IMG/VR virus record: IMGVR_UViG_3300000553_000006
Span: 1-64,000 of that record
Origin: a virus
Taxonomy: Duplodnaviria; Heunggongvirae; Uroviricota; Caudoviricetes
DNA: 64,000 nucleotides
Strand: one strand, 5' to 3'
Part shown: one piece after another, positions 1 through 64,000 of the stretch
Layout: each line of letters opens with the position of its first letter
Numbering within the stretch: the first letter of the stretch is position 1
Made by a program: the position numbers and the translations under genes
The notes under the pieces: model-generated
The model's database searches: none
The model's input: only the letters and a program-made list of their open reading frames with translations
Told to the model about the DNA's origin: nothing

Positions 1-45
1 AGGGAGATGCTTTCTCCCCGAGAGCCTTCGCCCATAGTCTCCACA

Positions 46-363
46 TTATTCCTTCGGCTCAACATCACAAGGTAGATGATCGTAGGCAGAATAAGATTGA
101 ACTTCTGGATAGAGACGAACAACGTTGTCCGGAAGTTCTCTAACAGTGGTTACTGTCATATTGTTACGTTCAAGGACATTGATCGTCTCAAACAAAACGT
201 CGACTAGATCTTCAAGCATTCTAACATGTTCTAGAATCTCTGAGAGATCTTCGTCTCCTGAGTAATTATCAGGAACATCTCGACCCATAGATTCTGCATG
301 CAGAAAGCCATTTACTGTCGCCTGAGCAACTCGTTCACGTAGTCGTCTAATTACTTCATCCAT
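46..363 (-). CDS. hypothetical protein
   Basis: 105-aa ORF on the dominant coding strand, acidic, no recognisable motif. Confidence 0.45.
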   Translation of the reverse strand: MDEVIRRLRERVAQATVNGFLHAESMGRDVPDNYSGDEDLSEILEHVRMLEDLVDVLFETINVLERNNMTVTTVRELPDNVVRLYPEVQSYSAYDHLPCDVEPKE

Positions 364-469
364 TTACTCATACCCTCTTAGATGATTTTCACACCAATTA
401 TTTAACATAGCAAATGGAGATGTCACAAGCCACAATACACCAAGGAATAGAACTGCTAGAATGCGCATA

Positions 470-973
470 TCAGTCCCACAGTGCGAAATAGTATTTACCG
501 AAAAGCTGAATACCGTTCTTAATACGCTCGAAATGCTTTTCGTATCCTTCACGGTCGAACACATGAGTGTCCTTTGGACCAGTCTTCATTTCGACAAGAT
601 CTTCTTTACCTTCGACTGGTTCCCAGAGAATGTCGTGCTCACCAGAATGGAACTGATCTTCCCAATCTTCGTTGATCTGACCAAACGCCCAGATCATTTC
701 GTCGAGAACCCAGTCCCAACGCTCAAAGAAATTGTCGTCAGTATCCCATTCGTTTTCCTTGGCAGGAGCACTGGTGGAACGAAGATATTCTGGAACATCG
801 GCGTCGTCAACTTGCGGAGCGCCTTGCTTAACTTCCTTCAGTCGAAGAAGAGCAGGATGTATAATGTAAGCAAGAGTATGATCAAGACCCCAAACATCAT
901 AGTTGTCAATCCTTACTTCAATTTTGCGTTCTTTGGAGATATCTTTAGGATACCGACCCAGATGGACCTTCAT
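470..973 (-). CDS. hypothetical protein
   Basis: 167-aa ORF on the minus strand; the overlapping plus ORF 461..994 is treated as an antisense shadow. Confidence 0.5.
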   Translation of the reverse strand: MKVHLGRYPKDISKERKIEVRIDNYDVWGLDHTLAYIIHPALLRLKEVKQGAPQVDDADVPEYLRSTSAPAKENEWDTDDNFFERWDWVLDEMIWAFGQINEDWEDQFHSGEHDILWEPVEGKEDLVEMKTGPKDTHVFDREGYEKHFERIKNGIQLFGKYYFALWD

Positions 974-1098
974 TCTTCTTCTCCTGCTCTTTAATCTTAG
1001 ATTCTAGATCGTAGGGAATGCGTGTACCTTTGTACACTCGCACGCCTTGTGCATCATATTCCCAGTCACGCTTTTCTGGAATGTGAATGTTTTCCCAA

Positions 1099-1407
1099 TC
1101 ACTCATATAATTCGTCCCATTCTTTTTGAGTATGGAGTGGATTCCATACAAATAGTCCTCGACCAAAGAATCTCTTCGGAAATTTCCATTCACTCCAGCC
1201 AGAAGGAATTGGTTTATCCCAACCGTTCTTCTTGGCTTCAGAAACTGATTTGAAGATACCGACATGAGCAACAAGATGAGCCATCGTTGTCCACAAAGGC
1301 TGAATTTGAATTAGCTCATCGTTGTCTTCAAATAGCTTCCTATCAAATTGTTCATCGAACTTCGGTCCAATGAAGCAGAAATCAAGACTTTTCGACGCCT
1401 CGGTCAT
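1099..1407 (-). CDS. hypothetical protein
   Basis: 102-aa ORF; a second frame (945..1274) overlaps it, with a plausible internal start at 1106 (MSDWENIH...). Confidence 0.45.
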   Translation of the reverse strand: MTEASKSLDFCFIGPKFDEQFDRKLFEDNDELIQIQPLWTTMAHLVAHVGIFKSVSEAKKNGWDKPIPSGWSEWKFPKRFFGRGLFVWNPLHTQKEWDELYE

Positions 1408-1705
1408 TTATATATCCATGTTCCTTTAGAGCACGAATCACAGCCAGAGCAGTTCCTAGCTCGTTTCGGCCAGTTTCTTCGGCCCAAGCCACAGCCTTTT
1501 TGCACGCTTGAACAGCTTCGTCAGACATTTCCATGGACATATCAGTATACGTCCTGTCAGAAATTCCTTTACCGACACGTCGAAGGTAATCCATACCACC
1601 GTCGACAGAAATGTTACCACACTTACAGGTCTTGAAGTCGTGGCGATTGGCTGAGTAGATATAGTCGTCGCACTTGTTACAGCGCACAGCGTTCTGAATA
1701 ATCAT
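1382..1705 (-). CDS. Cys-rich zinc-ribbon-like protein
   Basis: N-terminal CNKCDD...CKCG cysteine pairs; TTGACA-type promoter upstream at about 1745. Confidence 0.45.
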   Translation of the reverse strand: MIIQNAVRCNKCDDYIYSANRHDFKTCKCGNISVDGGMDYLRRVGKGISDRTYTDMSMEMSDEAVQACKKAVAWAEETGRNELGTALAVIRALKEHGYINDRGVEKS

Positions 1706-1754
1706 CGGTTACCCTTTCATGATATCATCATGATACCGCTGAATTGATTAAATG

Positions 1755-1776
1755 TCAAGGGGGGATTTTCATCCCC
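1755..1776 (-). terminator. GC hairpin GGGGGGA-TTTTC-ATCCCCCC between two genes
   Basis: 8-bp G/C stem directly downstream of the SPFH gene stop (1788) and overlapping the next promoter. Confidence 0.4.
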
Positions 1777-1787
1777 CCACAACGACA

Positions 1788-2540
1788 TTATTCCTTTGGT
1801 AGCTCAAGAAACGGGATAGGACCGCCACCACCAACGTAGGTCGGAAGTTGTCCATTCCACTTTTCAACCGCTGCGCGTTGATTTTCAACAGCCTTCAGCT
1901 TGACCAGTTCTGGAGAAGTACGCACAGACTCGGCAAGCAGAGCGTTTGCATCGGCTTGTCCCTTGGCTTCAGCAACCTTGGCTTGTGCTTGAGCAGTCGC
2001 GGTAGCAACAGCGGCTTGAGCAGCTAGAGCAGCTTGCTCGTTAGCTTGTCGGTTGTTGATTTGGGCTTGAATTTGGTCGGGAAGATGCAGACCAGACCAG
2101 AACAGGTCTTCGATATTCAGACCAAACGGAGCAAAGTGAGCAGCCACTTGAGTGTGAACACGATTCAGGAACTCAACCTTCTTCGGTCCTTGAATGTCGT
2201 CAACAACATATTCGCTGCCGACGTTGTTCAGCTGAGTACGAATTTCGTTACGAATCTGATTCGAGACGAGAGCTTCAGCAGTCGAGCGGAACTTACTATA
2301 CAGCTTTGGAGCATCGGAAACCGAATAGCTCACACCGATATCAGCACGAAGAGGAACACCGTTCTTATCGTTGAACGTAAATTCTTCGTTTACCGAATTA
2401 CCTTCGGAAGCAGCAGCGGTATAGGTATATTGTTGAGTAAAAACAGGATACTCAATGATGTTGGTTCCAAGAGGAGTCAGATACGTACCAACACCAAGAG
2501 CTTGTTGATCAATACCAGCACCTGAACCATACTGATTCAC
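1788..2540 (-). CDS. SPFH/band-7 (prohibitin/HflK-like) domain protein
   Basis: Band-7 core followed by an Ala/Gln-rich coiled segment (AQAAVATATAQAQAKVAEAKGQADANALLAE), typical of SPFH proteins; the reading frame stays open upstream to about 2633 with an LAAC lipobox-like motif. Confidence 0.55.
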   Translation of the reverse strand: MNQYGSGAGIDQQALGVGTYLTPLGTNIIEYPVFTQQYTYTAAASEGNSVNEEFTFNDKNGVPLRADIGVSYSVSDAPKLYSKFRSTAEALVSNQIRNEIRTQLNNVGSEYVVDDIQGPKKVEFLNRVHTQVAAHFAPFGLNIEDLFWSGLHLPDQIQAQINNRQANEQAALAAQAAVATATAQAQAKVAEAKGQADANALLAESVRTSPELVKLKAVENQRAAVEKWNGQLPTYVGGGGPIPFLELPKE

Positions 2541-2633
2541 CTTAATACCGACGTGACCAGGATGAACCTGACCACAAGCCGCGAGCGTATAGCCGCAGCT
2601 GTAACCAATAGAATACGCTTCATGATATAATCC

Positions 2634-2879
2634 TTAAGAGTTAAAATTGTTGTAGAATTTCCGAATGCCGAGATAGAACGACACAAAGAACCACAGAGCC
2701 ACGACTGGTACTGCAATCATCCCAACCACGGGGACACCAGTCAACATGTCGTCACGAGCATTAATGCAATCAGGGATAACTACACGAGCGAGAACTGCAA
2801 TAATGATCAGAGAGATCGCGCCCTTTACAAACGTCCACGAAACAAAATTTCGTAGAGCCTTGATTTTACTATCGTCCAT
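2634..2879 (-). CDS. small membrane protein
   Basis: 81 aa, two hydrophobic helices. Confidence 0.45.
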   Translation of the reverse strand: MDDSKIKALRNFVSWTFVKGAISLIIIAVLARVVIPDCINARDDMLTGVPVVGMIAVPVVALWFFVSFYLGIRKFYNNFNS

Positions 2880-2985
2880 TGTGCTTTCTCCTCCACCAGA
2901 AGTAGACTTCCGCTACCATCTGCCCAATCAGAACAAGTGCAGCGAATAGAAAGAAGCCAGCAATCATGTGGTCCTTGGTCATTGA

Positions 2986-3555
2986 TTAACGCTTCCTAAA
3001 CATAAAGCGGACAACCCAAACCAGCATAGCGATGAAGAGAATCAGCAGAAGGATTTGGAAAACGATAGCCAGGAAATACCCGACAGGGTTAGGAGCCGGA
3101 GCATAGCCAGGAGCGTAGCCGCCAGCCATAGGAGCGCCATAGCCACCACCGTTCACGTAGACTGGCTGACGATTGTGATCCATAGCCCACATCCAGAACC
3201 AAGGATTACCGCCGATACCACCGCTGCTGTAGTGATGTACGACAGTGCTGCCACCATATCCGCCGCCATACGAGCGCGAAGGAACAACAGCCGTTTGAGC
3301 AGGCTTATAGCTGTAGCCACCACCGCTTGAATAGCTGCGCGAAGGAGCAGCGGGAGCCGAATAGCTAGAGCCAGACGACCAAGAGCGACTCGGAGAAGAA
3401 TAGCTTGGGATGCTATAGCTGCGAGAAGAGAAACTCGATCCACTCGAGAAACTGGAGCGAGAACTAAAACCACCGCCACTCGAGAAACCACGAGCATCAG
3501 CAGCGCTGGCGATCATCGCGCAAGCGACGGCGCCAAGTAGAAACTTCTTGAACAT
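2986..3555 (-). CDS. secreted/anchored Ser-Gly-Tyr-rich low-complexity protein
   Basis: Signal peptide MFKKFLLGAVACAMIASAADA, long S/G/Y repeats (SSGSSFSSRSYS...), C-terminal TM helix plus RFMFRKR. Confidence 0.55.
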   Translation of the reverse strand: MFKKFLLGAVACAMIASAADARGFSSGGGFSSRSSFSSGSSFSSRSYSIPSYSSPSRSWSSGSSYSAPAAPSRSYSSGGGYSYKPAQTAVVPSRSYGGGYGGSTVVHHYSSGGIGGNPWFWMWAMDHNRQPVYVNGGGYGAPMAGGYAPGYAPAPNPVGYFLAIVFQILLLILFIAMLVWVVRFMFRKR

Positions 3556-3566
3556 AATGAATTTCC

Positions 3567-3794
3567 TTATTTCGTTTCAACCAAGAAATTACCGAAACCA
3601 TCAAGGAGTTGATCCTTGGTGATCTTTTCGTTATTCGCGTTTTCGTTAAGATACGCGATCATCTTCTCAAGCATATCTTCCTTGGCTTCAAGGTATTCGA
3701 TATAGTTTTGAGCTTCATCAACTACCTTGCCCACAGCGTAGGCTTGAGTTTGGCGAAGATTGTTAAAGTCTTCAAGCAGTCCATCGTATCGCAT
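3567..3794 (-). CDS. hypothetical protein
   Basis: 75-aa ORF; TTGACATTAAAT promoter at 3845..3857 upstream. Confidence 0.45.
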   Translation of the reverse strand: MRYDGLLEDFNNLRQTQAYAVGKVVDEAQNYIEYLEAKEDMLEKMIAYLNENANNEKITKDQLLDGFGNFLVETK

Positions 3795-3834
3795 TTGCGA
3801 TTCCTTTCATGTATCAGATATTCATATTATAAAT

Positions 3835-4113
3835 TCAAACCAATTTAATGTCAAGCCGCAATTGAAAGTATACCAGCAAGCCAAGCCAGATACCGTTAAC
3901 AACTACTACTCCCATACCACCAACAAACGACAGCCATTGATGTAAATGAGGATAATAGAATAGATTCCAGAAACCCCAAAGAAAGAAGAACAACGTAGGA
4001 GCCCAGTGGACGCCTGAGATCTTCTTGTCTTTCCAGAGACGGACTACGTTTGTCCAAAGACAAGCAGCCCCAAACAACTCGAACGATCCATTAATCAGAT
4101 CAGGAAGGTTCAC
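3835..4113 (-). CDS. membrane protein
   Basis: 92 aa, multiple TM segments (FFFLWGFWNLFYY, VVVVNGIWLGLLVYF). Confidence 0.45.
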   Translation of the reverse strand: MNLPDLINGSFELFGAACLWTNVVRLWKDKKISGVHWAPTLFFFLWGFWNLFYYPHLHQWLSFVGGMGVVVVNGIWLGLLVYFQLRLDIKLV

Positions 4114-4349
4114 TCGTTTATTCCATCAAACAGAACTTCTACTTCATACATATCAAGGATTGCTTTCGCGACCTCAACAGCCTGTTCCCGATCAAAGCAC
4201 AGATCCCCCGCAAGAGTTCCATCTTTCTCGTATTGAGCAAGTCTCACGCCACCACTATAATCTTCACCAATGGTGACATAATGTCCAACGACTTCATGAA
4301 GAATGTGCATCTCACGAATATACTTACTTACCATTTTCATATTCCTCAA
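4110..4349 (-). CDS. hypothetical protein
   Basis: 79-aa ORF whose start codon overlaps the stop of the upstream ORF 4466..4678. Confidence 0.4.
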   Translation of the reverse strand: MRNMKMVSKYIREMHILHEVVGHYVTIGEDYSGGVRLAQYEKDGTLAGDLCFDREQAVEVAKAILDMYEVEVLFDGINE

Positions 4350-4465
4350 AGGTTGTATAACGCATACCAGGAATTAGAGGTTCACCACCATAGATGTATT
4401 CTGGATCGTAAAAAGGAATTGAATACAATCGTTTTCCAGTAGTAGCGTCTATGTAATGACAGATC

Positions 4466-4678
4466 TTATTGGGCTGGGGCTCGTTGCTCATGGCGTTCCT
4501 TCATCAGCTGACAGTCGACCTTCATATCTCGAGCAAGAGATATGAGTGCGTCAAGCATAGAAATAGTGGTGTCGAATTGCTTCTTTTGATTGAGACGATA
4601 GATGCGCATAGCGAATTCGCCAACAGCATCTTCAGCCATTTCTTCGTCAGTACGTCGCTTGCTCATGGTATGCTCCAA
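4466..4678 (-). CDS. hypothetical protein
   Basis: 70-aa ORF; promoter motif attaatgtcaag at about 4708. Confidence 0.4.
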   Translation of the reverse strand: MEHTMSKRRTDEEMAEDAVGEFAMRIYRLNQKKQFDTTISMLDALISLARDMKVDCQLMKERHEQRAPAQ

Positions 4679-4714
4679 ATCATTAAGTAATACTACCGCC
4701 GAACGGTATTAATG

Positions 4715-5086
4715 TCAAGTAATGTAGTTGTTCTCACGAGCACTTTTAATGTATGCGTGGATCTTCAGACTACCCACAGGGTTCATGCTGTGTACAACGT
4801 AGTCTGGGAATGGTAGATTGTTTTCATGACAAAGATCAACTAACCAAACAGCGCAATGATAGCCTGTTTTCTCTGGTCCATAATCATCAGAACCAGCAGA
4901 CATAGCTTGATAGTGTTGATCAGCAAGATCATGATCGAAACAAACGAATTCTGGCAGACCATTCATAACGATGAATTTAACAAACTCATCATACGATCTG
5001 ACGATTTCGTATGGACCAACAGGAAATGATACCCAGGTTACTTGTCCTGGGTATCGCTCATCATCTAGAAATAGTTTGTAAGTCAT
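4715..5086 (-). CDS. hypothetical protein
   Basis: 123-aa ORF. Confidence 0.45.
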   Translation of the reverse strand: MTYKLFLDDERYPGQVTWVSFPVGPYEIVRSYDEFVKFIVMNGLPEFVCFDHDLADQHYQAMSAGSDDYGPEKTGYHCAVWLVDLCHENNLPFPDYVVHSMNPVGSLKIHAYIKSARENNYIT

Positions 5087-5475
5087 TTTTCTTCTGCAAT
5101 GATCAAACCAAAGCCACCGTAGTAGCCGTTGTGTTGATTGTGATTGGTTACAGTGATAAATCCTGTATCCGTTTGAATTTCAAGGAAAGCAGTTTCGTGA
5201 CAATCGCCATACTCGCCTTCCTCAAATGGTCCTTCTTTGACTTTTGCATGGACCCAACGACCACCAACAAGAGATTTAACGTCATCATCTGTGGTCATGT
5301 AACGAGATTCGCAGCATGATTGTCCGTCGTCGAACAACTTAATCTTGGTACCATCATCGAACTTGATGTGAATCGCTTCGTCATCCATCGTAGCATTGAT
5401 GACCTTACGTCCTCTGTATTCGTCTGACGTTTTACCATCTCTCCAGCTAGTTCCTAGCAAATATCCATCTTCCAT
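5083..5475 (-). CDS. hypothetical protein
   Basis: 130-aa ORF, 4-nt overlap with the upstream gene. Confidence 0.45.
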   Translation of the reverse strand: MEDGYLLGTSWRDGKTSDEYRGRKVINATMDDEAIHIKFDDGTKIKLFDDGQSCCESRYMTTDDDVKSLVGGRWVHAKVKEGPFEEGEYGDCHETAFLEIQTDTGFITVTNHNQHNGYYGGFGLIIAEEK

Positions 5476-5476
5476 C

Positions 5477-5818
5477 TTATTTCTCCATCACTGGCAACAG
5501 CGTATACATTTCTTTGTCGTCTAAAATAACTTCTTTGGCTCCAGGTCTACTGGTTTTGTCAACCAGATTTAGAGCGATACAATACCTACCATATTCATAG
5601 GTAAACACACCGCCCGACTGACCACCATCGAAGATACTTGCATCCCAATTATCTTCGGCTGCTTTATATCCTCTGGGTCGCCTAACAAAGAATCCAGTCA
5701 ATTTAGCTGCGTAATCGTCAATATACTTCTGACGAGCCTTATGGAAAAGATCATCCCAATGCTTCACAGCAAGTTGTGCATGCGTATTCACAAACTCACG
5801 ATCATAGACAGCTTTCAT
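5477..5818 (-). CDS. hypothetical protein
   Basis: 113-aa ORF. Confidence 0.45.
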   Translation of the reverse strand: MKAVYDREFVNTHAQLAVKHWDDLFHKARQKYIDDYAAKLTGFFVRRPRGYKAAEDNWDASIFDGGQSGGVFTYEYGRYCIALNLVDKTSRPGAKEVILDDKEMYTLLPVMEK

Positions 5819-6051
5819 TTTCTTTCCTTTACATACGCTCTAGCAGCTTTTCTTATGAAAGAGCGTGCTTCATCTTCAGTCATGTATCCAGCTTCGTAGG
5901 GAATACTTCCGTACGATTCATCGTAGCGCCAGTCCCCAACAGATAAAGACCACCGATTATGTCTGGCTCTAAAGTAGAACTCAACACCATCGATGGTACC
6001 TTCACCCTGAACGGGACATTCGCCATAGATCTCTCTAATGATCAGCTTCAT
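5815..6051 (-). CDS. hypothetical protein
   Basis: 78-aa ORF. Confidence 0.4.
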   Translation of the reverse strand: MKLIIREIYGECPVQGEGTIDGVEFYFRARHNRWSLSVGDWRYDESYGSIPYEAGYMTEDEARSFIRKAARAYVKERK

Positions 6052-6069
6052 GGCTTACTCTTATGAAAT

Positions 6070-6144
6070 TGGATGGGGGTTTGGGCTTCGAACCCATCTC
6101 TCCTGATTCAAAGTCAGGTATCCTACCAACTAGACGATCCCCCA
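6070..6144 (-). tRNA. tRNA-Gln (UUG)
   Basis: Manual fold of the minus strand: acceptor TGGGGGA/ACCCCCA, T-loop GGTTCGAAGCC, anticodon arm CCTGA-CTTTGAA-TCAGG, encoded CCA. Confidence 0.75.
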
Positions 6145-6145
6145 A

Positions 6146-6219
6146 TGGCGCTCATGACGGGACTCGAACCCGCCTTACCGGATCGACAGTCCGGTCCCTT
6201 CCCTGATGGGTACATGAGC
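6146..6219 (-). tRNA. tRNA-Asp (GUC)
   Basis: Manual fold: anticodon arm CCGGA-CTGTCGA-TCCGG, T-loop GGTTCGAGTCC, acceptor GCTCATG/CATGAGC, CCA; a minus-sense TATAAATA late box lies just upstream (6229..6236). Confidence 0.75.
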
Positions 6220-6331
6220 ATAGTAACTTATTTATACCACAAAAACAACTGCAATAGGGACCAGCGATCTTTTTCCGAGGTGCCATAGGGAATGTCGGAA
6301 AAGACTATTACTCCCATAAGGACGCTGGTTG

Positions 6332-6955
6332 CTAACTTCTCCCAAATCTCCAACCTTCAGGCAAAGATTCGGATTTATTAATCTTTTTACTACGAATTCC
6401 ATCTGTTATCCAAACTTTACCTAAATTTGGTGAACATTTTAGATTTTGAAATGGGTGAGTTCCAGTTTGGAATTGTAGTCTAGAAGAAATAGAAACTGAT
6501 CTACAAAAGTTTTCTCTGAATTTATGGTCCGTTTCTAATTTATATTTTCTTTTTGTGTTACCTAGAATAGAAGCAGCTTTGAAATCAACATTTTGTTTTT
6601 GTATCGGAACAGATAATCCATTAGTATTGATATAACCAAATCCACCTTTACCGCCAGGACAGATATTATACGTATCTTCTCGTAAACAAAACTCTTCTGT
6701 CACTAACTCTTTTTCTTTATTGTTCATTTCTTCTTCAGAGTCAAACACAAAAAGAATTTCTTTAGAGAACTTATCTAATCCATATTTCTTCTGGGATCGT
6801 TTAAGATTTTGACCAGAACCCATGTATCCATCAGTCAAAGACTTTGTTTGATGTTTACCAATATAGATCTTATTATTAATAGAACAAGTAATTTTATAGA
6901 CAGTATAAAACAAAGTACTACCCCTGGAATTATTGAAAGGTCTTAGTATGCCCAT
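6332..6955 (-). CDS. GIY-YIG homing endonuclease (seg-like), paralog of 46212..46826
   Basis: FYTVYKITCSINNKIYIGKHQT...DGYMGSG GIY-YIG core, and the C-terminal two thirds are near-identical to paralog 46212..46826 (KELVTEEF, NICPGGKGGFGYIN), giving a family-typical size of 207 aa with a putative DNA-binding tail. Confidence 0.8.
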   Translation of the reverse strand: MGILRPFNNSRGSTLFYTVYKITCSINNKIYIGKHQTKSLTDGYMGSGQNLKRSQKKYGLDKFSKEILFVFDSEEEMNNKEKELVTEEFCLREDTYNICPGGKGGFGYINTNGLSVPIQKQNVDFKAASILGNTKRKYKLETDHKFRENFCRSVSISSRLQFQTGTHPFQNLKCSPNLGKVWITDGIRSKKINKSESLPEGWRFGRS

Positions 6956-6965
6956 TTATAATTCC
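6926..6965 (-). promoter_or_regulatory. leader hairpin enclosing the start codon of the GIY-YIG gene
   Basis: Arms GGAATTAT/ATAATTCC flank a conserved loop AAATGGGCATACTAAGACCTTTC; a minus-sense TATAAATG late-like box overlaps. Confidence 0.55.
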
Positions 6966-7059
6966 AGAGGCTTGTGTCAGAGCAACTGGTAACGCTCCAG
7001 TATAGCCAGCTTCCAAAGCCAACTGAGATCCTTGTCTTTCCTACTCTGATAACTCAAAA

Positions 7060-7146
7060 TGGAGGGTCCTGTGGGATTCGAACCCACGGTGTGCTTGCGC
7101 ATGCAGATTAAGAGTCTGCTCGTTTCGACCGCTTACCTAAAAACCC
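7060..7146 (-). tRNA. type II (long variable arm) tRNA, anticodon reads CUU as folded
   Basis: 87 nt. Acceptor GGGUUUU/AGGACCC with two G.U pairs. Ser-like D-loop AAGCGGTCGAA. Anticodon arm GCAGA-CTCTTAA-TCTGC. 15-nt variable arm. T-arm GTGGG-TTCGAAT-CCCAC. Encoded CCA. The anticodon assignment is not standard for a type II tRNA. Confidence 0.55.
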
Positions 7147-7214
7147 ATAAGAGTGTTATTTAGTCACCCAACTGTTACATTATAGGTGAAGAGCGAATTA
7201 AAAGCAACTGATTT

Positions 7215-7562
7215 TTAGAACCAGTCGATTCCTCCACCCTTGTGGTGAACGGCGATCTCACGACCTCTATCCATCCACAGACCGCCCCAGCCGCTTTTGC
7301 TGTTCTTACGAATGTAAGCCTCAGGAGAGTCGCCATAGATTTCTGGATTCTCGGTTCCCTTGTCGTCGTTCCATTGGTCAGACCAACGGTTTCCGCAGCA
7401 AGGACAGTCACCTGATCCATCGAAATACAATCCGATACGCTCAGCACGGTCGTTAGCTTCAGCAGCTGAATCAGCTTCGATCACAACGAAGTGTGTGATC
7501 CCACGGTCCTTATCATAATCGAATGAGCCGCCACTGTTGTTTTGGTTGAATGTATACCACAT
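7215..7562 (-). CDS. hypothetical protein
   Basis: 115-aa ORF (CPCCGNRWSDQWND...); the overlapping frame 7175..7447 is rejected. Confidence 0.45.
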   Translation of the reverse strand: MWYTFNQNNSGGSFDYDKDRGITHFVVIEADSAAEANDRAERIGLYFDGSGDCPCCGNRWSDQWNDDKGTENPEIYGDSPEAYIRKNSKSGWGGLWMDRGREIAVHHKGGGIDWF

Positions 7563-7726
7563 AACAAGTTTCCTATTTAATTAATGTTTTCAGCCTTTTC
7601 CATAGAGAAGGCTTCTCTTCTTCTTCTTCGGTTTCTGAAGCATGTTAAGATCACGCTGTCGGAATTTAGCATCCGGAGAAATGTTAAGATTCGAAGACAT
7701 AGAAAACTCCTTTGTGAGTAAACTAT

Positions 7727-7942
7727 TTAGTCTTGAATTTCATACTCAAGAATAGCAGAGCAGACAATTTCGCCTTCATCGTCGTTGTAATGTGTGTTAA
7801 TGTAACAACCATTACGAATACCGAAGCTTGATGCAGCTTGCTGAATGTTCTTGTATGCTTTACTGCCCTTGGTGACCTTAAAGGTCTTCACTTCATCGTG
7901 TTCCATCTCATGGAACCCGTACTTAGATGCGTTCCTAGCCAT
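7727..7942 (-). CDS. hypothetical protein
   Basis: 71-aa ORF. Confidence 0.4.
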   Translation of the reverse strand: MARNASKYGFHEMEHDEVKTFKVTKGSKAYKNIQQAASSFGIRNGCYINTHYNDDEGEIVCSAILEYEIQD

Positions 7943-7951
7943 AATATCTCC

Positions 7952-8233
7952 TTACTTTACTAGCTTAACAAGCTCTTGAAAATCTTCGTTGGATAGAGAG
8001 TCTGTCTCAAACCCGCTCTCTAAAGACAAACCAAACGAAGGAATGTCTAACCCCTTGAATAGATGTTCAATTGAACAATAGATAGATTCGGTATACTTCC
8101 GAGGAGAGTTGTTAGGATCTCCATAAACTTCTCCAACCAGAACGAACAGAGTTACCAGCTCTTCTGGACTCAAAGAAAGATTGTATGTCTTTTCTGATTT
8201 AATGTCAATCTTCGCCATCATCGTCTCCATCAT
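7952..8233 (-). CDS. hypothetical protein
   Basis: 93-aa ORF. Confidence 0.4.
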   Translation of the reverse strand: MMETMMAKIDIKSEKTYNLSLSPEELVTLFVLVGEVYGDPNNSPRKYTESIYCSIEHLFKGLDIPSFGLSLESGFETDSLSNEDFQELVKLVK

Positions 8234-8471
8234 CCCAAACTAATTCCGAATACTTACGAGTGTAGGTATATGTTTCTTCCTTCTTAACGATCTTAGCTCG
8301 AGACTTTACATCGGCGAGCTGTGCTGCAATTTCCTTTTGAACAGCGTCGTTGAATTCATCTGAGAACACATAGGTGTAGCGTTCCAGACTCATAAGAGTA
8401 TCAAGTCCTTCGCTCCATTCGTCAGAAGCAAGATCCGTGTAATCTGTTAGTTCTTCAGAAGGTGTGCGCAT
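8205..8471 (-). CDS. hypothetical acidic protein
   Basis: 88-aa ORF with C-terminal DDGDDDGED. Confidence 0.4.
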   Translation of the reverse strand: MRTPSEELTDYTDLASDEWSEGLDTLMSLERYTYVFSDEFNDAVQKEIAAQLADVKSRAKIVKKEETYTYTRKYSELVWDDGDDDGED

Positions 8472-8758
8472 TAATAAACCTCAAATACGTGCCAAACGAA
8501 AATTCCCATCTGGGCTGTTCCGATATACTTCTTGAAAGAAGGAATAGAATGACCAGTTCCGTAAATCTGAAACTTACGAATAGAGGTTAAAACTTGATCT
8601 TCATCAAACATTACCCAAAGACACAGGACATTGTTTTGATTCTGAACACAAAGAATCTCTGCATCCAGCGGCATCTGAAACTCAGAAGTTTCGATATCAA
8701 GATCTAAAGTATACTTGTAGATCGTTTTCATTGCGGATCCCTGTTTCGTGCGTTCCAT
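8471..8758 (-). CDS. hypothetical protein
   Basis: 95-aa ORF. Confidence 0.4.
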   Translation of the reverse strand: MERTKQGSAMKTIYKYTLDLDIETSEFQMPLDAEILCVQNQNNVLCLWVMFDEDQVLTSIRKFQIYGTGHSIPSFKKYIGTAQMGIFVWHVFEVY

Positions 8759-8813
8759 TCTTGAAAGCGAACAAACTTCATTTCAGCTCGTTCAATGATT
8801 TGTTCGCGTTCTT

Positions 8814-9068
8814 CTAAGTAAGATTATGAACACCAAAATAATCAATAGTAGCAATGACATCACCCAACTCCTCAATTAAAAGTTTCTTGAGATCAGGTTC
8901 ATCCCAGTATACATAACTACCGTTGTTACCGATAATCTTGGCTGCTACCTGAACAACCTCACCACACTCTTCAATAACCTTTGAAAGACCATTGAGCTTA
9001 TCGCTACCAATTGAATAATCGCCGTCAGACATTAAATTTGCTCTCACTCTGTAAGAATCGTAAAGCAT
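8814..9068 (-). CDS. MazG-like nucleotide pyrophosphohydrolase domain protein
   Basis: EECGEV...EELGDV acidic motifs typical of the MazG/NTP-PPase fold. Confidence 0.55.
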   Translation of the reverse strand: MLYDSYRVRANLMSDGDYSIGSDKLNGLSKVIEECGEVVQVAAKIIGNNGSYVYWDEPDLKKLLIEELGDVIATIDYFGVHNLT

Positions 9069-9213
9069 CCAGAAGTGTTGGCTTTCTAGATGTATCAGAA
9101 AATTGGAAATAGAACCGTTGACCGTCTACTACCAAAGTCGCATCGTTCTCCCAGTAATCAATATCTGTGATTTGATACTCTGCAACTTCGATAGTAGGGT
9201 CTTCAATTAGCAT
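9025..9213 (-). CDS. hypothetical protein
   Basis: 62-aa ORF. Confidence 0.35.
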   Translation of the reverse strand: MLIEDPTIEVAEYQITDIDYWENDATLVVDGQRFYFQFSDTSRKPTLLDALRFLQSESKFNV

Positions 9214-10235
9214 TGACTGTTTACCTTGTTAATAAACCATGGCCGAGCCTTGTTTGCGATAGGACCACCAAGCTTCTTCGAATCGAACTGAGAAGCAACG
9301 ATAGTATCCATTTCTTCTTTCAGAACGTCATTGTATACCCAACGAATGAAGTCGCCCATAGAAGTCATATCGATCGGCTTCAGTTGTTCGTGGACGAGGT
9401 TCCAAACTCCTTGTTCAAGGCGCGCTTCAGTGACAACCTGATCCACGAAATCCGCAAGAGCCTTGACAGCTTCAACATCAACTGCAGCCAGTGTCTTGAC
9501 CTTGCTGACACTGTGCTTTTCACCCTTGATCTTGAACGCATGATCATACGAACGCCATCCTTCAGTAATACAAGTCCAAACAACACCTTCACCAATTCCA
9601 GAAACACCGAAGTGCTTTCCGACTGGACACTCAGCTTCTACCTTTTCAGTAATCGCGATCAGATCATTTTGAATCAGAGCGGGATTGTTGAAATCGATAG
9701 ACATTGAGAACGTCGGAAACTGGAAAATGCTGAAGATACGATTTTCGTTATACTTTGACAGATCAAATGTAGAGAAGTCAACCCACTCATGATTGATCTT
9801 GATGCCAAAGATAACGAACATCTTCGGAACTTCTGAAATCGCAACACCCTTTTGAACACCTGCACCACACCATTCACCGAAGATCACAACATGATCGACT
9901 GGAGCACGAACCTTATTCATGATAGTCACGATAAGGTCAGCAACAACGATGCGTTGGTTCTCCATGAATAGCATGAAGCCAGCATTGTCTTGAGTAAGCG
10001 AAAGAATGCGCTCACGAGACTGATAGTGAATTTCCTTGTTGCTCCAAACGATACCTGCATTGGTACCATGAAGCTTCACAGTTCCACGATAAGACAGAGT
10101 CGGAATACCAGCAGCTTCGTCTATGATCGGCTCACCGTTTTCGTCACGACCACGGTACTTCGCCTTACGCTTTACGTTGCTGATAGCAGTCCGGAACTGT
10201 TCTAGAGAAGGAAACTTTACCATTTCCTGAGTCAT
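9207..10235 (-). CDS. rnlB: RNA ligase 2 (Rnl2-like)
   Basis: Nucleotidyltransferase motif I VKLHGTNAGIV (T4 Rnl2 EKIHGTNFS), 342 aa. Confidence 0.7.
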   Translation of the reverse strand: MTQEMVKFPSLEQFRTAISNVKRKAKYRGRDENGEPIIDEAAGIPTLSYRGTVKLHGTNAGIVWSNKEIHYQSRERILSLTQDNAGFMLFMENQRIVVADLIVTIMNKVRAPVDHVVIFGEWCGAGVQKGVAISEVPKMFVIFGIKINHEWVDFSTFDLSKYNENRIFSIFQFPTFSMSIDFNNPALIQNDLIAITEKVEAECPVGKHFGVSGIGEGVVWTCITEGWRSYDHAFKIKGEKHSVSKVKTLAAVDVEAVKALADFVDQVVTEARLEQGVWNLVHEQLKPIDMTSMGDFIRWVYNDVLKEEMDTIVASQFDSKKLGGPIANKARPWFINKVNSQC

Positions 10236-10236
10236 T

Positions 10237-10719
10237 TTACACCTTTAGATCTGGATAGTGGGCCCAAAGAGTTTGTAGAGAAGTTTTGGCACAGTGATGA
10301 GTAATGAACACACCACCCATCGAAATCCAGTGGTGACGATACTTAGCAAGATCGTCAATCAGGACATCGCCTGGCTTGCCATGAAGCTTCTTTTCAACAC
10401 TCGGACAAGTGATAATCGGAACACCAGGAAAGTGTTCAGCTGCCCAATCAATCTTTTGCTGACGCGACCAATCTCCGCGAGGAATACCAGTCAGAATCGT
10501 TGGGTTGAGATGCTTGACACCTTCATAGAGTTCTCGTGCGTCTGGCATGAGCGGTAGATCTCTGAAGAACGTACCAGCTTCACGAATCATACTCCAAAAA
10601 ACAGCGTCCGAATACTTTTCATCAGCTTCTTTCGTAGTCATACCAAACAGATTGAAAAATCCAAGATCGAAATCGGCCATAACGCCGTCGCAATCCAGAA
10701 AAATGTGTGGGCGTCTCAT
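10237..10719 (-). CDS. HAD-family 5'(3')-deoxyribonucleotidase
   Basis: N-terminal FLDCDGVMADFD (DxDGV HAD motif I), 160 aa. Confidence 0.65.
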   Translation of the reverse strand: MRRPHIFLDCDGVMADFDLGFFNLFGMTTKEADEKYSDAVFWSMIREAGTFFRDLPLMPDARELYEGVKHLNPTILTGIPRGDWSRQQKIDWAAEHFPGVPIITCPSVEKKLHGKPGDVLIDDLAKYRHHWISMGGVFITHHCAKTSLQTLWAHYPDLKV

Positions 10720-10769
10720 GCTCTTCCTTTCAACTTAGGAATTAAGTATACGCCCAACGCAGATTAATG

Positions 10770-11129
10770 TCAAGCGGCTAACTTAAAAATTCGATTCTTC
10801 TTAAGAGTAGTCTTACGATAGTAAACGATAGGAACCGTATGGATTTGATCCATCAGAGCCTTACGCTTGGTCGCGTAGTCAGGATCATTCCAGCGAATTC
10901 CATTAAGAAGATTCCAGAATTCTCCGTTTACATCTTCTCCAGAATCGTTGAATACCCACTTTGAAGTATTTTCTTCAACGCGAGCCTGAGCTCCCTTACC
11001 ATTCATACCAAGATAGACACCCTTGGCGGTATAAGTGTTACCCCAACCAGTAGTTACGATAATAACTTCATCACCAGGCTTAATCACTTGGCCAATTTTA
11101 TTGGTAAACTCGACAGCTTCAGTCATCAT
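10770..11129 (-). CDS. hypothetical protein
   Basis: 119-aa ORF; TTGACATTAAT promoter at about 10763 upstream of the neighbouring gene. Confidence 0.45.
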   Translation of the reverse strand: MMTEAVEFTNKIGQVIKPGDEVIIVTTGWGNTYTAKGVYLGMNGKGAQARVEENTSKWVFNDSGEDVNGEFWNLLNGIRWNDPDYATKRKALMDQIHTVPIVYYRKTTLKKNRIFKLAA

Positions 11130-11502
11130 TTAATTCCTTTTCACGTAGATCAATTTGACGAGTAATCATTTGCTCAACACAAGAAGTTCCGTCTCCTGGC
11201 CAAGCCACGCAACCTTCTCGACAAAGAGCATCGAGAATTGCTGGGATAATTTCATTCTTCGGAAAGTCAAAATTATCAGGATTTCTCCACTTCCATTGAA
11301 GTTGTCCTGGTTCATATCCAAGCTGCTTTACAATATCAGCCGCATACTTTGCATACTGCTGTTGCATAGCAGGAAAACCGAAATCTTCTTGCAGTTTAAC
11401 ATATCGCTGCAAAGCATAAGCTAAATCTTGCACAAACTCATTGTCTGCATACTTCTCTTCTTTAGCTTCAGCCAAGAGTTCTTGAACAGTCTTTTTAGAC
11501 AT
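11119..11502 (-). CDS. hypothetical protein
   Basis: Likely start MSKKTVQELL at 11502, overlapping the ligase stop by 8 nt. Confidence 0.45.
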   Translation of the reverse strand: MSKKTVQELLAEAKEEKYADNEFVQDLAYALQRYVKLQEDFGFPAMQQQYAKYAADIVKQLGYEPGQLQWKWRNPDNFDFPKNEIIPAILDALCREGCVAWPGDGTSCVEQMITRQIDLREKELNDD

Positions 11503-12646
11503 CGAATCGAACACCCTTAAACTTACCGAAACGAGGGATACCGTCCGGAGTATAATTCTGAAACACGACAGTTCCAAGCTTACCGATGTGTTGATTCTTT
11601 TCTTCAAGGATAGTCTTGCAGTAATCCCAAGAACCAATCATACCAGCACGGAAAGTACGTCCGTCTTCAAGCTTCAGAAGAGCCGATGCTGCGCCACCAG
11701 ATCTGTTGCCATCACCTTCGATGAAGTCAACGATTTCAAACTCTTCGTCTTGAAATTCCTTGTATTTAATCAATGACTTAGAACGCTTGTTTTCATATTT
11801 TTCGTTGAGACGGATCATTGCGCCTTCAAAGCCACATTCAATGAAATCAGACGCTACGTCAGGAATTGCATCGATAGTAACAACAGAGGTATCCACAAGA
11901 ATCAGACTCTCATGAGAAAGAACAGTCTCAAACAAATCGCAAAGCAAATTTCTACGATCGTAAAAATTCTTGCTATTATCGCCGATATCATAAATCCAAT
12001 ACTGAAGAAGAAGTTCCTTTTCTGGATCGTGTTTCTTTACCACAGAAACTATCGTGTTGAAATCTTCTTTCAGCTCGTGATTGTAAAGTTCTCCGTCAAG
12101 AACCAGATCTGGATGAAGTTGAAAAACGCCAGCCAAAGCAGCGAAGATCTTAGGAGCGCCGACAATCTTCTTACCGTCGCGCGACCAGAGACCTTGTTTG
12201 TTTGCGATACAACGAATACCGTCCAGCTTTGGCTGCATGTAGACAGCAGTAACAGCGATCTTGTCCTTACGATCAGCCCACTTGGTTGCAAGCATCGGCT
12301 TAAAGCGATTAGAAACGTCGACCGTATCCATCTCTTCGCGATAGTCTCGAGCAAGCTTATGCTCGTACTTTGAAGTAACTTCTGCGATAGCTTGTTCTTC
12401 AGCTGATAGCTCATTAGAACGACCAACGTTCTTCGGTTGTGCTACGGTCCACTCAGAGACAGTCTTCTTACCATCTAGTTGACCAGAAGTTGTGCGATAC
12501 TTAGCACCATCTACTTCGGCGAACCAAATCTGAATGGCACCAGCCGAAGTTCGCTTATAGATCGTCGGGAAAATCATGTTATCTCCTGTTAATTTCTGGC
12601 TGTGTCTATTGGGACTTTTACCCCTACTGAGTCTATAGCGTCTCAC
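11495..12646 (-). CDS. ATP-dependent DNA ligase
   Basis: Motif I MQPKLDGIRCI (KxDG), 383 aa, T4 gp30-like. Confidence 0.8.
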   Translation of the reverse strand: MRRYRLSRGKSPNRHSQKLTGDNMIFPTIYKRTSAGAIQIWFAEVDGAKYRTTSGQLDGKKTVSEWTVAQPKNVGRSNELSAEEQAIAEVTSKYEHKLARDYREEMDTVDVSNRFKPMLATKWADRKDKIAVTAVYMQPKLDGIRCIANKQGLWSRDGKKIVGAPKIFAALAGVFQLHPDLVLDGELYNHELKEDFNTIVSVVKKHDPEKELLLQYWIYDIGDNSKNFYDRRNLLCDLFETVLSHESLILVDTSVVTIDAIPDVASDFIECGFEGAMIRLNEKYENKRSKSLIKYKEFQDEEFEIVDFIEGDGNRSGGAASALLKLEDGRTFRAGMIGSWDYCKTILEEKNQHIGKLGTVVFQNYTPDGIPRFGKFKGVRFDV

Positions 12647-12779
12647 TGGCTGTACACAGGGTCACGCCTAGCCTGTGCATAGTGTTCTTCGTTACTAGAT
12701 TGCAGCACCTGCTAGTAACCAATTCATGATAATGGTGTACGCAGACGGTGAGAATGATCAGTTCCCATAACCCATCGCT

Positions 12780-12850
12780 TCTTCAACCGTGGTTGGGCTC
12801 GAACCAACGACCTTCCTCTGCCTGAGGACGCTCTATCCGACTGAGCTACA
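12780..12850 (-). other. tRNA-like element (atypical; possible pseudo-tRNA)
   Basis: Canonical D-arm GCTC-AGTCGGATA-GAGC and T-loop GGTTCGAGCC, but no standard 7-nt anticodon loop or acceptor pairing could be folded. Confidence 0.35.
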
Positions 12851-12946
12851 CAAATTTACACCATTACACTTTCGTCTCTGTTTTGTCTAGAATTAACAGA
12901 GACTACAAACCTCATATTGTCATTCTAACTCAGGCGACCATTATTG

Positions 12947-13180
12947 TCAAGCCTCAAGCGGAATAAAAGGTGTTCCCCAAGTTACTTCTTCTGTCGGAAT
13001 AAACAACAGATCGAATCCATCATCGTCTTCAGGATGTCTAATATCTTCAGCGAATCGATCACCGAATTTGTGTCTCCAGTAAACAAACTTCTCTGTTATC
13101 CCATTCCAGCGAGCAGTCTGGGCGTTTCTACAACTTCCCCAGTAATACTGTCCGTGAATTAGATCTTTCTTGGCGATCAC
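12947..13180 (-). CDS. hypothetical protein
   Basis: 77-aa ORF. Confidence 0.4.
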   Translation of the reverse strand: MIAKKDLIHGQYYWGSCRNAQTARWNGITEKFVYWRHKFGDRFAEDIRHPEDDDGFDLLFIPTEEVTWGTPFIPLEA

Positions 13181-13635
13181 TTACAGACCAAATACCAAAG
13201 AGCCTTGGCATCCCAATAAGCATTGTGTTGAACAGCGCCAGGAAGAGAAGTCGGATACGCATCAATACGAGCCATCTCAAATCGAAGACTACGAATCGGA
13301 GCCATATTCCCTGGACCAGTGATTACTGCCTGACACATATACTTAATGTCATCTGGCCAATCGGTAATAATATATGGAGAAGGATCGAACGCAAGAAAGT
13401 CTGCGATACGCATCGCGCCTTCTTTTTGTGTCTTCACATCGTACGCCATTCCTGGCATGGGTGAAGGAATGTCCCAAAGAATCGGAACAACGTTCTCCTT
13501 GACCCAAGGATCTGTCACAAACTTTACGTTGTCAGAGTAAACTAGATACAGACTCTCTTTGTCCTCTCGAACTAATCCGAGAGAAAGAAGTTCTCCGCCG
13601 AATCCATTAAACTCTGTATCTAGAAAATATCGCAT
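13177..13635 (-). CDS. DEDD-type 3'-5' exonuclease (DexA/oligoribonuclease-like)
   Basis: MRYFLDTEFNGFGGELLSLGLV Exo I motif (D-T-E). Confidence 0.6.
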   Translation of the reverse strand: MRYFLDTEFNGFGGELLSLGLVREDKESLYLVYSDNVKFVTDPWVKENVVPILWDIPSPMPGMAYDVKTQKEGAMRIADFLAFDPSPYIITDWPDDIKYMCQAVITGPGNMAPIRSLRFEMARIDAYPTSLPGAVQHNAYWDAKALWYLVCK

Positions 13636-14045
13636 TATCGATCCTTAAATGACAGATCGTTAATAAACGCAGTGTCAATAATGATGTTGTAATCGCTCTT
13701 CATATAGAAGGATGCCTCAAAAAGAGCAGCTCGCAATGTACCACTAGATTCCCAGTTACCATCGCAATCATGCACAGTTTGCATGGCTTCGAGAACGTGA
13801 TACACACTATCATCAAAGAAATAACCAGGTAGACGGAAAATGTCTGATTGCTTAGCATTTTCTACGATGCGATAGAGCGCCATTTCTTCCATATCTGGAT
13901 TATACATGTCATCTGGAATCAGACAACCAACAGCACACTTGGTACCATTGTCGCCTCGATACAGACAAACTGTATTAGCTTTAGCTTGAACGCCTTGAGT
14001 GAACAGGTGTCGAGCAATGGTTTCAAATACTTCTTGAGGAGACAT
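13635..14045 (-). CDS. hypothetical protein
   Basis: 136-aa ORF; TTGACATTAAAT promoter at 14090..14101. Confidence 0.45.
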   Translation of the reverse strand: MSPQEVFETIARHLFTQGVQAKANTVCLYRGDNGTKCAVGCLIPDDMYNPDMEEMALYRIVENAKQSDIFRLPGYFFDDSVYHVLEAMQTVHDCDGNWESSGTLRAALFEASFYMKSDYNIIIDTAFINDLSFKDR

Positions 14046-14101
14046 TATATTTCCTTTATGTCAATTCACAGTAATCATTTTACGCTAGAAATGATTTAAT
14101 G

Positions 14102-14341
14102 TCAACCGATGTCACACACGCCAGGATGTTTAATCCGGAGCTTGATCGAGCCCAGGACTATGCGAAGCCACTGCCAGAAGCCACCATGCTCCAGAACCGT
14201 AGCCAGACCAGCTCCAGACATCACTCCAACCAGACTGACACGCGTGGAGAGATCTTCGCTGTCAAACTCCCAAGCCATCTCTTCCACGTGATTCATTGCC
14301 GTGTTGAGCACGTTGCGAGCACGAGCTTCCATGTCAGCCAT
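14102..14341 (-). CDS. hypothetical protein (GC-rich island)
   Basis: 79 aa; local GC clearly above the window average. Confidence 0.4.
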   Translation of the reverse strand: MADMEARARNVLNTAMNHVEEMAWEFDSEDLSTRVSLVGVMSGAGLATVLEHGGFWQWLRIVLGSIKLRIKHPGVCDIG

Positions 14342-14547
14342 CAGTTCGCCTCCAGAGCCAGAATGTCCATCGCGATGCTGTGTCCGATCTTGTGATTGGT
14401 GTCAGCGAACTTGTCCCACCAGGTGTCGCGCGCACGAGTCTGGCTCACATAATCGTACTTGTAGACCACACGGTCGGGGAGGCAGAAAGCCATACCGCAG
14501 ACGGACATCTCGATCGGGTCAACCATGGTGCGTTCCTTCATTTCCAT
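14341..14547 (-). CDS. hypothetical protein (GC-rich island)
   Basis: 68 aa; TTGCCATTAAT promoter at about 14565. Confidence 0.4.
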   Translation of the reverse strand: MEMKERTMVDPIEMSVCGMAFCLPDRVVYKYDYVSQTRARDTWWDKFADTNHKIGHSIAMDILALEAN

Positions 14548-14585
14548 GATACAAATGTACCCTGGATCCCCATTAATGGCAAGGA

Positions 14586-14867
14586 CTATTTTTGTGTCTC
14601 AGCATGAGCAGCCGGATCGCTATCCCACACACCCTCGCCGTACCCAGCTTCCCATGCGCGTCGAGCAGCAGACTCGTAGATCATGGGATCGACGTTGGAG
14701 TAGGCGAACGAAGGCTTAAACTCTTCTTCGAACCACTCTTCGAAGGTCATGTTATCGCTCCTGTATCCAACAAGACCATCCACAGGTCTCAGAGAGAGTG
14801 AACGCATACTTCTCGGCAGAGCGCCAATCCTCAAAGGTAGCGACGCATTCATCAATCGCATCACCAA
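14586..14867 (-). CDS. hypothetical protein (GC-rich island)
   Basis: 93-aa ORF; the real start may be the internal MTFEEWFEE. Confidence 0.35.
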   Translation of the reverse strand: MVMRLMNASLPLRIGALPRSMRSLSLRPVDGLVGYRSDNMTFEEWFEEEFKPSFAYSNVDPMIYESAARRAWEAGYGEGVWDSDPAAHAETQK

Positions 14868-14920
14868 TCCGATCAGGATACCAAGTTCTCATTACACGAA
14901 AGGTCATCGGTTTCATTTCC

Positions 14921-15268
14921 TCAGCCGAAATAGGTAGGAGCGATCATCAGAGACAGAGCCGAAGAAGCCGAGCAGCCACCGAAGTTAATTACAAGAGCGG
15001 GAAGACCGCAGAAGGTACCAGCTTCAACCGAGCCGTAACCACAGTCACAGTCATCACCCCAAGAGACCAACTCACGACCGGGGACGAACTCATAGAGCAT
15101 ATCCTCAGCAGCGTCATAGTCATCAGCCGCTTCAGGATCAAGGATCGAGAACGGACCGTTCACCGTTTCAAAGAACGCACCGACCAGCGAAGGGACTTCA
15201 GTCGGGAAGGACTCAGCAGCGTCAACGGTCAGAGTTTCAACCAGGTCTTCCAGCGAGAGAGCGTTCAT
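14921..15268 (-). CDS. acidic hypothetical protein
   Basis: Start MNALSLEDL at 15268 with an AAGGAAA RBS; strongly acidic (possible DNA mimic). Confidence 0.45.
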   Translation of the reverse strand: MNALSLEDLVETLTVDAAESFPTEVPSLVGAFFETVNGPFSILDPEAADDYDAAEDMLYEFVPGRELVSWGDDCDCGYGSVEAGTFCGLPALVINFGGCSASSALSLMIAPTYFG

Positions 15269-15293
15269 AGGGATTTCCTTTTCCAACTCTCTC

Positions 15294-15322
15294 ATTATCG
15301 CCCGGAATTGAATTAATAGCAA
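15294..15322 (-). promoter_or_regulatory. sigma70-like promoter, TTGCTATTAAT class
   Basis: Minus sense: -35 TTGCTA, 17-bp spacer, -10 GATAAT, followed by AGTTGG and an AAGGAAA RBS; one member of a repeated cassette. Confidence 0.55.
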
Positions 15323-15483
15323 GCGATAAAATGTGATGGCTCCCGACTGGGTTCAAAGCCGCAGCGGGAGCCATCCTGGGTCGTGGGTCTGCCCCACTCG
15401 TCCCTCGCAGGAGTATTGTCGGTCGCGGGATTATCAGCAATTACCCCACCGACAGTTGAGAATAATACTCAACCAAACTTCGA

Positions 15484-16005
15484 TTAGGCGAAGGTGAGTT
15501 CTTCAACTTCATCCACTTCCGGGATGTTATCTTCAGAGACAGCAGCCAGTTCAGCAGCTTCCTGCTTCGCCTTAGCAGCCGCAGCACGAGCGCGAGCACG
15601 CTCAAGAGCAGCCATCGCGTTGCCAGCTTGAACAACCTTCTGACCAGCGATTTCTTCCGGAGTCTTCTTGGGCTTCGCAGCCTTGACCTTCTTTTCAGCC
15701 TTCACCTTGGCAGGCTTGTTCGGATCAGCCTTGCGACCGCGAGTAACGCTGGGACCCTTGACGATCTCGGTCAGATTGGTCAGACCTTGCGTGACGCAGT
15801 AGCGGTAGTACGAAGTAGCGTTGCCGACGGTGATGCCGAGCTCATCAGCGATCAGAGCAGAGATCTCGGTTTGGTTCAGCAACGGATTGGCGTTGATCAG
15901 AGCGATAGCAGTAGCGCGCTTGTCGCCACGCTTAAAGGTCTTAGCAGCTTCAGCAGCGGCGGCAGTTTCAGCGACGGTGGTTTCGGTAGCTTCAGTCATA
16001 TTCAA
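15484..16005 (-). CDS. DNA-binding protein with HTH and Lys/Ala-rich histone-H1-like tail
   Basis: NQTEISALIADELGITVGNATSYY HTH-like segment, then KPAKVKAEKKVKAAKPKK repeats; own promoter TTGCCATTAAT-17-TAGAAT at about 16068..16099. Confidence 0.5.
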   Translation of the reverse strand: MNMTEATETTVAETAAAAEAAKTFKRGDKRATAIALINANPLLNQTEISALIADELGITVGNATSYYRYCVTQGLTNLTEIVKGPSVTRGRKADPNKPAKVKAEKKVKAAKPKKTPEEIAGQKVVQAGNAMAALERARARAAAAKAKQEAAELAAVSEDNIPEVDEVEELTFA

Positions 16006-16117
16006 GTCCTCATTTTATATCAGCGGGGAGGAATTCCCCAGGGTCACAAGGGAGTTCCTCACCCCCAACTATCACATTCTAGCTCCGGTCCCCATTAATG
16101 GCAACCAGTTTTTTCGT

Positions 16118-16303
16118 TCAGGCCGACTTTTTTTCGAAGCGGGCAGAAGCCCGAGCGGACAGACCCGGACGCTTGTTGCGCAGCTGTTTGCTGCCCAGGA
16201 CCAATCGAACGCCACAGTCCGTAGCCCCATTGAGCTTCATATAGCGGTCGATCATGTCCTGGTCGTTGGCGGTGTTCGCGCGGGGAGCAAAGCGGAGGTT
16301 CAT
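16118..16303 (-). CDS. small basic protein
   Basis: 61 aa; own promoter at 16328..16356 and an AAGGAAAGGAACACCGAATG RBS. Confidence 0.4.
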   Translation of the reverse strand: MNLRFAPRANTANDQDMIDRYMKLNGATDCGVRLVLGSKQLRNKRPGLSARASARFEKKSA

Positions 16304-16372
16304 TCGGTGTTCCTTTCCTTATGATTCATTATCGCCTATGAGCGAATTAAACGCAAGCGATATTTTTCACAT

Positions 16373-16476
16373 ACACGCGTAGGCGATTGTGACGATCAAC
16401 CCCAGGACAGCCATCACCACGATGAACTCGCACGCGATTTTGACGCCCAGCAGTCCGTTCCAGATCCAGTCGCTCA
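16373..16476 (-). CDS. predicted small hydrophobic peptide (MSDWIWNGLLGVKIACEFIVVMAVLGLIVTIAYACM)
   Basis: Not in the ORF track (<60 aa); translated by hand; own promoter TTGCTATTAAT-17-GATAAT at 16503..16531. Confidence 0.3.
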
Positions 16477-16639
16477 TTTCCGTTTCCTTCAGCCTATGAT
16501 TCATTATCGCTCAGACCTGAATTAATAGCAAGCGCCATTTTCATATCGTTAAACGATAAAGAATCCAGCGCATAAATATAATGTGAGTCGCGAGCCACCA
16601 CAACTCCACTCACTCTAGTCCAACCAAGGAGAGACCAGC

Positions 16640-17020
16640 ATGAGTACTTATGACACCAAGAAGTTCGTCAACAAGCGTAAAAAGACTACTAAGTCTAATC
16701 ATCGATCAATTTACGCTAAAAACTACGGACCAATCCCAAAAGATGAAAAGGGCTTCTCTTATGATATTCATCATATAGACGGAAACCATTTGAACAATAA
16801 TCCAAACAATCTTCAAGCATTGTCAATGCAAGAACACCATGATATACACATTGCTCAAGGAGATTATGGAGCAGCATCTCTAATACGAAAGCGAATGTCA
16901 GCTACTATGAGAACATCTACCTGTCGTTGGTGTGGTCATGAAGATTTAGAAATGAACATTCAATATAAACACAATCTCCATTGTTCACTGGTTAATGATA
17001 TATTCGATATGTTTAATTAA
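16640..17020 (+). CDS. HNH homing endonuclease
   Basis: YDIHHIDGNHLNNNPNNLQALSMQEHHDIH HNH motif; conserved HE leader upstream. Confidence 0.75.
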   Translation: MSTYDTKKFVNKRKKTTKSNHRSIYAKNYGPIPKDEKGFSYDIHHIDGNHLNNNPNNLQALSMQEHHDIHIAQGDYGAASLIRKRMSATMRTSTCRWCGHEDLEMNIQYKHNLHCSLVNDIFDMFN

Positions 17021-17214
17021 CCAAGCTTATCCATCACTTCAATGCGTCTATTCAAGTACTCTCGAACGTTGGGCATAGTATCATACAAGGTTACTAACAG
17101 TCCCTTCATGTACCCCAGCTGGGACCCAGCAAGGTAAGCAGGATTAGTGTTAGTTGATTGCTTTACAACTTGCTCACCAAGCTTCTTCAATACTACTTCA
17201 CCAGCGTCAACCAT
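17017..17214 (-). CDS. hypothetical protein
   Basis: 65-aa ORF. Confidence 0.35.
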   Translation of the reverse strand: MVDAGEVVLKKLGEQVVKQSTNTNPAYLAGSQLGYMKGLLVTLYDTMPNVREYLNRRIEVMDKLG

Positions 17215-17281
17215 TCAACCATTCCTTATTCATTAAGCCCACATGGTCTATTATACCGTGATCTGTATTAAAGTCAAGGTA

Positions 17282-17482
17282 TTAAGCAGCTCGCCAGCTT
17301 TCCCAATCACCATTCTTAAGCCTCTTATAGTAATCAGCTCGTTGCGAAACAATGATTAGAGCGGCTTCAGCGCTCTCAGCCTTGACATTAATGGTTCTAT
17401 GAAGTATAGTTGTTCCCCAATAGCCACCTTGAACGCGGAAGAACTGAAAGGACTGGAGAGACACTTTCGTTTGAGTAGTCAT
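17282..17482 (-). CDS. hypothetical protein
   Basis: 66-aa ORF. Confidence 0.35.
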   Translation of the reverse strand: MTTQTKVSLQSFQFFRVQGGYWGTTILHRTINVKAESAEAALIIVSQRADYYKRLKNGDWESWRAA

Positions 17483-17859
17483 TTTATATCGTTTTCCCCG
17501 GGAGAAACAGACAATTATTGAAACAACTAAACCAGGAGATTAGTCACGGACTAGGACAGGGTATTTCTCAATATTACCGCCGAACAACTCAGCCGTTGAC
17601 TTAATATCAACGAACGAATCATCGTATTCATCATAGATTTTGATGTCTAGATCGAGTTGTTGTCCGTCAAGTGACGACAAATACTCAGCCAATTCGCGGT
17701 AAGTCATCGCAGCGGTCCCTTTCCTTTATTGTCACTCATTGTACCGCGTCAGCGAATTAATAGCAATATCGTTTTCCGATAAGGAGCGACACATAAGCAC
17801 AAACTTATCGGACGTAAAAAAATCGGTGCGATTCGTTTTCGTATAGGTTGAGTAAAGGG

Positions 17860-18450
17860 TTATACGTTATTAGGAGCACCAGGTAGTTCGTCCATGTGCT
17901 TCAGTAGTTTCTCGCGATCTGCTTCAGCCTTACTCAATTCACCTTTGGCTTTGACTAGCTCTCTACTACTATACTCAATAGACCAGAGCAAAGAACGTTC
18001 ATGTTCTTGTAATGCTGATGTATAGTTGAGTCCTTTTAGTTCAGTCTCTAGCGTCATTACATTACAGTCTTGATCCATAGTCGAATAGATCTGCTCAATA
18101 GCAGTAATCTTTACTTGGGCTAACGCATAGGGGACATTCCACAACTCAAGAGCATTGATGATGTCTAGATATTTAGTATAGTCTTGCTTACGTTTCTCTA
18201 TCTCTTTGATTAGGTATGCTCTCTCTGATTCAATATTACTGAGAATTACTTCTTCTTTTGATTCAGGACGGAGAGACTTCCAGTTGTTGTAGTTTTCAGT
18301 CGCTTCATGTAACTGTTCGGTGTAGTATTCAACTGATTGACGTAGAGAGGAGAGGTCGGCGTCTGTTCCGAATATACCGCTGATGCTCTGAATGTACTGG
18401 TATGGTGTCCAGTTCTTCTCTAATATACCATATTTGTATCCCGTTGGCAT
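17860..18450 (-). CDS. coiled-coil protein
   Basis: 196 aa, heptad-rich. Confidence 0.45.
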   Translation of the reverse strand: MPTGYKYGILEKNWTPYQYIQSISGIFGTDADLSSLRQSVEYYTEQLHEATENYNNWKSLRPESKEEVILSNIESERAYLIKEIEKRKQDYTKYLDIINALELWNVPYALAQVKITAIEQIYSTMDQDCNVMTLETELKGLNYTSALQEHERSLLWSIEYSSRELVKAKGELSKAEADREKLLKHMDELPGAPNNV

Positions 18451-18460
18451 TGTCTCTCCT

Positions 18461-18703
18461 TTAGTAAACTAGGTCTACGTACTCGCCAAAGTGAATGTCA
18501 AATACATCGACCAGATGATCGTAATCACTGGACTTCATATCCTCAATCATAGTCTCAATCTGCTCGGGTGTGTACTCGAGTTGTTTGGCTAATGACTCAG
18601 CTGCACCCATCAGTGCGAACGCATTACCTGCCGGACCAGAGATATCGATCTCTAGCTTACCAGTTCTATTCTTCTTTCTAATAGACATTACGGATTTACG
18701 CAC
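18461..18703 (-). CDS. hypothetical protein
   Basis: 80-aa ORF. Confidence 0.4.
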   Translation of the reverse strand: MRKSVMSIRKKNRTGKLEIDISGPAGNAFALMGAAESLAKQLEYTPEQIETMIEDMKSSDYDHLVDVFDIHFGEYVDLVY

Positions 18704-19148
18704 TCAATGTCTTCACGGAACACTCGATAGAGCATATGCTGACATTCCCTATCTGAGGTCCAAATATCATCGCCATCGATAAACTTGACAGTACCAGTAC
18801 CCAGATTACAGCGACCTCAATAGTCTTAGCCGTGTGGCTCTTCACTTCATCATAGTCAAGGAACCAGTCACCGATACCATTCGGTAGAGTTACCTCGAGA
18901 TTATATCCTCTGTCATCAACAACAACTGCTTCAAGCGTAATAACATCACCAGGGCGATACTTCGGCATACTCTTCACCTTTTCAAATCGAGTTTCGTTGA
19001 ACCATTGTTGCTTACCAATGTCGGATACAATCCGAACTTCACCACAGCTGTTCTTACCAATTACAGCATACTCCTCACCGCGAGTCAGCAGAGGCGCATG
19101 AATACCGACATCAACGCAGATTACATTATCGCCAATCTCGATGGGCAT
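18696..19148 (-). CDS. hypothetical protein
   Basis: 150-aa ORF. Confidence 0.45.
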   Translation of the reverse strand: MPIEIGDNVICVDVGIHAPLLTRGEEYAVIGKNSCGEVRIVSDIGKQQWFNETRFEKVKSMPKYRPGDVITLEAVVVDDRGYNLEVTLPNGIGDWFLDYDEVKSHTAKTIEVAVIWVLVLSSLSMAMIFGPQIGNVSICSIECSVKTLSA

Positions 19149-19807
19149 TAGATGCTACCTTTCAGAGCCAGTACAGCCTTCAGACGAGCAGCAAACCGAT
19201 CAATCTCATCAGCATTCAGAGACCAGCGGCTGGTAGAGATAACCAGATACGCTTCGCCGTTACCATCTTCTACATCGATATCAATGGAGTTTTCTTCCAC
19301 ATGATAGCCAGCTTGCTCATCAGCAGGTTGCTTCAGAACAACACGAACAGTAGAGACGGTCGTGTCGTCAACAGTAGGCGTAGGACCTTCAACAATCTTG
19401 AAATCACCTTCGAAATAATACCAGTAGTCCTCGTAGCCCAGATCGTTGGTGATGAAGAATTGACTTGGGTCTTCGCTACCGACACTAGTAACGCGGTAGG
19501 ACTTATCGACATTAGTAACGCGGTAGGACTTACCGACAGTCAGTCCCGTAAAACCTTCAACCAGAGGTTCGATGTAATCGCCAACTTGAACGATGTTAGT
19601 CTTAAACACAGGCGTTTCCTTTTCTACCGGAACAAAGCGTTGATGAACGAACCAATCCTCATCACCATGGTCGTTCTGCTTGATATGAACGTATTGATGT
19701 TCGTCATAACCTTCGATATAGTCGATCTCATACTGCTTACCAACAGTAAGCGCGTCCACTTCTTCTACAGCGATCACATGAGTGAAGTTACGGAAATTGT
19801 AAGTCAA
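19148..19807 (-). CDS. hypothetical protein with internal 9-aa tandem repeat
   Basis: 219 aa; 27-bp direct repeat x2 at 19481..19534 encodes RVTNVDKSY/RVTSVGSED. Confidence 0.45.
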   Translation of the reverse strand: MTYNFRNFTHVIAVEEVDALTVGKQYEIDYIEGYDEHQYVHIKQNDHGDEDWFVHQRFVPVEKETPVFKTNIVQVGDYIEPLVEGFTGLTVGKSYRVTNVDKSYRVTSVGSEDPSQFFITNDLGYEDYWYYFEGDFKIVEGPTPTVDDTTVSTVRVVLKQPADEQAGYHVEENSIDIDVEDGNGEAYLVISTSRWSLNADEIDRFAARLKAVLALKGSI

Positions 19808-19818
19808 GTGCTTGTCTC

Positions 19819-20157
19819 CTAGACGTAAGCAATACGGTTGCCATAAGCACGCAGCTTACCGGCATCGGGCAGGCAATGAGAGTACTTACCGTTGATATAC
19901 ACATAGACACCATCGCGATGCTTGCTGGTGACTTCATAGATAGCCAGCTTTGCGTGGCGAGCGTTCTTCTTCAGAGTAGAAGCCGGACGCGTAGCGTAAC
20001 GCCAAGACTCACGACCAGCAGGCTTCGGGCGCGGACCAATATAGAAAGTACGGAGATAGTATTCCTTACCCGTAGACTTGGTCAGCTCGGCGAGTTGCTT
20101 GCGCGTTTCAGCGCGAACTTCGTTGAGCTTGTCGAGCGGGATGATCGTGTAAGACAT
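19819..20157 (-). CDS. hypothetical basic protein
   Basis: ATG at 20157 (MSYTIIPLDKL) with a GGAAAAGGAAA RBS; tandem promoters at 20183..20211 and 20263..20291. Confidence 0.5.
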   Translation of the reverse strand: MSYTIIPLDKLNEVRAETRKQLAELTKSTGKEYYLRTFYIGPRPKPAGRESWRYATRPASTLKKNARHAKLAIYEVTSKHRDGVYVYINGKYSHCLPDAGKLRAYGNRIAYV

Positions 20158-20182
20158 TTGGGTTTCCTTTTCCAACTTTCAT

Positions 20183-20211
20183 ATTCTAGCTCGGGGACGG
20201 ATTAATAGCAA
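20183..20211 (-). promoter_or_regulatory. sigma70-like promoter, TTGCTATTAAT-17-TAGAAT
   Basis: Read directly from the sequence; a second near-identical copy (TTGCTTTTAAT-17-TAGAAT) lies 80 bp upstream at 20263..20291. Confidence 0.55.
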
Positions 20212-20366
20212 GCGGTGTTTTTTATGTCCCGGCGTTCGCTACCATCCGTCCCCGACTATCACATTCTAACCGGAGAGCGGATTAAAAGCAAGCAATTTTA
20301 TATAAATAGAATGCTAGTCGCGAGTTGGCGCTCCACTAGCTCTATTCTGGTTGAGGAGAACAGCAC

Positions 20367-21002
20367 ATGAGTATTTATTACGTTTACGCATACCTTCGCA
20401 AATCGAACGGTATCCCTTACTATATCGGAAAAGGTAAAGGAGACAGAGCGTTTAGAAAACATACTTTCGTATCAGTTCCAAAAGACAAATCTAAAATAGT
20501 GTTCTTAGAAACTAATCTTACGGAGATTGGCGCTCTAGCATTAGAGAGACGATACATCCGTTGGTATGGTCGTAAAAACTTGAATACAGGAGTCCTTCTA
20601 AACAAAACAGATGGAGGAGAAGGAACAGCAGGAAGAATTCCTACACCACAATCTCCTGAATCAAATATAGCAAGAGGATCTGGATTCAGAGGTAAGAAAA
20701 GACCAGAACATGCTGCTAAAATGAAAGAGTATTATCGTTCAGGTAAACTGAATCAACTAGCAGTAGCTAGAAAACATACTGAAAAAACTAAAGATAAGCT
20801 ACGTAAACCTAAATCTAACAAACTAAACTATCAGAACAGGAAATGGTATCACAGTTTGCTCCTAAAGAAAGAAGCTTGCGTGAGTACCATTCCTGACTGG
20901 ACAGATGTTAAACTAGGTAGATACCCTAATTCCGGAGACAGGTTACGCGAGCCATCTTTTCCCAACGTTCAGGCGAAGTCTTACGAAGAGCAGCCAGCTT
21001 AA
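20367..21002 (+). CDS. GIY-YIG homing endonuclease
   Basis: [29 protein letters not shown]; paralog of 30000..30596 and 49150..49701; conserved leader. Confidence 0.8.
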
Positions 21003-21786
21003 GAGCCATACGAAGAGACAGCTCGCGAAGTTGATCGGCGTGCTTTTCAATAAAATCAACCACATCAGCTTCCTCTTGCTTATTGCAACCATTCATACGA
21101 AGCATACCTTCCCGACAAATCATTTTGATGCGGATAAGATAATCTCGTTTGGTGTGCATGGCAAGATCAACATAATGTGAACGACTGATGAGAGCGGTAA
21201 AGTGAGGAGCAAGCTTAGATCCCCGATCAATCTCACGGTCAAACGACATATTTGTAATGAAGATCACAGTACCTTCAAAGTCGAAAGACTTCGGAATGAT
21301 ACCGCCATCTTCGTCTTCCATTTGATTTTCAGTCATGTAAGAGATTACACGACGGTCACAGGTATCGCAAGCAGCCTTCAGCAAGTTGAGAGCGACATCA
21401 TCAAAGAACACGCTGTCCGCGTCATCAAATACAATGACGTTACCCGGATGGCGGAACTGATAAAGCAACCGTATAATGCCAGTAGCCCGGACATAACCCT
21501 TAACAATAGTGTAGACAGACTCGCTGGGGTCGTAATCGTTAAGAACCTTCTCAATAGTGAAGGACTTACCGAGACCAGCGGGACCAGAAACGATAAGCGC
21601 CCGAGCCTCGCCAGTAACTGCAGCGTTAGCCAGGTCTTCAAGGACACTGAACCGCTCGTTAAGCTTCGCCTCAATTTGGGCGTCCGTTTCGCGAGTTTCG
21701 GCATCAAAGACATTCATACGAGCAAGCTTCGCGCTCTTACCAGCCATCTTATTTCCTTTCGGGTGGGGACCGTTCCCCTCAACCAA
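20926..21786 (-). CDS. AAA-family P-loop ATPase
   Basis: Walker [13 protein letters not shown] and Walker [10 protein letters not shown]; 286 aa. Confidence 0.6.
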
Positions 21787-21818
21787 CTATGTCATTCTAG
21801 CCGATGACGGGATTAATG

Positions 21819-22334
21819 TCAAACGCTTTTTGTCGCTTGTCGCTTAATAAATTCGCCGACCTTACCAATGTGTTTGCATTGGCGCCGGAAAGCAAATCCC
21901 TGACAATCGCAAGTATACTTGCCATCAATTCTCTGCACGAGATAGTTGTCGCCTTTGGAACCTTTGACGCGCCAAAGCTTATTATCGTTGTTTACATGAG
22001 TGTTCGCACCAGCACTTCCAGTGTGGTACTCAACATCTATCACTCTACTTGATTCGATCACAGACTCAAACGGACGAAAGCCAGGACCGAAAGGTTGCAT
22101 CGTTAGAATACGCCAAGTCCCAGGATTGTCGTGCTTAGCTGACTTAACCTTTACTCCGGTCGTCTTAAACTTATTCCGGACGTTAATAGCAGCGATGCCT
22201 GGTTTCCAAACATCGGACCAATCGGTCGTAATCGTTACACGAGATCCATCTGTCGGCTCGTTAAACATCACATCCCCTCTCAAATTAGAACTAATTCTAG
22301 CCTGAGAGGGGATTAATGTCAAGCCTTTTTCCAT
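21819..22334 (-). CDS. SWIM zinc-finger protein
   Basis: C-terminal YTCDCQGFAFRRQCKH (CxC-x9-CxH); own TTGACATTAAT promoter at about 22300..22318. Confidence 0.5.
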   Translation of the reverse strand: MEKGLTLIPSQARISSNLRGDVMFNEPTDGSRVTITTDWSDVWKPGIAAINVRNKFKTTGVKVKSAKHDNPGTWRILTMQPFGPGFRPFESVIESSRVIDVEYHTGSAGANTHVNNDNKLWRVKGSKGDNYLVQRIDGKYTCDCQGFAFRRQCKHIGKVGEFIKRQATKSV

Positions 22335-22570
22335 AATTCCGGTTGACAGTTCATTTGTTGAATACGTCGACCAGTGTGAAATAGTCTTAGAGTAACATCA
22401 TCCATAGAAGCAAAGAACGCTTCGTATCGCTTAGTATACTCTTTGTATTTTTCTAAATCCTCAAGCTCTTCTGTTGTAGGAGAAGGAACTTGAGGAGCCA
22501 GAGACTTAAACGCATGTATTGCGTTGTAATAAATCTTAGTCGTGTTCATATTCATCAACAGTAGCGCCAT
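22319..22570 (-). CDS. hypothetical protein
   Basis: 83-aa ORF. Confidence 0.4.
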   Translation of the reverse strand: MALLLMNMNTTKIYYNAIHAFKSLAPQVPSPTTEELEDLEKYKEYTKRYEAFFASMDDVTLRLFHTGRRIQQMNCQPELWKKA

Positions 22571-23126
22571 CCTTAGTCAATACAACCTTGACGTGGTCGC
22601 CGTAAACGTCGCGAAGAACTTCATCATTAGACATCAGCAGACGCTTAAACTGATCACAGACATCACCAAGACCAGGATAAGCTGCTTGCTGTTCTTCCCA
22701 GTTCTTTAAATCGAGAGCATAGTGCTCAGAATACTTGTCGTTCTTACTAACTGCTTGCTTGCGCCATTCAATCTGACGAGCATCATAGTTGACAACTTGA
22801 GTATACTTGTCACTATCTTCGTAGTCATACGCATCACTTTCAATGTTATCAGGATCAAATCCCTTAATAACAAAGATAGGATCGTTCACGCCGAATACAC
22901 ATTCCTCACCATCATTGAAGTAAGGAGTATACTGGGTCCAGATAACTGCTTGTACTGGAGTTTCGTTGAAGAACTCTTTAGTAACTTCGCGGAAAGCTTC
23001 TTGCAGCTTCCTCATATGTTCCTTACGAACTTCTTCAAGTTCTTGGTTCATCTGAGAAATACGAGCAGTAATTTCATTCATCGACATATTCATCTTCTCC
23101 ATTAAGAAATTGTTTAGCTGAATCAA
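22536..23126 (-). CDS. hypothetical protein
   Basis: 196-aa ORF. Confidence 0.45.
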   Translation of the reverse strand: MIQLNNFLMEKMNMSMNEITARISQMNQELEEVRKEHMRKLQEAFREVTKEFFNETPVQAVIWTQYTPYFNDGEECVFGVNDPIFVIKGFDPDNIESDAYDYEDSDKYTQVVNYDARQIEWRKQAVSKNDKYSEHYALDLKNWEEQQAAYPGLGDVCDQFKRLLMSNDEVLRDVYGDHVKVVLTKDGATVDEYEHD

Positions 23127-23565
23127 TTAGTTGGTCAATCGTTTCGACCATTGGTATAGCAAAACGGTCACATACTATTTGCACATTACCTCTGCGCCAG
23201 TAACCTTCTGGGCAACACACAATCATGTTGCTTGTCCGCCCAAACATACCCAACTCTAGCAGAGTAATTGGAGCAGGTCCATCAGGATCAAAATAGACAA
23301 GGATAAGTTGAGCTAACTCCAGAGAATCTAATTCCCAAGTAACTTGCTCACGAAACTTATCGTTGCTGATATCTTGTACCCAACTACTATCCCAGTCATC
23401 TCGCCGAGGATTAGCAATGATTATCTCTAGATCTTCAAGTTCTTTCTCGACTCGTTCCTGCCAGTTAACAGCCTTGCCCATATCAATAGAGCCAGCGAGA
23501 AAAACAACAGGAATCCAATAATCAGGAATTGGATTTGGGGCTTTAACTACTACTGCCATCACCAA
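23074..23565 (-). CDS. nucleoside 2-deoxyribosyltransferase-like (Rcl/DNPH1 fold) protein
   Basis: VVFLAGSIDMG...NPRRDDW...LLELGMFGRTSNMIV matches the NDT/Rcl family layout. Confidence 0.55.
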   Translation of the reverse strand: MVMAVVVKAPNPIPDYWIPVVFLAGSIDMGKAVNWQERVEKELEDLEIIIANPRRDDWDSSWVQDISNDKFREQVTWELDSLELAQLILVYFDPDGPAPITLLELGMFGRTSNMIVCCPEGYWRRGNVQIVCDRFAIPMVETIDQLIDSAKQFLNGEDEYVDE

Positions 23566-23819
23566 CTCCGAATAATAGCACGACCACTACAGTTTGGGCA
23601 ATCTACCCATTCACAACCATCTGATCCACCGCTGTAGTCTGTACCGTGATACTCCTTTACTTCATTCTGAGTGTATTCAAGAATGGCAGCACAATCATCA
23701 CAAGTAACACGCTTTACTGCGCGCTCGTCTCTACCAACTATCTTGACCATAATACTGATACCTTTCCAAATACCCAAGCAAGAGCAAGAACTGGAGCACC
23801 AAGAACCCAATACCACCAA
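23559..23819 (-). CDS. Cys-rich zinc-ribbon protein
   Basis: CDDC...CPNC pairs. Confidence 0.4.
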   Translation of the reverse strand: MVVLGSWCSSSCSCLGIWKGISIMVKIVGRDERAVKRVTCDDCAAILEYTQNEVKEYHGTDYSGGSDGCEWVDCPNCSGRAIIRSW

Positions 23820-24079
23820 GGAGTATTCTTTCCTGTATTGATCTTTGCGCTTGGATTTGTCATAAACTCATGTAGAAAGAAAACACAAGCGAGTAGAGTC
23901 CAGATGAACAACATCGGAACAAGAAAAATCATTCTAATCATCTGAGCCAATCCAAGCAGGACAATTTTTACCATAGGTTGATTCAGTATAACTACCATGA
24001 TCACCTTCGTCAACATAAGCCCAGAATGGAACTTTAGGAAGTGTCCATTCACATTGCTTAACTCCTGGCTCTGCTTCAT
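23738..24079 (-). CDS. membrane protein
   Basis: 113 aa, hydrophobic. Confidence 0.4.
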   Translation of the reverse strand: MKQSQELSNVNGHFLKFHSGLMLTKVIMVVILNQPMVKIVLLGLAQMIRMIFLVPMLFIWTLLACVFFLHEFMTNPSAKINTGKNTPWWYWVLGAPVLALAWVFGKVSVLWSR

Positions 24080-24164
24080 AGCCTGTCCAGTATTTGCATG
24101 TTCCGCAACACTTGCTCAATCTACATTCTCCTGTTTTGTTCTCTTGTGAGCACCGCTCATCCAA
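23934..24164 (-). CDS. Cys-rich small protein
   Basis: CRLSKCCGTCKYW...C. Confidence 0.35.
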   Translation of the reverse strand: MDERCSQENKTGECRLSKCCGTCKYWTGYEAEPGVKQCEWTLPKVPFWAYVDEGDHGSYTESTYGKNCPAWIGSDD

Positions 24165-24463
24165 GGTTCCAGAGGTAGATTACGAAGCCAACGTTCGATG
24201 GTAGGAATAGTTCCTAGATCATCTTGAATGTGTTCTTCAGCAATGTCTCGAACAGAGAAATCCTTACCTTCGGCGTTGGTCTTATATACACCAAACACTT
24301 GCTCGGCAAGGTAGCAACCAAAGCTGCTATGTAGAATTGCTCGGTGTCGAACATCTGGCATAGCAGCTTTGGTTTGATCGATAAAGTTATGAATATCGAT
24401 GTAGTCTTCAATTACTCCGCCGTGTCGCTTTACAGAGATCTTGGCATGAATAAGTGGCTTCAC
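24116..24463 (-). CDS. hypothetical protein
   Basis: 115-aa ORF. Confidence 0.4.
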   Translation of the reverse strand: MKPLIHAKISVKRHGGVIEDYIDIHNFIDQTKAAMPDVRHRAILHSSFGCYLAEQVFGVYKTNAEGKDFSVRDIAEEHIQDDLGTIPTIERWLRNLPLEPWMSGAHKRTKQENVD

Positions 24464-24464
24464 G

Positions 24465-24725
24465 TTACTTTCCTAACTTAACAGGACGCCAAACTCGGAC
24501 AGTTCGAACAACATCTTCTGGAGTAACTTCAATGATCGTGGGATCAAAGTAGTCGTAGTCAGTGTAGTAACTACCAGAACGACTTTCGTCAATCTGGTAG
24601 TACTTACCTTCGTACTTGATCACAGTCTCTTTGAAAGAATACTTTCCGTCATCAATCCAATCACCATCTTCGATGATCTCGACTGACTCGTCCTCTTCTT
24701 TATAGAGTTCTAGGATCTCTTCCAT
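24465..24725 (-). CDS. hypothetical protein
   Basis: 86-aa ORF. Confidence 0.4.
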   Translation of the reverse strand: MEEILELYKEEDESVEIIEDGDWIDDGKYSFKETVIKYEGKYYQIDESRSGSYYTDYDYFDPTIIEVTPEDVVRTVRVWRPVKLGK

Positions 24726-25315
24726 TACAGAGCCTGAATTGTCACGTTCACAGGTTGGAACACCAGAGCATGCGGCTTCAGGATGAGGAAAGTCTGAGTA
24801 GGATTGAGTTGGCTCAGACGAGACACTTGAGCAGTCGCGGTTTCTTCGTCTGGATGAGCAGCAACGAAAGTATTCTTCGACAGGTTATACACTGCCCAAA
24901 CAGGAGTCTTAGCAGTTTGATCTTCAATAGCGAGAGCGTCAGTCATGATGTTTGGATTTCCTTCAATATCGTAAGAAACGAGGGTTTGTGGGTCAATTTG
25001 AATTTTGGTATTAGCTGCACCACGATAAAGATCGTAGCTCGCAACGTCAGTAATAACGTAGCGATAGTAGTCTGAACCAGAGTCATTCAGAAACTTCTTC
25101 TGAATACCAGCCCAGGTTGAACTGTAACGATAAGATGTGTTCAGTTCATACTTTGAAGTGCTGCTTCTCTTGTAAAGAGAAATCATCACAAATTGAGCAT
25201 CCTTCGGAACAGTCCGAAGGTAAGCGTTAGCTGTAGACAAAGCATTAGCATGCATAGGAACATCTTCCCATCCAGTCAAATACTTAAGCTTGTTTCCATA
25301 ATTTGACATAGTCAC
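24725..25315 (-). CDS. hypothetical protein
   Basis: 196-aa ORF. Confidence 0.45.
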   Translation of the reverse strand: MTMSNYGNKLKYLTGWEDVPMHANALSTANAYLRTVPKDAQFVMISLYKRSSTSKYELNTSYRYSSTWAGIQKKFLNDSGSDYYRYVITDVASYDLYRGAANTKIQIDPQTLVSYDIEGNPNIMTDALAIEDQTAKTPVWAVYNLSKNTFVAAHPDEETATAQVSRLSQLNPTQTFLILKPHALVFQPVNVTIQAL

Positions 25316-25322
25316 TCCTTCA

Positions 25323-25703
25323 TTAAACAGCAGTCAGTTCGATATGAACATCTTTTCCATAGAGTACAGGATCGTACCCGTCGACAATAAACCCAGGCGA
25401 ACAACCGCAACCGCAGCCAGCCTTCTGGCTCCAGCGATAGTTTACATTCTCCAGAGTAACACCAGCGTTGCTCAATCCTTCACGGAGAGCTTGCCGATAG
25501 ACATTAATAGGACGAGAGCGCCTGTTCTCCAGGTTCTCGATAATAGATTCGCCCTTCGGCCAGATATAAACGCGAGACTTAGTCCGATACCGAGCGCGCG
25601 GCTCTTGACGAATCGGAACAAACTTCGTTTCGGTTTGCATTTTGGAGTTCCCTTCAACCATGTTCATAATATACGGTGGAACGCCATTAATAGCAAGCCC
25701 CAA
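25323..25703 (-). CDS. hypothetical protein
   Basis: 126-aa ORF; promoter motif at about 25686. Confidence 0.45.
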   Translation of the reverse strand: MGLAINGVPPYIMNMVEGNSKMQTETKFVPIRQEPRARYRTKSRVYIWPKGESIIENLENRRSRPINVYRQALREGLSNAGVTLENVNYRWSQKAGCGCGCSPGFIVDGYDPVLYGKDVHIELTAV

Positions 25704-25805
25704 ATTCCTTAACAGAATCAGGGGCTTGCGTTATTTAAGTAATTGTTTGACAACCACAATAAAGCACACGAACAGTGCTAAGCATACTAAAGCGTAGAAC
25801 ATATA

Positions 25806-26147
25806 TTATTCTCTAATACCATCCAGCATTCTTGTTTGTTTGTTGCGTTCTTTCTTGTCATTGTGGTGAGCAATGTAAGCATGAGTTAACCAACCTACGC
25901 TTCCTGCCCACATTGTTTCCATACCAGTAATGTTATGACCAAGCCAACCAAGAATTGAAGCAACGAATGTTGAAATAGCAGCAACATTAGCTGACCATAC
26001 GTTGATCTTAGTTGGTGACAAAATGTTACGAGCATCATCTAGAACATTTACGAATCTCAAGAATCGAATTGTCTTAGATGTGTTTGGTGGAAACCACAGG
26101 TCTTGTTGAACTGGCACTTTAGTAGTGTCTTCTGTATCGTCTGACAT
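25806..26147 (-). CDS. membrane protein
   Basis: 113 aa with TM segments. Confidence 0.4.
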   Translation of the reverse strand: MSDDTEDTTKVPVQQDLWFPPNTSKTIRFLRFVNVLDDARNILSPTKINVWSANVAAISTFVASILGWLGHNITGMETMWAGSVGWLTHAYIAHHNDKKERNKQTRMLDGIRE

Positions 26148-26187
26148 AGTAAATCCTCATAATTTGGCTATTCACAAATATATAGGA

Positions 26188-26955
26188 TTACGCGACTTTA
26201 CGAATTGTCCAGAAATCAGAGGCTAGACCTGGGTGTGTAATGTAATCATAAGGCATGTGGAAATATCCAGACATACCCCAATCTTCACCCCAAGAGTTAC
26301 GAACAATGATACAGTTGTTATCGTCATCGTAACCAACAGCCATTACTGCGTGTCCACCGAGGAACTTCTCGTCTCTAGCTGGCATCTTTAGAATACCGGA
26401 GTCAGCCATCTCTTGAGATTCCATGTTGTCATAAACAGAGAATCCAAATACAAATGGATAACCTTCTACTAGACAAGCCTTCATATGATCAAGATCACCA
26501 TCAGGAATAGCAGAATACTCGAGAACAAGATCCTTCTTTGCATCAACAAAGCAGTTATCAGTTGGCTTTGTTGTTACTTTCGATTGATCAAACTTCCAAT
26601 CAGACTCTGGACAGATACCAAACTCAGCTGTTCCTTTGATTACATCACGAATTACAGCGCCACAGTCTTGATCTGTTGTCTGTGAATAGCTTCTACCATT
26701 CCAATAGATGAATAGACGAGAAGGAACAAAATCAACAAGTCCTTCTTTGCGACGCACAAACTCAACCATTGCTGCAATAGAATTACCAGTGCAGCTGCTT
26801 GTTTGATATTGATTGTAGATTACTGAATCGTGAGGACGAAGGTCAACTTTCTTTGGGAAAGCACCTGGTGCAGCTCCCATTGGCATAGTATAAACGTGGT
26901 CACGGAAGTCAGGAAGTTGAGGCTTCCAACCATATTGATACTGAGTGTCTGACAT
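26188..26955 (-). CDS. papain-like (C1 family) cysteine peptidase
   Basis: QYQTSSCTGNS catalytic-Cys context; GGHAVMAVGYDDD...IVRNSWGEDWG His/Asn block. Confidence 0.65.
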   Translation of the reverse strand: MSDTQYQYGWKPQLPDFRDHVYTMPMGAAPGAFPKKVDLRPHDSVIYNQYQTSSCTGNSIAAMVEFVRRKEGLVDFVPSRLFIYWNGRSYSQTTDQDCGAVIRDVIKGTAEFGICPESDWKFDQSKVTTKPTDNCFVDAKKDLVLEYSAIPDGDLDHMKACLVEGYPFVFGFSVYDNMESQEMADSGILKMPARDEKFLGGHAVMAVGYDDDNNCIIVRNSWGEDWGMSGYFHMPYDYITHPGLASDFWTIRKVA

Positions 26956-26978
26956 TGTTCTCTCCCATTTGAGTATCG

Positions 26979-27410
26979 TCAGACATATTTATCATATGGA
27001 CCATCTACAATTACGACAGCGCCAGGAATTCTTACTTGTTTTGGTAATTCAGTTCCTACTGGGAGAACAACTCGATACTCGTTACCATTGTACATGATGT
27101 AAACAATGGTGTCTTTATCCATCTTCTTAAGGGGTAGCCGGACTGTAGCTCTAGAGCTCTCAATGATACGAAAGAACTTCTCGGAATCTTTTGCTGGTTG
27201 ATAGTGTTCTTTTGGTCTCGGTTGCTGAATGTGATTCTTTGTCAGAAACTCTAATGCTTCTGTGATCAATCTAAACTGTTCAGATGCATTTGGACTCTTG
27301 TTGAGATCAGGATGTGTCTTTAGAGCGAGTTGTCTATACGCTCGCTTAATCTCTTCAATAGTCTGATATGGGCCGCAGTTAAGTAGGCGATAGCTGGTTG
27401 ACAAGTCCAT
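26979..27410 (-). CDS. J-domain (DnaJ-like) protein
   Basis: YRLLNCGPYQTIEEIKRAYRQLALKTHPDLN with HPD tripeptide. Confidence 0.7.
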   Translation of the reverse strand: MDLSTSYRLLNCGPYQTIEEIKRAYRQLALKTHPDLNKSPNASEQFRLITEALEFLTKNHIQQPRPKEHYQPAKDSEKFFRIIESSRATVRLPLKKMDKDTIVYIMYNGNEYRVVLPVGTELPKQVRIPGAVVIVDGPYDKYV

Positions 27411-27535
27411 TTTTGATTACAAATTCCTTCGCGATTAGAATCCATCGACGGTAACTTTCACCATTCATAGCATAAAAGTTACTTGTAGGATAGATTGTAT
27501 GAAATAGACTTGCAGCCAGCTTTTCGTAGTTCATA

Positions 27536-27880
27536 TTACCTCCGCATAGATGAAATAGCCTCGGCGTCCTCTTTGCGGAACACAGGGACCATGTTACTCT
27601 TGTGCATCGTAGCGATGCCGATTAGATTCGTTCCAGTATATACTTGTTCTGGCTTCTTGAAACCATTTCCGACAGTGTCTGATGTCTTTGGCTTATAGGT
27701 TGGCACAACAGCAACCTTCTCGCGCTTAACAGTAACAGCACGTTTGGCTGCGATCTGTTCAGGATGTACCCCCTTAGATCGCAGCCATTTGTCGTGTTCT
27801 TCTTTTGCTCTTTGTTGCTTCTTATTTAGTTTTGGCTTACACTTACCGTGTGTGTTAAACATGGCTCGCTCGAGATGCAT
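27536..27880 (-). CDS. basic hypothetical protein
   Basis: 114 aa, K/R-rich. Confidence 0.4.
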   Translation of the reverse strand: MHLERAMFNTHGKCKPKLNKKQQRAKEEHDKWLRSKGVHPEQIAAKRAVTVKREKVAVVPTYKPKTSDTVGNGFKKPEQVYTGTNLIGIATMHKSNMVPVFRKEDAEAISSMRR

Positions 27881-28191
27881 TATACTACCTTCAGAAAAGT
27901 GTTTTCTAAGTGTTCTTTAATCTTCTCTTTAACTTTTAGTTTGATATTGTATTTTACCCACAGAGCAATTGCTTTTCTATCTTCTGGCATTGCTTCATCA
28001 AACAAGAATGCGTTTTTGATTGTTAGAGTGTCATTCTTACCATATTGGTAGTGTAGATCTCCCCAACATACTTTCCCAAAAACTTCATCGTGAATCTTAA
28101 AGCGTGCGTACACATTGACTGAAAATTTGTTCTTTCTAGCACTGTGAACATTTAGAGATACAATCTCCAAATCAGTCAATGTGTACGTCAT
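27880..28191 (-). CDS. hypothetical protein
   Basis: 103-aa ORF. Confidence 0.4.
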   Translation of the reverse strand: MTYTLTDLEIVSLNVHSARKNKFSVNVYARFKIHDEVFGKVCWGDLHYQYGKNDTLTIKNAFLFDEAMPEDRKAIALWVKYNIKLKVKEKIKEHLENTFLKVV

Positions 28192-28757
28192 TACCGATTA
28201 CCTCTACGCTCTTGAAAACCAATCTTACCACCTTCTGCTTCGATACGCTTCAGCATATCTTCAAACAGAATAGGAGCAAAGTCGGTGTGCTCAACACAAA
28301 CGCAATGATATTCAGGATCAACCTTACCCCACTTGTCCCTTACACGATTAGCGTGCAGGTGTCCATGGACGTTAGTCCCGAATCGTTCCAGCTGACTGTG
28401 GTGAACAGGAACGTGACTCAAAATCAGTCCATTCATTACATGATAAGCACGAATGTCCCGGAAACCTGCGTCGATGTAATCTTGCAGACGGAAAATATCG
28501 TGATTACCCTTGATCAGAACCTTATCGCCGTTAAGACGATTGACAGTCTTCAGAGCCTTTCGATTGATTACAACGTCGCCCAAGAAATAACATTTGTCGT
28601 TAGGTCCAACAACAGCGTTGTATCGCTTAACTAACTCTTCATCCATTTCATCTGGGTGATTCCAAGGACGCAAAGGTGTAACACCATCTGGTCCGAGAAA
28701 TTTACATACTCCCCAGTGCCCGAAATGTGGATCGCTATAAAGAAATGTTTTTACCAT
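28191..28757 (-). CDS. calcineurin-like metallophosphoesterase
   Basis: GDVV...GNHD motifs; possible phosphatase partner of the kinase at 29406..29999. Confidence 0.6.
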   Translation of the reverse strand: MVKTFLYSDPHFGHWGVCKFLGPDGVTPLRPWNHPDEMDEELVKRYNAVVGPNDKCYFLGDVVINRKALKTVNRLNGDKVLIKGNHDIFRLQDYIDAGFRDIRAYHVMNGLILSHVPVHHSQLERFGTNVHGHLHANRVRDKWGKVDPEYHCVCVEHTDFAPILFEDMLKRIEAEGGKIGFQERRGNR

Positions 28758-28815
28758 AAGATCACCTAGAAGATAAATAGGAAGCGTAGAAAGATTATAA
28801 CTGGAGATATCAATA

Positions 28816-29448
28816 ATGTCAAGCCCAAATGCATATGTGTATAAAATAACGAATACGGTAACTAATGAATTTTATATCGGATACAGATACAAAAACCAAA
28901 GACAAAACGTTCTTCCAGAAAATGATTTGTTTGTTACATATTTCTCTTCATCAAAACGAGTTCTATCTGACATAGAGAAATATGGGAAGTCAAATTTTAT
29001 TTATGAGATAATTTTCCAAGACCAAAATTCTCTATTGTGTTGGGAAAAAGAACAGGAAACAATCAAAGAACTCTGGGGAAATTCTCTTTTACTTAACTCG
29101 AAATATAATGATGTCTCTAGTAAAACAGAACATTACCGAAGAGTTGGTATTGTATCAGAAGAAGCAAGAAAGAAAATGAGTGTTGCAGGAAGAGGGAAAA
29201 CAAAGTCTCTCGAGCATAGAAGAAAAATTGCCGAATCTAATAGAGGTAGAGTAAAATCTCTAGAAGAGAGACAAAAGATATCTAACTCAAGAATTGGGAA
29301 ACCAACAAATAAAGGTAAGTCTCCTCCAAAATTTTCCTGTCCTCACTGCAACAAAGTAGCATCTTGGGCAAATTTACAAAAGTGGCATAATGACAAATGT
29401 AAATTTTATGTCGTTACCTCTTCAATTTCCGAGAAACCTTCCTCGTAA
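28816..29448 (+). CDS. GIY-YIG homing endonuclease with NUMOD3 repeats
   Basis: YVYKITNTVTNEFYIGYRYKN; SLEHRRKIAESNRGRVKSLEERQKIS repeats. Confidence 0.75.
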   Translation: MSSPNAYVYKITNTVTNEFYIGYRYKNQRQNVLPENDLFVTYFSSSKRVLSDIEKYGKSNFIYEIIFQDQNSLLCWEKEQETIKELWGNSLLLNSKYNDVSSKTEHYRRVGIVSEEARKKMSVAGRGKTKSLEHRRKIAESNRGRVKSLEERQKISNSRIGKPTNKGKSPPKFSCPHCNKVASWANLQKWHNDKCKFYVVTSSISEKPSS

Positions 29449-29999
29449 GTGGGATACTCGAAGTTCTTCAACATCGAGTTGATCACATCTTGCGGAATAG
29501 ATTTTCCATCACGAGAATTAAGACGACGCTTCCATTCGTTCTCTTCAGGAGTATTGAAGACAACAGCGTAGAACTTATATCCCTTGTTCTTCAGTCGATC
29601 GATGATGCGCTTACGTGACTTCACCGACATGTTGGTGCGATCGATGTAGATATCGATGTTGTTCTTAGCATCAGCATCAATGTCGCGCCAAAAGATTCGT
29701 TCAGCGAACTGAATCAATTCCTTGAATGAAGCATCGTAAGTCGTACCACAAAGATCACAGATAGTCTGAATGATATTGTCGGTAGAATGAGTCCAGATTT
29801 GAACCTCATTCTTTTTGACCCAAGTCGACTTACCGACGCCAGGAGCACCGATCAGTATGAAACAGTTAGCCATTTCAAATTCCTTTATTACGCGATTATA
29901 ATACCGCACAACCGATTTAATGTCAATCAAAATATAAATAATGATGGCCACGATGCTACCAACATCTGCCATCTCTAATGCTAACAGGAGCACCAGCAC
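29406..29999 (-). CDS. P-loop polynucleotide kinase-like protein
   Basis: [13 protein letters not shown] Walker A; size and context match a Pnk kinase domain. Confidence 0.55.
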
Positions 30000-30596
30000 A
30001 TGACTATTTATTACGTCTATGCATATTTGAGAAACTCAGACAACTCACCATATTACATCGGTAAAGGTACAGGAAATCGTGCATATAAAAGACACGGAAG
30101 AATCAGTGTACCTAATGATAAAACAAAAATTAAAATTCTAGAAACTAATCTAACAGAGATTGGCGCTCTAGCATTAGAGAGACGATACATCCGTTGGTAT
30201 GGTCGTAAAGATTTAGAAACAGGAATATTACTTAATTTGACAGACGGAGGTGAAGGATTACAAGGACTCAAAAGAACTCCAACTCACAAAGCAAATATCT
30301 CGAAGTCTTTGACAGGTAAACCTAAAAAGAAACACACTCAAGAATGGAAGGGTCATATGTCTTCAGTAATGAAGGGAAAAATTCCTTGGAATAAAGGGAT
30401 ACCGCTGTCAAAAGAACACTTAGAGTTAAGAACAAAAGCAGTCAAAGGTATGAGATGGTGGACGAACGGTGAAACAGAAAAGAAATCCTTTGTTCAACCC
30501 GACTCTTCATTCCACATTGGAAGATTAGAAAAGTTTCGCCCACCATCTCAATTAAAGCGTATTCCTTCAAACCAGGTAGAAGCCAGAACTTCATAG
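30000..30596 (+). CDS. GIY-YIG homing endonuclease
   Basis: [29 protein letters not shown]; paralog of 20367 and 49150. Confidence 0.8.
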
Positions 30597-31750
30597 TTCT
30601 TGTTGTTCGAAAGCTTCTTCTTTACATTGTTGATCACAGTCAGATAAGCATTCGTTACCGAGTTGTCATCCCAGAGACTGAAGACAGTAGCACGATCGAG
30701 ATCGCACAACTTAGGGGCAACATTCAGAGCGAAGTTCTTACGGTCCATGCTCTTGCTGTTGTGCTCAGTCTTCATGAACAAACGATCGGCGATCTCCGAA
30801 ATACGGTTTTGAATCTTGATCTTAAAGGCTTGCAGACGCTCACGATCTTCCTTGGGAAGATGAGCCTCAACGTCGTCCAGCTTATTCTCGAGAATCATCT
30901 CAACAATATTCCGGTCTTGAAGAATAGCTTCCTTCGCCTTGTGAATCATCACGTATTCGTCAGTCTTCACCTTGATCTTATGACCACGATCGTCGATCAC
31001 ATATCCTTCGATGCTCTTCTCCTGAGCAACAAAACGAGCAAACTCCTTCAAATCCTTAGTCGGATGAATAACACCAACAACAGGAATGTTGTACCGAGCA
31101 GCCTCAACAGTCAGTTCTTCGTAGTCGATGTATTCACCAGTGTACATACCACGAATGGCAGTCAACACCAGTTCATCTTCTTCGTAGTCAAGAACGATAC
31201 GTTGCTTACGCGAACACCACTCGAAAATCGGAGTAAACCCAATGTCGATCCACTTCTTAGCAAGATCTTCATACGGAGATCCTTGAACGTGCATTTCCAC
31301 AGGAGCAGCAACGTCAGTAATCCCCATCTTGGTTCCCCAGCGGATGATTCCGTAATTGTAGAACGGAGCTATCATCGATCCATCGAGCTTATCCATGATG
31401 TAATGGTTGTCCGACAGATTGACGTTACCAACTTGAGTTTCATCGCGCTCATTCAGATTGAAGAACTTGTGGAACGGACGACGGATGATCTTCCCGGTGT
31501 TCGAGTCGAACATGATTCCGCGACACTCGCGACGCATCTTGTTGTGAAGCATACGCAGCTCGCGCATCTTGGCCGAACCGCCAGCAACCTTGATCGCCGG
31601 AAAGGTATCGGGCATCATCACGTTGTAGTTGAGCACAGTGAAGCCATCGCGCTCAGCCACCACGAATTCCGGAGAACCCTCGATGGCAGGAAGCACGTCG
31701 TCAATGTGGGTGATCAGCGGAAAATCGTAGTGCATTTCGTTCATCCTCAA
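30548..31750 (-). CDS. rnlA: RNA ligase 1 (RnlA-like)
   Basis: [24 protein letters not shown]...MDKLDGSMI aligns with T4 Rnl1 motif I; 400 aa. Confidence 0.75.
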
Positions 31751-31791
31751 TTATAAGCAATCATACCCTGAGATTGCTTTAATGTCAATCC

Positions 31792-32076
31792 CTAATGCCA
31801 CTCCGGATTATAATCGTCATCGAAATCGACGATGCCTAATGGTTCATCGTCAGGATCGGAATATCGTTCTTCCATCTTTTCGAAATATCCATCAGAGACA
31901 CCTGTCTTAATTCTCTCAAGCTGTTGTTGACCTTGAGGCGTAGCCATGTGTTTCTTTTGATCAATGCGTCGACGTTCCTTTAACTCAGGAGTGTATGTCC
32001 TTGAGTTAGCACATTTCCTGCTACAGAATTTGCCAGGTCTATCGTGCTCTGTTTCGCATTTTGGACAGATTTTCAT
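31792..32076 (-). CDS. zinc-finger protein
   Basis: CPKCETEH...CSRKC. Confidence 0.4.
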   Translation of the reverse strand: MKICPKCETEHDRPGKFCSRKCANSRTYTPELKERRRIDQKKHMATPQGQQQLERIKTGVSDGYFEKMEERYSDPDDEPLGIVDFDDDYNPEWH

Positions 32077-32897
32077 TTTATGATTCTGAATGCAAAGCTC
32101 TCGTTGTTTCTACGACCGACAAACTCGAAAGAATATCCTGTCTTTTCAAGAAACTCGATGAATGCTTTACCCTCATGTCTAAAGTTCTCGCCAGACAATC
32201 CACCATGAATATCGTAAATCTCATCAAATACCATGATAGCGCCAGGATGAATCAGATCACGTTCAATAAATTTATTGAGAATGAAAGATGTAGATGAATA
32301 GAGATCAGCATCCAAATGAACAAATGAAACAGGATAGGTTGAATACTTATTGATGAACTCATCAAGAGTGTCTTCAAACAATCCAACAATCAGTTCTACG
32401 TTCTGCGGAACAACAGGCAGCTGGTCTTGAGCAAACTTTCCCTTATCATTACCAGCTTTCCAGTCTTCAGGAAGTCCAGTAAAGCAATCAAAGCCGAACA
32501 CCTTACGTTGAGGAACAGCGTTAGCAATGATATTGATAGATGTACCTTCACCAACTCCAAACTCAAACATCAAACCACCCTGTGGAGCAATCTTTGCTGC
32601 ATATGCTAGACTATCTGGGTGTGGTGGCGGAAAGCCGGTTAGAAGATCAATAAGCTTTTGTTCTTGCGGACTAATTTGTTGCTCTTTCTTCTCTTCAGCG
32701 TAAAGAGCGTTTCCATATTCATGTCCAATCACGTAAACCAACTCTCCTGTTGGGATCTTTCTTAGACCTTCAGGAGTATTCATAAAGGCTGAGCAAAGTT
32801 TACCACCAACTGACGAGAAGATAATGTTCTCATGCGCCCAAGCAGGGATGTCTTCATACGTAAGTTTATCTGGATCCCAAACAAATTCAAACTTCAT
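32073..32897 (-). CDS. TylF/macrocin-O-methyltransferase-family SAM-dependent methyltransferase
   Basis: FEFGVGEGTS...VFGFDCFTGLPE and IMVFDEIYD blocks typical of class I sugar O-methyltransferases. Confidence 0.55.
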   Translation of the reverse strand: MKFEFVWDPDKLTYEDIPAWAHENIIFSSVGGKLCSAFMNTPEGLRKIPTGELVYVIGHEYGNALYAEEKKEQQISPQEQKLIDLLTGFPPPHPDSLAYAAKIAPQGGLMFEFGVGEGTSINIIANAVPQRKVFGFDCFTGLPEDWKAGNDKGKFAQDQLPVVPQNVELIVGLFEDTLDEFINKYSTYPVSFVHLDADLYSSTSFILNKFIERDLIHPGAIMVFDEIYDIHGGLSGENFRHEGKAFIEFLEKTGYSFEFVGRRNNESFAFRIIK

Positions 32898-32899
32898 AC

Positions 32900-33583
32900 T
32901 TACCTCTTGTTATAATATTCGCGAATAACATCCATTGCGCCATCTATATAATCATCTCGTTTCTTTATAAAAACTTGACCTGGCGCGGGTGAGTCTGAAG
33001 CCATTACGATTACTATCTGTGGACAACATATTCCAGTCCGTTCTTCCATCATGACGGAGTATATAGCTGTCTGATAAAAGTAGGATAGAATCCAATCAGC
33101 TCTCTTAGGTTTGTTTGCTGACTTGAAATCTAGAATAGAGTTTCTTCCAGACCAACGAACAACAGCGTCAACACGACCTCCAACCTTAAGATAATCAGAG
33201 GTCAGAGGTGTCTCTACACCATAAACAATCTCGATGTTCTCGTCTAGAATGTGTTTAATCTTACCGAAAAGATCCAGCGTTGTTGGCATTACACCACGAC
33301 GATACTCTTTATTCAGTAGATAGTTCTCGCAAACAGTGTGAAGAGCTGTACCTCTGTCGGCTGCTGCTTTGCTGATTCTCTTGGCTTCTTCCTCACCAAC
33401 TCTAGCTTTCCATTCATCAAGTCCAGTCTTATCCATCACACCCATAACTGTAGTAACAGATGGATACCTCGCCCCGTCCGGCGAGGTATAAAATCTTCCA
33501 TATGATAAAGTTTCAACCAATGGATCAGGCAAATCTACTAATTGATGTTCAAACATGTATTCTTCCAATATTCCAAGAACCAT
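32900..33583 (-). CDS. PD-(D/E)XK nuclease-family protein
   Basis: GRVDAVVRWSGRNSILDFKSANK (D-x13-D-F-K). Confidence 0.45.
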   Translation of the reverse strand: MVLGILEEYMFEHQLVDLPDPLVETLSYGRFYTSPDGARYPSVTTVMGVMDKTGLDEWKARVGEEEAKRISKAAADRGTALHTVCENYLLNKEYRRGVMPTTLDLFGKIKHILDENIEIVYGVETPLTSDYLKVGGRVDAVVRWSGRNSILDFKSANKPKRADWILSYFYQTAIYSVMMEERTGICCPQIVIVMASDSPAPGQVFIKKRDDYIDGAMDVIREYYNKR

Positions 33584-34238
33584 CAGCAGATTCTGTAAAT
33601 CTTAGATAGTTTCTTTTTCCATCATTATACCATTTTCTTCCAGTGAGATAAGAATAATCGATATTCTTTCTAGCATCAGAAAGTTTTTTGCAAGTTTCTA
33701 GAGAAGGTTTCTTACCTTTATGAGATAAACTATTTTTCTTTCTTTGATCCTCAGTTAGTTTTCTTCCTGTGTTTGCAACACTTATTTTTCTTTTATGTTC
33801 ATCAGAAAAAATTTTACCTTTATTTGCAGCATTACCTATGCTTGCTTTTGCTATTTTGTCTTTTGTTTCTTGAGATTGTTTAAATCCTGGAATTCTATAG
33901 AAATCTTTGGCTCCATTTGATTTATTGAGCCAAAGATTTGATTTAGCTGCATTAAGTTTTCTTAATACAGCGTTTTCCCAAAATAAACATTTTTCCTTTG
34001 ATGTAAATGTCTTTCTGATTTCTATCACATCAGGCTCACCATATTGGTGTCTAAATGCAGCAACAACCTTTGAAGAAGTGAAATACGTTACCCAAAGATC
34101 GCTTGGGTTCGCTGTTTTGTTAAATTGGGCGCCATAATACCACTTATTGTGATTGCGCCAACCTATAAGGTATGTGTATGGGACATAAATAGTCATAGCT
34201 GGTTCTCCTCGTAGAACTAGAGCCTGGGGGAAGTGCAA
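33549..34238 (-). CDS. GIY-YIG homing endonuclease (seg-like) with NUMOD3 repeats
   Basis: YVPYTYLIGWRNHNKWYYGAQ; SQETKDKIAKASIGN repeats. Confidence 0.65.
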   Translation of the reverse strand: MHFPQALVLRGEPAMTIYVPYTYLIGWRNHNKWYYGAQFNKTANPSDLWVTYFTSSKVVAAFRHQYGEPDVIEIRKTFTSKEKCLFWENAVLRKLNAAKSNLWLNKSNGAKDFYRIPGFKQSQETKDKIAKASIGNAANKGKIFSDEHKRKISVANTGRKLTEDQRKKNSLSHKGKKPSLETCKKLSDARKNIDYSYLTGRKWYNDGKRNYLRFTESADGSWNIGRIHV

Positions 34239-34263
34239 GTTCCGCGCCAGGCGTTTTTACTAT

Positions 34264-35010
34264 TTATATGTAACCTAATTGGTCAGCTGCGATAATAAAT
34301 TTACGAACGATATCACTACGAACAATATCAGAGTATCCGAACTCAACATCACCAAAGTCACCCATACGTTGAATAACTTTACGGAAGCGTTGAATGTCTT
34401 CACGACGTTCTGATTGATAATGGTTCTTTAGATCGCTTTGTTTGTAGTCACCGCAGAAGATAATCTTAGAATTCTTACCAAGACGAGTCATGATAGCGAA
34501 CAACTCGTTCCATTCTAGGTTTTGACACTCGTCTACGATAACACAGCAGTTCTCTAGTGTGATACCACGAATGTATGAAGTAGGCATGAACTCAACGAGA
34601 CCTTTGTTCTTAAGGTAGTCGTAGGCGTCGCCTCTATTATACAACTCTTGAAAAATTCCATAGTATGGAGCTTCAAGAACCTTAGTCTTTTCTTTTAGAT
34701 TACCTGGGAGGAATCCGACACTCTTCGATGGTTCTGATGAACGGACGATGATAATTTTGTCGAATGTACGATTCTCAAACAGATTTTTACACGCGAGATA
34801 TATTGACAAGAAAGATTTACCGGAACCAGGACATCCATGTAGAAATAGATGTTTTCCTTGTTCATATTCATCAAAGGTAAGACGTTGATTTTCCGTTAGT
34901 GGAGTAATCGAACGCAACACAAAATTGAGACTTGTATTTGGACCTTCTCCGTTACCGCTTCTTTGTTGTTTACGACGTTCTTTTCTTGTTAATCTTTCTT
35001 GAGCCAGCAT
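34264..35010 (-). CDS. phoH: PhoH-like ATPase
   Basis: LHGCPGSGKSF Walker A; 248 aa. Confidence 0.75.
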   Translation of the reverse strand: MLAQERLTRKERRKQQRSGNGEGPNTSLNFVLRSITPLTENQRLTFDEYEQGKHLFLHGCPGSGKSFLSIYLACKNLFENRTFDKIIIVRSSEPSKSVGFLPGNLKEKTKVLEAPYYGIFQELYNRGDAYDYLKNKGLVEFMPTSYIRGITLENCCVIVDECQNLEWNELFAIMTRLGKNSKIIFCGDYKQSDLKNHYQSERREDIQRFRKVIQRMGDFGDVEFGYSDIVRSDIVRKFIIAADQLGYI

Positions 35011-35065
35011 TTTCTTCCTTACTTGTTAAAATGGAACAATGCATGACGAATTCTATACCACTGCG

Positions 35066-35311
35066 TTAAAAGGTGTTGATCTTCGTTTCTATCCTTCCTC
35101 CTGCTGAATGTTGATTGTGAATCTCTTTAAGAACGTCACGGAACCCGGCGTCTGGCTTACCCATCCCTCTTCCTGAGTGAATGAGTGGAGCTCCGTTAGG
35201 AAACGTTTCAATATGAGGATTGTTTTTGAGAAACTCTTCTCTTCCAGAAATGGTCATGTATTCGACCCATTCCTCTTGAGTATTCTTGTTTCTAAATGCG
35301 TATGATGGCAT
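35066..35311 (-). CDS. hypothetical protein
   Basis: 81-aa ORF. Confidence 0.4.
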   Translation of the reverse strand: MPSYAFRNKNTQEEWVEYMTISGREEFLKNNPHIETFPNGAPLIHSGRGMGKPDAGFRDVLKEIHNQHSAGGRIETKINTF

Positions 35312-35335
35312 AGTTTCTCCTTGACTATATTTATC

Positions 35336-35626
35336 TTACCAAATACCTGTTTTGTTGAGTTCGATCAACTTATTGTCGATCAGACCCTTGATACATTCAT
35401 CACAAATATTGGTCTCATATTGAGAAGTTCTGTCATGCTTGTCAAAAATCCTCTTAATATGCAATGGCATACCAGTCGTCCAGGTCCAATATTGCATGTC
35501 AATGACGGTTGACCCATAATGACCAACAATACCATCTTTCAAGACACTGGCTGAACAGTCGCAGCCTTGATTGGTAGACTCGAAGATTGCTTCGTGTTCA
35601 CTACCACAAATGTCACAAATAACCAT
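35336..35626 (-). CDS. Cys-rich hypothetical protein
   Basis: CDIC...CDC...CDEC. Confidence 0.4.
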   Translation of the reverse strand: MVICDICGSEHEAIFESTNQGCDCSASVLKDGIVGHYGSTVIDMQYWTWTTGMPLHIKRIFDKHDRTSQYETNICDECIKGLIDNKLIELNKTGIW

Positions 35627-35892
35627 TAGAACCTGCTATGTTTGGTTGGATAGAAATAGCCATACCATTCTCGACGAATAGCCCAGCGACGATACCTCCA
35701 AGAACGATACACCTTACGGAATTTACGCTTGCGAGACCAGTAGAGACCATCTAGTTTCTTATAATTACCAAGAGAAAAATATCCTGAAGTCCAGTAATGT
35801 TTCGGGAACTTCAGTTTATAGTCGTGAAAACTCAGAAAGCCGTTAGACTTACTGCCGGCAGAAGTAAAATAGTAACGAGAAGTCTCTTTCAT
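35626..35892 (-). CDS. extremely basic aromatic-rich small protein
   Basis: 88 aa, WSRKRKFRKVYRSWRYRRWAIRREWYGYFY. Confidence 0.4.
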   Translation of the reverse strand: MKETSRYYFTSAGSKSNGFLSFHDYKLKFPKHYWTSGYFSLGNYKKLDGLYWSRKRKFRKVYRSWRYRRWAIRREWYGYFYPTKHSRF

Positions 35893-36257
35893 CAGTCCGC
35901 TTGTCTCGTCAAAAATGTCTTTCGAATACGAACAGGATTGAAGAAGTGTTCAACAACATTAACAGCAACGTCGATGTCATATTCTTTACAAGAGAAGATA
36001 TCAATATACCCTTCCTGAGTCCAATCGTTAAAATGGGCAATGATATTGCTTGTTTCAATTAATTGGATTACTGTCCACCCCTCTAAATGTCTTTCATTAT
36101 GTCCAAAATGGATAACTTGTGGCTCGCCAAAAGGAACCATTTCAATTTCTTCTACAAGAGCTTTTACCCATTCTTTCAATACATCTGGATTTGTAATCGC
36201 TTCTTTATCGCAACCACTACAATCCAAAATTAGGTGGTAACCCCAGTATGACATCAA
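35892..36257 (-). CDS. S-adenosylmethionine decarboxylase, SpeH-like pyruvoyl proenzyme
   Basis: GYHLILDCSGC...LIETSNIIAHFNDW...DIFSCK matches the class 1b AdoMetDC pattern, including an internal serine at the expected self-cleavage position. Confidence 0.6.
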   Translation of the reverse strand: MMSYWGYHLILDCSGCDKEAITNPDVLKEWVKALVEEIEMVPFGEPQVIHFGHNERHLEGWTVIQLIETSNIIAHFNDWTQEGYIDIFSCKEYDIDVAVNVVEHFFNPVRIRKTFLTRQAD

Positions 36258-36413
36258 TATTCCTCATCGTCTTCAAGTTCCATTAAAGCATCAATATCAC
36301 GAAGCTTCAGGGCGCGATTAATCTTCTTTTCTTTCCTATGATTACGAGTGTCGAATGACTCGTATTCCTCTTCGTCATCATAGTATGCACGAGAGTTCTT
36401 GTTCATGGAATTC

Positions 36414-36851
36414 TTACTTTTGCTCATTTTCCTTGTCCGTCAAAAGCCCTGGGAGAGTGGTTTCAATCATCTTACGAGTGATGTTCTTATAAGGGAACTT
36501 CTTGTCCTTACATGCGATGAGTAGTTCCGCATCTTCAGGTTCGATTGATTCAAGGATTTGGACGAAAATTGTTTCGCGACGTAGTTGTGGCATTTCCGGA
36601 CCACCCTTGAGGAAGATGTACATGCGACGCATCTCTTGATGCAGTCGACCATGTTGGTCAAGTTGTTCGCATGGCTTATATGGCGGTGCTCCAGGCGGTA
36701 ACTCGAACTGACAATTCTTATCAAAGGCGATTTGTAGCATCATCGGAACTGTTGCTACTTGTCTTGCTGCTTGTAGAAGAGCATTACTGCGCTCTTCAAC
36801 TGTTTTCTGTTCAGAGATTACTTTGAAAATCTCTGTCATAGATAGTGCCAT
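36414..36851 (-). CDS. hypothetical protein
   Basis: 145-aa ORF. Confidence 0.45.
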   Translation of the reverse strand: MALSMTEIFKVISEQKTVEERSNALLQAARQVATVPMMLQIAFDKNCQFELPPGAPPYKPCEQLDQHGRLHQEMRRMYIFLKGGPEMPQLRRETIFVQILESIEPEDAELLIACKDKKFPYKNITRKMIETTLPGLLTDKENEQK

Positions 36852-36971
36852 TAGAAACTCCTAACTTTGTAATACATTATACCGTCCTAAGACATTAAAG
36901 TCAACTAAATAAATGTGAGTCGCGGATGGCAGTCCCACTCACTCTAGTCCTCTCTTTCAAGGAACCAGCAC

Positions 36972-37439
36972 ATGATTATATATGATCCTATCGCAACCTT
37001 TCTTGGTGTAACACCATGTTACGTAGATTACGATAATCTACCAATAACTCCATCTAATCATACTCACAATCCTCTTTGGTTACGTCCGGGTGGATGGAAA
37101 CATGATGATGAAGCGAAGAAAAAGATGAGTAAAGCTAAGAAAGGTAAACCAGGACCAAAGAAATCTAAAGAAACAAAGCAAAAAATGGGTGAATCACATA
37201 GAGGTATACCAAGACCAGATGTTAGTCTTCTCCATAAAGGTAAAATCTTATCTGATGAGACAAAAGAAAAGATTAGAATAGCGAGAGCTAAACAAATTTC
37301 ACAACCACATAATGAAGAAACTAAGTTAAAAATATCTTTAGCAAAGACAGGCAAAAAGCGCAAACCTTTTACCGAAGAGCACAAAAGAAAGATGAGTGAG
37401 TCAGCTAGAATTCGCCGACTGAAGTCATCAAATTCTTAA
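36972..37439 (+). CDS. NUMOD3-repeat DNA-binding protein (homing-endonuclease-derived; no clear catalytic domain)
   Basis: Repeated KxKxSxAxxGK blocks; shares the conserved HE leader. Confidence 0.55.
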   Translation: MIIYDPIATFLGVTPCYVDYDNLPITPSNHTHNPLWLRPGGWKHDDEAKKKMSKAKKGKPGPKKSKETKQKMGESHRGIPRPDVSLLHKGKILSDETKEKIRIARAKQISQPHNEETKLKISLAKTGKKRKPFTEEHKRKMSESARIRRLKSSNS

Positions 37440-38250
37440 GTTTGTGTGTGATAAAATAGTTGAAGAGTTGAGATCTGTCTTTAGCGCCAGGTGGATTATT
37501 GTATTGTTCCAAGATTTCATCTACCAAATTCTGAGGGATCTCATTAAAGTCAATGAGAATTTTATTCCGGTTGTAGTTTCTTAGAGTTTGAGAGTCCATC
37601 GTTTCTTCAGGCTCACCACTCATATATGTAGCTAATCTCTTGGCTGTGATTGGAGTCTGACGGATCTTCTCTACAAAGCTTGAGTCCTTTGAAAGAATGT
37701 TCGGAATACCGTCGTCACCAGCCTTGATGATGTGTTCCTTGAGGTAAGCTTCAGGATTGACACACTTTAACCACTTCTTCAACACAGGATTATACTGTGA
37801 GACATTAGGATACTTCTGAAGTTGTTGGTAGTCCTTGTCTCCTGACAGAATCAAAATCTTGTCAGTGTAGCAGCATTCCTTGGTGATGACTGCGATAATG
37901 TCGTCAGCCTCAGCCTTGTCTACACGAATAACCTTGTAGGGAAAGTAGTCGCGAATCTCATCACGGATCTTGTTCATCATCGTGAAGAACTGATTCCAGT
38001 CCAGAGGCGACTCATCCCGGTCAGTCTTACGGCGAGCCTTGTAATAAGGAAACACATCCTTACGCCAGACGTTACCGCTATCACAGCAAATAACGATCTC
38101 TCCGAACTCTTCTCGGAACTTCAGCCGATTTGCTCGAATCATGTTCAAAATCATATGACGGAGTAGGTCTTCGTCAATATCAGCCTTCTTTCCCTTCAAT
38201 TGAGCCATGAGCGTTGCGATCATGATCTGGGAAAGGTCAATCAATACCAT
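37405..38250 (-). CDS. rnh: RNase H / 5'-3' flap exonuclease (T4 rnh-like)
   Basis: N-terminal LIDLSQIMIATLMAQL resembles T4 RNase H; 281 aa; acidic residues consistent with a FEN fold. Confidence 0.7.
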   Translation of the reverse strand: MVLIDLSQIMIATLMAQLKGKKADIDEDLLRHMILNMIRANRLKFREEFGEIVICCDSGNVWRKDVFPYYKARRKTDRDESPLDWNQFFTMMNKIRDEIRDYFPYKVIRVDKAEADDIIAVITKECCYTDKILILSGDKDYQQLQKYPNVSQYNPVLKKWLKCVNPEAYLKEHIIKAGDDGIPNILSKDSSFVEKIRQTPITAKRLATYMSGEPEETMDSQTLRNYNRNKILIDFNEIPQNLVDEILEQYNNPPGAKDRSQLFNYFITHKLKNLMTSVGEF

Positions 38251-38252
38251 GT

Positions 38253-38594
38253 TTAATCCTCGTTAGATTCCTCGACAATAGTGTCGTAGTATTCGTCAGG
38301 AACGCTGATAATCTTTTCAACGACCTTGTGTAGTGGATGTTCAATTCCAAGACTTCTGTAGATCAGAGAGTTAACAGATTGAACGAGAAGTAGACTGTCT
38401 TTGAAACAGTTCTTCCCACCCACGTTGAAGCCGAACATGTCTAAATTATTGAATAGATCCTCAGTGAGAGTCATCGCAGCAATTTCTGCAGTTTCTTCCC
38501 GTGACATTTTGACTTGTTCTTGTATTTCTTCCAGATTCGGTATCTGGGCTTTAGTGTTCTTAGATGGGAAGAGAACTACGTTATTTGCTGTCAT
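38253..38594 (-). CDS. hypothetical protein
   Basis: 113-aa ORF. Confidence 0.4.
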   Translation of the reverse strand: MTANNVVLFPSKNTKAQIPNLEEIQEQVKMSREETAEIAAMTLTEDLFNNLDMFGFNVGGKNCFKDSLLLVQSVNSLIYRSLGIEHPLHKVVEKIISVPDEYYDTIVEESNED

Positions 38595-39706
38595 TGAAGC
38601 ACCCTCAACAGAAGTGTATCTTGATTGATTCGTCCGTTGAGTTTCGTTTCTGCAGTTTTAACTTCCCCAAGGAGAGAGCGCAAACCAACTTTACCATACA
38701 AATTCACCTTTGGCAGCATGTCCTCAGGTTTACGCAACTTCTTGCCAACTGATGTAGCAGGATCATATCCAGTAATCGTTGTACCCTTTACACTAAATCC
38801 ATTGGGATCGCTCGCTTTGTAGCAACCCAACAATCTATATTTAGTATTATACACCCACAGTTGCTTGGCGCCGATCACCGTTACCGGATCAATTGACGCG
38901 AGCTTGCTTTCGGAGTCAGAGACACAGAACTTCATGTCCTTAACAAGCAGAGCAGCAGGCTTTTGCTTTACTGGACGCGGCTTACGGATCTTCTTCTCAG
39001 CCTTGACCACATTAGACACCTTACCAGCATCCTCAATGATCAGCATAATGAAGTCGAAGTAGGCTTGAAGATCCTTCTTCTTGAACTTCTTGTATCCTTC
39101 CTTGAGTTGAACATCCTTACCTTCAAGAGCGTCAGCAAGCTCAAGCAGGAGAGGTTCATAGCGAAGGATGATCGCGTTGGCTTGAACGTCCTTGACTTCG
39201 TTTGTCTTGAAATAGGTGTAAGGTTCGAAGTCGGTAACGAAATCCATCAGAATGAAGTGATCAATCTCGGCTTCAAGTTCGGCGATGATCTCGTCGGTCT
39301 TTTCCTTGACCTTATCAACGATTCGATACTCAAGCTTCTTCGGCTCTTCTTCAGGAACTCGATACAGATTCTCTTCGACTCGCTTCATGATCTTATCATG
39401 ATACTTGCCGATATCACAGCCGTTGTTGGCCATACGTGCGAGAGCACAGTAAGTCATACCGATGAATTGGGGCTTGATCTTCTTGACCCGATCGATATAC
39501 TTCTTACTGTGACCGTGACGTTCTAGATACGTGTAAAGCCAAGGCGCTGCGTTATCGACATGATACGCATATCCGTACCAAGTGAGCGCGACCGAAACAG
39601 CAGTTTCGCTTTTGACTGTCTTGAGCATGGGTTCGCCGCCGATAAACTTCTTCTCGGCTGCGATATTCTTTGTCTTAGGCTTCTTTGCCATGTTTCCCTC
39701 AATCAA
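38591..39706 (-). CDS. hypothetical 371-aa protein
   Basis: Large ORF, no motif recognised; TTGCCATTAAT promoter at about 39732. Confidence 0.45.
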   Translation of the reverse strand: MIEGNMAKKPKTKNIAAEKKFIGGEPMLKTVKSETAVSVALTWYGYAYHVDNAAPWLYTYLERHGHSKKYIDRVKKIKPQFIGMTYCALARMANNGCDIGKYHDKIMKRVEENLYRVPEEEPKKLEYRIVDKVKEKTDEIIAELEAEIDHFILMDFVTDFEPYTYFKTNEVKDVQANAIILRYEPLLLELADALEGKDVQLKEGYKKFKKKDLQAYFDFIMLIIEDAGKVSNVVKAEKKIRKPRPVKQKPAALLVKDMKFCVSDSESKLASIDPVTVIGAKQLWVYNTKYRLLGCYKASDPNGFSVKGTTITGYDPATSVGKKLRKPEDMLPKVNLYGKVGLRSLLGEVKTAETKLNGRINQDTLLLRVLQ

Positions 39707-39734
39707 CTATGAACCATTATACCCTGAAGGCGCA

Positions 39735-40334
39735 TTAATGGCAAGCGTGTTTTTCCGCTAGATATTGTGACACGAGATGCATAATCGCTTGATGCATGTC
39801 CTCAACAATACCATAGTTGTGAGCGTCAACGTGAATTGAAATATCAGCCATCATTTTGGCGACACCACCGTTGAATCCAGTTAAAGCTACTGATTTGATT
39901 CCAATTTCTTCAGCACACTCTAATGCTCGGAGAATGTTAGCCGAATTTCCGCTGGAACTAATAACGATAAGAAGGTCTTCAGCGCTGTATGACAGTTTTC
40001 GTAGATAATACGCGATAGATTGATTATAACCGATATCGTTGCTAATCGCAGTCAGCATAGAAACATTGGAAACCAGCGAGATTACTCGTGGTTTTAGATC
40101 GCTCTCGTGGCCGACACCCTTACACACATCACAAACAAGATGGTCAGCGATAGCTGCTGAGCCACCATTACCAGCGACAAAGATGTTTCCGCCTGATTTA
40201 GTTGTATTCTCGATAGCATCTGCAAACGCTTGAATCTTATCCATTTGACTGTCTAGATCTTTAAGTGAAGCGATCAGTCCATACTTGTAGCTAGAGAACT
40301 TCGTAAAAATGTCCATTTTGTTCCTCTGAATCAT
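39735..40334 (-). CDS. gmhA: SIS-domain sedoheptulose-7-phosphate isomerase (GmhA-like)
   Basis: FVAGNGGSAAIADHLVCD matches the GmhA GNGGSAADAQH motif; 199 aa. Confidence 0.7.
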   Translation of the reverse strand: MIQRNKMDIFTKFSSYKYGLIASLKDLDSQMDKIQAFADAIENTTKSGGNIFVAGNGGSAAIADHLVCDVCKGVGHESDLKPRVISLVSNVSMLTAISNDIGYNQSIAYYLRKLSYSAEDLLIVISSSGNSANILRALECAEEIGIKSVALTGFNGGVAKMMADISIHVDAHNYGIVEDMHQAIMHLVSQYLAEKHACH

Positions 40335-41355
40335 ATACTACATCAGCGCCAGGAGCATTGATTCTAAACTCGAATTGCTCAAGCCCGACCGCTTGTCTTA
40401 CTTCTTCTTGTCGCTCGATGGGAACGTAGAATAGGAAAAATCCTCCACCACCTGCACCCAGTAGTTTGCCTCCAAGAGCGCCAGCTTGTATGGCCGAAGC
40501 ATAAGTTCGATCAAAACTCTCATTGCTGATACCTCCAGCTAATTGTTTCTTCAACGACCAGGTCTCATCTAACAGAGACCCAAAGGCGTCATACTCAAAG
40601 TTAATTAGATGATCGGCTGCTCTATATGTGAGTTCAACCATTTCATCAACCAACTTTACCTTTGATTTATCTTTGTTCATTGCAGCTGATTGTTTGGCCA
40701 GAATTGTATCTGCTGACCGAGTTTGGTCCGTGTAGAACATCATCAGATTGTCCGAAAGAACAGTTAGATCGTGCTCAATCGGTGTTCTTGAGAATCCATC
40801 TTTTCTGAATTGAAAGAGATTCGTTCCACCATATGCAGCTGCGAATTGATCTTGATATCCAATTGGCTTCTCACAACGCGAAATCTCAATTTCACATGCT
40901 TTAGATGCCAGAATTCCTCTGTTGAGCTGTTCACCTTCAAACATGTAGTTTAGTCCGTTCAGCAGAGCCACAGCGAACGTAGACGATGATCCAAGACCTG
41001 TTCCGCTCGTTGGCATGTCAGCAAAGGAACCAATCTCGATACCATACTTTACACCATACGCATCAAGCGAATGGCGGACGATATCGTGCTTGAGTAGAGA
41101 TGCGTCGTTGACGATCTCGATCTCTGAATACATAAGTTTGACATGGTGCTTTGGTGTATCGATTAAAGCCAGATACATGTATTTGTCAATAGCAGTGGAA
41201 AGAACCACACCACCTTGCTTTGACTTTAGGAAGTATGAAGGAAGATCGCTACCTCCTCCGAAGAAACTTACCCGTAGAGGTGCTCTTGATAACAGAATCG
41301 TCAAATCTCCTATAACGAAACATAACAAAATGGGTGGAGCCGAAACTCCACCCAT
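40291..41355 (-). CDS. hddA: GHMP kinase, D-glycero-D-manno-heptose-7-phosphate kinase (HddA-like)
   Basis: N-terminal RAPLRVSFFGGGSDLP (HddA/WcbL signature) and GHMP motif MPTSGTGLGSSSTFAVALL. Confidence 0.7.
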   Translation of the reverse strand: MGGVSAPPILLCFVIGDLTILLSRAPLRVSFFGGGSDLPSYFLKSKQGGVVLSTAIDKYMYLALIDTPKHHVKLMYSEIEIVNDASLLKHDIVRHSLDAYGVKYGIEIGSFADMPTSGTGLGSSSTFAVALLNGLNYMFEGEQLNRGILASKACEIEISRCEKPIGYQDQFAAAYGGTNLFQFRKDGFSRTPIEHDLTVLSDNLMMFYTDQTRSADTILAKQSAAMNKDKSKVKLVDEMVELTYRAADHLINFEYDAFGSLLDETWSLKKQLAGGISNESFDRTYASAIQAGALGGKLLGAGGGGFFLFYVPIERQEEVRQAVGLEQFEFRINAPGADVVYDSEEQNGHFYEVL

Positions 41356-41362
41356 CAGTTAA

Positions 41363-41794
41363 TTAGGTAACTGGACCGAATACAATTTCACCAGTTGCTG
41401 CAGCTGCTGCACCGACAGTAATAGTACCTGTGGCAGTAATTGGGGCTTCACCAACAGTTTCAGTTGCTTGAGCAACGACTGTAACAGTGACTGACCCAAC
41501 TCCGGCTGGAGCGAATGATGCTGATAGACCATCTGGAGCAACAGTTGGAGTTACAACACCGTCAGCTGATAGTGTCCAAACTGGAGCACCAAATACTGAG
41601 GCTTGATTACCCTTTTTGTCCTTGAAGGCTAGTGTGGCGCTTACGCCATTGTCGTCTAGTTTAAGTACTGCTTCTGACATGTTCTTTCCTTTATAGTTAG
41701 AGAATACAATTTCCATGTCATCGTAGACAGGGAATCTTTCATGTGCAATCCAACCAAGAAACAGGAACAGTAGAATAAGGTCAAAGATTAGCAT
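41363..41794 (-). CDS. membrane-anchored Ig-like domain protein
   Basis: N-terminal TM helix, then a Thr/Val/Ala-rich beta-strand pattern typical of bacterial Ig-like folds. Confidence 0.45.
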   Translation of the reverse strand: MLIFDLILLFLFLGWIAHERFPVYDDMEIVFSNYKGKNMSEAVLKLDDNGVSATLAFKDKKGNQASVFGAPVWTLSADGVVTPTVAPDGLSASFAPAGVGSVTVTVVAQATETVGEAPITATGTITVGAAAAATGEIVFGPVT

Positions 41795-41822
41795 AACAGA
41801 TCCTCCTGGTTGTCAACATTAT

Positions 41823-42836
41823 TTAGGCAGTCCGGAAACTGAATGTTGGCTTTGGGAAGGAAAGATCAGCATCTTTATATTGCTCATAGAGACCAAAGAT
41901 CAATTGTTCCCAACGAGGACCAATGTTATCCCATGAGAAACGAGCGTCAGCATAGTTCGAAATAAACTTCAGATGGTTCTGAATGTTCTCTTGTTGAACA
42001 ATACCAACCGCTTGACTCAGAGCTTGATAGAAGATGTTGGCGTGTTGATTAATGTCTTGTACGTAATCATACTGGAAAGTCATACCTCCAGCTGTATCTG
42101 GCAGAGCACCAAAGTTTGGGTGAACACACAGAACGCCAGCCATCATCGCCTCAATCAGAGTACGACAGGAAGTTTCTGGCCAGATGTTAGGATAAGCCAA
42201 AATGTGTGCTTTAGACACTGCTTCGCGAACAACCTCTTGTTCTTGAAACCCATGATAGTTGATTTGTGTGTGCTGTCTACAACGCTCATAGAGCTCTTCA
42301 AATTCAGCATCACGTTGGTCCCAACCATAGATCTTGAATGAAGAGAACACATCAAGAATTACATTTGGATTGTTCTTAGCAAGTTCTTCAAAAACTGGAA
42401 CCAGAATTTGTAGACCACGATGCGGAGTTGAGAAATAGATCAGACGAACAGTTCCTGTCCTATCCTTTTCTGTATTCAGAGAACGAAAAGAATCAACGCC
42501 TGTTTCAATAACAGTCGACTGAGAATCAAACGGAACACCGAGATAGTCTCGGAATTGTTGATACTGCCAATTGCTTGAAAAGACCAACTTATGAAAGCGA
42601 TTACGTTTGTTGGGATCCTTCAAATGCTGTGATTCTGGATCGTTGGCCAGATCATGCAGGTGAAGAACTCGAATCCTATTCTCATCAAGTTCACGCACAC
42701 GTGAGGTGATAATCTGAAACTTGTCCAGCTTATCCGATACGTTTGCGGAGTTTTCTAGGATTCGTTGTAGAGCGGTAGTAGTAAGTTCCGTACCACCCTT
42801 ACTGTTTTGGTTTAATTCATTACGCGAAAATGTCAT
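41823..42836 (-). CDS. GT-B glycosyltransferase (group 1-like)
   Basis: C-terminal ETSCRTLIEAMMAGVLCV resembles the GT1/GT4 E-x7-E donor-binding block. Confidence 0.55.
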   Translation of the reverse strand: MTFSRNELNQNSKGGTELTTTALQRILENSANVSDKLDKFQIITSRVRELDENRIRVLHLHDLANDPESQHLKDPNKRNRFHKLVFSSNWQYQQFRDYLGVPFDSQSTVIETGVDSFRSLNTEKDRTGTVRLIYFSTPHRGLQILVPVFEELAKNNPNVILDVFSSFKIYGWDQRDAEFEELYERCRQHTQINYHGFQEQEVVREAVSKAHILAYPNIWPETSCRTLIEAMMAGVLCVHPNFGALPDTAGGMTFQYDYVQDINQHANIFYQALSQAVGIVQQENIQNHLKFISNYADARFSWDNIGPRWEQLIFGLYEQYKDADLSFPKPTFSFRTA

Positions 42837-43162
42837 TCATCATCCTCTGGTTCATCAAATTCTATTGAATCAATATACTTGTCATGTATATCTAGGCATG
42901 TTGCAATGAAGATCATAGGACTGATTCTTGATGCCCAGAACATCAACTGTCTGGCGAGTATCGCTTTCCAATACTCAAGTCCTTTTAACTCTTGCTTCAT
43001 TTTATCTACCTATAACTTCGCGAATAAAGGACTTCACAATTTCTTTAATTAGAAGAATCGGCCACCAAAGACCAACAAGTGGATGATGTCCTTCAAATTC
43101 CACATTAATAATCAATGATGTGATGGATGCAATAAGCAAATATGCTATGAAGATGTGCACCA

Positions 43163-43459
43163 TTAGCTTAGATTTACGTCAAATCCAAGAACACTGTCCT
43201 TGCGGAAAGAGCGCCAGTTTTCCTTTTCTAGGTCCCAAACAACAAGAATGTCATCATTTGGCTTACGTCCTGATTCAGTCAGTTGATCAGCACGACCCAG
43301 ATCGCGTAGAATTTCAGCAATTAGAGTGTTGTCTTGAGTACAACACATGTTACGAACGCTTCCGTCAGCCTTCGTAAACTTTACCCAAACAGGACCCATA
43401 CCAAGGTAATGCTTGAGAGTATCGATACCGTTATTCGTTGAGGAGTTGTCTTGGACCAT
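43163..43459 (-). CDS. hypothetical protein
   Basis: 98-aa ORF. Confidence 0.4.
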   Translation of the reverse strand: MVQDNSSTNNGIDTLKHYLGMGPVWVKFTKADGSVRNMCCTQDNTLIAEILRDLGRADQLTESGRKPNDDILVVWDLEKENWRSFRKDSVLGFDVNLS

Positions 43460-43685
43460 TGTCTAGGAACCTTTCACGGAGTTGGGCGAAGCCGCCGACA
43501 TATTCGTTATCTAGAAAGATCTGAGGAACAGACCTAGCGTGGGGAAGAACCTCAAACAGAAGATTACGATTGTTATCTTCTTCGATATTGACTTCTTCGT
43601 AAGAAATACCCCTGCTATCTAGCAATTGCTTAGCAGAGATACAGAACGGACAAGCGTTCTTCGTGTAGATTAATGCTCTACTCAT
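43431..43685 (-). CDS. glutaredoxin (NrdH/T4 NrdC-like)
   Basis: CPFC active site, 84 aa. Confidence 0.75.
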   Translation of the reverse strand: MSRALIYTKNACPFCISAKQLLDSRGISYEEVNIEEDNNRNLLFEVLPHARSVPQIFLDNEYVGGFAQLRERFLDNGPRQLLNE

Positions 43686-43920
43686 ATTGTACCTCTAATT
43701 CGTGACCGAGTTTTTCAAAGATCAACCGGAATACCTCATCTTGACTATAGGAAGTACCTCCGAAACAATGTGCCGAAGGTGCAAGATCGATGATTTCAAC
43801 TCCATCGAAATAAATTTTAGCACCTTCAGCACTGCTTCCTCCGCAAGTATCACAGTCAAAATAATCTGACAACCAATCAATCTTAACCTTCATTATATAG
43901 TCACCCTGTATTAAAGTCAA
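43678..43920 (-). CDS. hypothetical protein
   Basis: 80-aa ORF. Confidence 0.4.
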   Translation of the reverse strand: MTLIQGDYIMKVKIDWLSDYFDCDTCGGSSAEGAKIYFDGVEIIDLAPSAHCFGGTSYSQDEVFRLIFEKLGHELEVQYE

Positions 43921-44046
43921 GTTTAGATGAATGCAGCAACTACTGCTGAAAACATGATTAATCCCAATAACGCAAACGCAGTGGGAACGGCGTACTTAAG
44001 TACGGTTTCTGTTGACATGGCAATGTTCCTTATTTTACAGCAAAAT

Positions 44047-44069
44047 GGCTGGGTCCGAACGACCCAGCC
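44047..44069 (-). terminator. stem-loop GGCTGGGTC-CGAAC-GACCCAGCC with flanking T-runs (possibly bidirectional)
   Basis: Perfect 9-bp GC-rich stem between tRNA-Trp and the downstream gene. Confidence 0.45.
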
Positions 44070-44142
44070 TCATTTGTATTTAGTCCAGCCGAACGTTGCG
44101 GCGCAAAATAAAATCTATTGCTGTTTATAGATTTAGAATGTT

Positions 44143-44216
44143 TGGCATGGGTACTAAGAGTCGAACTCAGGCTTACAGTTTTGGAGACTGTCGTGCTACC
44201 GTAACACTTTACCCAC
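44143..44216 (-). tRNA. tRNA-Trp (CCA)
   Basis: Anticodon arm ACAGT-CTCCAAA-ACTGT, T-loop GAGTTCGACTC, encoded CCA. Confidence 0.7.
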
Positions 44217-44526
44217 ACATGTATTTCTTATTTTTACCAGCGTATGTCTCAGTTTGAGAATGGCAGTTAGGACAAAGAAAGGTTAAATTATCTAATCTAT
44301 TGTCGTTATTTACACCATTCTTGTGTTCTAACTGAAGAGAAATAGATTTCCCATTCCACTCATCAGAAAGTCCGCAATCTGAACAAACATAATCTATCAG
44401 TTTTTGCTTAATTACTCTTTCTTTTAACCTATGTCTAGGATAATTTGAATTTTCAACAAAAACAGTATCATTAGAAAATTTTCTACTAGCTGCAGATAAT
44501 AGCAACCCTTGTATATTTCTTGGCAT
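44209..44526 (-). CDS. HNH endonuclease
   Basis: CSDCGLSDEW...HKNGVNNDNRLDNLTFLCPNCH; minus-sense TATAAATA late box at about 44550. Confidence 0.7.
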   Translation of the reverse strand: MPRNIQGLLLSAASRKFSNDTVFVENSNYPRHRLKERVIKQKLIDYVCSDCGLSDEWNGKSISLQLEHKNGVNNDNRLDNLTFLCPNCHSQTETYAGKNKKYMCG

Positions 44527-44583
44527 AAGCTATCTCCTCTTTAGAGATATTTATATACCGTCGGTTCTAAGAACCGAAGAAAA

Positions 44584-44658
44584 TGGTGGAGGATAAGGGA
44601 ATCGAACCCTTGCTTCATGCTTGCAAAGCACGAGTGCTACCATTATCACCAATCCCCC
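44584..44658 (-). tRNA. tRNA-Ala (UGC)
   Basis: Anticodon arm CGTGC-TTTGCAA-GCATG; G3.U70 identity pair present; CCA. Confidence 0.7.
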
Positions 44659-44664
44659 ATTATA

Positions 44665-44740
44665 TGGTGCCGCAACGAGGAATCGAACCCCGGACATCCT
44701 GCTTACAAGGCAGGCGCTCTTCCAACTGAGCTATTACGGC
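44665..44740 (-). tRNA. tRNA-Thr (UGU)
   Basis: Anticodon arm CCTGC-CTTGTAA-GCAGG; D-arm GCTCAGTTGGAAGAGC; CCA. Confidence 0.75.
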
Positions 44741-44787
44741 ATAATTACTCTTTATTTATAAATATCTAAGCAGCTAAGGAGAAGAAT

Positions 44788-45147
44788 ATGATTGAACATA
44801 TCGAAAAAATCAACACAAAGATCGCACTTACGGTAACAGATGTCGTAGGTACAATGTGGTGCGCGTATATTTTCGCAGTTCTAGCAGTACTCAGTCTTCC
44901 TACAGCTATTGCTGGTGGTATCGCAACTCTAATTTCTTGGGTCGCTCAAACTTTCCTTCAACTCGTACTTCTATCAGTCATCATGGTTGGACAACGTATT
45001 CAAAGCGAGAGAACTGAGAAGCGAGACGAAGAAGATCACGTAACCATCATGAACGAATTCGCAGAAATTAAACAAATGCATAACGAAATAAAAGAAATCT
45101 TGGCTCTTGAAAAGCAAGATGCTGCTCAAGAGAAGCGTGGAGTCTAG
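44788..45147 (+). CDS. membrane protein
   Basis: 119 aa, two TM helices; TATAAATA late box at 44757..44764 and an AAGGAGA RBS. Confidence 0.55.
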   Translation: MIEHIEKINTKIALTVTDVVGTMWCAYIFAVLAVLSLPTAIAGGIATLISWVAQTFLQLVLLSVIMVGQRIQSERTEKRDEEDHVTIMNEFAEIKQMHNEIKEILALEKQDAAQEKRGV

Positions 45148-45154
45148 AGAGTAT

Positions 45155-45230
45155 TGGAGTGCACGACAGGATTCGAACCTGCATTAAACTGAGTTGCAAT
45201 CAGTTGACTAACCATTCATACCACGTGCAC
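45155..45230 (-). tRNA. tRNA-Cys (GCA)
   Basis: Anticodon arm ACTGA-TTGCAAC-TCAGT; acceptor GTGCACG/CGTGCAC; CCA. Confidence 0.7.
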
Positions 45231-45810
45231 GTAATTTTCTATATCTTAATCCTTTACTCCATCCCGTCATATTTAGGAATTCTTCTTCAGTTACCATTTT
45301 AGATTTCTGCAAATCATCATTAGAAACCCAAAATTTACCTTTACTGTGATGATGTTCTAACAGTTTTTTAGAAAGTGCTGGACCATTTTTCCTATTAATT
45401 TCAGTCATCTTTTCACAAAACTTGTCACGATATGACTGATCAATTTTGATTCTATTCCCGTGAATTAAATGTTGATCAACTTTATGATTTAATCCAAATT
45501 TATTCACATAATAGAAATTTGCAGGTCCACCCAATTTTACATTATACACATCATTTCTATCTAAAAATTCTTCCGTTACTAATTCTATTTCTCTATCATA
45601 CATATTTTCTTCAGTATCAAACCACTCTATAATTTCTTTAGAAAAATTCTCAATTCCATACTTTTTTATAGCAGATTTAATACCTTTTCCAGATCCCATA
45701 TATCCATCATCTATATTAGAAGTTTTATGGACCCCAACATATATTTTGCCGTTCAGTCTATTTCTAATTTGATATAGATAGTAATACATAAGAATCTCCA
45801 TTCTCTTCAT
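45208..45810 (-). CDS. GIY-YIG homing endonuclease
   Basis: YYYLYQIRNRLNGKIYVGVHKT...DGYMGSG; its stop overlaps the 5' end of tRNA-Cys; late box at about 45822. Confidence 0.75.
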   Translation of the reverse strand: MKRMEILMYYYLYQIRNRLNGKIYVGVHKTSNIDDGYMGSGKGIKSAIKKYGIENFSKEIIEWFDTEENMYDREIELVTEEFLDRNDVYNVKLGGPANFYYVNKFGLNHKVDQHLIHGNRIKIDQSYRDKFCEKMTEINRKNGPALSKKLLEHHHSKGKFWVSNDDLQKSKMVTEEEFLNMTGWSKGLRYRKLRARGMNG

Positions 45811-45848
45811 TACTATTTATATAAACGCAGACCGTTACCTAGAAGATA

Positions 45849-45923
45849 TGGCACCCACATCCAGAATCGAACTGGAATCGACCGTTTAGAAGACGGTAGC
45901 TCTGTCCGTTGAGCTATGCGGGC
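45849..45923 (-). tRNA. tRNA-Arg (UCU)
   Basis: Anticodon arm ACCGT-CTTCTAA-ACGGT; CCA. Confidence 0.7.
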
Positions 45924-45929
45924 TCAAAA

Positions 45930-46004
45930 TGGTACTGGAGCCCAGAATTGAACTGGAGACTCAGGGGACACAATCCTGCATTTTACCAATTAAACTACTC
46001 CAGC
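45930..46004 (-). tRNA. tRNA-His (GUG), probable
   Basis: Anticodon loop TTGTGTC in a CAGGA/CCCTG stem with one mismatch; CCA. Confidence 0.55.
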
Positions 46005-46202
46005 TCACTCTTGATCAATAACCAGATAGCAAAATCTATGAACAATATCGAAAGACTCGATTACCTTAATCGCGCGCTCATCGTTTGCTTTTGCTTTCAC
46101 ATGTAGATCAAGAATATAATCTCGTAGACGAAAAAAATTGTAAGCATCTTGGAGAAGATCACCAAGATCCAGAACTTGTTCAACAGTCACATTCTGTTTC
46201 AT
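46005..46202 (-). CDS. hypothetical protein
   Basis: 65-aa ORF. Confidence 0.35.
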   Translation of the reverse strand: MKQNVTVEQVLDLGDLLQDAYNFFRLRDYILDLHVKAKANDERAIKVIESFDIVHRFCYLVIDQE

Positions 46203-46211
46203 AATATATCC

Positions 46212-46826
46212 TTAAAGAGTCTTTCGACCTTTATTATAACCTAGTGCCAAATAATAATCAAGCTGTTCTTTTTTAATTTTAAGAATACGTTGTCCATTAT
46301 TTATCCAACAAGTACCAAATTGAGAATTTTTAGATCCTTTTTGGTGTTCTTTTTCGTGCAAAGTATTTTTTCTTTTTAATTTGGCATCTTCAGTATTGGC
46401 AAATAATGAAGCAATCTTTATATTATTCTTTCTAGCTCTTAGTTTATTTTCACTTTCAATTTTAAGATTTAATTTATTCAATTTTCCTGAAATTTTTCCA
46501 CCCAATCTATATGCTTCAATAGGAACCAATCCATTTGCATTGATATACCCAAATCCACCTTTACCACCAGGACATAGATTATAGGTATCCTCTCGTGTAC
46601 AAAACTCTTCGGTAACCAATTCTTTCTCTTTAGCATTCATTTCTTCTTCCGAATCAAATACAAAGAGAATTTCTTTAGTAAACTTATCTAATCCATATTT
46701 CTTTTGGGCTCTACGTAATGATTGACCAGAACCCATATATCCATCATCCAAATCTTTTGTTTGATGTTTACCAATATAGATTTTGTTGTTTACAGAACAA
46801 GTAATTTTGTAGATAGTATAAAACAT
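46212..46826 (-). CDS. GIY-YIG homing endonuclease, paralog of 6332..6955
   Basis: MFYTIYKITCSVNNKIYIGKHQTKDLDDGYMGSG. Confidence 0.8.
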   Translation of the reverse strand: MFYTIYKITCSVNNKIYIGKHQTKDLDDGYMGSGQSLRRAQKKYGLDKFTKEILFVFDSEEEMNAKEKELVTEEFCTREDTYNLCPGGKGGFGYINANGLVPIEAYRLGGKISGKLNKLNLKIESENKLRARKNNIKIASLFANTEDAKLKRKNTLHEKEHQKGSKNSQFGTCWINNGQRILKIKKEQLDYYLALGYNKGRKTL

Positions 46827-46833
46827 ATTAGTG

Positions 46834-46883
46834 TCCCAGGAAATATAGAAAGGTCTTAGTATGCCTATTTATATTTCCTGGGA
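46834..46883 (-). promoter_or_regulatory. leader hairpin (14-bp perfect stem) upstream of the GIY-YIG gene
   Basis: Arms TCCCAGGAAATATA/TATATTTCCTGGGA around the same conserved loop as at 6926..6965; contains a minus-sense TATAAATA. Confidence 0.55.
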
Positions 46884-46889
46884 CTGAAG

Positions 46890-46979
46890 TAGTCCTGCTA
46901 GGACTCGAACCTAGATCGTTCACCCGTCCGGTGATCATGCCTTATAAGGACACCGCTCTGCCAATTGAGCTACAAGACT
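46890..46979 (-). tRNA. type II tRNA with 22-nt variable arm, anticodon reads UAU as folded; no encoded CCA
   Basis: Acceptor AGTCTTG/CAGGACT, D-arm GCTC-AATTGGCA-GAGC, anticodon arm GTGTC-CTTATAA-GGCAT (2 G.U), T-arm CTAGG-TTCGAGT-CCTAG. Confidence 0.5.
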
Positions 46980-46987
46980 ACATAATT

Positions 46988-47072
46988 TGGTGCGAATGAG
47001 AGGACTCGAACCTCCACCCCTTTCGGGACTGGTTTCTAAGACCAGCGCGTCTACCAATTCCGCCACACTCGC
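46988..47072 (-). tRNA. tRNA-Leu (UAG)
   Basis: Anticodon arm CTGGT-CTTAGAA-ACCAG, long variable arm, CCA; 85 nt. Confidence 0.75.
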
Positions 47073-47186
47073 ATTATTTTCCGTCTAGTAAAAGACAAAG
47101 AAAGCCTACTATCCAAACCCAAAGTGGCGCATTATAGTGCCAACATACCAGAAAGCCAAAAATAGCAAGCATTTCTCATCCTCAAA

Positions 47187-47262
47187 TGGTGCCGACGGCA
47201 GGGATCGCACCCGCATCTGCTGGGTTTCAACCAGCCGCTAAGACTACATCAGCTACGACGGC
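47187..47262 (-). tRNA. tRNA-Phe (GAA)
   Basis: Anticodon arm GCTGG-TTGAAAC-CCAGC; CCA. Confidence 0.65.
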
Positions 47263-47269
47263 GTAATAT

Positions 47270-47346
47270 TGGAAGGGGATACGGGACTCGAACCCGCATT
47301 AGTGGATTGAAAGTCCACTGTCCTAGTCCAATTAGACGAATCCCCC
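47270..47346 (-). tRNA. tRNA-Glu (UUC)
   Basis: Anticodon arm GTGGA-CTTTCAA-TCCAC; T-loop GGTTCGAGTCC; CCA. Confidence 0.7.
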
Positions 47347-47388
47347 AGAGTTCTTATTTAGTCATTGTAACCGAAGCAGCCAATAAAA

Positions 47389-47667
47389 TCAAGCACTTTT
47401 TTTGAACAAAGGACATTTATGTACAGGCGCTTCAGTCTCGTCTTCGAATTTTACACCAACGAGGCGCCAACCTTCAGGTCGTTGTTCCCAATGAAGGTTG
47501 GGCGCTCCGCAGTGCTTACATTCTTTTGTCTTGGGCTTATACTGACGTCGCGAACGACCATTAAATGTATAATCATCAGCAAAACAGTCTTCAGCATAGA
47601 AGTCTGATTGATCATGATAATACTCGTCGAACATAGCTTCGACAGCCATGTCAGCATATTCACCCAT
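47389..47667 (-). CDS. hypothetical protein
   Basis: 92-aa ORF with CKHC...C cysteines. Confidence 0.4.
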   Translation of the reverse strand: MGEYADMAVEAMFDEYYHDQSDFYAEDCFADDYTFNGRSRRQYKPKTKECKHCGAPNLHWEQRPEGWRLVGVKFEDETEAPVHKCPLFKKSA

Positions 47668-47669
47668 AA

Positions 47670-48527
47670 TTACACTCGAATCCTCTTTTTAATTTCCTCG
47701 AAAGACTCATCCTTAACAAGTTTACCATCAAGATAGACAGTTTCAAGACAATCGTTGGCATCGTGATTGCTTTCAAGAGTGAACCAATTGTGTCCATCTT
47801 GACGCAGAACCAGTCGACCCTTCTTGCTCTTCTTGCCAGGATCAGTAATCGGATCCTTGGCGATAGCAAGATCCTTACCATTCACACGAATGTTGCTCGC
47901 CTTGAACGCAAACTTATTCGTGTCTCGATTGATATCGACTTGCATCAGACCACCGCCTGAACCAGTCATAATCGAATCAGCAGAGATATGCATGTCTAGA
48001 GCAATCTGGAACGGAACAGCCACAGTGTCTTCGTTGATACCGTCACCCCACAGAACCTTGACGTTGTTCAGAACTTTGTATCCCTTGTTATTCCGAGTGA
48101 AGCCAAAGCCCTTCTCAAGAATAGCCAGGACTTGAGGAAGAACAACCTCAATATCGCCGCTGTCAGGACGAACGACGAGAGTGATATTCTTCTCGACGAT
48201 CTTATCCTTCAGAGACACCCACTTACGAGCCGCATCGTAGATGTTCCAAGTGTCCGAAACAACAGACAGAATAGAACCAGGTTCAGCGACATCAACCAGA
48301 CGTTCGAACGAAGCAAGTTCGTTCTCTTGACCGTAGCTACACATGATGCTGTGTTCAGTAGCAGCCACGGAGTAACCCATGATCTTACCACCATACAGCT
48401 TACGAACCCAGTCGATAGCAGACATACTGTCCGAACCGGCGAAGTTCAGTAGATGCGCAGCACCACCGATCTGATTGCTCTCGAAAGAAGAGCAGCGATG
48501 GCTCCGATAGAAGCAATCTTTCTCATA
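47670..48527 (-). pseudogene. nadV: nicotinamide phosphoribosyltransferase (NadV/Nampt) C-terminal portion, N-terminal ~180 aa missing
   Basis: GGAAHLLNFAGSD...GYSVAATEHS...RPDSGD...KGRLVLRQDGHNW aligns with Nampt residues ~185-480 from memory; an in-frame TAA at 48528..48530 separates it from an unrelated low-complexity ORF. Confidence 0.55.
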
Positions 48528-48821
48528 TTACCAGCTCCCCGACGATCCGCCGGCGGCGGTCGAGCCGCCATCGCCAGAAAAATCACTGCTGCTGCCAGAG
48601 TCATAACTCGGACCCGGATCATAGCTAGGAGTAGACATACTGTCTATAATCGATTCAGCAACAATAACAGAAGCCATTGTACTAGCGAAAGAATCATCGC
48701 TAGAAACATAAGTATCGTCCGAAGTCCTCGTCCGATTCCTCTCAACCAGCTGCCAAGGATGGTTCTTCTTGAAAAGAGACTTCTTAATTTCACCAGTGAT
48801 AGAGTGCTTGTATTCATACAT
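48528..48821 (-). CDS. Ser/Asp/Gly-rich low-complexity ORF (same frame as the nadV fragment)
   Basis: 97 aa, GC-rich low-complexity DNA; may be non-functional. Confidence 0.3.
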   Translation of the reverse strand: MYEYKHSITGEIKKSLFKKNHPWQLVERNRTRTSDDTYVSSDDSFASTMASVIVAESIIDSMSTPSYDPGPSYDSGSSSDFSGDGGSTAAGGSSGSW

Positions 48822-49149
48822 GATATTTAGTTTTCCCTAGTAAAGTTCAGCGAGAATGCTGTCTGCCCAATCAAACCAATCGAGCTCTTCACGCTCGACC
48901 TTTTCGTTGTTACGGATCTTCCGCATAATCTCGCAGTACTTAGCCTGCATGGCTAAGAACCCTTGTTCGATCATCGGAAACTTAAAGACTTTGATATCCA
49001 TCTCAATCCCTCCTACAACGGTTACATACTTAGTATACCGTCAGGATGAATTAATAGCAAGTCCCAAAATTATTTTTTTGATATAAATAGAATGCTAGTC
49101 GCGGACTGCCATCCCACTAGCTCTAGTCCTCGTTCAAAGAGCCCAGCAC

Positions 49150-49701
49150 ATGTTTATTTATTACGTCTATGCTTACCTTCGTAAATCTGATGGATCTCCA
49201 TATTACATCGGAAAAGGTAAAGGAAAGAGAGCGTTTGACAAAAGTCATTCTGTCTCTGTACCTAAAGACAAATCAAAAATAATTTTCCTCGAAACACATC
49301 TATCTAATCTGGGTGCATGCGCATTAGAACGTAGATATATTCGCTGGTATGGACGTAAAGATTTAGGAACAGGTATCCTTCTTAATAAGACAGAAGGAGG
49401 GGATGGAAATTCTGGAAAAAGATCTAAATTGTGGAGAGAAAACCACAGTAAAATAATGTCCGGAGAAAACAACCCTTCTAAGAGACCTGAAGTAAAAGAA
49501 AAACAAAGAATGACTGATAAATCTTATATGCAGAAAGATGACTACAAGAACAAAATCTCCCAAGCAAATAAGAAAGCAATCATTACTCCAAACGGTAAAT
49601 TCAAATCAGTTGGAGAAGCTATCTCTAGTTACAATACGACTCCACACTACTTTTACAAGATGATGAAATCTAGCCCGAAGGAGTTTTATACTGTGCTTTA
49701 A
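49150..49701 (+). CDS. GIY-YIG homing endonuclease
   Basis: [29 protein letters not shown]; conserved leader at 49083..49149. Confidence 0.8.
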
Positions 49702-50128
49702 GGTGTGAACTTGAGACTCTACATTGAACATAGTCGTTGTAGTAATCTTCTCTAATGATTGCATCAGTTTCTAGAATCATCTTCGATTCATAATACGTGC
49801 ATTGCGAACGATTGTCGCAGAGCCTTACGATTTCTCGGGTAAAGTTATAGTGTCCCAATTGTTCGATATCAGCTTGGAGTAATTTAGATGAACCCCAATA
49901 AGATTTCCAGTCGCTTGGCTTTCTGATACGCTTTCTCTTACCTTTAACTGTCTTATAACCAGCCGACGAGAAGAGTTTCTTTCCGATGTATCTTCTTCCA
50001 GTGGTAATATTAGTAATGACATAAACAAATCCGAAGTGCGCATCAGCTAAACTCTCATCAAAATTAATCCCTTGATATGTCCACCAAGGTTCCTCACTCA
50101 TCTTCTTCGAAGTCTTCGTCTTCATCAA
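49670..50128 (-). CDS. short GIY-YIG nuclease
   Basis: [26 protein letters not shown] core; 152 aa; converges on 49150..49701. Confidence 0.6.
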
Positions 50129-50255
50129 CTAGATTTAGTTCTGAAGAACAATACGGACAGAATTCTAGACTGCCCATGGCGACTGACGTAACGATCTTAA
50201 ATTCGGATTCGCAGGCGTCGCAATTAATCCAACTATCCCATCTATCTACCATTTA

Positions 50256-50726
50256 CTACTCCAGTTTTGTTACTTTAACTCCACCGCGAGTAAGCAAATC
50301 GATGCCAGATCTATCACGGTAGTCATCTTTATATATGACTTCGGCGATTTTGGCTTGTAACATGAGTTTTGCGCAGTCTCCACAAGGACTTAGCGTAACG
50401 AAAACTGTTGCGCCTTCTGAAGATTCAGTTGAAGCGGCGAGTTTAGCAATCGCATTCAACTCAGCGTGTAGAACTTCTGGTTTAGTTTTTAGAGCTACGC
50501 GACCTCCGTTTGCTCCATCAAAATACGGACCATTAAAGTCCATTTTATAATCTATCTCTTCTTCACAATTATTATTATCCCAACCAGCTGGCGTGCCATT
50601 GTAACCGAACGAGATAATACTCCTGTCCTTTACAATGACACATCCAACCTTAGTTCTTCTAGCATAAGAAAGATCCGCCGTTTCTTCAGCAACTCTCATA
50701 AAATAATTGACGAATTTTTCTTTCAT
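50256..50726 (-). CDS. cd: dCMP deaminase
   Basis: HAELNAI and SPCGDCAKLM zinc-binding motifs. Confidence 0.8.
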   Translation of the reverse strand: MKEKFVNYFMRVAEETADLSYARRTKVGCVIVKDRSIISFGYNGTPAGWDNNNCEEEIDYKMDFNGPYFDGANGGRVALKTKPEVLHAELNAIAKLAASTESSEGATVFVTLSPCGDCAKLMLQAKIAEVIYKDDYRDRSGIDLLTRGGVKVTKLE

Positions 50727-50842
50727 ATTATCCTTGACCTCTGTACTTTTTGTAAGAACGGCGAGAATGCTTGTTCATAGAACTTGTCTTCAACACTCCA
50801 CGTCCTTGAGCAGTTCTCTTTGGAACAGTAACGTGTACGAGT

Positions 50843-51088
50843 TTAGCCTCTTTGACTGTTTTTGCCATGCGCTTTATCCTTTATCAATTTTTTAACGTCG
50901 ACTACAGTTTCGTTTTCTATAATACCGATAATCACGTTAGTCAGATTGATATCGCTCTGAATAAAGTACATCTTCTCTTTCAATTTTTCGAGTTGTTCGC
51001 GATAGAATGCGAGCTCTTCTTCTTTTCTTTTTCGCATCTCGTAAACATCATCAAGTAAAATGATCCTTGCTGTGCGTTCTTCTTCCAT
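50843..51088 (-). CDS. hypothetical protein
   Basis: 81-aa charged ORF. Confidence 0.4.
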   Translation of the reverse strand: MEEERTARIILLDDVYEMRKRKEEELAFYREQLEKLKEKMYFIQSDINLTNVIIGIIENETVVDVKKLIKDKAHGKNSQRG

Positions 51089-52197
51089 TATAATGAGAAT
51101 CCCTTAAATGAAGCGTCAGTTACATCATTATTTACTCCTCCTACTGTGTAGGAGGTAAGTTCAGTTTCCTGAGGAGCTACTTGTACCTCAGAACCGCTGA
51201 TCCACTTTTGTGTCCAAGGAAGAGGATTGCTTGTAATTCCCTTGGCTAAATCGTAGGTGTTTACATCAATCGCCTTCATTCTCTTAGAAGCGATCCATTC
51301 TACATAGTCGCAAAGCAACTTCTCGTTTAGACCGATCATTGATCCATCTTTGAATAGATATCTTGCCCAGATTTTCTCTTGAATGATAACAAGATTAAAG
51401 ATCTCTTCGACCTTTTGTCCATATTCTGCTTCAATTTGAGCAAAGTCACTATCTTCTTTTGGAAGAAGCTTCAACATTTGTTGAGTCGAAGCCAAGTGAA
51501 TGTTCTCATCTCGAGCAATAAACTTGATAATCTTGGCGTTACCTTCCATCTTCTTCATTTCAGCGAACGCCCAAGAGCAAGCAAAGCTGACGTAGAAACG
51601 GATACCTTCAAGAGCATTAACAGCATTCAAACAAAGCCAAAGAGCGACCTTGTGCTCATATAGTTGTCTAGAACGTCCTCCTTCACTTGACCACATAGCA
51701 GGTCTCATGTTATTGCAATGAACAAGCTTATCGTAATACTCACTGATAGCTGATCCACAATCTACAATTGCATCAATGCTCATCATATCATCAAACACTT
51801 TAGATGGGTTTGAGTAAATGTTACGAATGATGTGAGTGTATGAACGAGAGTGAATGGTCTCGAAATATGTCCAGGTTTGAATCCAAGTTTCAAGCTCTGG
51901 AATTGATGTAATAGGAAGGAAAGCTAGAGAAGGAGCGCGACCTTGAATTGAATCAAGAAGGATCTGTCTCTTCAGATTGGAAGTGAAGATGTGTTGTTCT
52001 GAAGTTGTTAGCTGTTTGAAGTCCTTAGAATCTCTAGTCAGATCAACTTCGGTTGGTCGCCAGAAATATCCGTTTTGTCTTTCAGTAAGTTTCTCGAAAA
52101 TAGAATACTTCTGAACATCGTATCTAGCAACTCCCAAACTCTCACCAAAGAACATTGGAGTTTCATCGTAGTTACTTTTATTCTTAAAGACAGTCAT
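51088..52197 (-). CDS. nrdB: ribonucleotide reductase class Ia beta subunit
   Basis: 369 aa, ferritin-like diiron-carboxylate pattern (EGIRFYVSFACSWAFAE). Confidence 0.8.
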   Translation of the reverse strand: MTVFKNKSNYDETPMFFGESLGVARYDVQKYSIFEKLTERQNGYFWRPTEVDLTRDSKDFKQLTTSEQHIFTSNLKRQILLDSIQGRAPSLAFLPITSIPELETWIQTWTYFETIHSRSYTHIIRNIYSNPSKVFDDMMSIDAIVDCGSAISEYYDKLVHCNNMRPAMWSSEGGRSRQLYEHKVALWLCLNAVNALEGIRFYVSFACSWAFAEMKKMEGNAKIIKFIARDENIHLASTQQMLKLLPKEDSDFAQIEAEYGQKVEEIFNLVIIQEKIWARYLFKDGSMIGLNEKLLCDYVEWIASKRMKAIDVNTYDLAKGITSNPLPWTQKWISGSEVQVAPQETELTSYTVGGVNNDVTDASFKGFSL

Positions 52198-52846
52198 TCG
52201 TTAATCTTCCTTTAATCCATCCTTGAGGTTGTTCTTCATGATATCTCTCAATTACGCCATTATTATACCAATGTTTTCCTAGGGCTGCTCTGTTCTTCAC
52301 TTTGCGCATTCCATGTGTATTATTTTTAACAAATGGAACAGGATCAATACCATTCAAATAATATTTGTTATATAAATGATAAGAAATTCCTGTCTTTTCT
52401 AATAATTCTGTATATCCTAAATATTCAACACCATTATATTCTAATTTTAACAATTTTGCTTCAGAAATAGACTTTTTGTGTTCTTCAGTTTTTTTCTTAT
52501 TTTTTCTAGAGAAACTCATCTTAGATTTAGCTGACTCGCTATGTACATAACCAGAATTTTGTTTCTTAATTTCTACTGAAAATTTTCTTTTCAACCAACC
52601 ATATCGTTTATTACATCTATTCCCCATCATATTAGCAGCAAAAATCAATTTACTATTTCCAGGATATATTTTAGTAAGCAATAAGTGTGCAAGAAAATGT
52701 TCTTCTGGAGTTAAAGCAACCAAATTCTCAGAATTATCCAATCCACCGACACATTTCGGGATGATATGATGAGATTCAGAATATTCCAACAGTGGTCTTT
52801 CTTTGGTTTTCTCTATCAACAACGCGTAATGTTTGTTATAATCCAT
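52184..52846 (-). CDS. HNH homing endonuclease between nrdA and nrdB
   Basis: HHIIPKCVGGLDNSENLVALTPEEH; placement as for T4 mobE. Confidence 0.7.
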   Translation of the reverse strand: MDYNKHYALLIEKTKERPLLEYSESHHIIPKCVGGLDNSENLVALTPEEHFLAHLLLTKIYPGNSKLIFAANMMGNRCNKRYGWLKRKFSVEIKKQNSGYVHSESAKSKMSFSRKNKKKTEEHKKSISEAKLLKLEYNGVEYLGYTELLEKTGISYHLYNKYYLNGIDPVPFVKNNTHGMRKVKNRAALGKHWYNNGVIERYHEEQPQGWIKGRLTNDCL

Positions 52847-52889
52847 AAATACGCTCCTATCGTTCGTATTTATTTAGTAAAACTTAGAG

Positions 52890-55175
52890 CTAGATAGTAC
52901 AGCTGTCACAATTTTCTTGATCTAATTCTCCTAGTTTTACAGCAAAAGAAGATTCAGTAATTTCTCCAGCGCCATCTGAAGTATTGAAGTAATATAAGGT
53001 CTTACCACCAAGTTTATAGTGTAGAAGAATATGTCCTAGCATTTCTGAGACTGGGATCTTCTCTTCAGGATAGAAGATAGGATTGTAAGAGGTATTTACA
53101 GAAATGGCTTGGTCCATATACTTTTGAATCACAGCCATAATCTTGAGATATCCCTCAGGACTGCGTTGATCCCATAGCAATTCGTATTTATTCTTCATAC
53201 GACGGAAGTCAGGGACAACTTGCTTGAGAACTCCATCCTTTGATACTTTAACAGAAACAAATGCTCTTGGTGGTTCAACACCATTTGTAGCATTAATGAT
53301 CTGTGATGAAGTCTCAGATGGCATACAAGCCATTAGTGTGGCGTTACGAATACCATGAAGCTTGGCATCAGCCTTGAGGCTTTCCCAGTCCATATGATAA
53401 ACTGGAGTAACAATAGTGTCAAGCTCTTTCTTATACGTATCAATCGGGAAAATGCCGTGAGCATACTTTACAGCTTCACCGCCCTTACATGGACCAAACT
53501 CTTTCGCAAGTTGTACAGAAGCTTTGATCAAATAGTAAGACCAAGCTTCACACATCTCATCAATCTTAGCCAGATTTGGATTGGTGTATGTCATATCATT
53601 CTTTGCCATCCAGTAAGCAAGATTATTCAATCCTACACCAAGAGGACGGTACTTCTCGGTAGAGTTACGTGCAGCCAAAACAGGATAGTTTTGGTAGCTA
53701 AGAAGAGCGTCAAGCCCGCGTACTGCAAGCTCACAAGGCTTCTCAAAATCCTTAGATGATCTGATCTTACCTAGATTAATCGCTGTTAGAGTACAAAGAG
53801 CGATCTCTCCATTAGGATCATTAACATCATTAAGAGGAACAGTTGGTAGTGTAATCTCTGTACATAGATTGCTCATTCTGATTGGAGCAAGATCTGTAAT
53901 GAATGAACCGTGATCGTTACAGTGATCAACATTCATAAGATATACTCGTCCAGTGTCCTTCCGTTCTTGTATGAACGACGTGAAAAGGTCAATGGCTTTA
54001 ACTGTCCGCTTTCTAATCTTAGTTGAACGCTCGTACTTCTCGTATAGAGTGCGGAAAGTGTCTGTGTTTGAGAAGAACGCTTCGTAGAGGTCAGGTACAT
54101 CAGATGGAGAAAACAGAGTGATGTTCCCGCCAGTAATAAGTCTTTCATACATGACTTTATTGAATTGGACGCCGTAGTCAAGATGTCTTGCACGATTATC
54201 CTCCGTACCTTTGTTGTTCTTCAGAACAAGCATGTCCTCGATTTCTAAGTGCCAGACCGGATAATAGAGCGTTGCAGCACCGCCTCGAACACCCCCTTGG
54301 GAGCACGATTTGACAGCACTTTGAAAATGTTTATAAAAAGGAATAACTCCAGTATGAGAAGCATCACCATTGCGAATAGGGGAGCCAAGAGCACGTATGC
54401 GCCCAGCTCCAATACCAATACCAGCCTTTTGAGAAACATACTTAACGATCGCCGATGCCGTCGCGTTAATACTGTCAAGGGAATCCTCCGTTTCAATTAA
54501 TACGCATGATGAGAATTGACGTTGAGGAGTTCTAACGCCAGCCATCACAGGTGTGGGTAATGAGAAATCAAAGGTAGAGATCGCGTCGTAGTATTCCTTG
54601 ACGTACTTAAGGCGAGTTTCCTTTGGATAGTTTGAGAACAACGCAGCTGAGATAAGAATGAACGCCATTTGTGGCGTTTCAAAGATCTCTCCAGTTGTTC
54701 TATTCTTTACAAGATACTTACCACGGAACTGCTCCATTGCAGCATAAGTGAGAAGATAATCTCGGTCGTGATTAATGTAACCATTAATTGAGTTCCATTC
54801 TTGTTCGTTGTATGCAGCAAGTAGATCCTTATCATAGAAACCGAACTTGACAACATTCTTTACATGGTCAAGAAGGTGTATAGGCTCGTATTGCCCATAC
54901 ACTTCCTTGCGAAGATGGTAGTTAATCAGGCGACCACCAACGTATTGGTAGTTCGGAGTCTCTTCCGAGATAAGATCAGCTGCAGCCTTGATCAAAGTCT
55001 CTTGAATATCAGAGGTCTTGATCTTATCGTAAAACTGAATTTGAGACTTCAGTTCAATTTCTGAAGCTGATACATTATTGATTCCTTGACAAGCAAGAAT
55101 ACACACACCGTGGAACTTGTTTAGATCGAGAGGTTCCTTGTCTCCGTTACGTTTTGTTACTACAATTCCTGACAT
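52890..55175 (-). CDS. nrdA: ribonucleotide reductase class Ia alpha subunit
   Basis: 761 aa, N-terminal ATP-cone, C-terminal CDSC redox pair. Confidence 0.85.
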   Translation of the reverse strand: MSGIVVTKRNGDKEPLDLNKFHGVCILACQGINNVSASEIELKSQIQFYDKIKTSDIQETLIKAAADLISEETPNYQYVGGRLINYHLRKEVYGQYEPIHLLDHVKNVVKFGFYDKDLLAAYNEQEWNSINGYINHDRDYLLTYAAMEQFRGKYLVKNRTTGEIFETPQMAFILISAALFSNYPKETRLKYVKEYYDAISTFDFSLPTPVMAGVRTPQRQFSSCVLIETEDSLDSINATASAIVKYVSQKAGIGIGAGRIRALGSPIRNGDASHTGVIPFYKHFQSAVKSCSQGGVRGGAATLYYPVWHLEIEDMLVLKNNKGTEDNRARHLDYGVQFNKVMYERLITGGNITLFSPSDVPDLYEAFFSNTDTFRTLYEKYERSTKIRKRTVKAIDLFTSFIQERKDTGRVYLMNVDHCNDHGSFITDLAPIRMSNLCTEITLPTVPLNDVNDPNGEIALCTLTAINLGKIRSSKDFEKPCELAVRGLDALLSYQNYPVLAARNSTEKYRPLGVGLNNLAYWMAKNDMTYTNPNLAKIDEMCEAWSYYLIKASVQLAKEFGPCKGGEAVKYAHGIFPIDTYKKELDTIVTPVYHMDWESLKADAKLHGIRNATLMACMPSETSSQIINATNGVEPPRAFVSVKVSKDGVLKQVVPDFRRMKNKYELLWDQRSPEGYLKIMAVIQKYMDQAISVNTSYNPIFYPEEKIPVSEMLGHILLHYKLGGKTLYYFNTSDGAGEITESSFAVKLGELDQENCDSCTI

Positions 55176-55747
55176 ACTTTTCCTACTCTACAATTGTCAA
55201 AATGCCATCTTTTCATACCACTACCATATCCAGATTTACCACATTTATTACATGTATGTTTTTGTTGAGAATGGTGTGTGCCAGAATCTAGTTGTTTCTT
55301 TTGCGCTTTTCTTTGTGTATCACCACCAATAAAGTGATGAGTTCCGTTTTCTATTCTTTTCTGTGTAGTCTTTCTAGAAATTTCGCCACCAATAAAGTGG
55401 TGTGTTCCAGCATCAACTCTTTTCTTAGCAGATATTTTAGCGACTTCACCACCAAGAAAATTATGTGTACCTTCTTCAACTCGTTTTCTAGAATTTTTTC
55501 TAGCTATCTGAGATATTATTTCTCCAGACATATTCATTCTAATTAATACTGCTTGTGCAGCTGCCCAGTCTTCTTGGTCATAATGAATTTTATAGTGGTC
55601 ATCAATAGATAATGCAATCAAGTTGCTAATATCGTTATTTTGATTGTTCCCATCCTTGTGATGAATATCAAATGTTCTACCGTATTCATCACAAGGAATA
55701 GGTCCATATACACTTTCGTATAATCTTCTGTAATCAGTCATAAGCAA
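55160..55747 (-). CDS. HNH homing endonuclease
   Basis: TFDIHHKDGNNQNNDISNLIALSIDDHYKIH; late box at about 55768. Confidence 0.7.
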   Translation of the reverse strand: MLMTDYRRLYESVYGPIPCDEYGRTFDIHHKDGNNQNNDISNLIALSIDDHYKIHYDQEDWAAAQAVLIRMNMSGEIISQIARKNSRKRVEEGTHNFLGGEVAKISAKKRVDAGTHHFIGGEISRKTTQKRIENGTHHFIGGDTQRKAQKKQLDSGTHHSQQKHTCNKCGKSGYGSGMKRWHFDNCRVGKVCQEL

Positions 55748-55802
55748 CTCCTATTAGATCATCTATTTATAAATTGCTTACGCTTGATTACATTAATCAT
55801 CT

Positions 55803-56498
55803 TTATTCCTTAGCTAGACTAGCCTTAACTGCGCGAGTATCTACAGCCTTACCAGATACGGTGTAATCTGCAGAAGCAGTAGCATAGAAGTTCATGGTTG
55901 CATCCATGTTACGTAGAGAGGTGTTGATCACCTTACCGGCAGATAGACCGTAGTTTTGAGCAACAGTATCAGCGTTAAACTCAGCACCAAGGAATAGAAC
56001 TTCCCATCCACGAGCCTGACAAGTAGCAATACGATCACGAATTGATGCCAGATTGTATGTCTTGCTTGAGTTTTCTTCACCATCAGTCATGATGATAATT
56101 ACAGTCTTTTCGTTGTTATTCTTGTCAGCAAGATTAAGCAGCTTCGCAGTTGAGTCATAAAGTGGAGTTCCGCCGCGTGGTGAAGTTTCGTTGATACCAA
56201 CGTCCTTAAACTTCTTGATACTTACTTTATCACGAATAACATCAAAGCTGTTTGGATCAACTACTTCAGCGTTAAACGCTCTTGCCATTTGAGCACCACC
56301 AAGACGAACTTGTCCACCCCAATTCGATGGTCCGTTTGAGTCAAAGGTTGCAAGAGTAATCTCAGCGTCAGTTCCAGCAGTTCTTAGTCCATGTACGTAG
56401 GTATTGATAGCGCCAATTGCACCTTCCCATCGAGAACCAGACATAGAGCCTGAGCGATCAAGTAGAATATATGCAGATAGCTTATTTGATTTTGCCAT
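55803..56498 (-). CDS. von Willebrand factor A (vWA) domain protein
   Basis: MIDAS motif LLDRSGSMSG plus downstream TDGEE. Confidence 0.6.
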   Translation of the reverse strand: MAKSNKLSAYILLDRSGSMSGSRWEGAIGAINTYVHGLRTAGTDAEITLATFDSNGPSNWGGQVRLGGAQMARAFNAEVVDPNSFDVIRDKVSIKKFKDVGINETSPRGGTPLYDSTAKLLNLADKNNNEKTVIIIMTDGEENSSKTYNLASIRDRIATCQARGWEVLFLGAEFNADTVAQNYGLSAGKVINTSLRNMDATMNFYATASADYTVSGKAVDTRAVKASLAKE

Positions 56499-57169
56499 TA
56501 ATTTTCTTCCTTTTGTTCATTCCAATAGTCTTCGAGCATCGGGAAGTGATGAAGAACAATGTCTTTGCACTGCTCAGCAATAATCCTATGCTCCTTTTGA
56601 GTCCCCACATCAGTACGTAGATCGATGTAGTGGATCCAGCTACGCAGAGTACCTGACATATATAGCGTCGTTTCTGTCAAGCCTTCGGGTAGAACTGCTC
56701 TTGCTTGTTCTTTGGCGATGCCTTTAGCGAGAGCCCATTTATAGATATTCGCTGCATAATCAGCAACTTCTGTTTGCTTCATACACCATTCTTCTTGAAG
56801 AAAACGATCATCAGTTTCAATTGAGTTCTGACGATTCTTCTTATCCTGAAGACGCGCTTCTCTGTTGTTGATGAATGAAGTAGCTTCAGCATATCGTTGA
56901 CTAAACTCTTGGAAAGAGAAGCTACGATGACGAAGAATTTGTCTTGAGATGTCACGTGTTGTTTGAATCTCAATAGTAACTGATACCATCTCAAATGGAC
57001 TAAAATGTTTATGATCCAACAGATACTTAATCAGTCTCGGAGCAGTTTGCATATTTGCTTGATTGGCTGGATTACTAACTCTTGCAGCATAAGCAATTAA
57101 TTCCGCCGCCGTATTACATCCTGTAGAAGCACTTGGTTTAGTGATTCCTACCAAAGACACATTTCCCAT
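56498..57169 (-). CDS. thyX: flavin-dependent thymidylate synthase ThyX
   Basis: ThyX signature RHRSFSFQEFS (RHR-x7-S); 223 aa. Confidence 0.8.
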   Translation of the reverse strand: MGNVSLVGITKPSASTGCNTAAELIAYAARVSNPANQANMQTAPRLIKYLLDHKHFSPFEMVSVTIEIQTTRDISRQILRHRSFSFQEFSQRYAEATSFINNREARLQDKKNRQNSIETDDRFLQEEWCMKQTEVADYAANIYKWALAKGIAKEQARAVLPEGLTETTLYMSGTLRSWIHYIDLRTDVGTQKEHRIIAEQCKDIVLHHFPMLEDYWNEQKEEN

Positions 57170-57170
57170 A

Positions 57171-57746
57171 TTATTCCTTTCTATATACCATACCAGCTAC
57201 CCAGTCTGAGCCGGGTGATACTTTAGATCGTTTTCTTTTACCTTCTGGATTTACCCACCAAATAGTATTTTGTACAGCTTTACTTCCATGACTATTGGAA
57301 GTAGTATCTAAAAATCCAGCACACCTTTCTTTAGCAACTAATCCAGCACGTTGAGCATTTTTTCTTGCTAATATAGGATCTGCATTTATAGCGTGTATCC
57401 CAACTTTATTCTTTACAGTTTTATATGCTGCTTGAGTTGATATTTCAGATCTTCTTTCTTTAGACATTTTTTGGAAATTGTGATTTCCAGAATCATAAAT
57501 TTTCTTTTGAGATAAAGAAGCAGCGTTTTTAATTTCTTCTTTACTTGCTCCATTTATTCTAAGTAATATAGCTTGGACTGCACCCCAATCATTCTGCTTT
57601 TTGTGTATTTCTAAATGCTCTTGAATAGTTACTAACTGAAGATTAGTTGGATCGTCATTAAAATGATTACCGTCTATATGGTGAATTTCATAACCCTCTG
57701 GAATTTTTAGATTATTATATTCTTCCCAAATTTTTCTATAGTGCAT
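57171..57746 (-). CDS. HNH homing endonuclease
   Basis: EIHHIDGNHFNDDPTNLQLVTIQEHLEIH; late box at 57782..57789. Confidence 0.7.
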   Translation of the reverse strand: MHYRKIWEEYNNLKIPEGYEIHHIDGNHFNDDPTNLQLVTIQEHLEIHKKQNDWGAVQAILLRINGASKEEIKNAASLSQKKIYDSGNHNFQKMSKERRSEISTQAAYKTVKNKVGIHAINADPILARKNAQRAGLVAKERCAGFLDTTSNSHGSKAVQNTIWWVNPEGKRKRSKVSPGSDWVAGMVYRKE

Positions 57747-57798
57747 ATCTATCTCCTACATTGGTCGCCGTTCGAAGATATTTATACATTATATTCTC

Positions 57799-58134
57799 CT
57801 ACCATGAGTCATAATCCGTCAAATCGTATTTCCATTCCTTCTTGTCTTTCTCAAATCCAATGGTATATACCGCACAAGTAATAACACCAATAGAGGTAGG
57901 AGTAAACTCGTAACTTAATCCACCACCGATAGCTCCCTCGTATGGGTAACCATCCTTCCAAGAATCCTTATGAAAGATAGTTGGGTTCTTAGTATTCTTC
58001 TTCTGATACTTGATTACTTCAGGATACACTGTGTTCTTAAGCCAAACTGAAATCTTTTCATGTTGACTCTTGGTGATACCAAATGTAAAGTACTCAGCCT
58101 CAAATTCTTCATCTTCCATTATACTTTTCTCCAC
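57799..58134 (-). CDS. hypothetical protein
   Basis: 111-aa ORF. Confidence 0.4.
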   Translation of the reverse strand: MEKSIMEDEEFEAEYFTFGITKSQHEKISVWLKNTVYPEVIKYQKKNTKNPTIFHKDSWKDGYPYEGAIGGGLSYEFTPTSIGVITCAVYTIGFEKDKKEWKYDLTDYDSW

Positions 58135-59138
58135 TCAGTCAACTTAAGCTGAGCCATTAACCCAGAGTAAGTATTTGCATTGATAATTGACTGTACATCT
58201 TCACTATCCATACCTGAAAGAACCATATCGTTGATGTCTTTTTCATGTATATTTGAAGGCCAGATACATACACTATACCCTAACTTGACTTTTTTGTCAA
58301 GCCTTTTAACTATTTCTTTGTTCCTTGGCTCATTATCAAATACGTATACTACTGTACAGAAGTCTTTCGGTAAAGCAACGTCAGATCCTGCCATGGCTAC
58401 ACTGTTCTGAATGAACATAGAGTCGATCGGACCTTCAAGAACATAGACCGTCTTTGATTTATCTACTGTGTCAAGACCATACAACTTGGTTGCATCTTCT
58501 TTCAACATGATAGTAATGTATCGAATACTTTTGGGATTGAACGCTCTACCCTGAAAGCCGATCATTTCCTTGTTCTCATCAAAGAACGGAATGACTAATC
58601 TCGGCTCGTCATACTTCTCATCAAGCTTATCAGGAATGATACTATTCACCCATTGTGCAAATTTGGGTGCATAGAACAGTTTAGCGTGATAGAAGTTCGG
58701 AATCTTACGCTTTACTACGTATTGTTTTACAGGATGATCGTGTGCCAGCTGCGAAACCTTTTTCAGTTTAGCAAGCGGTTTACCTTTCTTCAAATACTCT
58801 GGATAAGCAAATTCAAGAGGCTCTTTCTTCTTCTCAGGCTTCGGTTGCTCATCTTGCGCAAGGAATCGTTCGCGAATATACTCTTCGTATAATCCTTCAT
58901 CAATACGCTTCAGGAAGTTTTGAAATGTGGGTGGTGCTCCACAGTTGTGACAACGGTAGAACAACCTATCTTTATGCTGAAAGATATACCCGCGTGCTTT
59001 GATTTTACTCTTGTCAGAGTCACCACAAATTGGGCATCGGAAGTTGGCGAGGTAAGGACTACTGCTCTTTATCTTGAACCGCTTGAGCTTCGATGACAAT
59101 AGGTTGGCATACTTCACGTCTAGCCATGTTTGATACAT
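58119..59138 (-). CDS. DNA primase (T4 gp61-like)
   Basis: FRCPICGDSDKSKIKARGYIF...YRCHNCG zinc-binding region as in T4 gp61. Confidence 0.7.
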   Translation of the reverse strand: MYQTWLDVKYANLLSSKLKRFKIKSSSPYLANFRCPICGDSDKSKIKARGYIFQHKDRLFYRCHNCGAPPTFQNFLKRIDEGLYEEYIRERFLAQDEQPKPEKKKEPLEFAYPEYLKKGKPLAKLKKVSQLAHDHPVKQYVVKRKIPNFYHAKLFYAPKFAQWVNSIIPDKLDEKYDEPRLVIPFFDENKEMIGFQGRAFNPKSIRYITIMLKEDATKLYGLDTVDKSKTVYVLEGPIDSMFIQNSVAMAGSDVALPKDFCTVVYVFDNEPRNKEIVKRLDKKVKLGYSVCIWPSNIHEKDINDMVLSGMDSEDVQSIINANTYSGLMAQLKLTEWRKV

Positions 59139-59206
59139 TCAGATACTCACTTCTATTCATAAATCGTCATACTCTATTATACTCTAAACGCCAATAAAGT
59201 CAAGTC

Positions 59207-59704
59207 TTATTTGTGTAGATTAGCCAAAACGTTGCTGAAGTAGCTTGACAAAAAGCTGAATACTTGAGTAGCTGCGAAACCCAATAATACAGCAATACCT
59301 GTGAACTTCCACTTCCATCCTTCAAGATTGTCAACGCGCTTACCAGTGTTGCTGTAAAAGTTTACTTGATTCTCTTTAATTGTTCCAAGTTCGTCAAGAA
59401 TTCTTTCTTCAAGCTTGTTCATATCTTCCTTAAGATCGAGTTTTGTTTGCTTGATTGTTTCAAAAATCTTAATATCTTGATCTTTGGCTTCGCTACGATG
59501 TTGGTCCAAAATACGATATACCTGTCCAGTTGATTCTTCGTTACGTGCTAGTTTTACTTCATGAACAGCCAATAGTTCTTTAATAGCTGCAGATACATCT
59601 GTCAACTTTTCCATTGTACTATCCAGGCGTTCGAAGAAGCCGGTTATCTGAGTAATGTCGCGTTCCATAAGCGCGACTCTTGTTTCTACATCCAAAGCTG
59701 GCAT
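59207..59704 (-). CDS. coiled-coil protein with C-terminal TM anchor
   Basis: 165 aa; adjacent to the spanin pair. Confidence 0.4.
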   Translation of the reverse strand: MPALDVETRVALMERDITQITGFFERLDSTMEKLTDVSAAIKELLAVHEVKLARNEESTGQVYRILDQHRSEAKDQDIKIFETIKQTKLDLKEDMNKLEERILDELGTIKENQVNFYSNTGKRVDNLEGWKWKFTGIAVLLGFAATQVFSFLSSYFSNVLANLHK

Positions 59705-59715
59705 TGGTAATCCTC

Positions 59716-59973
59716 TTATTTACAGTATTTGTTAATGTGGTCAATCAAAGCATTTTTGTCAAGGATGACACCATTAAGTCGAGCATCGTCATTCAACCAG
59801 TATGTTATAATTTGTTGCTCGGAAATATTCTTATCTGTAATAGGAGGAAGAGGAGCCTCCTTCTTCATCAATGCAGGATCAGGTGTGCAAGGATTAGTCA
59901 GAATGGTGTTACCATCTGTTGCACAACCCGATAATAGTACTGTTGCTGCAAGGACGAGAAATAGATTCTTCAT
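59716..59973 (-). CDS. o-spanin (Rz1-like outer-membrane lipoprotein)
   Basis: Lipobox LLSGC after a signal peptide; immediately downstream of the i-spanin. Confidence 0.6.
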   Translation of the reverse strand: MKNLFLVLAATVLLSGCATDGNTILTNPCTPDPALMKKEAPLPPITDKNISEQQIITYWLNDDARLNGVILDKNALIDHINKYCK

Positions 59974-60353
59974 TACTTCACTCCAGAACGTGCTTTGTTG
60001 ATTTGATCAATTACATCACTATGTATGTCACATGCACGGTTGTCTGGAACAAGCTTCGTAACCGTCTTAATTACGTCTTGAGTAACGACTTGAATCTTGT
60101 CTTTTTGTGCAGTAAGTTGAGCGATGACAATCTTATCACCCTCTACTTGCTTCTTTAGATTTTCTGCTTGGAGTTGTTCTGCTTTTAATTCTCTGGCGTA
60201 TTCGGCAGCCTTACATTGACTGTTGGCTGCTTTGTATCCCATGTTGTAACCTGTAAAAAATAATATAGCAATTACAACAGCGCCAATGATGTATGGAAGT
60301 AGAGTTTTGAATAGCTTAGAATTGAAAAAGCTTAGGATTGATAACCACCACAT
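59973..60353 (-). CDS. i-spanin (Rz-like)
   Basis: N-terminal TM helix then a long coiled coil (ELKAEQLQAENLKKQVEG...). Confidence 0.6.
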   Translation of the reverse strand: MWWLSILSFFNSKLFKTLLPYIIGAVVIAILFFTGYNMGYKAANSQCKAAEYARELKAEQLQAENLKKQVEGDKIVIAQLTAQKDKIQVVTQDVIKTVTKLVPDNRACDIHSDVIDQINKARSGVK

Positions 60354-60580
60354 TACGGAACCTCTCTTCTCATTTTGGTAAGATCTTGGCCAAGCTTTGC
60401 TTCGCTCTTCTTACCTTCTCTCTGGCGCTTTTTCTGAGCGCCACGAAATACAGGTGGAGTTACCTTTGATCCATCTGGTGCAACAACGCTTCCAAGACCT
60501 GCTTGAGCATTAGTTGGAGCTGCTCCACCCATACCACCTGCGCCTGAACCATCTTCTACAAATAATCTGAATGTTTTCAT
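60353..60580 (-). CDS. hypothetical protein
   Basis: 75-aa, Gly-rich then basic. Confidence 0.35.
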   Translation of the reverse strand: MKTFRLFVEDGSGAGGMGGAAPTNAQAGLGSVVAPDGSKVTPPVFRGAQKKRQREGKKSEAKLGQDLTKMRREVP

Positions 60581-60786
60581 GGCAACATATCCAATAGCAT
60601 ACCAGTCTTAGTATCTACGGCGCGAATTCTACGATTCTTGTAGAGTTTCTTAGCGTCTTGCATTCCCTTGATAATATAGACTGGTTGATTGATAGAACGT
60701 GTGATCGTTTTCCAAGTACCTGCTAGGTCTTGAAATTGAATTTCTGCTGAATTTGACTCTGTTAGAAACTCAGATAACGATTTCAT
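60577..60786 (-). CDS. hypothetical protein
   Basis: 69-aa ORF. Confidence 0.35.
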   Translation of the reverse strand: MKSLSEFLTESNSAEIQFQDLAGTWKTITRSINQPVYIIKGMQDAKKLYKNRRIRAVDTKTGMLLDMLP

Positions 60787-61178
60787 TAGATGTTCCTTAA
60801 TACTTCTTCAATATATTTATCGGATGCTATATCCTCACTAGATATAGTTTCGTTCGCAATACCGATGTTATGAATCGTTTTTGGCATAATACCAAGTAAT
60901 TCAAGGAAGGGTTTAAGCTGATTACGTCTATTTTTGATCTTTAGAAACAACATTCGTGCAGTTGGTTCGGCACCAAACAAATTATTCAGGACTATAATGT
61001 GATTGAGAATCAGACGCTCTTTTAGGTCGCCTGATTCTATGTACTGATTAATTAATCGTTTGATGTAGTTAAATCTCTTGAGATCATCGTAAAATTCTAC
61101 TGTGTCATAACACTCTAAGTTGTTATAATGTTTCGCAGCATAAAGTAGAAAGTTCGTCTCATCCAATTTTTCAAGCAT
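60786..61178 (-). CDS. hypothetical protein
   Basis: 130-aa ORF. Confidence 0.45.
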   Translation of the reverse strand: MLEKLDETNFLLYAAKHYNNLECYDTVEFYDDLKRFNYIKRLINQYIESGDLKERLILNHIIVLNNLFGAEPTARMLFLKIKNRRNQLKPFLELLGIMPKTIHNIGIANETISSEDIASDKYIEEVLRNI

Positions 61179-61520
61179 TTAGACCAATCTTATTTTTACT
61201 GTTCCTGTTGTGTCGTAGTATAGTGTATTAAGAGCGATACCTGCGGTAGCTGCAGCAGCATCATCAGCATATGGCCCAAGAGTTGGATTAATCGCAATTT
61301 GAGCTGGAATGTGGAACGTACCGTTTGAGTCAAGATTCGCTGTATAACCACCTACAACATTATTTAGTGATGAGACAACAACATTACTTAGAACGTCAGA
61401 TACGTTGACAGTGGCTAACACAGCACCGTTTCCGGATGTGTTAGCCACCACAACTATTCTGTCAGTATTTGCTACCGATGTTCTAATCGGTAGACTTGAA
61501 GCTTTGATTCCGCCAGCCAT
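61179..61520 (-). CDS. Ala/Thr/Val/Asn-rich beta-rich protein (possible virion protein)
   Basis: 113 aa; composition resembles the next gene. Confidence 0.4.
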   Translation of the reverse strand: MAGGIKASSLPIRTSVANTDRIVVVANTSGNGAVLATVNVSDVLSNVVVSSLNNVVGGYTANLDSNGTFHIPAQIAINPTLGPYADDAAAATAGIALNTLYYDTTGTVKIRLV

Positions 61521-61535
61521 ACTCTAAACTCCAGA

Positions 61536-62396
61536 TTATGTGTTAGGGAATACGTTATTATCGCCAGTATTTTCTGAAGTAATATGCATGGCTACTAGTG
61601 TTTCGTACTGAATACGACCAGAACGACCACCAAGAGTAATTCCGCCTGTTACAGAACCACCAGTGCTTGTGATTAGGTTACCAGTGAAGGTAGCACCTGA
61701 ACCATTTGAAGCAGCACCGTTAGCAGCCTTAACAGCGAATACTAGAGAAGCATTTGCAGCTACGTTTGAGAATAGACCAACATTAGTGATCGATACGTTA
61801 CCAGTCACAAATCCGCCTGTGGCGTTTGTAGAAATGGTAGCACGACCATTAGCGATACCATTACTTACAACAATATAGTCTGTGTTGTTGTAACTAGTTG
61901 GAGTTCCACCAACAGTAATTGTTGAGATGTGTTGTTCTCTATTGAATGCTGCAGTTACAGAAGCAACGTTGGTGAAACCAAATCCAGGAGTAGTTACTGC
62001 GATAGAAGCAATATTACCTGTGGCGTTTGATGTAATTGTACCAATAGCGTTTTGACTTCCGCCTGAAATGGTAATTGTTTCGCCGTTGGCTACGTTTGCA
62101 CTTGAAGATGAACCATTGGCTACTAGAGCAGTTACTGGACCAGTACCTACGATAACCTTTACCCATCCGCCAGATAGACCCTTATTGTGGGCCAAAGCTG
62201 TTTCGACGTTGTCAACACCAAATACACCAACAGCGATACCGTTTACGATCGCATCAGGTGTAGTGTTTCCGTATGCTGAAATCCAGCGTGGGTTGGTGTT
62301 ACCACCAGCCACACCGTTAGCAGCAGCTTTTGCACCAGCAATAGCAACGAACTTAGGTCCGTTGTTTGCTTGGTCAAGACTACCCCATAGACTCAT
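61536..62396 (-). CDS. Gly/Thr/Asn-rich beta-rich protein (possible virion/fibre-like protein)
   Basis: 286 aa, repetitive G/T/N/S beta-strand pattern; minus-sense TATAAATA late box at 62427..62436. Confidence 0.45.
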   Translation of the reverse strand: MSLWGSLDQANNGPKFVAIAGAKAAANGVAGGNTNPRWISAYGNTTPDAIVNGIAVGVFGVDNVETALAHNKGLSGGWVKVIVGTGPVTALVANGSSSSANVANGETITISGGSQNAIGTITSNATGNIASIAVTTPGFGFTNVASVTAAFNREQHISTITVGGTPTSYNNTDYIVVSNGIANGRATISTNATGGFVTGNVSITNVGLFSNVAANASLVFAVKAANGAASNGSGATFTGNLITSTGGSVTGGITLGGRSGRIQYETLVAMHITSENTGDNNVFPNT

Positions 62397-62482
62397 TTTG
62401 TTTCTCCTTAAGAATCTTTTTTATATTTATATTGTTCGGAAACATAATGTAGTCTAGGGATAGCCTCACATACGGTAGTCCC

Positions 62483-63412
62483 TTAGTTCTTAAACTTGGC
62501 TTCTTCCGCTTCCTTACGAAGATTACGACCTTGTGAAAGAACTCCACGAATAGTATTTTCTAGAGCCAATGAACGAGAATCAGCTGTGAAAGTTGAAACA
62601 CGTTGTTCCACCAGAGGAGCAGTTTCAACTGATTCCTTAGTGCTGATTGACCAGTTGTGCTTTGGATCGTGAACAGTACGTTCCTTAGTTTCTTGATCTT
62701 TAGTCCAAGTTCTACCGTGAGCTAGAGAAACCTTTACTGGTGGCTTCTTAGTAGACTTTGCGAATGGACCTTGAGCATAAACGGCTGCGTGTGGATCGCG
62801 GTGAATATGTGAAGCAAAGCCTTCACGTTCCTTCGCATCAAGAATAGTGTCATGCTTGTGTGCTAGGTGCTTAGCAACATCCTTTGAAAGATGAACAGTT
62901 GTACCGTTCTTCTTAATGAAGTTGTCGCCCTTTGTTAGATTGGCAATACGACGTACTTGAGCGATTGGGTGAACAGCTGCTTCATCAGCTGTAATGGCTT
63001 CGTTACCAACTCTTGGTGGACGTCCGCGCTTACGCTTCTTTTCTACTTCTTCTTCAGTTAGACCTTCAGTTGACTCACACATTTCATCATCTCCATCATC
63101 ATTGTCATCGTCGTCATCATCACCGTCGTCTTTATCCTTGTCCTTCTTACCCTTCTTACGAAGCTTCTTGAAGTCGTCGGAATCAAGCTTACCGTTGTCA
63201 TTCTTGTCAAGCTTTTCTTGCTTACCGAATAGTCCCTTTTCTTCAAGAGGAGTAAGCTCAGCTGTGTTTACTTCTCTCTCAATACCATGTTCGAACATAA
63301 CGTCAACAGAAAGAATTTGACCTTCTTCGTCGAATTGCTCGGTTGATGGAAGGACAGTTCCTAGTCCATATTCTTCGTGTTGTACTTTAATCGTCATTTT
63401 ATGGATCTCCAA
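62483..63412 (-). CDS. highly acidic protein with poly-Asp tract and Lys-rich segment
   Basis: DDGDDDDDDNDDGDDE flanked by KKLRKKGKKDKDKDD; 309 aa. Confidence 0.5.
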   Translation of the reverse strand: MEIHKMTIKVQHEEYGLGTVLPSTEQFDEEGQILSVDVMFEHGIEREVNTAELTPLEEKGLFGKQEKLDKNDNGKLDSDDFKKLRKKGKKDKDKDDGDDDDDDNDDGDDEMCESTEGLTEEEVEKKRKRGRPPRVGNEAITADEAAVHPIAQVRRIANLTKGDNFIKKNGTTVHLSKDVAKHLAHKHDTILDAKEREGFASHIHRDPHAAVYAQGPFAKSTKKPPVKVSLAHGRTWTKDQETKERTVHDPKHNWSISTKESVETAPLVEQRVSTFTADSRSLALENTIRGVLSQGRNLRKEAEEAKFKN

Positions 63413-63443
63413 ATAAAGAAGTAGAATTTACTACTATTTATGT

Positions 63444-63884
63444 TTATCGTCCCTTTAAGGATGCGCGAAGCATCCAGCCGTGTTTGCTATGAACATCAAT
63501 TCGTTCTTCAAGGAAGTTAACGATAGCTGGTTCATTTTCTTTCTCAGCGAAAGCATGAGTTTCTTTGAGATTCTTAATCACGATCTCATTGTCAGCAAGA
63601 AGTTGCTTGATCATTCCCATACCAGAAGGGATGGTAGTTTCATCTTTGATATCAGTGAGTTCACTGAATCGTGAAAACGAACCTGGTACATACTCATCAA
63701 GTGTACGTAGGTGCTCTGCAACCGCGTCCACAGCCTCCCACACTTCTGTATAGAGAGTGTCAAAGAACTTATGATACTCATAGAAATCCGGACCCTCTAC
63801 GTTCCAGTGGAAATTATGAGTCTTCAAATAGAAGGCGAATGTGTCTGCAACATTAACCTTGAGCATATCACCCAGCTTCGACAT
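63444..63884 (-). CDS. Dps-like ferritin-fold protein
   Basis: VADTFAFYLKTHNFHWNVEGPDFYEYHKFFDTLYTEVWEAVDAVAEHL fits the Dps ferroxidase-site consensus. Confidence 0.6.
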   Translation of the reverse strand: MSKLGDMLKVNVADTFAFYLKTHNFHWNVEGPDFYEYHKFFDTLYTEVWEAVDAVAEHLRTLDEYVPGSFSRFSELTDIKDETTIPSGMGMIKQLLADNEIVIKNLKETHAFAEKENEPAIVNFLEERIDVHSKHGWMLRASLKGR

Positions 63885-64000
63885 CTGGTTTTCCTTTACG
63901 TTTCTTGAAATCTTGAAGAGTCTTACCAGCCTTCTCTTTTTGAGCTTGATCTGATGTTTGAGATGCTGGCTTTGGAGCAGGAGCAGTTCCTGGAGTTGGT

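What the first reader, a model, noticed from the sequence alone, without database searches (positions are those of the whole stretch)
35892..36257. Pyruvoyl-type S-adenosylmethionine decarboxylase (SpeH-like) in the phage
The 121-aa ORF carries the class 1b AdoMetDC pattern (GYHLILDCSGC ... IETSNIIAHF ... DIFSCK) with a serine at the expected autoproteolysis site. A phage copy could feed polyamine synthesis for DNA packaging. It could also drain SAM to blunt SAM-dependent host restriction, BREX or DISARM, functionally echoing the T3 SAM lyase by a different chemistry.
Basis: partly seen in the sequence, partly recalled or inferred. Interest (0 to 1): 0.55.

Follow-up and report, generated by a model that had tools for sequence, protein, structure and literature searches.

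The report
Phage pyruvoyl ornithine decarboxylase (SpeDC-type)
The small phage gene really does encode a self-cleaving pyruvoyl decarboxylase of the SAM-decarboxylase fold, but its sequence signature is that of the already described branch that decarboxylates ornithine to make putrescine, so it is an ordinary new member of a known phage polyamine-gene family and not a SAM-draining enzyme.

Summary
The ORF is real. It spans 35892-36254 on the minus strand and is 120 aa from the ATG. It matches Pfam AdoMet_dc (E=4e-18), and its AlphaFold model (pLDDT 96) superposes on T. maritima AdoMetDC (TM 0.86). The processing and catalytic Ser/His/Cys triad is present as S69, H74 and C89.

It is not a canonical SpeH/SpeD. 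It scores below the TIGR03330 cut-off (39.8 against 75.65 bits). It lacks the E-S-H cleavage context and the H-T-W-P-E proline. It carries what I read as the four residues (Gln64, Thr68, Phe75, Tyr83) that Li et al. (JBC 2023) call diagnostic for SpeDC, the AdoMetDC-derived pyruvoyl L-ornithine decarboxylases first characterised from freshwater phages (PNAS 2023).

It scores 168 bits against an HMM of bacterial SpeDC-type proteins and 23 bits against a bona fide SpeD HMM. It is 39-42% identical to the genes of Anaerolinea thermophila and Ca. Electrothrix aarhusensis, two species in which this enzyme was validated as an ornithine decarboxylase.

The gene sits in a conserved early-gene block of a T4-like phage and is under strong purifying selection. 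No other polyamine enzyme was found in the window.

The most likely function is ornithine to putrescine. The SAM-depletion and anti-restriction idea is not supported. The main caveat is that one clade member, Sinorhizobium phage phiN3, is a bona fide AdoMetDC. This is a new member of a known kind, of low to moderate interest.

The parts
35892..36254 (-). SpeDC-type pyruvoyl decarboxylase proenzyme gene: 120 aa, ATG at 36254, stop TGA at 35894..35892
   Evidence: ORF and sequence. Pfam AdoMet_dc E=4e-18. Identical 120-aa gene called on the metagenome contigs read. AF2 pLDDT 96.2. Fold match to 1vr7 at TM 0.86.
36051..36254 (-). Predicted beta subunit (residues 1-68), released by serinolysis between Thr68 and Ser69
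   Evidence: Inferred from the alignment to T. maritima S63 and to D. phosphitoxidans SpeDC Ser229, whose S229A mutant lost ODC activity. Cleavage was not tested here.
35895..36050 (-). Predicted alpha subunit (residues 69-120), with Ser69 (codon AGC at 36050..36048) converted to the N-terminal pyruvoyl group
   Evidence: Ser69 is invariant in 130/130 family members and in all aligned references.
35988..36065 (-). Central signature Q64-L-I-E-T68-S69-N-I-I-A-H74-F75-...-Y83-I-D-I-F-S-C89. It holds the processing and catalytic Ser/His/Cys (His codon 36035..36033, Cys codon 35990..35988) and the four putative SpeDC-diagnostic residues Gln64, Thr68, Phe75 and Tyr83.
   Evidence: Per-column conservation. 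Comparison with SpeDC-type and bona fide SpeD sequences. The diagnostic residues are named in PMC10407285.
36876..36904 (-). Sigma-70-like promoter candidate (TTGACT-17-TATAAT, 11/12) in the 120-bp gap upstream of the gene run that contains the decarboxylase
   Evidence: Consensus scan only; function not shown.
36414..36851 (-). DUF6433 / phrog_461 gene, first gene of the putative transcription unit and a conserved neighbour
36254..36427 (-). 57-aa ORF of unknown function. Its stop overlaps the decarboxylase start by 1 nt (TGATG).
35626..35892 (-). 88-aa ORF of unknown function. Its ATG overlaps the decarboxylase stop by 1 nt (TGATG), suggesting translational coupling.

Best explanation
The gene encodes a SpeDC-type enzyme: a class 1b AdoMetDC-fold proenzyme that has been neofunctionalised into a pyruvoyl-dependent L-ornithine decarboxylase.

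Inferred mechanism: the 120-aa proenzyme cleaves itself between Thr68 and Ser69. [quoted passage not shown] His74 and Cys89 assist processing and protonation, as their equivalents do in T. maritima AdoMetDC. The pyruvoyl group forms a Schiff base with the alpha-amino group of L-ornithine, CO2 is lost, and putrescine is released.

Inferred biology: the gene is expressed from an early-type gene run of a T4-like phage and raises putrescine in the infected cell. Host enzymes can convert putrescine to spermidine or homospermidine, which support phage translation and replication. The enzyme does not consume SAM.

Shown here: the fold, the catalytic triad, the signature residues, clade affinity, conservation and synteny. 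Inferred, not shown: self-cleavage, substrate and physiological role.
For: (1) Fold and triad. Pfam AdoMet_dc. AF2 model pLDDT 96.2, matching T. maritima and A. aeolicus AdoMetDC at TM 0.83-0.86. S69, H74 and C89 align to S63, H68 and C83.

(2) Signature. Li et al. state that SpeDC ODCs are discriminated from AdoMetDC and SpeDA by four conserved residues, Gln, Thr, Phe and Tyr, in the central region. The ORF has Q64, T68, F75 and Y83. These are invariant or nearly so in 130 phage-type homologues, and are present in the experimentally validated SpeDC domains of D. phosphitoxidans and an Omnitrophica bacterium and in the A. thermophila and Ca. E. aarhusensis genes.

(3) Profile scores. 168.1 bits against an HMM of 79 bacterial or archaeal SpeDC-type proteins, against 23.4 bits for a bona fide SpeD HMM. 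TIGR03330 gives 39.8 bits against a cut-off of 75.65.

(4) Tree. Bona fide SpeDs separate from all others in 100% of 500 NJ bootstraps. The ORF falls inside the QxIETS clade with the SpeDC-type sequences.

(5) Bacterial relatives sit in putrescine-consuming contexts. A. thermophila has SpeD1-SpeDC-SpeE. E. aarhusensis has SpeDC followed by a PLP-decarboxylase-family gene and a saccharopine-dehydrogenase-family gene, the families expected for carboxyspermidine decarboxylase and dehydrogenase.

(6) Some related phage contigs carry a SpeDC-type gene immediately followed by a canonical SESH..HTWPE SpeD. This implies that the two types have different functions.

(7) Published biochemistry. Five freshwater phage homologues of 117-122 aa had ODC activity and did not complement an E. 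coli speD deletion.

(8) Purifying selection and conserved synteny RNase H - DUF6433 - small ORF - SpeDC - ... - PhoH in ~150-kb contigs.
Against: No enzyme assay exists for this protein or, as far as I could establish, for a close relative. I could not retrieve the sequences of the characterised phage ODCs (LBP, UCP01-04), so the link to them is by signature and clade, not by measured identity.

Sinorhizobium phage phiN3 gp163 is the best hit among cultured phages (32.5% identity). It lies in the same clade (99.8 bits to the SpeDC-type HMM) yet restored spermidine synthesis as a bona fide AdoMetDC. It differs at E67Q, T68D and N70H. One characterised phage enzyme (UCP01) also used L-arginine.

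The positions of the four diagnostic residues were inferred from the text and from alignments, because Fig. 8 of the paper is not held. Bootstrap support for the exact QxIETS clade including phiN3 is only 62% on a 120-column NJ tree. The SpeDC-type HMM was built from loci selected by motif patterns derived from the query's own alignment, so its motif columns are partly circular.
Confidence: 0.78

Rival explanations
1. It is a bona fide S-adenosylmethionine decarboxylase. It would make dcSAM for spermidine synthesis by a host spermidine synthase, and possibly lower the SAM pool.
For: Pfam, PHROG and most source annotations name the family AdoMetDC. The processing and catalytic triad is intact. 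phiN3 gp163, from the same clade, is a functional AdoMetDC.
Against: It is below the TIGR03330 equivalog cut-off and scores 23 against 168 bits. The Pro described as completely conserved in bona fide AdoMetDCs is absent. The Glu preceding the cleavage Ser is Thr here; this Glu is the equivalent of human Glu67, which is listed among the SAM-binding residues. phiN3 has an acidic Asp at that position plus a canonical S-H, which the ORF lacks. By my inference from the H-x3-E spacing, the human Glu247 equivalent is Trp78, a variable position in the family. No spermidine synthase is in the window or within about 10 kb of 80 related viral loci. Related phages carry a separate canonical SpeD next to the SpeDC-type gene.
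Confidence: 0.08
2. It is a pyruvoyl-dependent L-arginine decarboxylase (SpeDA-like), or a dual ornithine/arginine decarboxylase, producing agmatine that the host converts to putrescine.
For: AdoMetDC homologues became ADCs several times, and pelagiphage HTVC201P, near the SpeDC clade, is an ADC. UCP01, a freshwater myovirus enzyme, uses both substrates.
Against: Pelagiphage-type homologues in the alignment have H-S-W and lack the Tyr (Eistla gp34, MedDCM S35C6), whereas the ORF has H-F and Y83 like the ODCs. Identity to them is only 26-28%. Four of the five characterised phage proteins of this type had no or only trace ADC activity. No agmatinase, AIH or NCPAH is in the window.
Confidence: 0.1
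3. It is a member of the fold with another or no catalytic role. It could be a decarboxylase of a different amino acid such as lysine or 2,4-diaminobutyrate, or a non-enzymatic regulatory subunit like the trypanosomatid prozyme.
For: Substrate specificity in this fold has shifted repeatedly. No direct assay exists for this lineage.
Against: Ser, His and Cys and the whole SpeDC signature are invariant under strong purifying selection, which argues for retained catalysis. The characterised members showed no lysine activity.
Confidence: 0.04

Closest known systems
SpeDC: AdoMetDC-derived pyruvoyl-dependent L-ornithine decarboxylases (Li et al., PNAS 2023, phage enzymes LBP and UCP01-04; JBC 2023, bacterial and archaeal enzymes)
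   Same: Same size class (117-122 aa in phages; 120 aa here). Same fold. Same Ser/His/Cys. Same Q..ETS..HF..Y.D.FSC signature. Found in an uncultivated T4-like or myovirus-type phage. 39-42% identical to the genes of two species with validated SpeDC and 33-35% to the validated SpeDC domains.
   Different: Not biochemically tested. Identity to the characterised phage proteins is unknown because their sequences could not be retrieved. The nearest database relatives (up to 81%) are all unannotated metagenomic proteins.
Class 1b S-adenosylmethionine decarboxylase SpeH/SpeD (T. maritima TM0655, PDB 1tlu/1vr7; B. subtilis SpeD; TIGR03330)
   Same: Same fold (TM 0.86, rmsd 2.0 A over 119 columns). 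Same autoprocessing Ser and the His and Cys.
   Different: Only about 20% identity. Thr instead of Glu before the Ser, Asn instead of His after it, and HFNDW instead of HTWPE. It has a 4-6 residue insertion before the cleavage strand. It is below the equivalog cut-off.
Sinorhizobium phage phiN3/phiM12 gp163 (a bona fide AdoMetDC placed in the ODC clade)
   Same: Best hit among cultured phages (32.5%). Shares Q64, H-F, Y83 and FSCK. Also from a T4-like superfamily phage.
   Different: phiN3 has VLQDSH where the ORF and all SpeDC-type sequences have LIETS(N/S/A/L). It has an 18-aa C-terminal extension and a documented AdoMetDC activity.
Pelagiphage HTVC201P-type SpeDA (pyruvoyl arginine decarboxylase)
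   Same: A phage-encoded, neofunctionalised SpeD homologue of about 122 aa with Q..(E/D)TS.
   Different: H-S-W instead of H-F, no Tyr83, YTC instead of FSC, 26-28% identity, and found in podoviruses next to RNR genes.

Membership tests
AdoMet_dc superfamily (Pfam PF02675, class 1b AdoMetDC fold) | Profile match above the curated gathering score | tested here: met
   66.2 bits against a cut-off of 25, E=4e-18, covering 7-117 of 120 residues.
AdoMet_dc superfamily (Pfam PF02675, class 1b AdoMetDC fold) | Alpha/beta sandwich fold of prokaryotic AdoMetDC | tested here: met
   AF2 pLDDT 96.2. Foldseek hits 1vr7, 1tmi, 1tlu and 2iii at E about 1e-9 and TM 0.83-0.86.
AdoMet_dc superfamily (Pfam PF02675, class 1b AdoMetDC fold) | Processing and catalytic Ser, His and Cys (T. 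maritima S63, H68, C83) | tested here: met
   S69, H74 and C89 align. They are invariant or nearly so in 130 homologues.
Bona fide AdoMetDC (SpeD/SpeH, TIGR03330 equivalog) | Score at or above the NCBIfam equivalog cut-off | tested here: not met
   39.8 bits against 75.65.
Bona fide AdoMetDC (SpeD/SpeH, TIGR03330 equivalog) | Completely conserved Pro of the H-T-W-P-E motif (PMC10407285) | tested here: not met
   The ORF has H74-F-N-D-W. There is no Pro at that position in the ORF or its family.
Bona fide AdoMetDC (SpeD/SpeH, TIGR03330 equivalog) | Glu immediately before the cleavage Ser (E-S-H; human Glu67 is a SAM-binding residue, PMC3686867) | tested here: not met
   The ORF has T68-S69-N70.
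Bona fide AdoMetDC (SpeD/SpeH, TIGR03330 equivalog) | Partner spermidine synthase (SpeE) encoded nearby | tested here: inconclusive
   None is in the 64-kb window or within about 10 kb of 80 related viral loci. A host SpeE could serve, and the rest of the phage genome is unseen.
Bona fide AdoMetDC (SpeD/SpeH, TIGR03330 equivalog) | Decarboxylation of S-adenosylmethionine | not testable with these tools
   Requires an enzyme assay or delta-speD complementation.
SpeDC (pyruvoyl-dependent L-ornithine decarboxylase) | Four diagnostic residues Gln, Thr, Phe and Tyr in the central region (PMC10407285, Fig. 8) | tested here: met
   Q64, T68, F75 and Y83 are present, as in the validated SpeDC domains and in the genes of species with validated SpeDC. 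The positions were inferred from text and alignments because the figure itself is not held.
SpeDC (pyruvoyl-dependent L-ornithine decarboxylase) | Phylogenetic placement in the single SpeDC clade | tested here: met
   An NJ tree places it among the QxIETS sequences. Bona fide SpeDs split off in 100% of bootstraps and the QxIETS clade has 62% support. It scores 168 bits to the SpeDC-type HMM. The clade also contains the AdoMetDC phiN3.
SpeDC (pyruvoyl-dependent L-ornithine decarboxylase) | Self-cleavage at Thr|Ser, and ODC activity without AdoMetDC activity | not testable with these tools
   Shown for relatives only.
SpeDA (pyruvoyl-dependent L-arginine decarboxylase) | AdoMetDC-like central region without the Pro and without the SpeDC Phe and Tyr | tested here: not met
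   The ORF carries F75 and Y83. Pelagiphage-type sequences have Ser and Val at those positions.

The most novel reading that the evidence does not exclude
Like phiN3 gp163, this freshwater T4-like lineage of SpeDC-type proteins might retain or have regained activity on S-adenosylmethionine, or be bifunctional.
Probability: 0.06. Interest if true: 0.55.

Novelty: new member of a known kind. Interest (0 to 1): 0.25.

Why it matters
It corrects a likely mis-annotation. Pfam, PHROGs and most source annotations call this protein an S-adenosylmethionine decarboxylase. The signature instead points to a pyruvoyl ornithine decarboxylase, so the predicted product changes from dcSAM to putrescine and the SAM-depletion idea falls away. 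It adds one more lineage of roughly 150-kb T4-like uncultivated phages to the known set of phages that carry this small, PLP-independent polyamine gene. Relatives are very common, on at least 586 IMG/VR contigs. It does not open a new question beyond those already posed by Li et al. in 2023.

Tried and rejected
- Megablast of 12 kb around the gene against 50,697 phage records found nothing. The phage has no sequenced close relative in that collection.
- The PDB sequence search put designed 'Cake' repeat proteins on top. These are summed weak repeat matches to residues 21-57 and were rejected as spurious. The fold search gave the real answer.
- I tried to identify the characterised phage ODCs (ATV46410, QMP83838, CAB5221556, CAB4131572, CAB4162964) among the homologues through a cluster look-up. 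No accession numbers were returned, and the papers' supplements hold no sequences for them.
- I looked for a host clue by asking whether the bacterial loci that carry relatives also carry other genes of this window. None did.
- I looked for partner polyamine genes (SpeE, agmatinase, CASDC, CASDH, GNAT acetyltransferase, HSS) in the window, using Pfam on ORFs of 70 aa or more and tblastn with SpeE, SpeB, CASDC and CASDH queries. None was found.
- I considered a recent horizontal insertion. The ORF GC of 37% against 42% for the window is unremarkable, and synteny is conserved in relatives, so I rejected this.

Full report
**Observation**

The ATG one codon downstream (36254) gives a 120-aa protein, MSYWGYHLILDC.... 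Exactly this product is called on the metagenome contigs read. It is also the N-terminus shared by the family.

Both gene junctions are 1-nt TGATG overlaps: the 57-aa ORF 36254-36427 upstream and the 88-aa ORF 35626-35892 downstream. The gene is therefore embedded in a tightly packed same-strand run.

The protein matches Pfam AdoMet_dc (E=4e-18, 66 bits against a cut-off of 25) and PHROG 3125. An AlphaFold2 model built on 66 homologues has mean pLDDT 96.2. Its best structural matches are T. maritima and Aquifex AdoMetDC (TM 0.83-0.86, rmsd about 2 A, about 20% identity), followed by the eukaryotic AdoMetDCs. Ser69, His74 and Cys89 align with T. maritima Ser63 (pyruvoyl precursor), His68 and Cys83.

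**What it is**

The same searches show that it is not a canonical SpeH/SpeD.

- The NCBIfam equivalog model for AdoMetDC (TIGR03330) gives 39.8 bits against a cut-off of 75.65.
- In alignments, bona fide enzymes share (V/I)x-E-S-H-x-x-I-H-(T/S/A)-W-P-E...Y-A-A-x-D-x-F-T-C-G. These enzymes are T. maritima, the SpeD1 of Anaerolinea thermophila, speH_2 of Microcystis phage MaAM05, and the N-terminal SpeD domains of the Desulfotignum and Omnitrophica fusion proteins.
- The ORF instead reads Q64-L-I-E-T-S69-N-I-I-A-H74-F-N-D-W...Y83-I-D-I-F-S-C89-K-E-Y-D.

Two papers from the Michael laboratory explain this pattern. In PNAS 2023 (PMC9992855), five SpeD homologues of 117-122 aa from freshwater uncultured phages were tested: a Lake Baikal myovirus, and UCP01-04. 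They failed to complement an E. coli speD deletion and were pyruvoyl-dependent L-ornithine decarboxylases. Pelagiphage homologues were arginine decarboxylases.

In JBC 2023 (PMC10407285), the ornithine decarboxylases (SpeDC) form a single clade across bacteria, archaea and phages. They are "straightforwardly" discriminated by four conserved residues: Gln, Thr, Phe and Tyr. A Pro is completely conserved only in bona fide AdoMetDCs.

The figure with the logos is not held. However, the supplement's alignment of the experimentally validated SpeDC domains of D. phosphitoxidans and an Omnitrophica bacterium reads ...TQLIETSLISGHFAN...VYLDVFSCNFYD. Numbering from that alignment puts the mutated processing serine S229 exactly at the Ser of QLIETS. 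The four residues, in order along the sequence, are therefore Q64, T68, F75 and Y83 of the ORF.

All four are invariant or nearly so in 130 homologues of 50-100% identity, together with S69, H74, D85, F87, S88, C89 and R117.

**Independent sequence support**

A scan of one genome per GTDB species found at least 587 genomes with relatives. The best are at 53% identity, in Verrucomicrobia and Chlamydiae chromosomes.

The list includes two species whose SpeDC was assayed by Li et al.

- **Ca. Electrothrix aarhusensis MCF (L067).** The gene precedes a PLP-decarboxylase-family gene and a saccharopine-dehydrogenase-family gene. These are the families expected for carboxyspermidine decarboxylase and dehydrogenase.
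- **Anaerolinea thermophila (L083).** The gene is a 140-aa ORF lying between a canonical SpeD (108 bits to Pfam AdoMet_dc) and SpeE, exactly the cluster described in the paper.

These are contexts in which a putrescine-forming enzyme makes sense. The ORF is 39-42% identical to these two, 33-35% to the two validated domains, and 12-23% to bona fide SpeDs.

The ORF was not used to train either of two profiles I built. Against an HMM of 79 bacterial or archaeal SpeDC-type proteins it scores 168 bits. Against an HMM of five bona fide SpeDs it scores 23 bits.

In an NJ tree, the bona fide SpeDs separate from everything else in 100% of 500 bootstraps. The ORF sits within the QxIETS clade.

**Why SAM is unlikely to be the substrate**

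In human AdoMetDC the SAM-positioning residues are Phe7, Leu65, Glu67, Phe223 and Glu247 (PMC3686867). Glu67 is the residue before the pyruvoyl Ser. It is Glu62 in T. maritima and Thr68 here. By the H-x3-E spacing (my inference), Glu247 corresponds to the Glu of HTWPE. That position is Trp78 in the ORF and is variable in its family.

Some related viral contigs (L111, L109, L126) carry a SpeDC-type gene followed directly by a canonical SESH...HTWPE SpeD. This is hard to reconcile with both genes doing the same job.

**Caveats**

- The best hit among cultured phages, Sinorhizobium phage phiN3 gp163 (32.5%), belongs to the same lineage (99.8 against 10.1 bits) but restored spermidine synthesis as a true AdoMetDC. 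The PNAS tree places it as the sole exception in the ODC clade. Its core reads VLQDSHSSAHF. Thr68 is replaced by an acidic Asp and Asn70 by the canonical His. The ORF has the standard SpeDC residues, so I weight this exception lightly.
- One phage enzyme (UCP01) also used arginine.
- Support for the exact clade is moderate (62%) on 120 columns.
- The sequences of the five characterised phage ODCs could not be retrieved.
- The two fusion-protein domain sequences were reconstructed from an OCR'd figure, with three letters restored to fit the printed numbering. The first three residues and the C-terminus of the T. maritima sequence came from memory, while residues 4-103 are shown.
- The 79 loci used for the SpeDC-type HMM were selected by motif patterns derived from the query's own alignment. 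That score is therefore partly circular for the motif columns.

**Context**

The window is part of a T4-like phage genome. The gene calls below are my own and lie almost entirely on the minus strand:

- RnlA-like and Rnl2-like RNA ligases, DNA ligase, RNase H, NrdA/NrdB and ThyX.
- dCMP deaminase, PhoH, and a PD-(D/E)XK exonuclease.
- Glycosyl- and methyltransferases.
- 14 tRNAs.
- About eight GIY-YIG or HNH homing endonucleases.

There is no megablast match to any deposited phage.

The block RNase H - DUF6433 - small ORF - SpeDC - small ORF(s) - PhoH - ... - PD-(D/E)XK nuclease is conserved in contigs of about 148 kb, where the homologue is 76% identical. Relatives occur on at least 586 IMG/VR contigs.

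A near-consensus sigma-70-type promoter (TTGACT-17-TATAAT) lies in the gap upstream of the DUF6433 gene. This suggests early expression but is a pattern match only.

Non-synonymous divergence from relatives is 0.16-0.24 while synonymous sites are saturated. This shows purifying selection.

No SpeE, agmatinase, CASDC/CASDH, HSS-like or GNAT gene was found in the window or next to 80 related viral loci. Any downstream conversion of putrescine would therefore rely on the host.

**Verdict**

The SAM-drain and anti-restriction speculation is therefore unsupported.

The best explanation, at a confidence of about 0.78, is a SpeDC-type pyruvoyl L-ornithine decarboxylase that supplies putrescine during infection. 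This is a new member of a family already described and assayed in phages, bacteria and archaea. Its interest is low to moderate, mainly as a correction of annotation.

Noticed in passing
L111 9992-10757 (IMGVR_UViG_3300034062_002239); also L109 and L126: Some related viral contigs carry a SpeDC-type gene (QLIETSNICAHF..YLDVFSCKQFD) immediately followed by a canonical SpeD ([24 protein letters not shown]). This would be a two-gene putrescine plus dcSAM module in a phage. The PNAS 2023 paper reported only one phage with more than one polyamine enzyme.
   Followed up: partly
window 6070-7146, 12784-12855, 44143-47346: There are 14 tRNA genes, all on the minus strand, in two main clusters. In the second cluster (44143-47346) the tRNAs are interleaved with GIY-YIG homing endonuclease genes (45208-45810, 46212-46826).
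   Followed up: no
window 6332-6955, 28816-29448 (+), 33549-34196, 36972-37439 (+), 45208-45810, 46212-46826, 55160-55741, 57171-57746: The density of homing-endonuclease-like genes is unusually high (SegE/GIY-YIG/NUMOD3 and HNH_3). One on the plus strand (36972-37439) overlaps the 3' end of the RNase H gene. Two HNH genes flank the nrdA - VWA - thyX block.
   Followed up: no
window 26188-26955, 47670-48425, 55803-56498: The window holds a papain-family cysteine peptidase (Peptidase_C1), a 251-aa NAPRTase-family protein and a VWA-domain protein. The small ORFs also hit ferritin-like, DnaJ, glutaredoxin, cREC_REC and WYL_2 domains.
   Followed up: no
window 36876-36904 (minus strand): A near-consensus sigma-70-type promoter (TTGACT-17-TATAAT, 11/12) lies in the intergenic gap upstream of the DUF6433 - 57-aa ORF - SpeDC - 88-aa - 96-aa gene run. 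The genes immediately flanking the decarboxylase are joined to it by 1-nt TGATG overlaps.
   Followed up: partly
L003 992-3357 (Microcystis phage MaAM05, MW495066.1): This cultured phage has a speH_2 - speH_1 - speE - speB cluster. speH_2 is canonical (SESH..HTWPE). speH_1 reads AESH..FHSF without the Pro and sits near an agmatinase, so it may be a SpeDA arginine decarboxylase mis-annotated as AdoMetDC.
   Followed up: no
L011, L013, L018 (Verrucomicrobia and Chlamydiae chromosomes): The closest cellular relatives of the phage gene (49-53% identity) are in Verrucomicrobia and Chlamydiae MAG chromosomes. There the gene is not next to other polyamine genes. Its neighbours are an M32 carboxypeptidase, LptF/G, Obg and PPDK.
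   Followed up: partly

Follow-up and report, generated by a model that had tools for sequence, protein, structure and literature searches.

Gene content and layout of the locus

The locus described here places genes for two enzymes assigned to heptose activation next to that of a glycosyltransferase (GT) in a T4-like phage. It lies at 39735–42836 of a 64,000 nt stretch of DNA (IMG/VR record IMGVR_UViG_3300000553_000006), referred to here as the window, and consists, in 5' to 3' order on the minus strand, of genes for the GT, a small Big_2-like (Ig-like) protein, a GHMP kinase and a SIS isomerase (Table 1). The original prediction of four co-oriented and tightly packed ORFs is correct: 28 nt separate the GT and Ig-like genes, the kinase and isomerase genes overlap by 26 nt, and a 55 aa ORF upstream overlaps the start of the GT gene (ATGA), an overlap pattern by which the GT is translationally coupled to its neighbours. 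The motifs from which the genes had been recognized (GNGGSAAIADH, the HddA signature RAPLRVSFFGGGSDLP and PTSGTGLGSSS) are all present in the translations, and the Pfam matches to SIS_2, GHMP_kinases_N/C and Glycos_transf_1 are far above chance. Judged by its sequence relatives, the block is a cut-down version of a cassette for heptose activation and transfer that occupies one fixed site in T4-like phages, between glutaredoxin/WYL_2 and RNase H in phage Cr30 and IMG/VR relatives.

Table 1. Features of the cassette site and its surroundings
Feature	Position	Strand	Basis or remark
TylF/Methyltransf_24-like O-methyltransferase	32073..32897	-	Pfam; about 7 kb from cassette
RNase H	37405-38250		Downstream-edge marker with p371
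p113	38253-38594		Downstream-edge marker with p371
p371, basic (pI 9.3)	38591..39706	-	PHROG 11903; conserved flanking gene (context)
GmhA-like SIS-domain sedoheptulose-7-phosphate isomerase, 193 aa	39735..40316	-	ORF open to 40334; SIS_2, TIGR00441
HddA/WcbL-like GHMP sugar-phosphate kinase, 336 aa from TTG	40291..41301	-	ORF open to 41355; NCBIfam, PDB, residues
Intrinsic-terminator-like hairpin, 12 bp stem and T-rich tail	41329..41356	-	GATGGGTGGAGTTTCGGCTCCACCCATT then TTGTTATGTT; directly 3' of Ig-like gene
Small protein, 143 aa, N-terminal hydrophobic anchor and Big_2-like beta domain	41363..41794	-	Hydropathy, AF2, family matches
Retaining GT4-like GT-B glycosyltransferase, 337 aa	41823..42836	-	Pfam, PHROG 2170, AF2 fold
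WYL_2 protein	43163-43459	-	Upstream marker of cassette site
Glutaredoxin	43431-43685	-	Upstream marker of cassette site
Sigma-70-like promoter, TTGACT, 17 nt, TATAAT	43892..43920	-	Heads unit p71-Grx-WYL_2-p53-p55-GT

A further terminator-like hairpin (44047–44069) lies upstream of the promoter, and the one listed in Table 1 separates the GT and Ig-like genes from those of the kinase and isomerase. The sigma-70-like promoter, together with the lack of the late-promoter motif TATAAATA between 34269 and 44547, suggests that the unit is expressed early; in the window as a whole this motif is enriched (13 copies vs 2.7 expected). The glutaredoxin/WYL_2 pair is also found upstream of the GT in phiM12, in cassette-bearing loci L011, L013, L014 and L104, and in many other IMG/VR loci, and glutaredoxin only is found in Cr30 and DLP_6. 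On the other side, p371, p113 and RNase H form the downstream edge of the site, and we treat them as context with regard to the pathway. Homologues of p371 lie directly after the GT in phiM12 (gp314) and are also present in Cr30 (gp005) and in L013, L014, L027 and L047, but not in L011-type loci.

The kinase and the isomerase

The kinase matches GHMP_kinases_N (1.5e-12) and GHMP_kinases_C (4.4e-7) in Pfam; its best NCBIfam match is HddA (NF049969, 114.8 bits) and its best solved structure is the heptokinase WcbL (4usm, 1e-34). Residues R13, D22, S118–120, Q162 and D163 of WcbL are each essential by mutation (PMC4691232), and all five of these validated positions are retained in the phage kinase. 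The most likely start is TTG 41301, homologues beginning MILTRAPLRV, and the alternative ATG at 41355 falls inside the 12 bp hairpin. The isomerase, for which the most likely start is ATG 40316 (as called on an identical metagenome contig, L003), matches SIS_2 (3.7e-21, Pfam) and, as its best NCBIfam match, TIGR00441 gmhA (104.6 bits), and its top 13 PDB matches are all phosphoheptose isomerases (1x94, 2e-23). By profile and by structure the nearest families are thus GmhA and HddA/WcbL, as had been proposed, and not a generic isomerase or a galactokinase, with both scores far under the NCBI equivalog cut-offs (105 vs 209 bits for the isomerase and 115 vs 600 bits for the kinase).

The isomerase represents a diverged branch of its family (E65D, T120S, Q172E and E173D in E. 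coli numbering), and the signature of this subfamily is common to all phage copies and to the pathway copy of Novosphingobium. The changes at both proposed catalytic/zinc-binding positions (E65D and Q172E) are conservative, and because of them the true substrate could be another ketose phosphate. The kinase is 47% identical to a Novosphingobium kinase (P0048) that adjoins an HddC–GmhB fusion and a SIS gene in a polysaccharide cluster with ABC transporter and export genes. Across 68 cellular loci with the same kinase subfamily, the neighbours are of HddC type in 49, of GmhB type in 48, of this SIS subfamily in 48 and an SDR epimerase/dehydratase in 45.

Related loci and the missing steps

Neither tblastn nor a scan of the 693 ORFs from all six frames with profile HMMs found a GmhB phosphatase or an HddC nucleotidyltransferase in the window, in agreement with the original prediction. 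The window also lacks the small RfaE-domain-II-like nucleotidyltransferase, GmhB-like phosphatase and GalE-like epimerase that relatives often add, sometimes with a TylF-like methyltransferase. In IMG/VR, kinase relatives turned up on at least 551 contigs. Among 41 non-redundant loci, 21 have both nucleotidyltransferase and epimerase, six the epimerase only, six the nucleotidyltransferase only, three a GmhB-like phosphatase and one (L068) a TylF-like gene; the window, with a TylF-like gene only, accounts for one more, and the remaining three have none of these. For the accessory gene products of relatives the top-scoring models are rfaE domain II, GmhB/histidinol phosphatase and GalE, the epimerase reaching 258 bits vs a cut-off of 262, which hints at UDP-hexose. 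The minimal triad of GT, kinase and isomerase, with no nucleotidyltransferase, is common to the closest relatives, and it recurs in L104 and L073. The carriers of the cassette are T4-like phages of environmental bacteria, mostly those of fresh water, the sea and soil.

The TylF-like methyltransferase had been put forward as an enzyme that could methylate the sugar, and this idea gains support from homologues (46% identical in L068, 41% in L092) located inside the cassette between nucleotidyltransferase and epimerase. It is possible, on this sequence evidence, that the gene in the window is a displaced accessory of the cassette.

The glycosyltransferase and the Ig-like protein

The GT is a soluble, acidic protein (pI 5.8) with an EX7E motif (ETSCRTLIE), and its Glycos_transf_1 match scores 38.6 bits vs a cut-off of 26.4 (E = 1e-9). 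An AlphaFold model (pLDDT 87.7) bears out the GT-B fold expected of it, and the top PDB matches of this model are retaining GT4/GT5 enzymes; Foldseek returned glycogen synthase, PimA, BshA, SdgB and HepE at probability 1.0. There are 2556 homologues at E <= 1e-10, with identities of 51–69% among the 120 matches listed. Median identity over the cassette loci is 50.6% for the GT vs 48.2% for RNase H, so that the two are equally well conserved among phages that infect Caulobacter, Stenotrophomonas and Sinorhizobium; the GT gene is the ancestral and best-conserved one of the locus. Conservation across such hosts is better fitted by a phage-intrinsic acceptor than by a variable host glycan. The GT donor need not be heptose, because in phiM12, DLP_6 and L102/L103 no heptose genes accompany the GT.

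The neighbouring protein had been described as membrane-anchored and Ig-like, a description that is moderately supported. It has a single hydrophobic segment, at the N terminus (hydropathy peak at residues 1–19), which is modelled as a helix (residues 2–20, pLDDT about 85), and its family comprises 382 small proteins, several of which show an evident TM helix at the N terminus. The nine strands that follow in the model are of low confidence (mean pLDDT 52), however, and the protein itself has no Pfam match even at E = 10; in the 38 family members scanned, weak matches to Invasin_D3 (three) and Big_2 (one) were obtained. Its suggested role as the glycan acceptor finds no support: across about 100 cassette-bearing loci a family profile finds the gene only in this phage, and in the nearest relative, L104, where it is absent, the GT gene runs straight into that of the kinase, with an overlap. 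The gene has its own ribosome-binding site (AGGAGG, 8 nt upstream) and terminator, and is a lineage-specific insertion between GT and kinase that is independent of the pathway and, as such, not the conserved acceptor.

Proposed function and alternatives

Our working hypothesis, which remains tentative (probability as a whole roughly 0.42), is that a trimmed cassette provides for early synthesis of heptose-1,7-bisphosphate and for GT4 transfer to a conserved acceptor, with a target in the envelope preferred. Early in infection the unit would be transcribed from the sigma-70-like promoter, and host sedoheptulose-7-phosphate would be drawn on for early production of heptose-1,7-bisphosphate, the kinase phosphorylating O1 to give what would, by analogy with HddA, be the alpha anomer. 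Removal of the 7-phosphate and nucleotide activation would depend on host enzymes (GmhB and a nucleotidyltransferase) or on phage genes outside the window. An alpha-heptose-1-phosphate would need an HddC-type enzyme, and many hosts lack one, which counts against this reading. The adjacent GT would then pass on the activated sugar with retention at the anomeric centre. Its acceptor would be one that is conserved among phages whose hosts differ widely, preferably an envelope precursor at the cytoplasmic face (the conserved inner core of LPS, for instance, or some other glycan linked to lipid), and the surface of the infected cell would be remodelled, for example to exclude superinfection or to keep progeny off debris. 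We favour an envelope target because the cellular homologues sit in surface-polysaccharide clusters, the GT is acidic and no hydroxymethyl-pyrimidine enzymes were found in the window. Phage heptose genes have likewise been read as LPS-modifying elsewhere (PMC7029224; PMC7378029).

Alternatively, the GT may heptosylate a conserved virion or assembly protein of the phage itself, with the heptose genes giving the donor. Mycobacteriophage GTs decorate capsid and tail proteins. Core-gene-level conservation of the GT at a fixed locus and in phages of unrelated hosts is what would be expected of a phage-encoded acceptor, a single GT implies simple monoglycosylation, and p371 adjoins the GT in phiM12. 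Yet a late promoter is lacking from the unit, which is located in an early region of replication and nucleotide metabolism, and none of the candidate acceptors follows the GT in its distribution, p371 being missing from most loci and the Ig-like gene unique to this phage, so we regard self-glycosylation as rather unlikely. Quite improbable, in our view, is a role in DNA hypermodification, in which the cassette would be the heptose counterpart of the RB69/DLP3 arabinose pathway and the GT would act on a modified base. The pathway logic is the same, the arabinosyltransferases there resemble the same GT-B folds (PimA, MshA and sucrose-phosphate synthase; PMC13326640), a phage cluster of kinase/phosphatase, cytidylyltransferase and GT-B enzymes adds mono- and di-heptose to 5hmC in E. 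coli (bioRxiv 2023.12.21.572611), and early genes amid nucleotide metabolism recall the T4 glucosyltransferases. The acceptor chemistry is lacking, however, among the scanned ORFs of the 64 kb window, the part of the genome covered: ThyX and dCMP deaminase are present, and no hydroxymethylase, dCTPase, C5-methyltransferase or TET was found, which leaves this element of the original prediction with no support there. In Cr30 the thymidylate synthase keeps the canonical dUMP-type residues L143 and N177, the annotation of the 124 kb examined lists no enzyme that modifies DNA, and the phage is a generalized transducer, which we also count against hypermodification. The acidic GT itself points the same way, as do its fold matches, with T4 beta-GT absent from the top 50 PDB or viral matches and a cyanophage 'DNA alpha-GT' appearing only at rank 40.

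It is also conceivable, if clearly unlikely, that the functions are uncoupled or the product is a small molecule: the GT would use host NDP-hexose while isomerase and kinase drain sedoheptulose-7-phosphate or make heptose-1,7-bisphosphate, or a heptose phosphate would itself be the GT acceptor, as for GlgM, sucrose-phosphate synthase, MshA and BshA. The GT genes that stand without heptose genes, the recurrence of the triad in L104 and L073, the GalE-like epimerase of relatives, the hairpin between GT and kinase, and the many top fold matches that glycosylate small phosphorylated metabolites are all consistent with this. On the other hand, a nucleotidyltransferase of heptose-1-phosphate type is present in 31 of the 41 cassettes, some of them with a GmhB-like phosphatase, which indicates an NDP-heptose donor, and among the 80 best viral loci about 64 have kinase and isomerase genes beside that of the GT, often overlapping. 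The window lacks genes present in most relatives (epimerase, nucleotidyltransferase and phosphatase), and an inserted gene and terminator split the operon, which might even suggest a decaying remnant whose heptose genes have ceased to yield anything useful. This we hold to be very improbable indeed, for neither ORF is disrupted and every key residue is in place; six contigs, each from a different metagenomic sample, encode GT and Ig-like proteins that are 100% identical, with the kinase ORF intact where complete; and the same triad is kept in L073 and in L104, whose proteins are only 65–66% identical to those of the window, which implies selection.

Comparison with known systems

Compared with the cellular GmhA and HddA/WcbL families, the enzymes of the window have the same folds and keep the WcbL catalytic residues; they differ in that D and E replace the E65 and Q172 of GmhA in the isomerase subfamily, and in that GmhB and HddC, the companions of the kinase in cellular loci, are lacking. 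The nucleotidyltransferase of the phage relatives is of the small cytidylyltransferase-like class (RfaE domain II/HldC), found in 31/41 phage loci vs 2/68 cellular loci. Viral isomerases, kinases and heptose nucleotidyltransferases were described in work on NDP-heptose biosynthesis across kingdoms by Tang et al. (Science 2024), who, as far as their findings are related in PMC11461863 and PMC11573728, found no viral phosphatase; some relatives of the window, in contrast, carry a GmhB-like one. From the same two sources, the motif R-x-x-G-x-STT ('STTR5') is linked to CDP-/UDP-heptose synthesis, and it is present (RDHGFSTT) in the nucleotidyltransferase of L011, an enzyme for which the window has no counterpart.

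The arabinosyl-5-hydroxy-cytosine pathway of RB69/DLP3 is of the same design, leading from a pentose-phosphate sugar through SIS isomerase, C1 kinase, GmhB-like HAD phosphatase and nucleotidyltransferase to a GT4-like GT-B enzyme (PMC13326640). Its genes are likewise early ones of T4-like phages, and heptose on DNA has been reconstituted with the heptosyl-5hmC cluster 'contig 53' (bioRxiv 2023.12.21.572611). The kinases of these systems are APH-like and not GHMP, however, and the systems include a dCMP-modifying ThyA homologue, or a C5-methyltransferase with TET, none of which was seen in the window or in 124 kb of Cr30. In T4-like cyanophages and pelagimyophages (SynMITS9220M01, S-SM2 and P-TIM68) a kinase, isomerase, epimerase and small nucleotidyltransferase are annotated and have been read as surface-glycan genes (PMC7378029; PMC7029224), although identity to the kinase of the window is no more than about 25% for those of the cyanophages, which lie in other genome regions.

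The closest cultured counterpart is the T4-like phage Cr30 (NC_025422), in which gp005–gp011 have the same order and orientation of glutaredoxin, GT, kinase, isomerase, p371 homologue and RNase H, with identities to the window of 47% (GT), 37–39% (kinase), 44% (isomerase) and 30% (p371). Cr30 lacks the Ig-like insertion and has two genes that the window does not, one for an epimerase adjoining the GT and, beyond RNase H, one for a small, heptose-1-phosphate adenylyltransferase-like nucleotidyltransferase (gp178). Its GenBank annotation lists phosphoheptose isomerase, D,D-heptose 7-phosphate kinase, glycosyltransferase and epimerase among gp006–gp010, and since GT, kinase and isomerase have been annotated at this site since 2014, the novelty originally claimed for a heptose module in a T4-like region does not hold; the heptose genes of SynMITS9220M01, the IMG/VR contigs and the viral enzymes of Tang et al. 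(2024; via PMC11461863, to the extent described there) also count against it. The original prediction allowed that the cluster might prove to be a standard conserved block of known function: conserved it has proved to be, but not of known function. The block is of a known kind, shared by T4-like phages from the environment in their hundreds and, among cultured phages, by Cr30 of Caulobacter.

Results

Organization and expression of the four-gene block

The four minus-strand ORFs of the original prediction are present together with all the motifs quoted for them, and their layout is given in the table. The kinase ORF is open from an ATG at 41355; because this codon lies inside the T-tailed hairpin and the homologues begin MILTRAPLRV, the TTG at 41301 is the likely start as judged from the sequence. 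For the isomerase, the ATG at 40316 is most likely used; this start had been assigned on a metagenome contig of identical sequence. The unit is headed by a sigma-70-like promoter (TTGACT, 17 nt, TATAAT) located after a terminator-like hairpin. Thirteen copies of the T4 late-promoter consensus TATAAATA were counted in the window, where 2.7 would be expected. The cassette unit contains none of them and, because of this and the sigma-70-like promoter, the cassette is most likely expressed early or in the middle period. Six of the minus-strand copies of TATAAATA lie just upstream of homing-endonuclease-like genes, an arrangement that suggests late expression of the latter.

Features of the window, with coordinates and, where available, strand
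Feature	Position	Strand	Remarks
Glycosyltransferase (GT), 337 aa	41823-42836	-	ATG overlaps the stop of a 55-aa ORF upstream (ATGA)
Putative Ig-like protein, 143 aa	41363-41794	-	28 nt past GT; strong AGGAGG ribosome-binding site
T-tailed hairpin, 12 bp	41356-41329	-	Immediately 3' of the 143-aa gene
GHMP kinase, 336 aa	40291-41301	-	Length from the likely TTG start
SIS isomerase, 193 aa	39735-40316	-	26-nt overlap with kinase
371-aa neighbour (p371)	38591-39706		Basic, pI 9.3; PHROG 11903; no Pfam family
113-aa partner of p371 (p113)	38253-38594
Terminator-like hairpin	44069-44047
Sigma-70-like promoter	43920-43892		Heads the unit
TATAAATA copies	6229, 34261, 44548, 45814, 46866, 55764, 57779, 62424	-
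NUMOD3 endonuclease gene	33549-34238		Behind TATAAATA
HNH-like endonuclease genes	44209-44526, 55160-55747, 57171-57746		Behind TATAAATA
GIY-YIG endonuclease genes	45208-45810, 46212-46826		Behind TATAAATA
Homing endonuclease gene	52184-52846		Between nrdA and nrdB
ThyX	56498-57169		Between two HNH endonuclease genes (55160-57746 region)
tRNA cluster	44143-47346		10 of the 14 window tRNAs, interleaved with GIY-YIG endonuclease genes
GC-rich island	14200-16300		GC 0.52-0.57 against about 0.42 around it
NT5C-type HAD protein	10237-10719		Deoxyribonucleotidase type
S-adenosylmethionine decarboxylase	35892-36257		Host-like accessory gene
Nicotinate phosphoribosyltransferase-family protein	47670-48425		Host-like accessory gene
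Papain-like cysteine protease	26188-26955		Host-like accessory gene
SPFH/Band 7 protein	1788-2540		Host-like accessory gene
von Willebrand A-domain protein	55803-56498		Host-like accessory gene

The window phage

The window derives from a T4-like phage encoding RNase H, DNA and RNA ligases, primase, NrdA/B, ThyX, dCMP deaminase and PhoH, along with many homing endonucleases and 14 tRNAs, one of which, in the main tRNA cluster, has the anticodon TAT and was called as tRNA-Ile. It has no close cultured relative: megablast of the window against 50,697 phage records returned no match, and in a sensitive blastn search of these records the sole match was a 365-bp stretch of the GT gene of the cultured Caulobacter phage Cr30. 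Identical GT proteins were found on short contigs of six metagenomic samples, and the phage is therefore both uncultured and recurrent. At the position equivalent to that of ThyX, between nrdA and the primase gene, Cr30 carries a ThyA-type thymidylate synthase, and the type of thymidylate synthase has thus been swapped. The GC-rich island contains only short overlapping ORFs on both strands; neither an Rfam family nor a similar phage record (blastn) was found for it, and the one ORF searched against Pfam had no match.

The isomerase and kinase are closest to heptose-pathway families

The isomerase scored 76 bits against Pfam SIS_2 (cut-off 27; 3.7e-21). Its four best NCBIfam models were all gmhA/phosphoheptose isomerase, with DiaA, MurQ and HxlB ranked below, and its 13 best matches among PDB sequences were all phosphoheptose isomerases; assignment as an arabinose-5-phosphate isomerase was rejected, no KdsD-type match being present in either set of results. 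The score on TIGR00441 (104.6 bits) is under the equivalog cut-off of 209.45, as is that of the SIS copy of a complete pathway cluster in Novosphingobium (109.3 bits), and the cut-off therefore leaves out this whole SIS subfamily. The residues compared, in E. coli GmhA numbering, were the catalytic and metal-binding E65, Q172 and H180, together with H61 and the phosphate-binding Ser/Thr loop. H61, H180, S55, D94, S119, S121 and S124 are kept, while E65D, Q172E, T120S and E173D are altered and D169 is deleted, a pattern common to every phage copy examined and to the Novosphingobium pathway copy. The position of E65 also varies in solved GmhA structures (PMC7705670). The isomerase is a member of a distinct SIS subfamily.

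The kinase matched the Pfam GHMP N- and C-terminal domains with 48 and 30.6 bits, both over the cut-off, and its best NCBIfam match was HddA (NF049969), with 114.8 bits under an equivalog cut-off of 600; the Novosphingobium kinase adjoining an HddC-GmhB fusion also falls under 600 (168.8 bits). Galactokinase and mevalonate kinase were rejected as identities, their NCBIfam matches being 45-85 bits weaker, and the fucokinase model was also much weaker than HddA. In phmmer searches the solved heptokinase WcbL (4usm) was matched at 1e-34, and WcbL residues R13, D22, S118-120, Q162 and D163, all essential by mutagenesis (PMC4691232), are identical in the aligned kinase. With GmhA and HddA/WcbL as the best NCBIfam and PDB matches and the rival families weaker, the original assignment of the two enzymes holds at the family level.

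Members of the kinase subfamily are spread widely across bacteria and archaea. Of 68 cellular loci with at least 9 kb, 49 had an HddC-type nucleotidyltransferase as a neighbour of the kinase, 48 a GmhB-type phosphatase, 48 an isomerase of the same SIS subfamily, 45 an SDR epimerase/dehydratase and only two a small cytidylyltransferase-like enzyme. These neighbours support a heptose-type route via the 1,7-bisphosphate for the subfamily. The Novosphingobium kinase is part of a surface-polysaccharide cluster that also includes GTs, methyltransferases and an ABC exporter.

Only the first two of the four enzymes of the NDP-heptose pathway (isomerase, kinase, phosphatase, nucleotidyltransferase) are encoded in the 64-kb window. 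The lack of GmhB and HddC there, noted in the original prediction, was confirmed by tblastn of the window, which found nothing with the nucleotidyltransferase and epimerase of L011 (L-numbers designate loci of relatives) and the Novosphingobium HddC-GmhB fusion as queries, and by profile HMMs built from 38, 56, 2 and 6 relatives, which detected no nucleotidyltransferase, epimerase, HddC or GmhB among all 693 six-frame window ORFs, none scoring better than E = 0.05. The NT5C-type HAD protein was considered as a GmhB and rejected, as it gave no match to the GmhB profile.

The glycosyltransferase is the old gene of the site

The GT matched Glycos_transf_1 of Pfam with 38.6 bits (cut-off 26.4) and is predicted to be soluble and acidic. 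As a single sequence it had no match in the PDB, and its profile reached starch synthase only, at E = 0.28. The AlphaFold model (pLDDT 87.7) has the two-Rossmann GT-B fold, for which Foldseek returned PimA, BshA, glycogen synthase and SdgB with probability 1.0; the closest solved structures are retaining GT4/GT5 enzymes, including also HepE and TarM. The glutamates of the E-x7-E motif (E221, E229) are invariant or nearly so in 21 homologues. No GT9 family, to which the LPS heptosyltransferases of WaaC/WaaF type belong, was among the Pfam and NCBIfam matches, WaaC and WaaF were absent from the top 50 PDB fold matches, and T4 beta-glucosyltransferase was not among the top fold matches; the fold searches gave generic GT4/GT5 neighbours and nothing pointing to donor or acceptor.

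In Sinorhizobium phage phiM12, glutaredoxin, WYL_2, GT, a p371 homologue, a small ORF and RNase H occur without kinase and isomerase. The same arrangement is found in L102 and L103, with a GT 62% identical to that of the window, and Stenotrophomonas phage DLP_6 likewise has the GT without the two heptose genes. Median identity across loci is 50.6% for GT, 48.2% for RNase H, 45.4% for the kinase and 44.3% for the isomerase, so that the GT matches RNase H in its conservation. The GT is the old gene of the site and the heptose genes are add-ons.

The putative Ig-like protein is an insertion in the window phage

The 143-aa protein gave no match in Pfam (even at E = 10), NCBIfam or PHROG, and a word-indexed homology search was empty; only an exhaustive HMMER search revealed its family, which comprises 382 or more small proteins. 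Weak matches to Invasin_D3 (3/38) and Big_2 (1/38) were obtained for the 38 members scanned, and the family profile reached a Big_2-like surface protein in the PDB at a mere E = 0.12. The protein has one N-terminal hydrophobic segment by hydropathy, a helix in an AF2 model that is otherwise all-beta with nine strands, although this single-sequence model (pLDDT 52) is too poor for a fold search, and N-terminal TM helices are clear in several homologues. It is thus plausible that the product is membrane-anchored and Ig-like. Many homologues are 105-aa forms beginning at the equivalent of Met39, and the family (including proteins P0241-P0390) has two forms, the 105-aa beta domain alone and a form of 145-165 aa with an N-terminal TM helix, after which a basic cluster of RRRKP type and, immediately ahead of the domain, an in-frame Met often come next, which hints at dual starts or at a domain facing the cytoplasm.

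The nearest relative, L104, has the same triad of GT, kinase and isomerase, with GT 66% and kinase 65% identical, and there GT and kinase overlap directly; it follows that the 143-aa gene, ribosome-binding site and terminator included, is an insertion peculiar to the window phage. The family profile found no match at any other cassette-bearing locus, and the proposal that this neighbour is the acceptor of the GT has accordingly been ruled out.

The cassette in related phages

The kinase-alignment scan found a kinase relative on at least 551 IMG/VR contigs. Among the best 80 of these loci, a window-type GT was present at about 64, SIS at about 74, RNase H at about 60, a small nucleotidyltransferase at about 45 and an epimerase at about 55. 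As annotations of the cassette exist, moreover, for Cr30 and for cyanophages, the novelty originally claimed for the heptose module has to be given up. Three of the relatives are long contigs of uncultured phages. Gene order in L011 is WYL_2, CTP_transf-like nucleotidyltransferase (with an RDHGFSTT or 'STTR5' motif), epimerase, GT, kinase, SIS and RNase H; L013 and L014 begin with epimerase, GT, kinase and SIS, after which proteins of 380 and 113 aa precede RNase H. L053 and L058 have all four pathway activities plus epimerase and GT, in the order nucleotidyltransferase, GmhB-like phosphatase, epimerase, GT, kinase and isomerase. The accessory genes of the relatives are nearest to rfaE domain II, GmhB/histidinol phosphatase and GalE in NCBIfam. 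PADLOC assigned no defence-system family to any cassette protein.

Accessory genes were counted over 41 non-redundant loci with enough flank. Nucleotidyltransferase and epimerase occur together in 21, epimerase only in six, nucleotidyltransferase only in six and a GmhB-like gene in three; one locus (L068) combines nucleotidyltransferase, epimerase and a TylF-like methyltransferase gene, the window itself has the TylF-like gene only, and three loci (L002, a locus of the window phage itself, L073 and L104) have none of these accessories. Homologues of the window TylF-like methyltransferase lie inside the cassettes of L068 (46% identity) and L092 (41%), so that the suggested link of this enzyme to the cassette is plausible, with methylation of the sugar as a candidate role only.

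In phiM12 (gp314, gp313), L013, L014 and likely L102, p371 and p113 separate the GT or heptose genes from RNase H. A p371 homologue without p113 is found in Cr30 (gp005), L027 and L047, and both proteins are missing at most other cassette loci.

Discussion

Homology and context together give good support, with a probability of roughly 0.75-0.8, to the view that the window phage encodes the first two steps from sedoheptulose-7-phosphate to heptose-1,7-bisphosphate. In the proposed mechanism and ALTERNATIVES, the isomerase would convert sedoheptulose-7-phosphate to heptose-7-phosphate, and the kinase would then convert heptose-7-phosphate to heptose-1,7-bisphosphate. We infer the use of the resulting heptose sugar by the GT, completion of the pathway without the phosphatase and nucleotidyltransferase, and the identity of the acceptor.

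It is interesting to speculate on the purpose of the GT. The explanation that we rank first is envelope remodelling, with which the presence of the cellular homologues in surface-glycan clusters, the early expression predicted for the cassette and the acidic, PimA/WaaG-like peripheral-type character of the enzyme are all consistent, and such phage genes have been read likewise in the literature (PMC7029224, PMC7378029). The absence of modified-base chemistry also argues for the envelope. Heptosylation of DNA, ranked third, would follow the same pathway logic as the arabinosyl-5-hydroxycytosine of RB69 and DLP3 (PMC13326640), and heptosyl-5hmC has been reconstituted from a metagenomic cluster (bioRxiv 2023.12.21.572611). 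However, no enzyme for hydroxylated or hydroxymethylated pyrimidines (ThyA homologue N177D, or C5-methyltransferase plus TET) and no dCTPase was found among the approximately 55 window ORFs scanned, which include ThyX and dCMP deaminase and lack a hydroxymethylase, methyltransferase or TET; furthermore, the ThyA of Cr30 keeps L143 and N177, as in canonical dUMP-type enzymes, and the annotations of the 124 kb of Cr30 sequence inspected include no DNA-modifying enzyme. The DNA hypermodification raised in the original prediction is therefore unsupported.

Glycosylation of a protein of the phage itself, ranked second, is favoured by the high conservation of the GT, which is independent of host. 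In a broader form of this idea, the GT and its variable sugar-supply genes would constitute a widespread system of phage-self glycosylation, placing (O-methyl-)heptose on a virion protein or on DNA. The sugar would come from a hybrid pathway of an alpha-type GHMP heptokinase and a beta-pathway-type (HldC-like) nucleotidyltransferase, and in phages with the minimal triad of GT, kinase and isomerase, the window phage included, its completion would fall to host enzymes or to reactions that dispense with a dedicated nucleotidyltransferase; this broader form we consider unlikely. Alternatively, a small-molecule product or uncoupled functions are possible, as the GT is found without the heptose genes and the epimerase of the relatives is GalE-like. 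Envelope remodelling, virion glycosylation or a heptose analogue of arabinosyl-DNA would, whichever applies, extend to hundreds of uncultured phage lineages. Throughout a large T4-like clade the GT occupies a single site and is as well conserved as a core gene, surrounded by heptose-supply genes of which isomerase and kinase are nearly always present and nucleotidyltransferase, phosphatase, epimerase and methyltransferase occur in varying sets. The Cr30 host, Caulobacter crescentus, is genetically tractable, and the acceptor question is thus directly testable.

A small RfaE-domain-II/HldC-like nucleotidyltransferase, of beta-pathway type, stands beside the alpha-pathway-type GHMP heptokinase in 31 of the 41 phage loci, which shows that phages have swapped the class of nucleotidyltransferase relative to cells. 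A GmhB-like phosphatase is present in some phage loci, against the absence of a viral phosphatase reported from a survey of NDP-heptose enzymes (Tang et al. 2024, as summarized in PMC11461863). In Cr30 the gene order is as in the window; the annotations there begin with glutaredoxin, nucleotide-sugar epimerase, GT and D,D-heptose 7-phosphate kinase, after which come a small ORF, phosphoheptose isomerase and a hypothetical protein of 365 aa. RNase H and a heptose-1-phosphate-adenylyltransferase-like gene follow a short way on. Outside the cassette, Cr30 (L106; NC_025422) has genes annotated as cytidyltransferase (32055-32861), nucleotidyltransferase (48563-49528) and inositol-1-phosphate synthase (54208-55389), which suggest that phages of this group have additional sugar or polyol metabolism. 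The window block is a reduced copy of this known and widespread phage cassette, and leaves existing knowledge of it unchanged.

Follow-up and report, generated by a model that had tools for sequence, protein, structure and literature searches.

The window analysed here, a 64-kb stretch of a phage genome, contained the 3' part, the last 60%, of a nadV (Nampt) gene, broken at a point where a group I intron and a homing endonuclease gene (HEG) interrupt nadV in other phages. With moderate confidence, we read the locus as a recent, probably inactive nadV remnant, and we associate its origin with an intron or endonuclease and with the concurrent loss of natV. That the remnant is non-functional is by itself quite likely; for its origin, an association with an endonuclease or intron is somewhat favoured.

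A C-terminal Nampt domain on the minus strand

The minus strand held an open frame of 285 codons, running from 48527 to a stop at 47672..47670. It was directly preceded by a TAA (48530..48528) that ended a 97-codon ORF in the same frame, as the preliminary description of this DNA had located it. The features of the frame were as follows.

47670..48497, minus strand: nadV remnant of 275 codons plus stop, equivalent to about Nampt residue 196 to the end (NAPRTase domain and C-terminal strands)
48498..48527, minus strand: junction; its 10 codons (YEKDCFYRSH) are in frame but lack convincing homology to Nampt; HMM alignments begin downstream
47670..48425, minus strand: 251-aa ORF, the sole conventional ORF of the remnant, called by gene callers on 11 contigs

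Profile searches showed that PF04095 (the NAPRTase catalytic domain) matched frame residues 11-265 at 1.4e-32 (profile positions 10-235 of 239), and that the phage Nampt family phrog_448 matched residues 11-284 at 5e-87 (profile positions 201-494 of 500). The bacterial Nampt structure 7yqo aligned with the remnant over its residues 195-474 at 3.5e-60, a far better score than the value of about 1e-34 at the bottom of the PDB entries with the name Nampt, and human NAMPT aligned from residue 198. A C-terminal HMM of 112 homologs matched at 1.6e-133. The motifs GGAAHLLNF, GYSVAATEHS, RPDSGD and KKSKKGRL were all present. By the matches to PF04095, phrog_448 and 7yqo, the remnant carried a Nampt-type NAPRTase catalytic domain. 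The similarity far exceeded chance and bore out the C-terminal Nampt, from GGAAHLLNF onward, that had been recognised from the letters alone. The frame of about 285 aa also stood, but not as Nampt over its whole length, since the homology was limited to the last 275 codons, from frame residue 11 (about 48497; 48497..47673). In every profile alignment (Pfam, phrog_448, PDB and HMM), frame residues 9-11 marked the start of the homology. The closest relatives of the remnant were NatV-linked Nampts, and it was 69% identical to the full-length P0002, a metagenomic NadV of 458 aa encoded beside a NadM-Nudix gene. Where nadV is interrupted in other phages, the counterpart of the remnant is “exon 2”.

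The N-terminal half and the NAD partner genes

The N-terminal domain of Nampt provides the dimer interface and the Tyr18 and Asp16 equivalents for the active site of the partner subunit. In the Pfam scan, the remnant ORF carried PF04095 without PF18127 (NAMPT_N). When the NadVs of CcrBL10, RsoM2USA, L015 and P0002 were compared with the 64-kb window by tblastn, only 48509..47679 matched; a weak match at 10927-11067 (E=0.05) fell in an unrelated ORF and was rejected as an N-terminal half. The N- and C-terminal HMMs were both built from the 112 close full-length homologs, all listed with both Pfam domains. The N-terminal HMM, run unfiltered on the six frames of the window, found nothing below E=1, so that neither the 15 kb upstream of the remnant nor the 47 kb downstream of it contained an N-terminal half. 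A missing half hidden nearby in another frame, which would have meant a simple frameshift, was thus sought by both methods and not found. The domain scans and the HMM confirmed a 5'-truncated nadV without the dimer-forming domain. The missing N-terminus, put at about 180 residues in the preliminary description, corresponded to NAMPT_N (about 175-195 residues), which was absent from the window.

The partner genes of NAD synthesis were also sought. A tblastn search with two NatVs over the window gave nothing below E=0.4, and Pfam scans of the approximately 56 window ORFs revealed no Nmnat (CTP_transf_like), NUDIX or PRPS-like domain. An Adps-type PRPS-like ORF, as would accompany the Namat of NARP1, was not found in these scans; the NatV linkage of the closest relatives and the score of bacterial Nampt likewise tend to point away from a Namat. 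The window is 64 kb and part of the phage genome only, and the absence of natV and of the N-terminal half holds for that window. A search for an Nmnat/NatV partner, suggested from the outset, therefore returned none within it. With neither NAMPT_N in the remnant nor an Nmnat partner in the window, the locus did not have the composition of a functional NadV.

A split gene, in which the N-terminal half and natV lie elsewhere in the genome, beyond the window, and the products of both halves join in trans in the manner of Aeh1 nrdA, appears very unlikely. HEG-split genes that remain functional are known in T4-like phages, the window holds only a part of the genome, and the split point is a domain boundary, all of which would suit such an arrangement. 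When the N-terminal 177 aa of P0002, the closest homolog, were used as the query, 42 short N-terminal proteins were returned, and none had the multi-contig footprint of the window phage. Two of them were traced, the best match and the sole one with the jgi/lgn/ena source mix of the window phage, and both belonged to other samples. The best match, P0128 (60%), came from another phage in sample ERZ27314275 and had a break of its own. These origins, the absence of an N-terminal half on either side of the remnant in the window, and the lack of a good start for the 251-aa ORF argue against a displaced half.

Natural copies of the junction and related loci

Twelve contigs from at least 11 samples (ENA, JGI and Logan) matched the window at 99.98-100% and had the same junction. 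Because these contigs were assembled independently, the layout of the junction is fixed in the population and is not an assembly error. An assembly chimera or a sequencing artefact, for example a frameshift masking an intact gene, is accordingly of negligible probability, also in view of the absence of N-terminal homology in any frame. Five singleton differences were found among the matching contigs. All five were transversions, which suggests that they are sequencing or assembly errors. In one of them, that of L013 (sample ERZ27271872), GAA replaced the TAA to give a continuous 383-aa ORF (P0121).

Megablast of the locus against the cultured phages in INPHARED gave no match, and the best relative in the IMG/VR search reached 62%. 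The window phage is uncultivated and probably from freshwater. In the relatives represented by the P0002 contig, L015 and CcrBL10, natV was located directly upstream of a full-length nadV, and in L015 and L027 tRNA genes followed nadV downstream. This comparison with intact nadV, which had been proposed as a check, indicates from the order of natV and tRNA genes that the 3' side of the remnant is ancestral and that natV and nadV codons 1 to about 195 were replaced. No other short Nampt form was present among the 120 closest homologs. Two candidates for a conserved short form were discarded: P0101 was a nonsense allele, and P0028 was cut by the end of its contig.

Conservation of the remnant

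An alignment with the 112 full-length homologs revealed that, past the junction, the remnant deviated at none of 33 invariant columns, at none of 54 columns conserved at 97% or more, and at one of 77 columns conserved at 90% or more, which was better than the median homolog. All invariant columns were kept from frame residue 12 onward, and no stop or frameshift occurred in the remnant downstream of the junction. Tajima-type relative-rate counts with five valid outgroups assigned 12-19 changes to the window alone and 18-23 to its sister P0002 alone, so that the remnant showed neither rate acceleration nor an excess of lineage-specific substitutions relative to P0002. The term “decaying copy” in the preliminary description therefore found no support, as no stop, frameshift, conserved-column change or excess of substitutions was seen past the junction.

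In the alignments, a stretch without homology gives way abruptly to perfect conservation, a pattern that indicates a probable recombination breakpoint rather than gradual erosion. The truncation may be recent, or the remnant may still be constrained, and the perfect preservation fits both equally. These two cases are inseparable because all natural copies are identical; the copies within the population differ only by the singletons, which are probably errors, and give no dN/dS. Since no decay is visible, we infer that the truncation is recent on the evolutionary scale of the gene.

Translation of the remnant

At the junction, an ungapped alignment placed Y, H and R at the positions equivalent to Phe193, Arg196 and Gly197, which are invariant in the family. 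The first in-frame ATG, GTG or TTG was the ATG at 48425, which opens the 251-aa ORF and is the conserved internal Met of the family (GSDSM). Its Shine-Dalgarno pairing was weak (-3.2 kcal/mol), within the bottom 21% of 66 window genes. A second short ORF began upstream of it.

48446..48526, minus strand: 26-codon ORF MRKIASIGAIAALLSRAIRSVVLRIY, out of frame, with its ATG one base past the TAA

The out-of-frame ATG at 48526 had good Shine-Dalgarno pairing (-7.3 kcal/mol), better than that of ATG 48425, and the ORF stopped 20 nt before ATG 48425. Taken together, the translation signals of the remnant do not look adapted. The PDB and family alignments showed that the 251-aa ORF retained the His247, Arg311 and Asp313 equivalents and the GDG and GGG motifs. 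The PDB alignment also showed that it lacked the equivalents of Phe193, Arg196 and Asp219, the last of which lay upstream of the only start codon. Because the 251-aa product would be missing the N-terminal domain with its dimer interface, as well as the equivalents of Tyr18, Asp16, Phe193, Arg196 and Asp219, Nampt activity is unlikely and the product is very probably inactive.

A C-terminal Nampt domain that still functions, either as the 251-aa protein or as a 383-aa chimera formed by read-through or by the GAA allele, is improbable. If functional, it might bind nicotinamide, PRPP or NMN, or might poison or partner a host Nampt dimer. The intact frame, the full set of invariant residues past the junction (His247, Arg311, Asp313 and GDG among them) and the unaccelerated rate are in keeping with this possibility, as is the GAA allele of L013, for which a random singleton at the stop would have a chance of about 0.2% (estimate). 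Against it are the lack of any other short form among the 120 closest homologs, the weak start signals at what is a conserved internal Met, and the absence from the 251-aa product of the dimer interface and of the five active-site equivalents named above. In addition, all five contig singletons were transversions, suggesting errors, and the 97-aa ORF has a native stop. Still less probable is that selection maintains the domain as a new short protein or a 383-aa chimera acting on NAD metabolism; such a protein might sequester a ligand or pair with host Nampt in a dominant-negative way, and its conservation would then reflect function and not youth. The “domain repurposed” option of the preliminary description thus received no positive support.

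Genes upstream of the remnant

Four ORFs were found between the remnant and the dCMP deaminase and RNR genes farther upstream.

48528..48821, minus strand: 97-aa ORF with an S/D/G-rich tail (...GGSSGSW-TAA), in frame with the remnant
48837..49001, minus strand: 54-aa ORF with no family match and the strongest Shine-Dalgarno site of the window
49150..49701, plus strand: GIY-YIG/Seg-like homing endonuclease gene (phrog_15526 at 4.8e-21), 620 nt upstream of the remnant
49670..50128, minus strand: SegE-like GIY-YIG homing endonuclease gene (PF19835 at 1.7e-33), convergent with 49150..49701 and overlapping it

The 97-aa ORF showed no similarity to Nampt by Pfam or HMM, as expected from the preliminary description. 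Its tail (...SIIDSMSTPSYDPGPSYDSGSSSDFSGDGGSTAAGGSSGSW-stop) aligned to positions 194-264 of the phrog_14698 profile, whose last position is 264 (E=3e-6), and the ORF also aligned with P0127, a protein of 137 aa that ends in ...ESIIDSTPSYDPTPSYDSGPSYDPGPS...GGAGGGSDW-stop and is encoded in an unrelated phage context. Because both alignments reach the C-terminal end, the stop appears to be native, and the 97-aa ORF looks like a separate gene with a Trp-stop C-terminus, not a fusion partner. The earlier picture of two ORFs fused across the TAA was therefore set aside, and chance, with a probability of one in three, is the simplest reason for the frame that the 97-aa ORF shares with the remnant. 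The GC-rich character ascribed to all 97 codons applied to the last 37 only, which had a GC content of 60% compared with 42% for the window; the remaining codons were not GC-rich. The 54-aa ORF belongs to the block that replaced natV and the 5' part of nadV. An apparent 54-aa/97-aa fusion, P0124 (157 aa), was an artefact, since the gene caller had taken TAG for a Gln codon, and the DNA of its contig was the same as the window.

In tblastn, genes of large phages named “group I intron endonuclease” and others named “Seg-like homing endonuclease” matched the gene at 49150..49701. This gene lies on the opposite strand to nadV, in the same orientation as the HEG inside the nadV of L027. We regard this GIY-YIG gene as a candidate for the agent or a relic of the nadV disruption. 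In agreement with the endonuclease-rich tRNA island described at first, the remnant was flanked by ten tRNA genes (44143-47346) and by several ORFs of the GIY-YIG type, and no fewer than eight GIY-YIG/Seg-like ORFs and two HNH ORFs were dispersed over the whole window. Pfam matches in the window included dCMP deaminase, ThyX, two RNA ligases, RNase H and PhoH, and a ribonucleotide-reductase small subunit was annotated on a contig matching the window, which looks like the nucleotide-metabolism and RNA-repair region of a large phage.

An insertion site at DFGA|RG in phage nadV

The homology of the remnant started at the Arg196/Gly197 codons (human numbering), within one codon of a site, DFGA|RG, at which other nadV genes were interrupted. 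Among the proteins returned for the N-terminal query of P0002, four distinct N-terminal-only ORFs (P0136, P0137, P0138 and P0140) all ended in ...DFGA, and the stop codon after DFGA was confirmed in the DNA of L029 (P0136) and L027 (P0138). P0133 ended 7 residues past this point, and P0128 ended in ...DFSARG followed by 29 unrelated residues. In L029, a complete Rfam group I intron was detected (63 bits against a gathering score of 50, E=3e-14); its 5' end spanned the GCT (Ala) codon, and an HNH-type ORF followed the intron. In L027, a GIY-YIG endonuclease gene of 407 aa was located on the opposite strand at the same codon, and nadV resumed at (N)GASSAETATLGGMAHLINF after this gene, followed by a large internal deletion. 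At the invariant DFGA|RG codons, phage nadV has thus been entered more than once, in one case by a group I intron with an HNH gene and in another by a GIY-YIG gene. Not counted among these cases was L028 (P0144), which had merely a 1-nt frameshift in those codons. The L029 intron yielded only generic intron-core matches when sought in the nadV genes of cultured phages. The literature searched for nadV together with homing endonucleases gave nothing relevant, and DFGA|RG was not found there as a recurrent intron or HEG site.

The window itself was scanned for an intron. With the L029 intron as a positive control (63 bits), Rfam gave no Intron_gpI in 47300-50400 even when E values as high as 1 were admitted, and the GIY-YIG genes of the window had no significant homology to the L027 HEG beyond the shared fold. 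Because no intron RNA was detected in 47300-50400 and the window endonucleases were not demonstrably related to that of L027, we infer an intron or endonuclease as the cause of the break from its position. The suggestion of an endonuclease-mediated disruption was strengthened by the location of the break, at the intron/HEG site of other nadV genes.

A plain deletion, arising by illegitimate recombination with no role for an intron or endonuclease and ending by chance at a domain boundary, is a distinctly weaker explanation and on balance unlikely. The break does coincide with the Pfam domain boundary, and in so endonuclease-rich a window (at least eight GIY-YIG/Seg-like and two HNH ORFs) the proximity of an endonuclease gene is expected. 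The results of the intron scan and of the comparison with the L027 endonuclease fit a plain deletion as well, as do the same-site frameshift of L028/P0144 and the two non-endonuclease ORFs that separate the endonuclease gene from the remnant. However, the chance that a break in a gene of about 460 codons falls within one codon of DFGA|RG, the site of the L029 intron and the L027 HEG, was estimated at roughly 1%, which argues for the endonuclease- or intron-associated origin.

Proposed history of the locus

The ancestor would have carried the usual NARP2 pair, natV and nadV, with the tRNA island directly downstream. The DFGARG-coding sequence of nadV may then have been invaded or cut by a homing element that targets it, and repair or later recombination would have removed exon 1 together with natV. 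The block that took their place would comprise the two GIY-YIG endonuclease genes and the two small ORFs. The surviving exon 2, co-directional with its neighbours, would be transcribed by read-through and at most a 251-aa piece of it translated, a product that would very probably be inactive. Loss of NARP2 is plausible because the pathway consumes PRPP, which is costly, and is toxic when cloned (bioRxiv 10.1101/2024.02.11.579819).

Comparison with known systems

Like the NadV of NARP2, for example that of Vibrio phage KVP40, which is accompanied by NatV, the remnant has a Nampt-type domain with the motifs from the His247 equivalent onward intact. It differs from such a NadV in lacking NAMPT_N, Phe193 and Arg196, in encoding 251 aa instead of about 460 aa, and in having no NatV in the window. 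Interrupted phage genes are known from the introns of T4 td, nrdB and nrdD, from Aeh1 nrdA split by mobE, and from the T4 seg genes, and homing elements typically target invariant active-site motifs. The remnant resembles these genes in that its break lies in an invariant active-site motif with GIY-YIG genes alongside. In intron- or HEG-interrupted genes, however, neither half is lost, and splicing or the assembly of subunits brings function back, whereas the window has neither the 5' half nor intron RNA; unlike in Aeh1 nrdA, no adjacent N-terminal ORF flanks the endonuclease gene. Degraded nadV alleles were also found elsewhere: L027 had the HEG and the internal deletion, L021 an in-frame TAA and L028 a frameshift. 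These three keep the 5' part and natV, whereas the window keeps the 3' part only. The locus adds a further case to a familiar type of event; it is most likely an ordinary broken accessory gene and no novel type of protein.

The remnant indicates that the NARP2 anti-defence pathway can be gained and lost, consistent with its reported metabolic cost, and that invasions of nadV by such elements can end in the death of the gene, as in L027 and the window. Surveys of Nampt domains may count fragments of this type as anti-defence genes. The recognition of DFGA|RG as a recurrent intron and HEG site is a modest but useful observation, and in work on new homing endonucleases these codons could serve as a natural target site.

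Homing endonuclease, tRNA and accessory genes of the window

Homing-endonuclease ORFs were very dense in the window, with eight of the GIY-YIG/Seg-like/NUMOD3 type and two of the HNH type per 64 kb. Several of them lay on the strand opposite to that of their neighbours, and several were located within the tRNA island.

Homing-endonuclease ORFs of the window (strand where listed)
6332-6955
28816-29448 (+)
33549-34238
36972-37439 (+)
45208-45810
46212-46826
49150-49701 (+)
49670-50128
55160-55747
57171-57746

Two of the tRNA genes called by ARAGORN were as follows.

46889-46979 (-), tRNA-Ile(TAT), 91 nt
46988-47072 (-), tRNA-Leu(TAG), 85 nt

The length of 91 nt is unusual for a tRNA-Ile, and therefore the gene may have a long variable arm or an insertion, or its identity may have been mis-assigned.

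Elsewhere in the window, four minus-strand ORFs formed a gene set resembling RNA repair, and four others were accessory genes unusual in phage.

Set resembling RNA repair
4715-5086 (-), cREC_REC "cyclic-phosphate processing receiver" domain protein
9207-10235 (-), Rnl2-type RNA ligase
29406-29999 (-), P-loop kinase (AAA_33/KTI12-like)
30548-31750 (-), T4 Rnl1-type RNA ligase

Accessory genes unusual in phage
23074-23565 (-), nucleoside 2-deoxyribosyltransferase-like protein
26188-26955 (-), papain-family cysteine protease
26979-27410 (-), DnaJ-domain protein
63444-63884 (-), ferritin-like protein

The junction upstream of the nadV remnant

The matching metagenome contig L013 (ENA ERZ27271872 k141_207491) differed from the window at a single position in 6311 bp, a T->G change at 48530. 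This is the first base of the TAA that ends the 97-aa ORF, and the change joined that ORF with the nadV remnant into one ORF of 383 aa (protein P0121). The substitution may be an error because all five of the singleton differences among the contigs were transversions; its placement on that very base by chance is unlikely (~0.2% by our own estimate). One base past the same TAA starts an out-of-frame ORF.

48446-48526 (-), 26-codon out-of-frame ORF

It was preceded by a good Shine-Dalgarno site and ended 20 nt ahead of the ATG of the nadV fragment, a position from which it could affect how the fragment is translated, either by coupling or by blocking. In the database protein P0124, called on contig L014 (ENA ERZ27271861), the 54-aa and 97-aa ORFs were fused with Gln at TAG, although the contig DNA was identical to the window; evidently, part of the public gene predictions on this phage relied on a TAG-recoded genetic code.

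Interruptions of nadV in other phages

At 729-984 of contig L029 (JGI 3300007539 Ga0099849_1086050), a phage nadV was interrupted directly 3' of the ...DFGA codon by a group I intron, which was complete and scored 63 bits in Rfam, with an HNH-type endonuclease ORF downstream from 1034. No report of introns in nadV was found in a literature search. In contig L027 (JGI 3300078335 Ga0643540_0002747, 6001-7950), natV was followed by nadV codons 6-175 and then, at the same codon, by an oppositely oriented GIY-YIG gene of 407 aa, beyond which lay a nadV remnant from which ~220 codons were deleted. This contig is an independent instance, in another phage, of nadV killed at the same site. Two further metagenomic nadV genes were broken, L021 (JGI 3300017692, 1407-2783) by a single in-frame TAA and L028 (Logan SRR12989705, 738-1512) by a frameshift of 1 nt at the DFGARG codons. 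It seems that nadV is either frequently inactivated or prone to error in assemblies.
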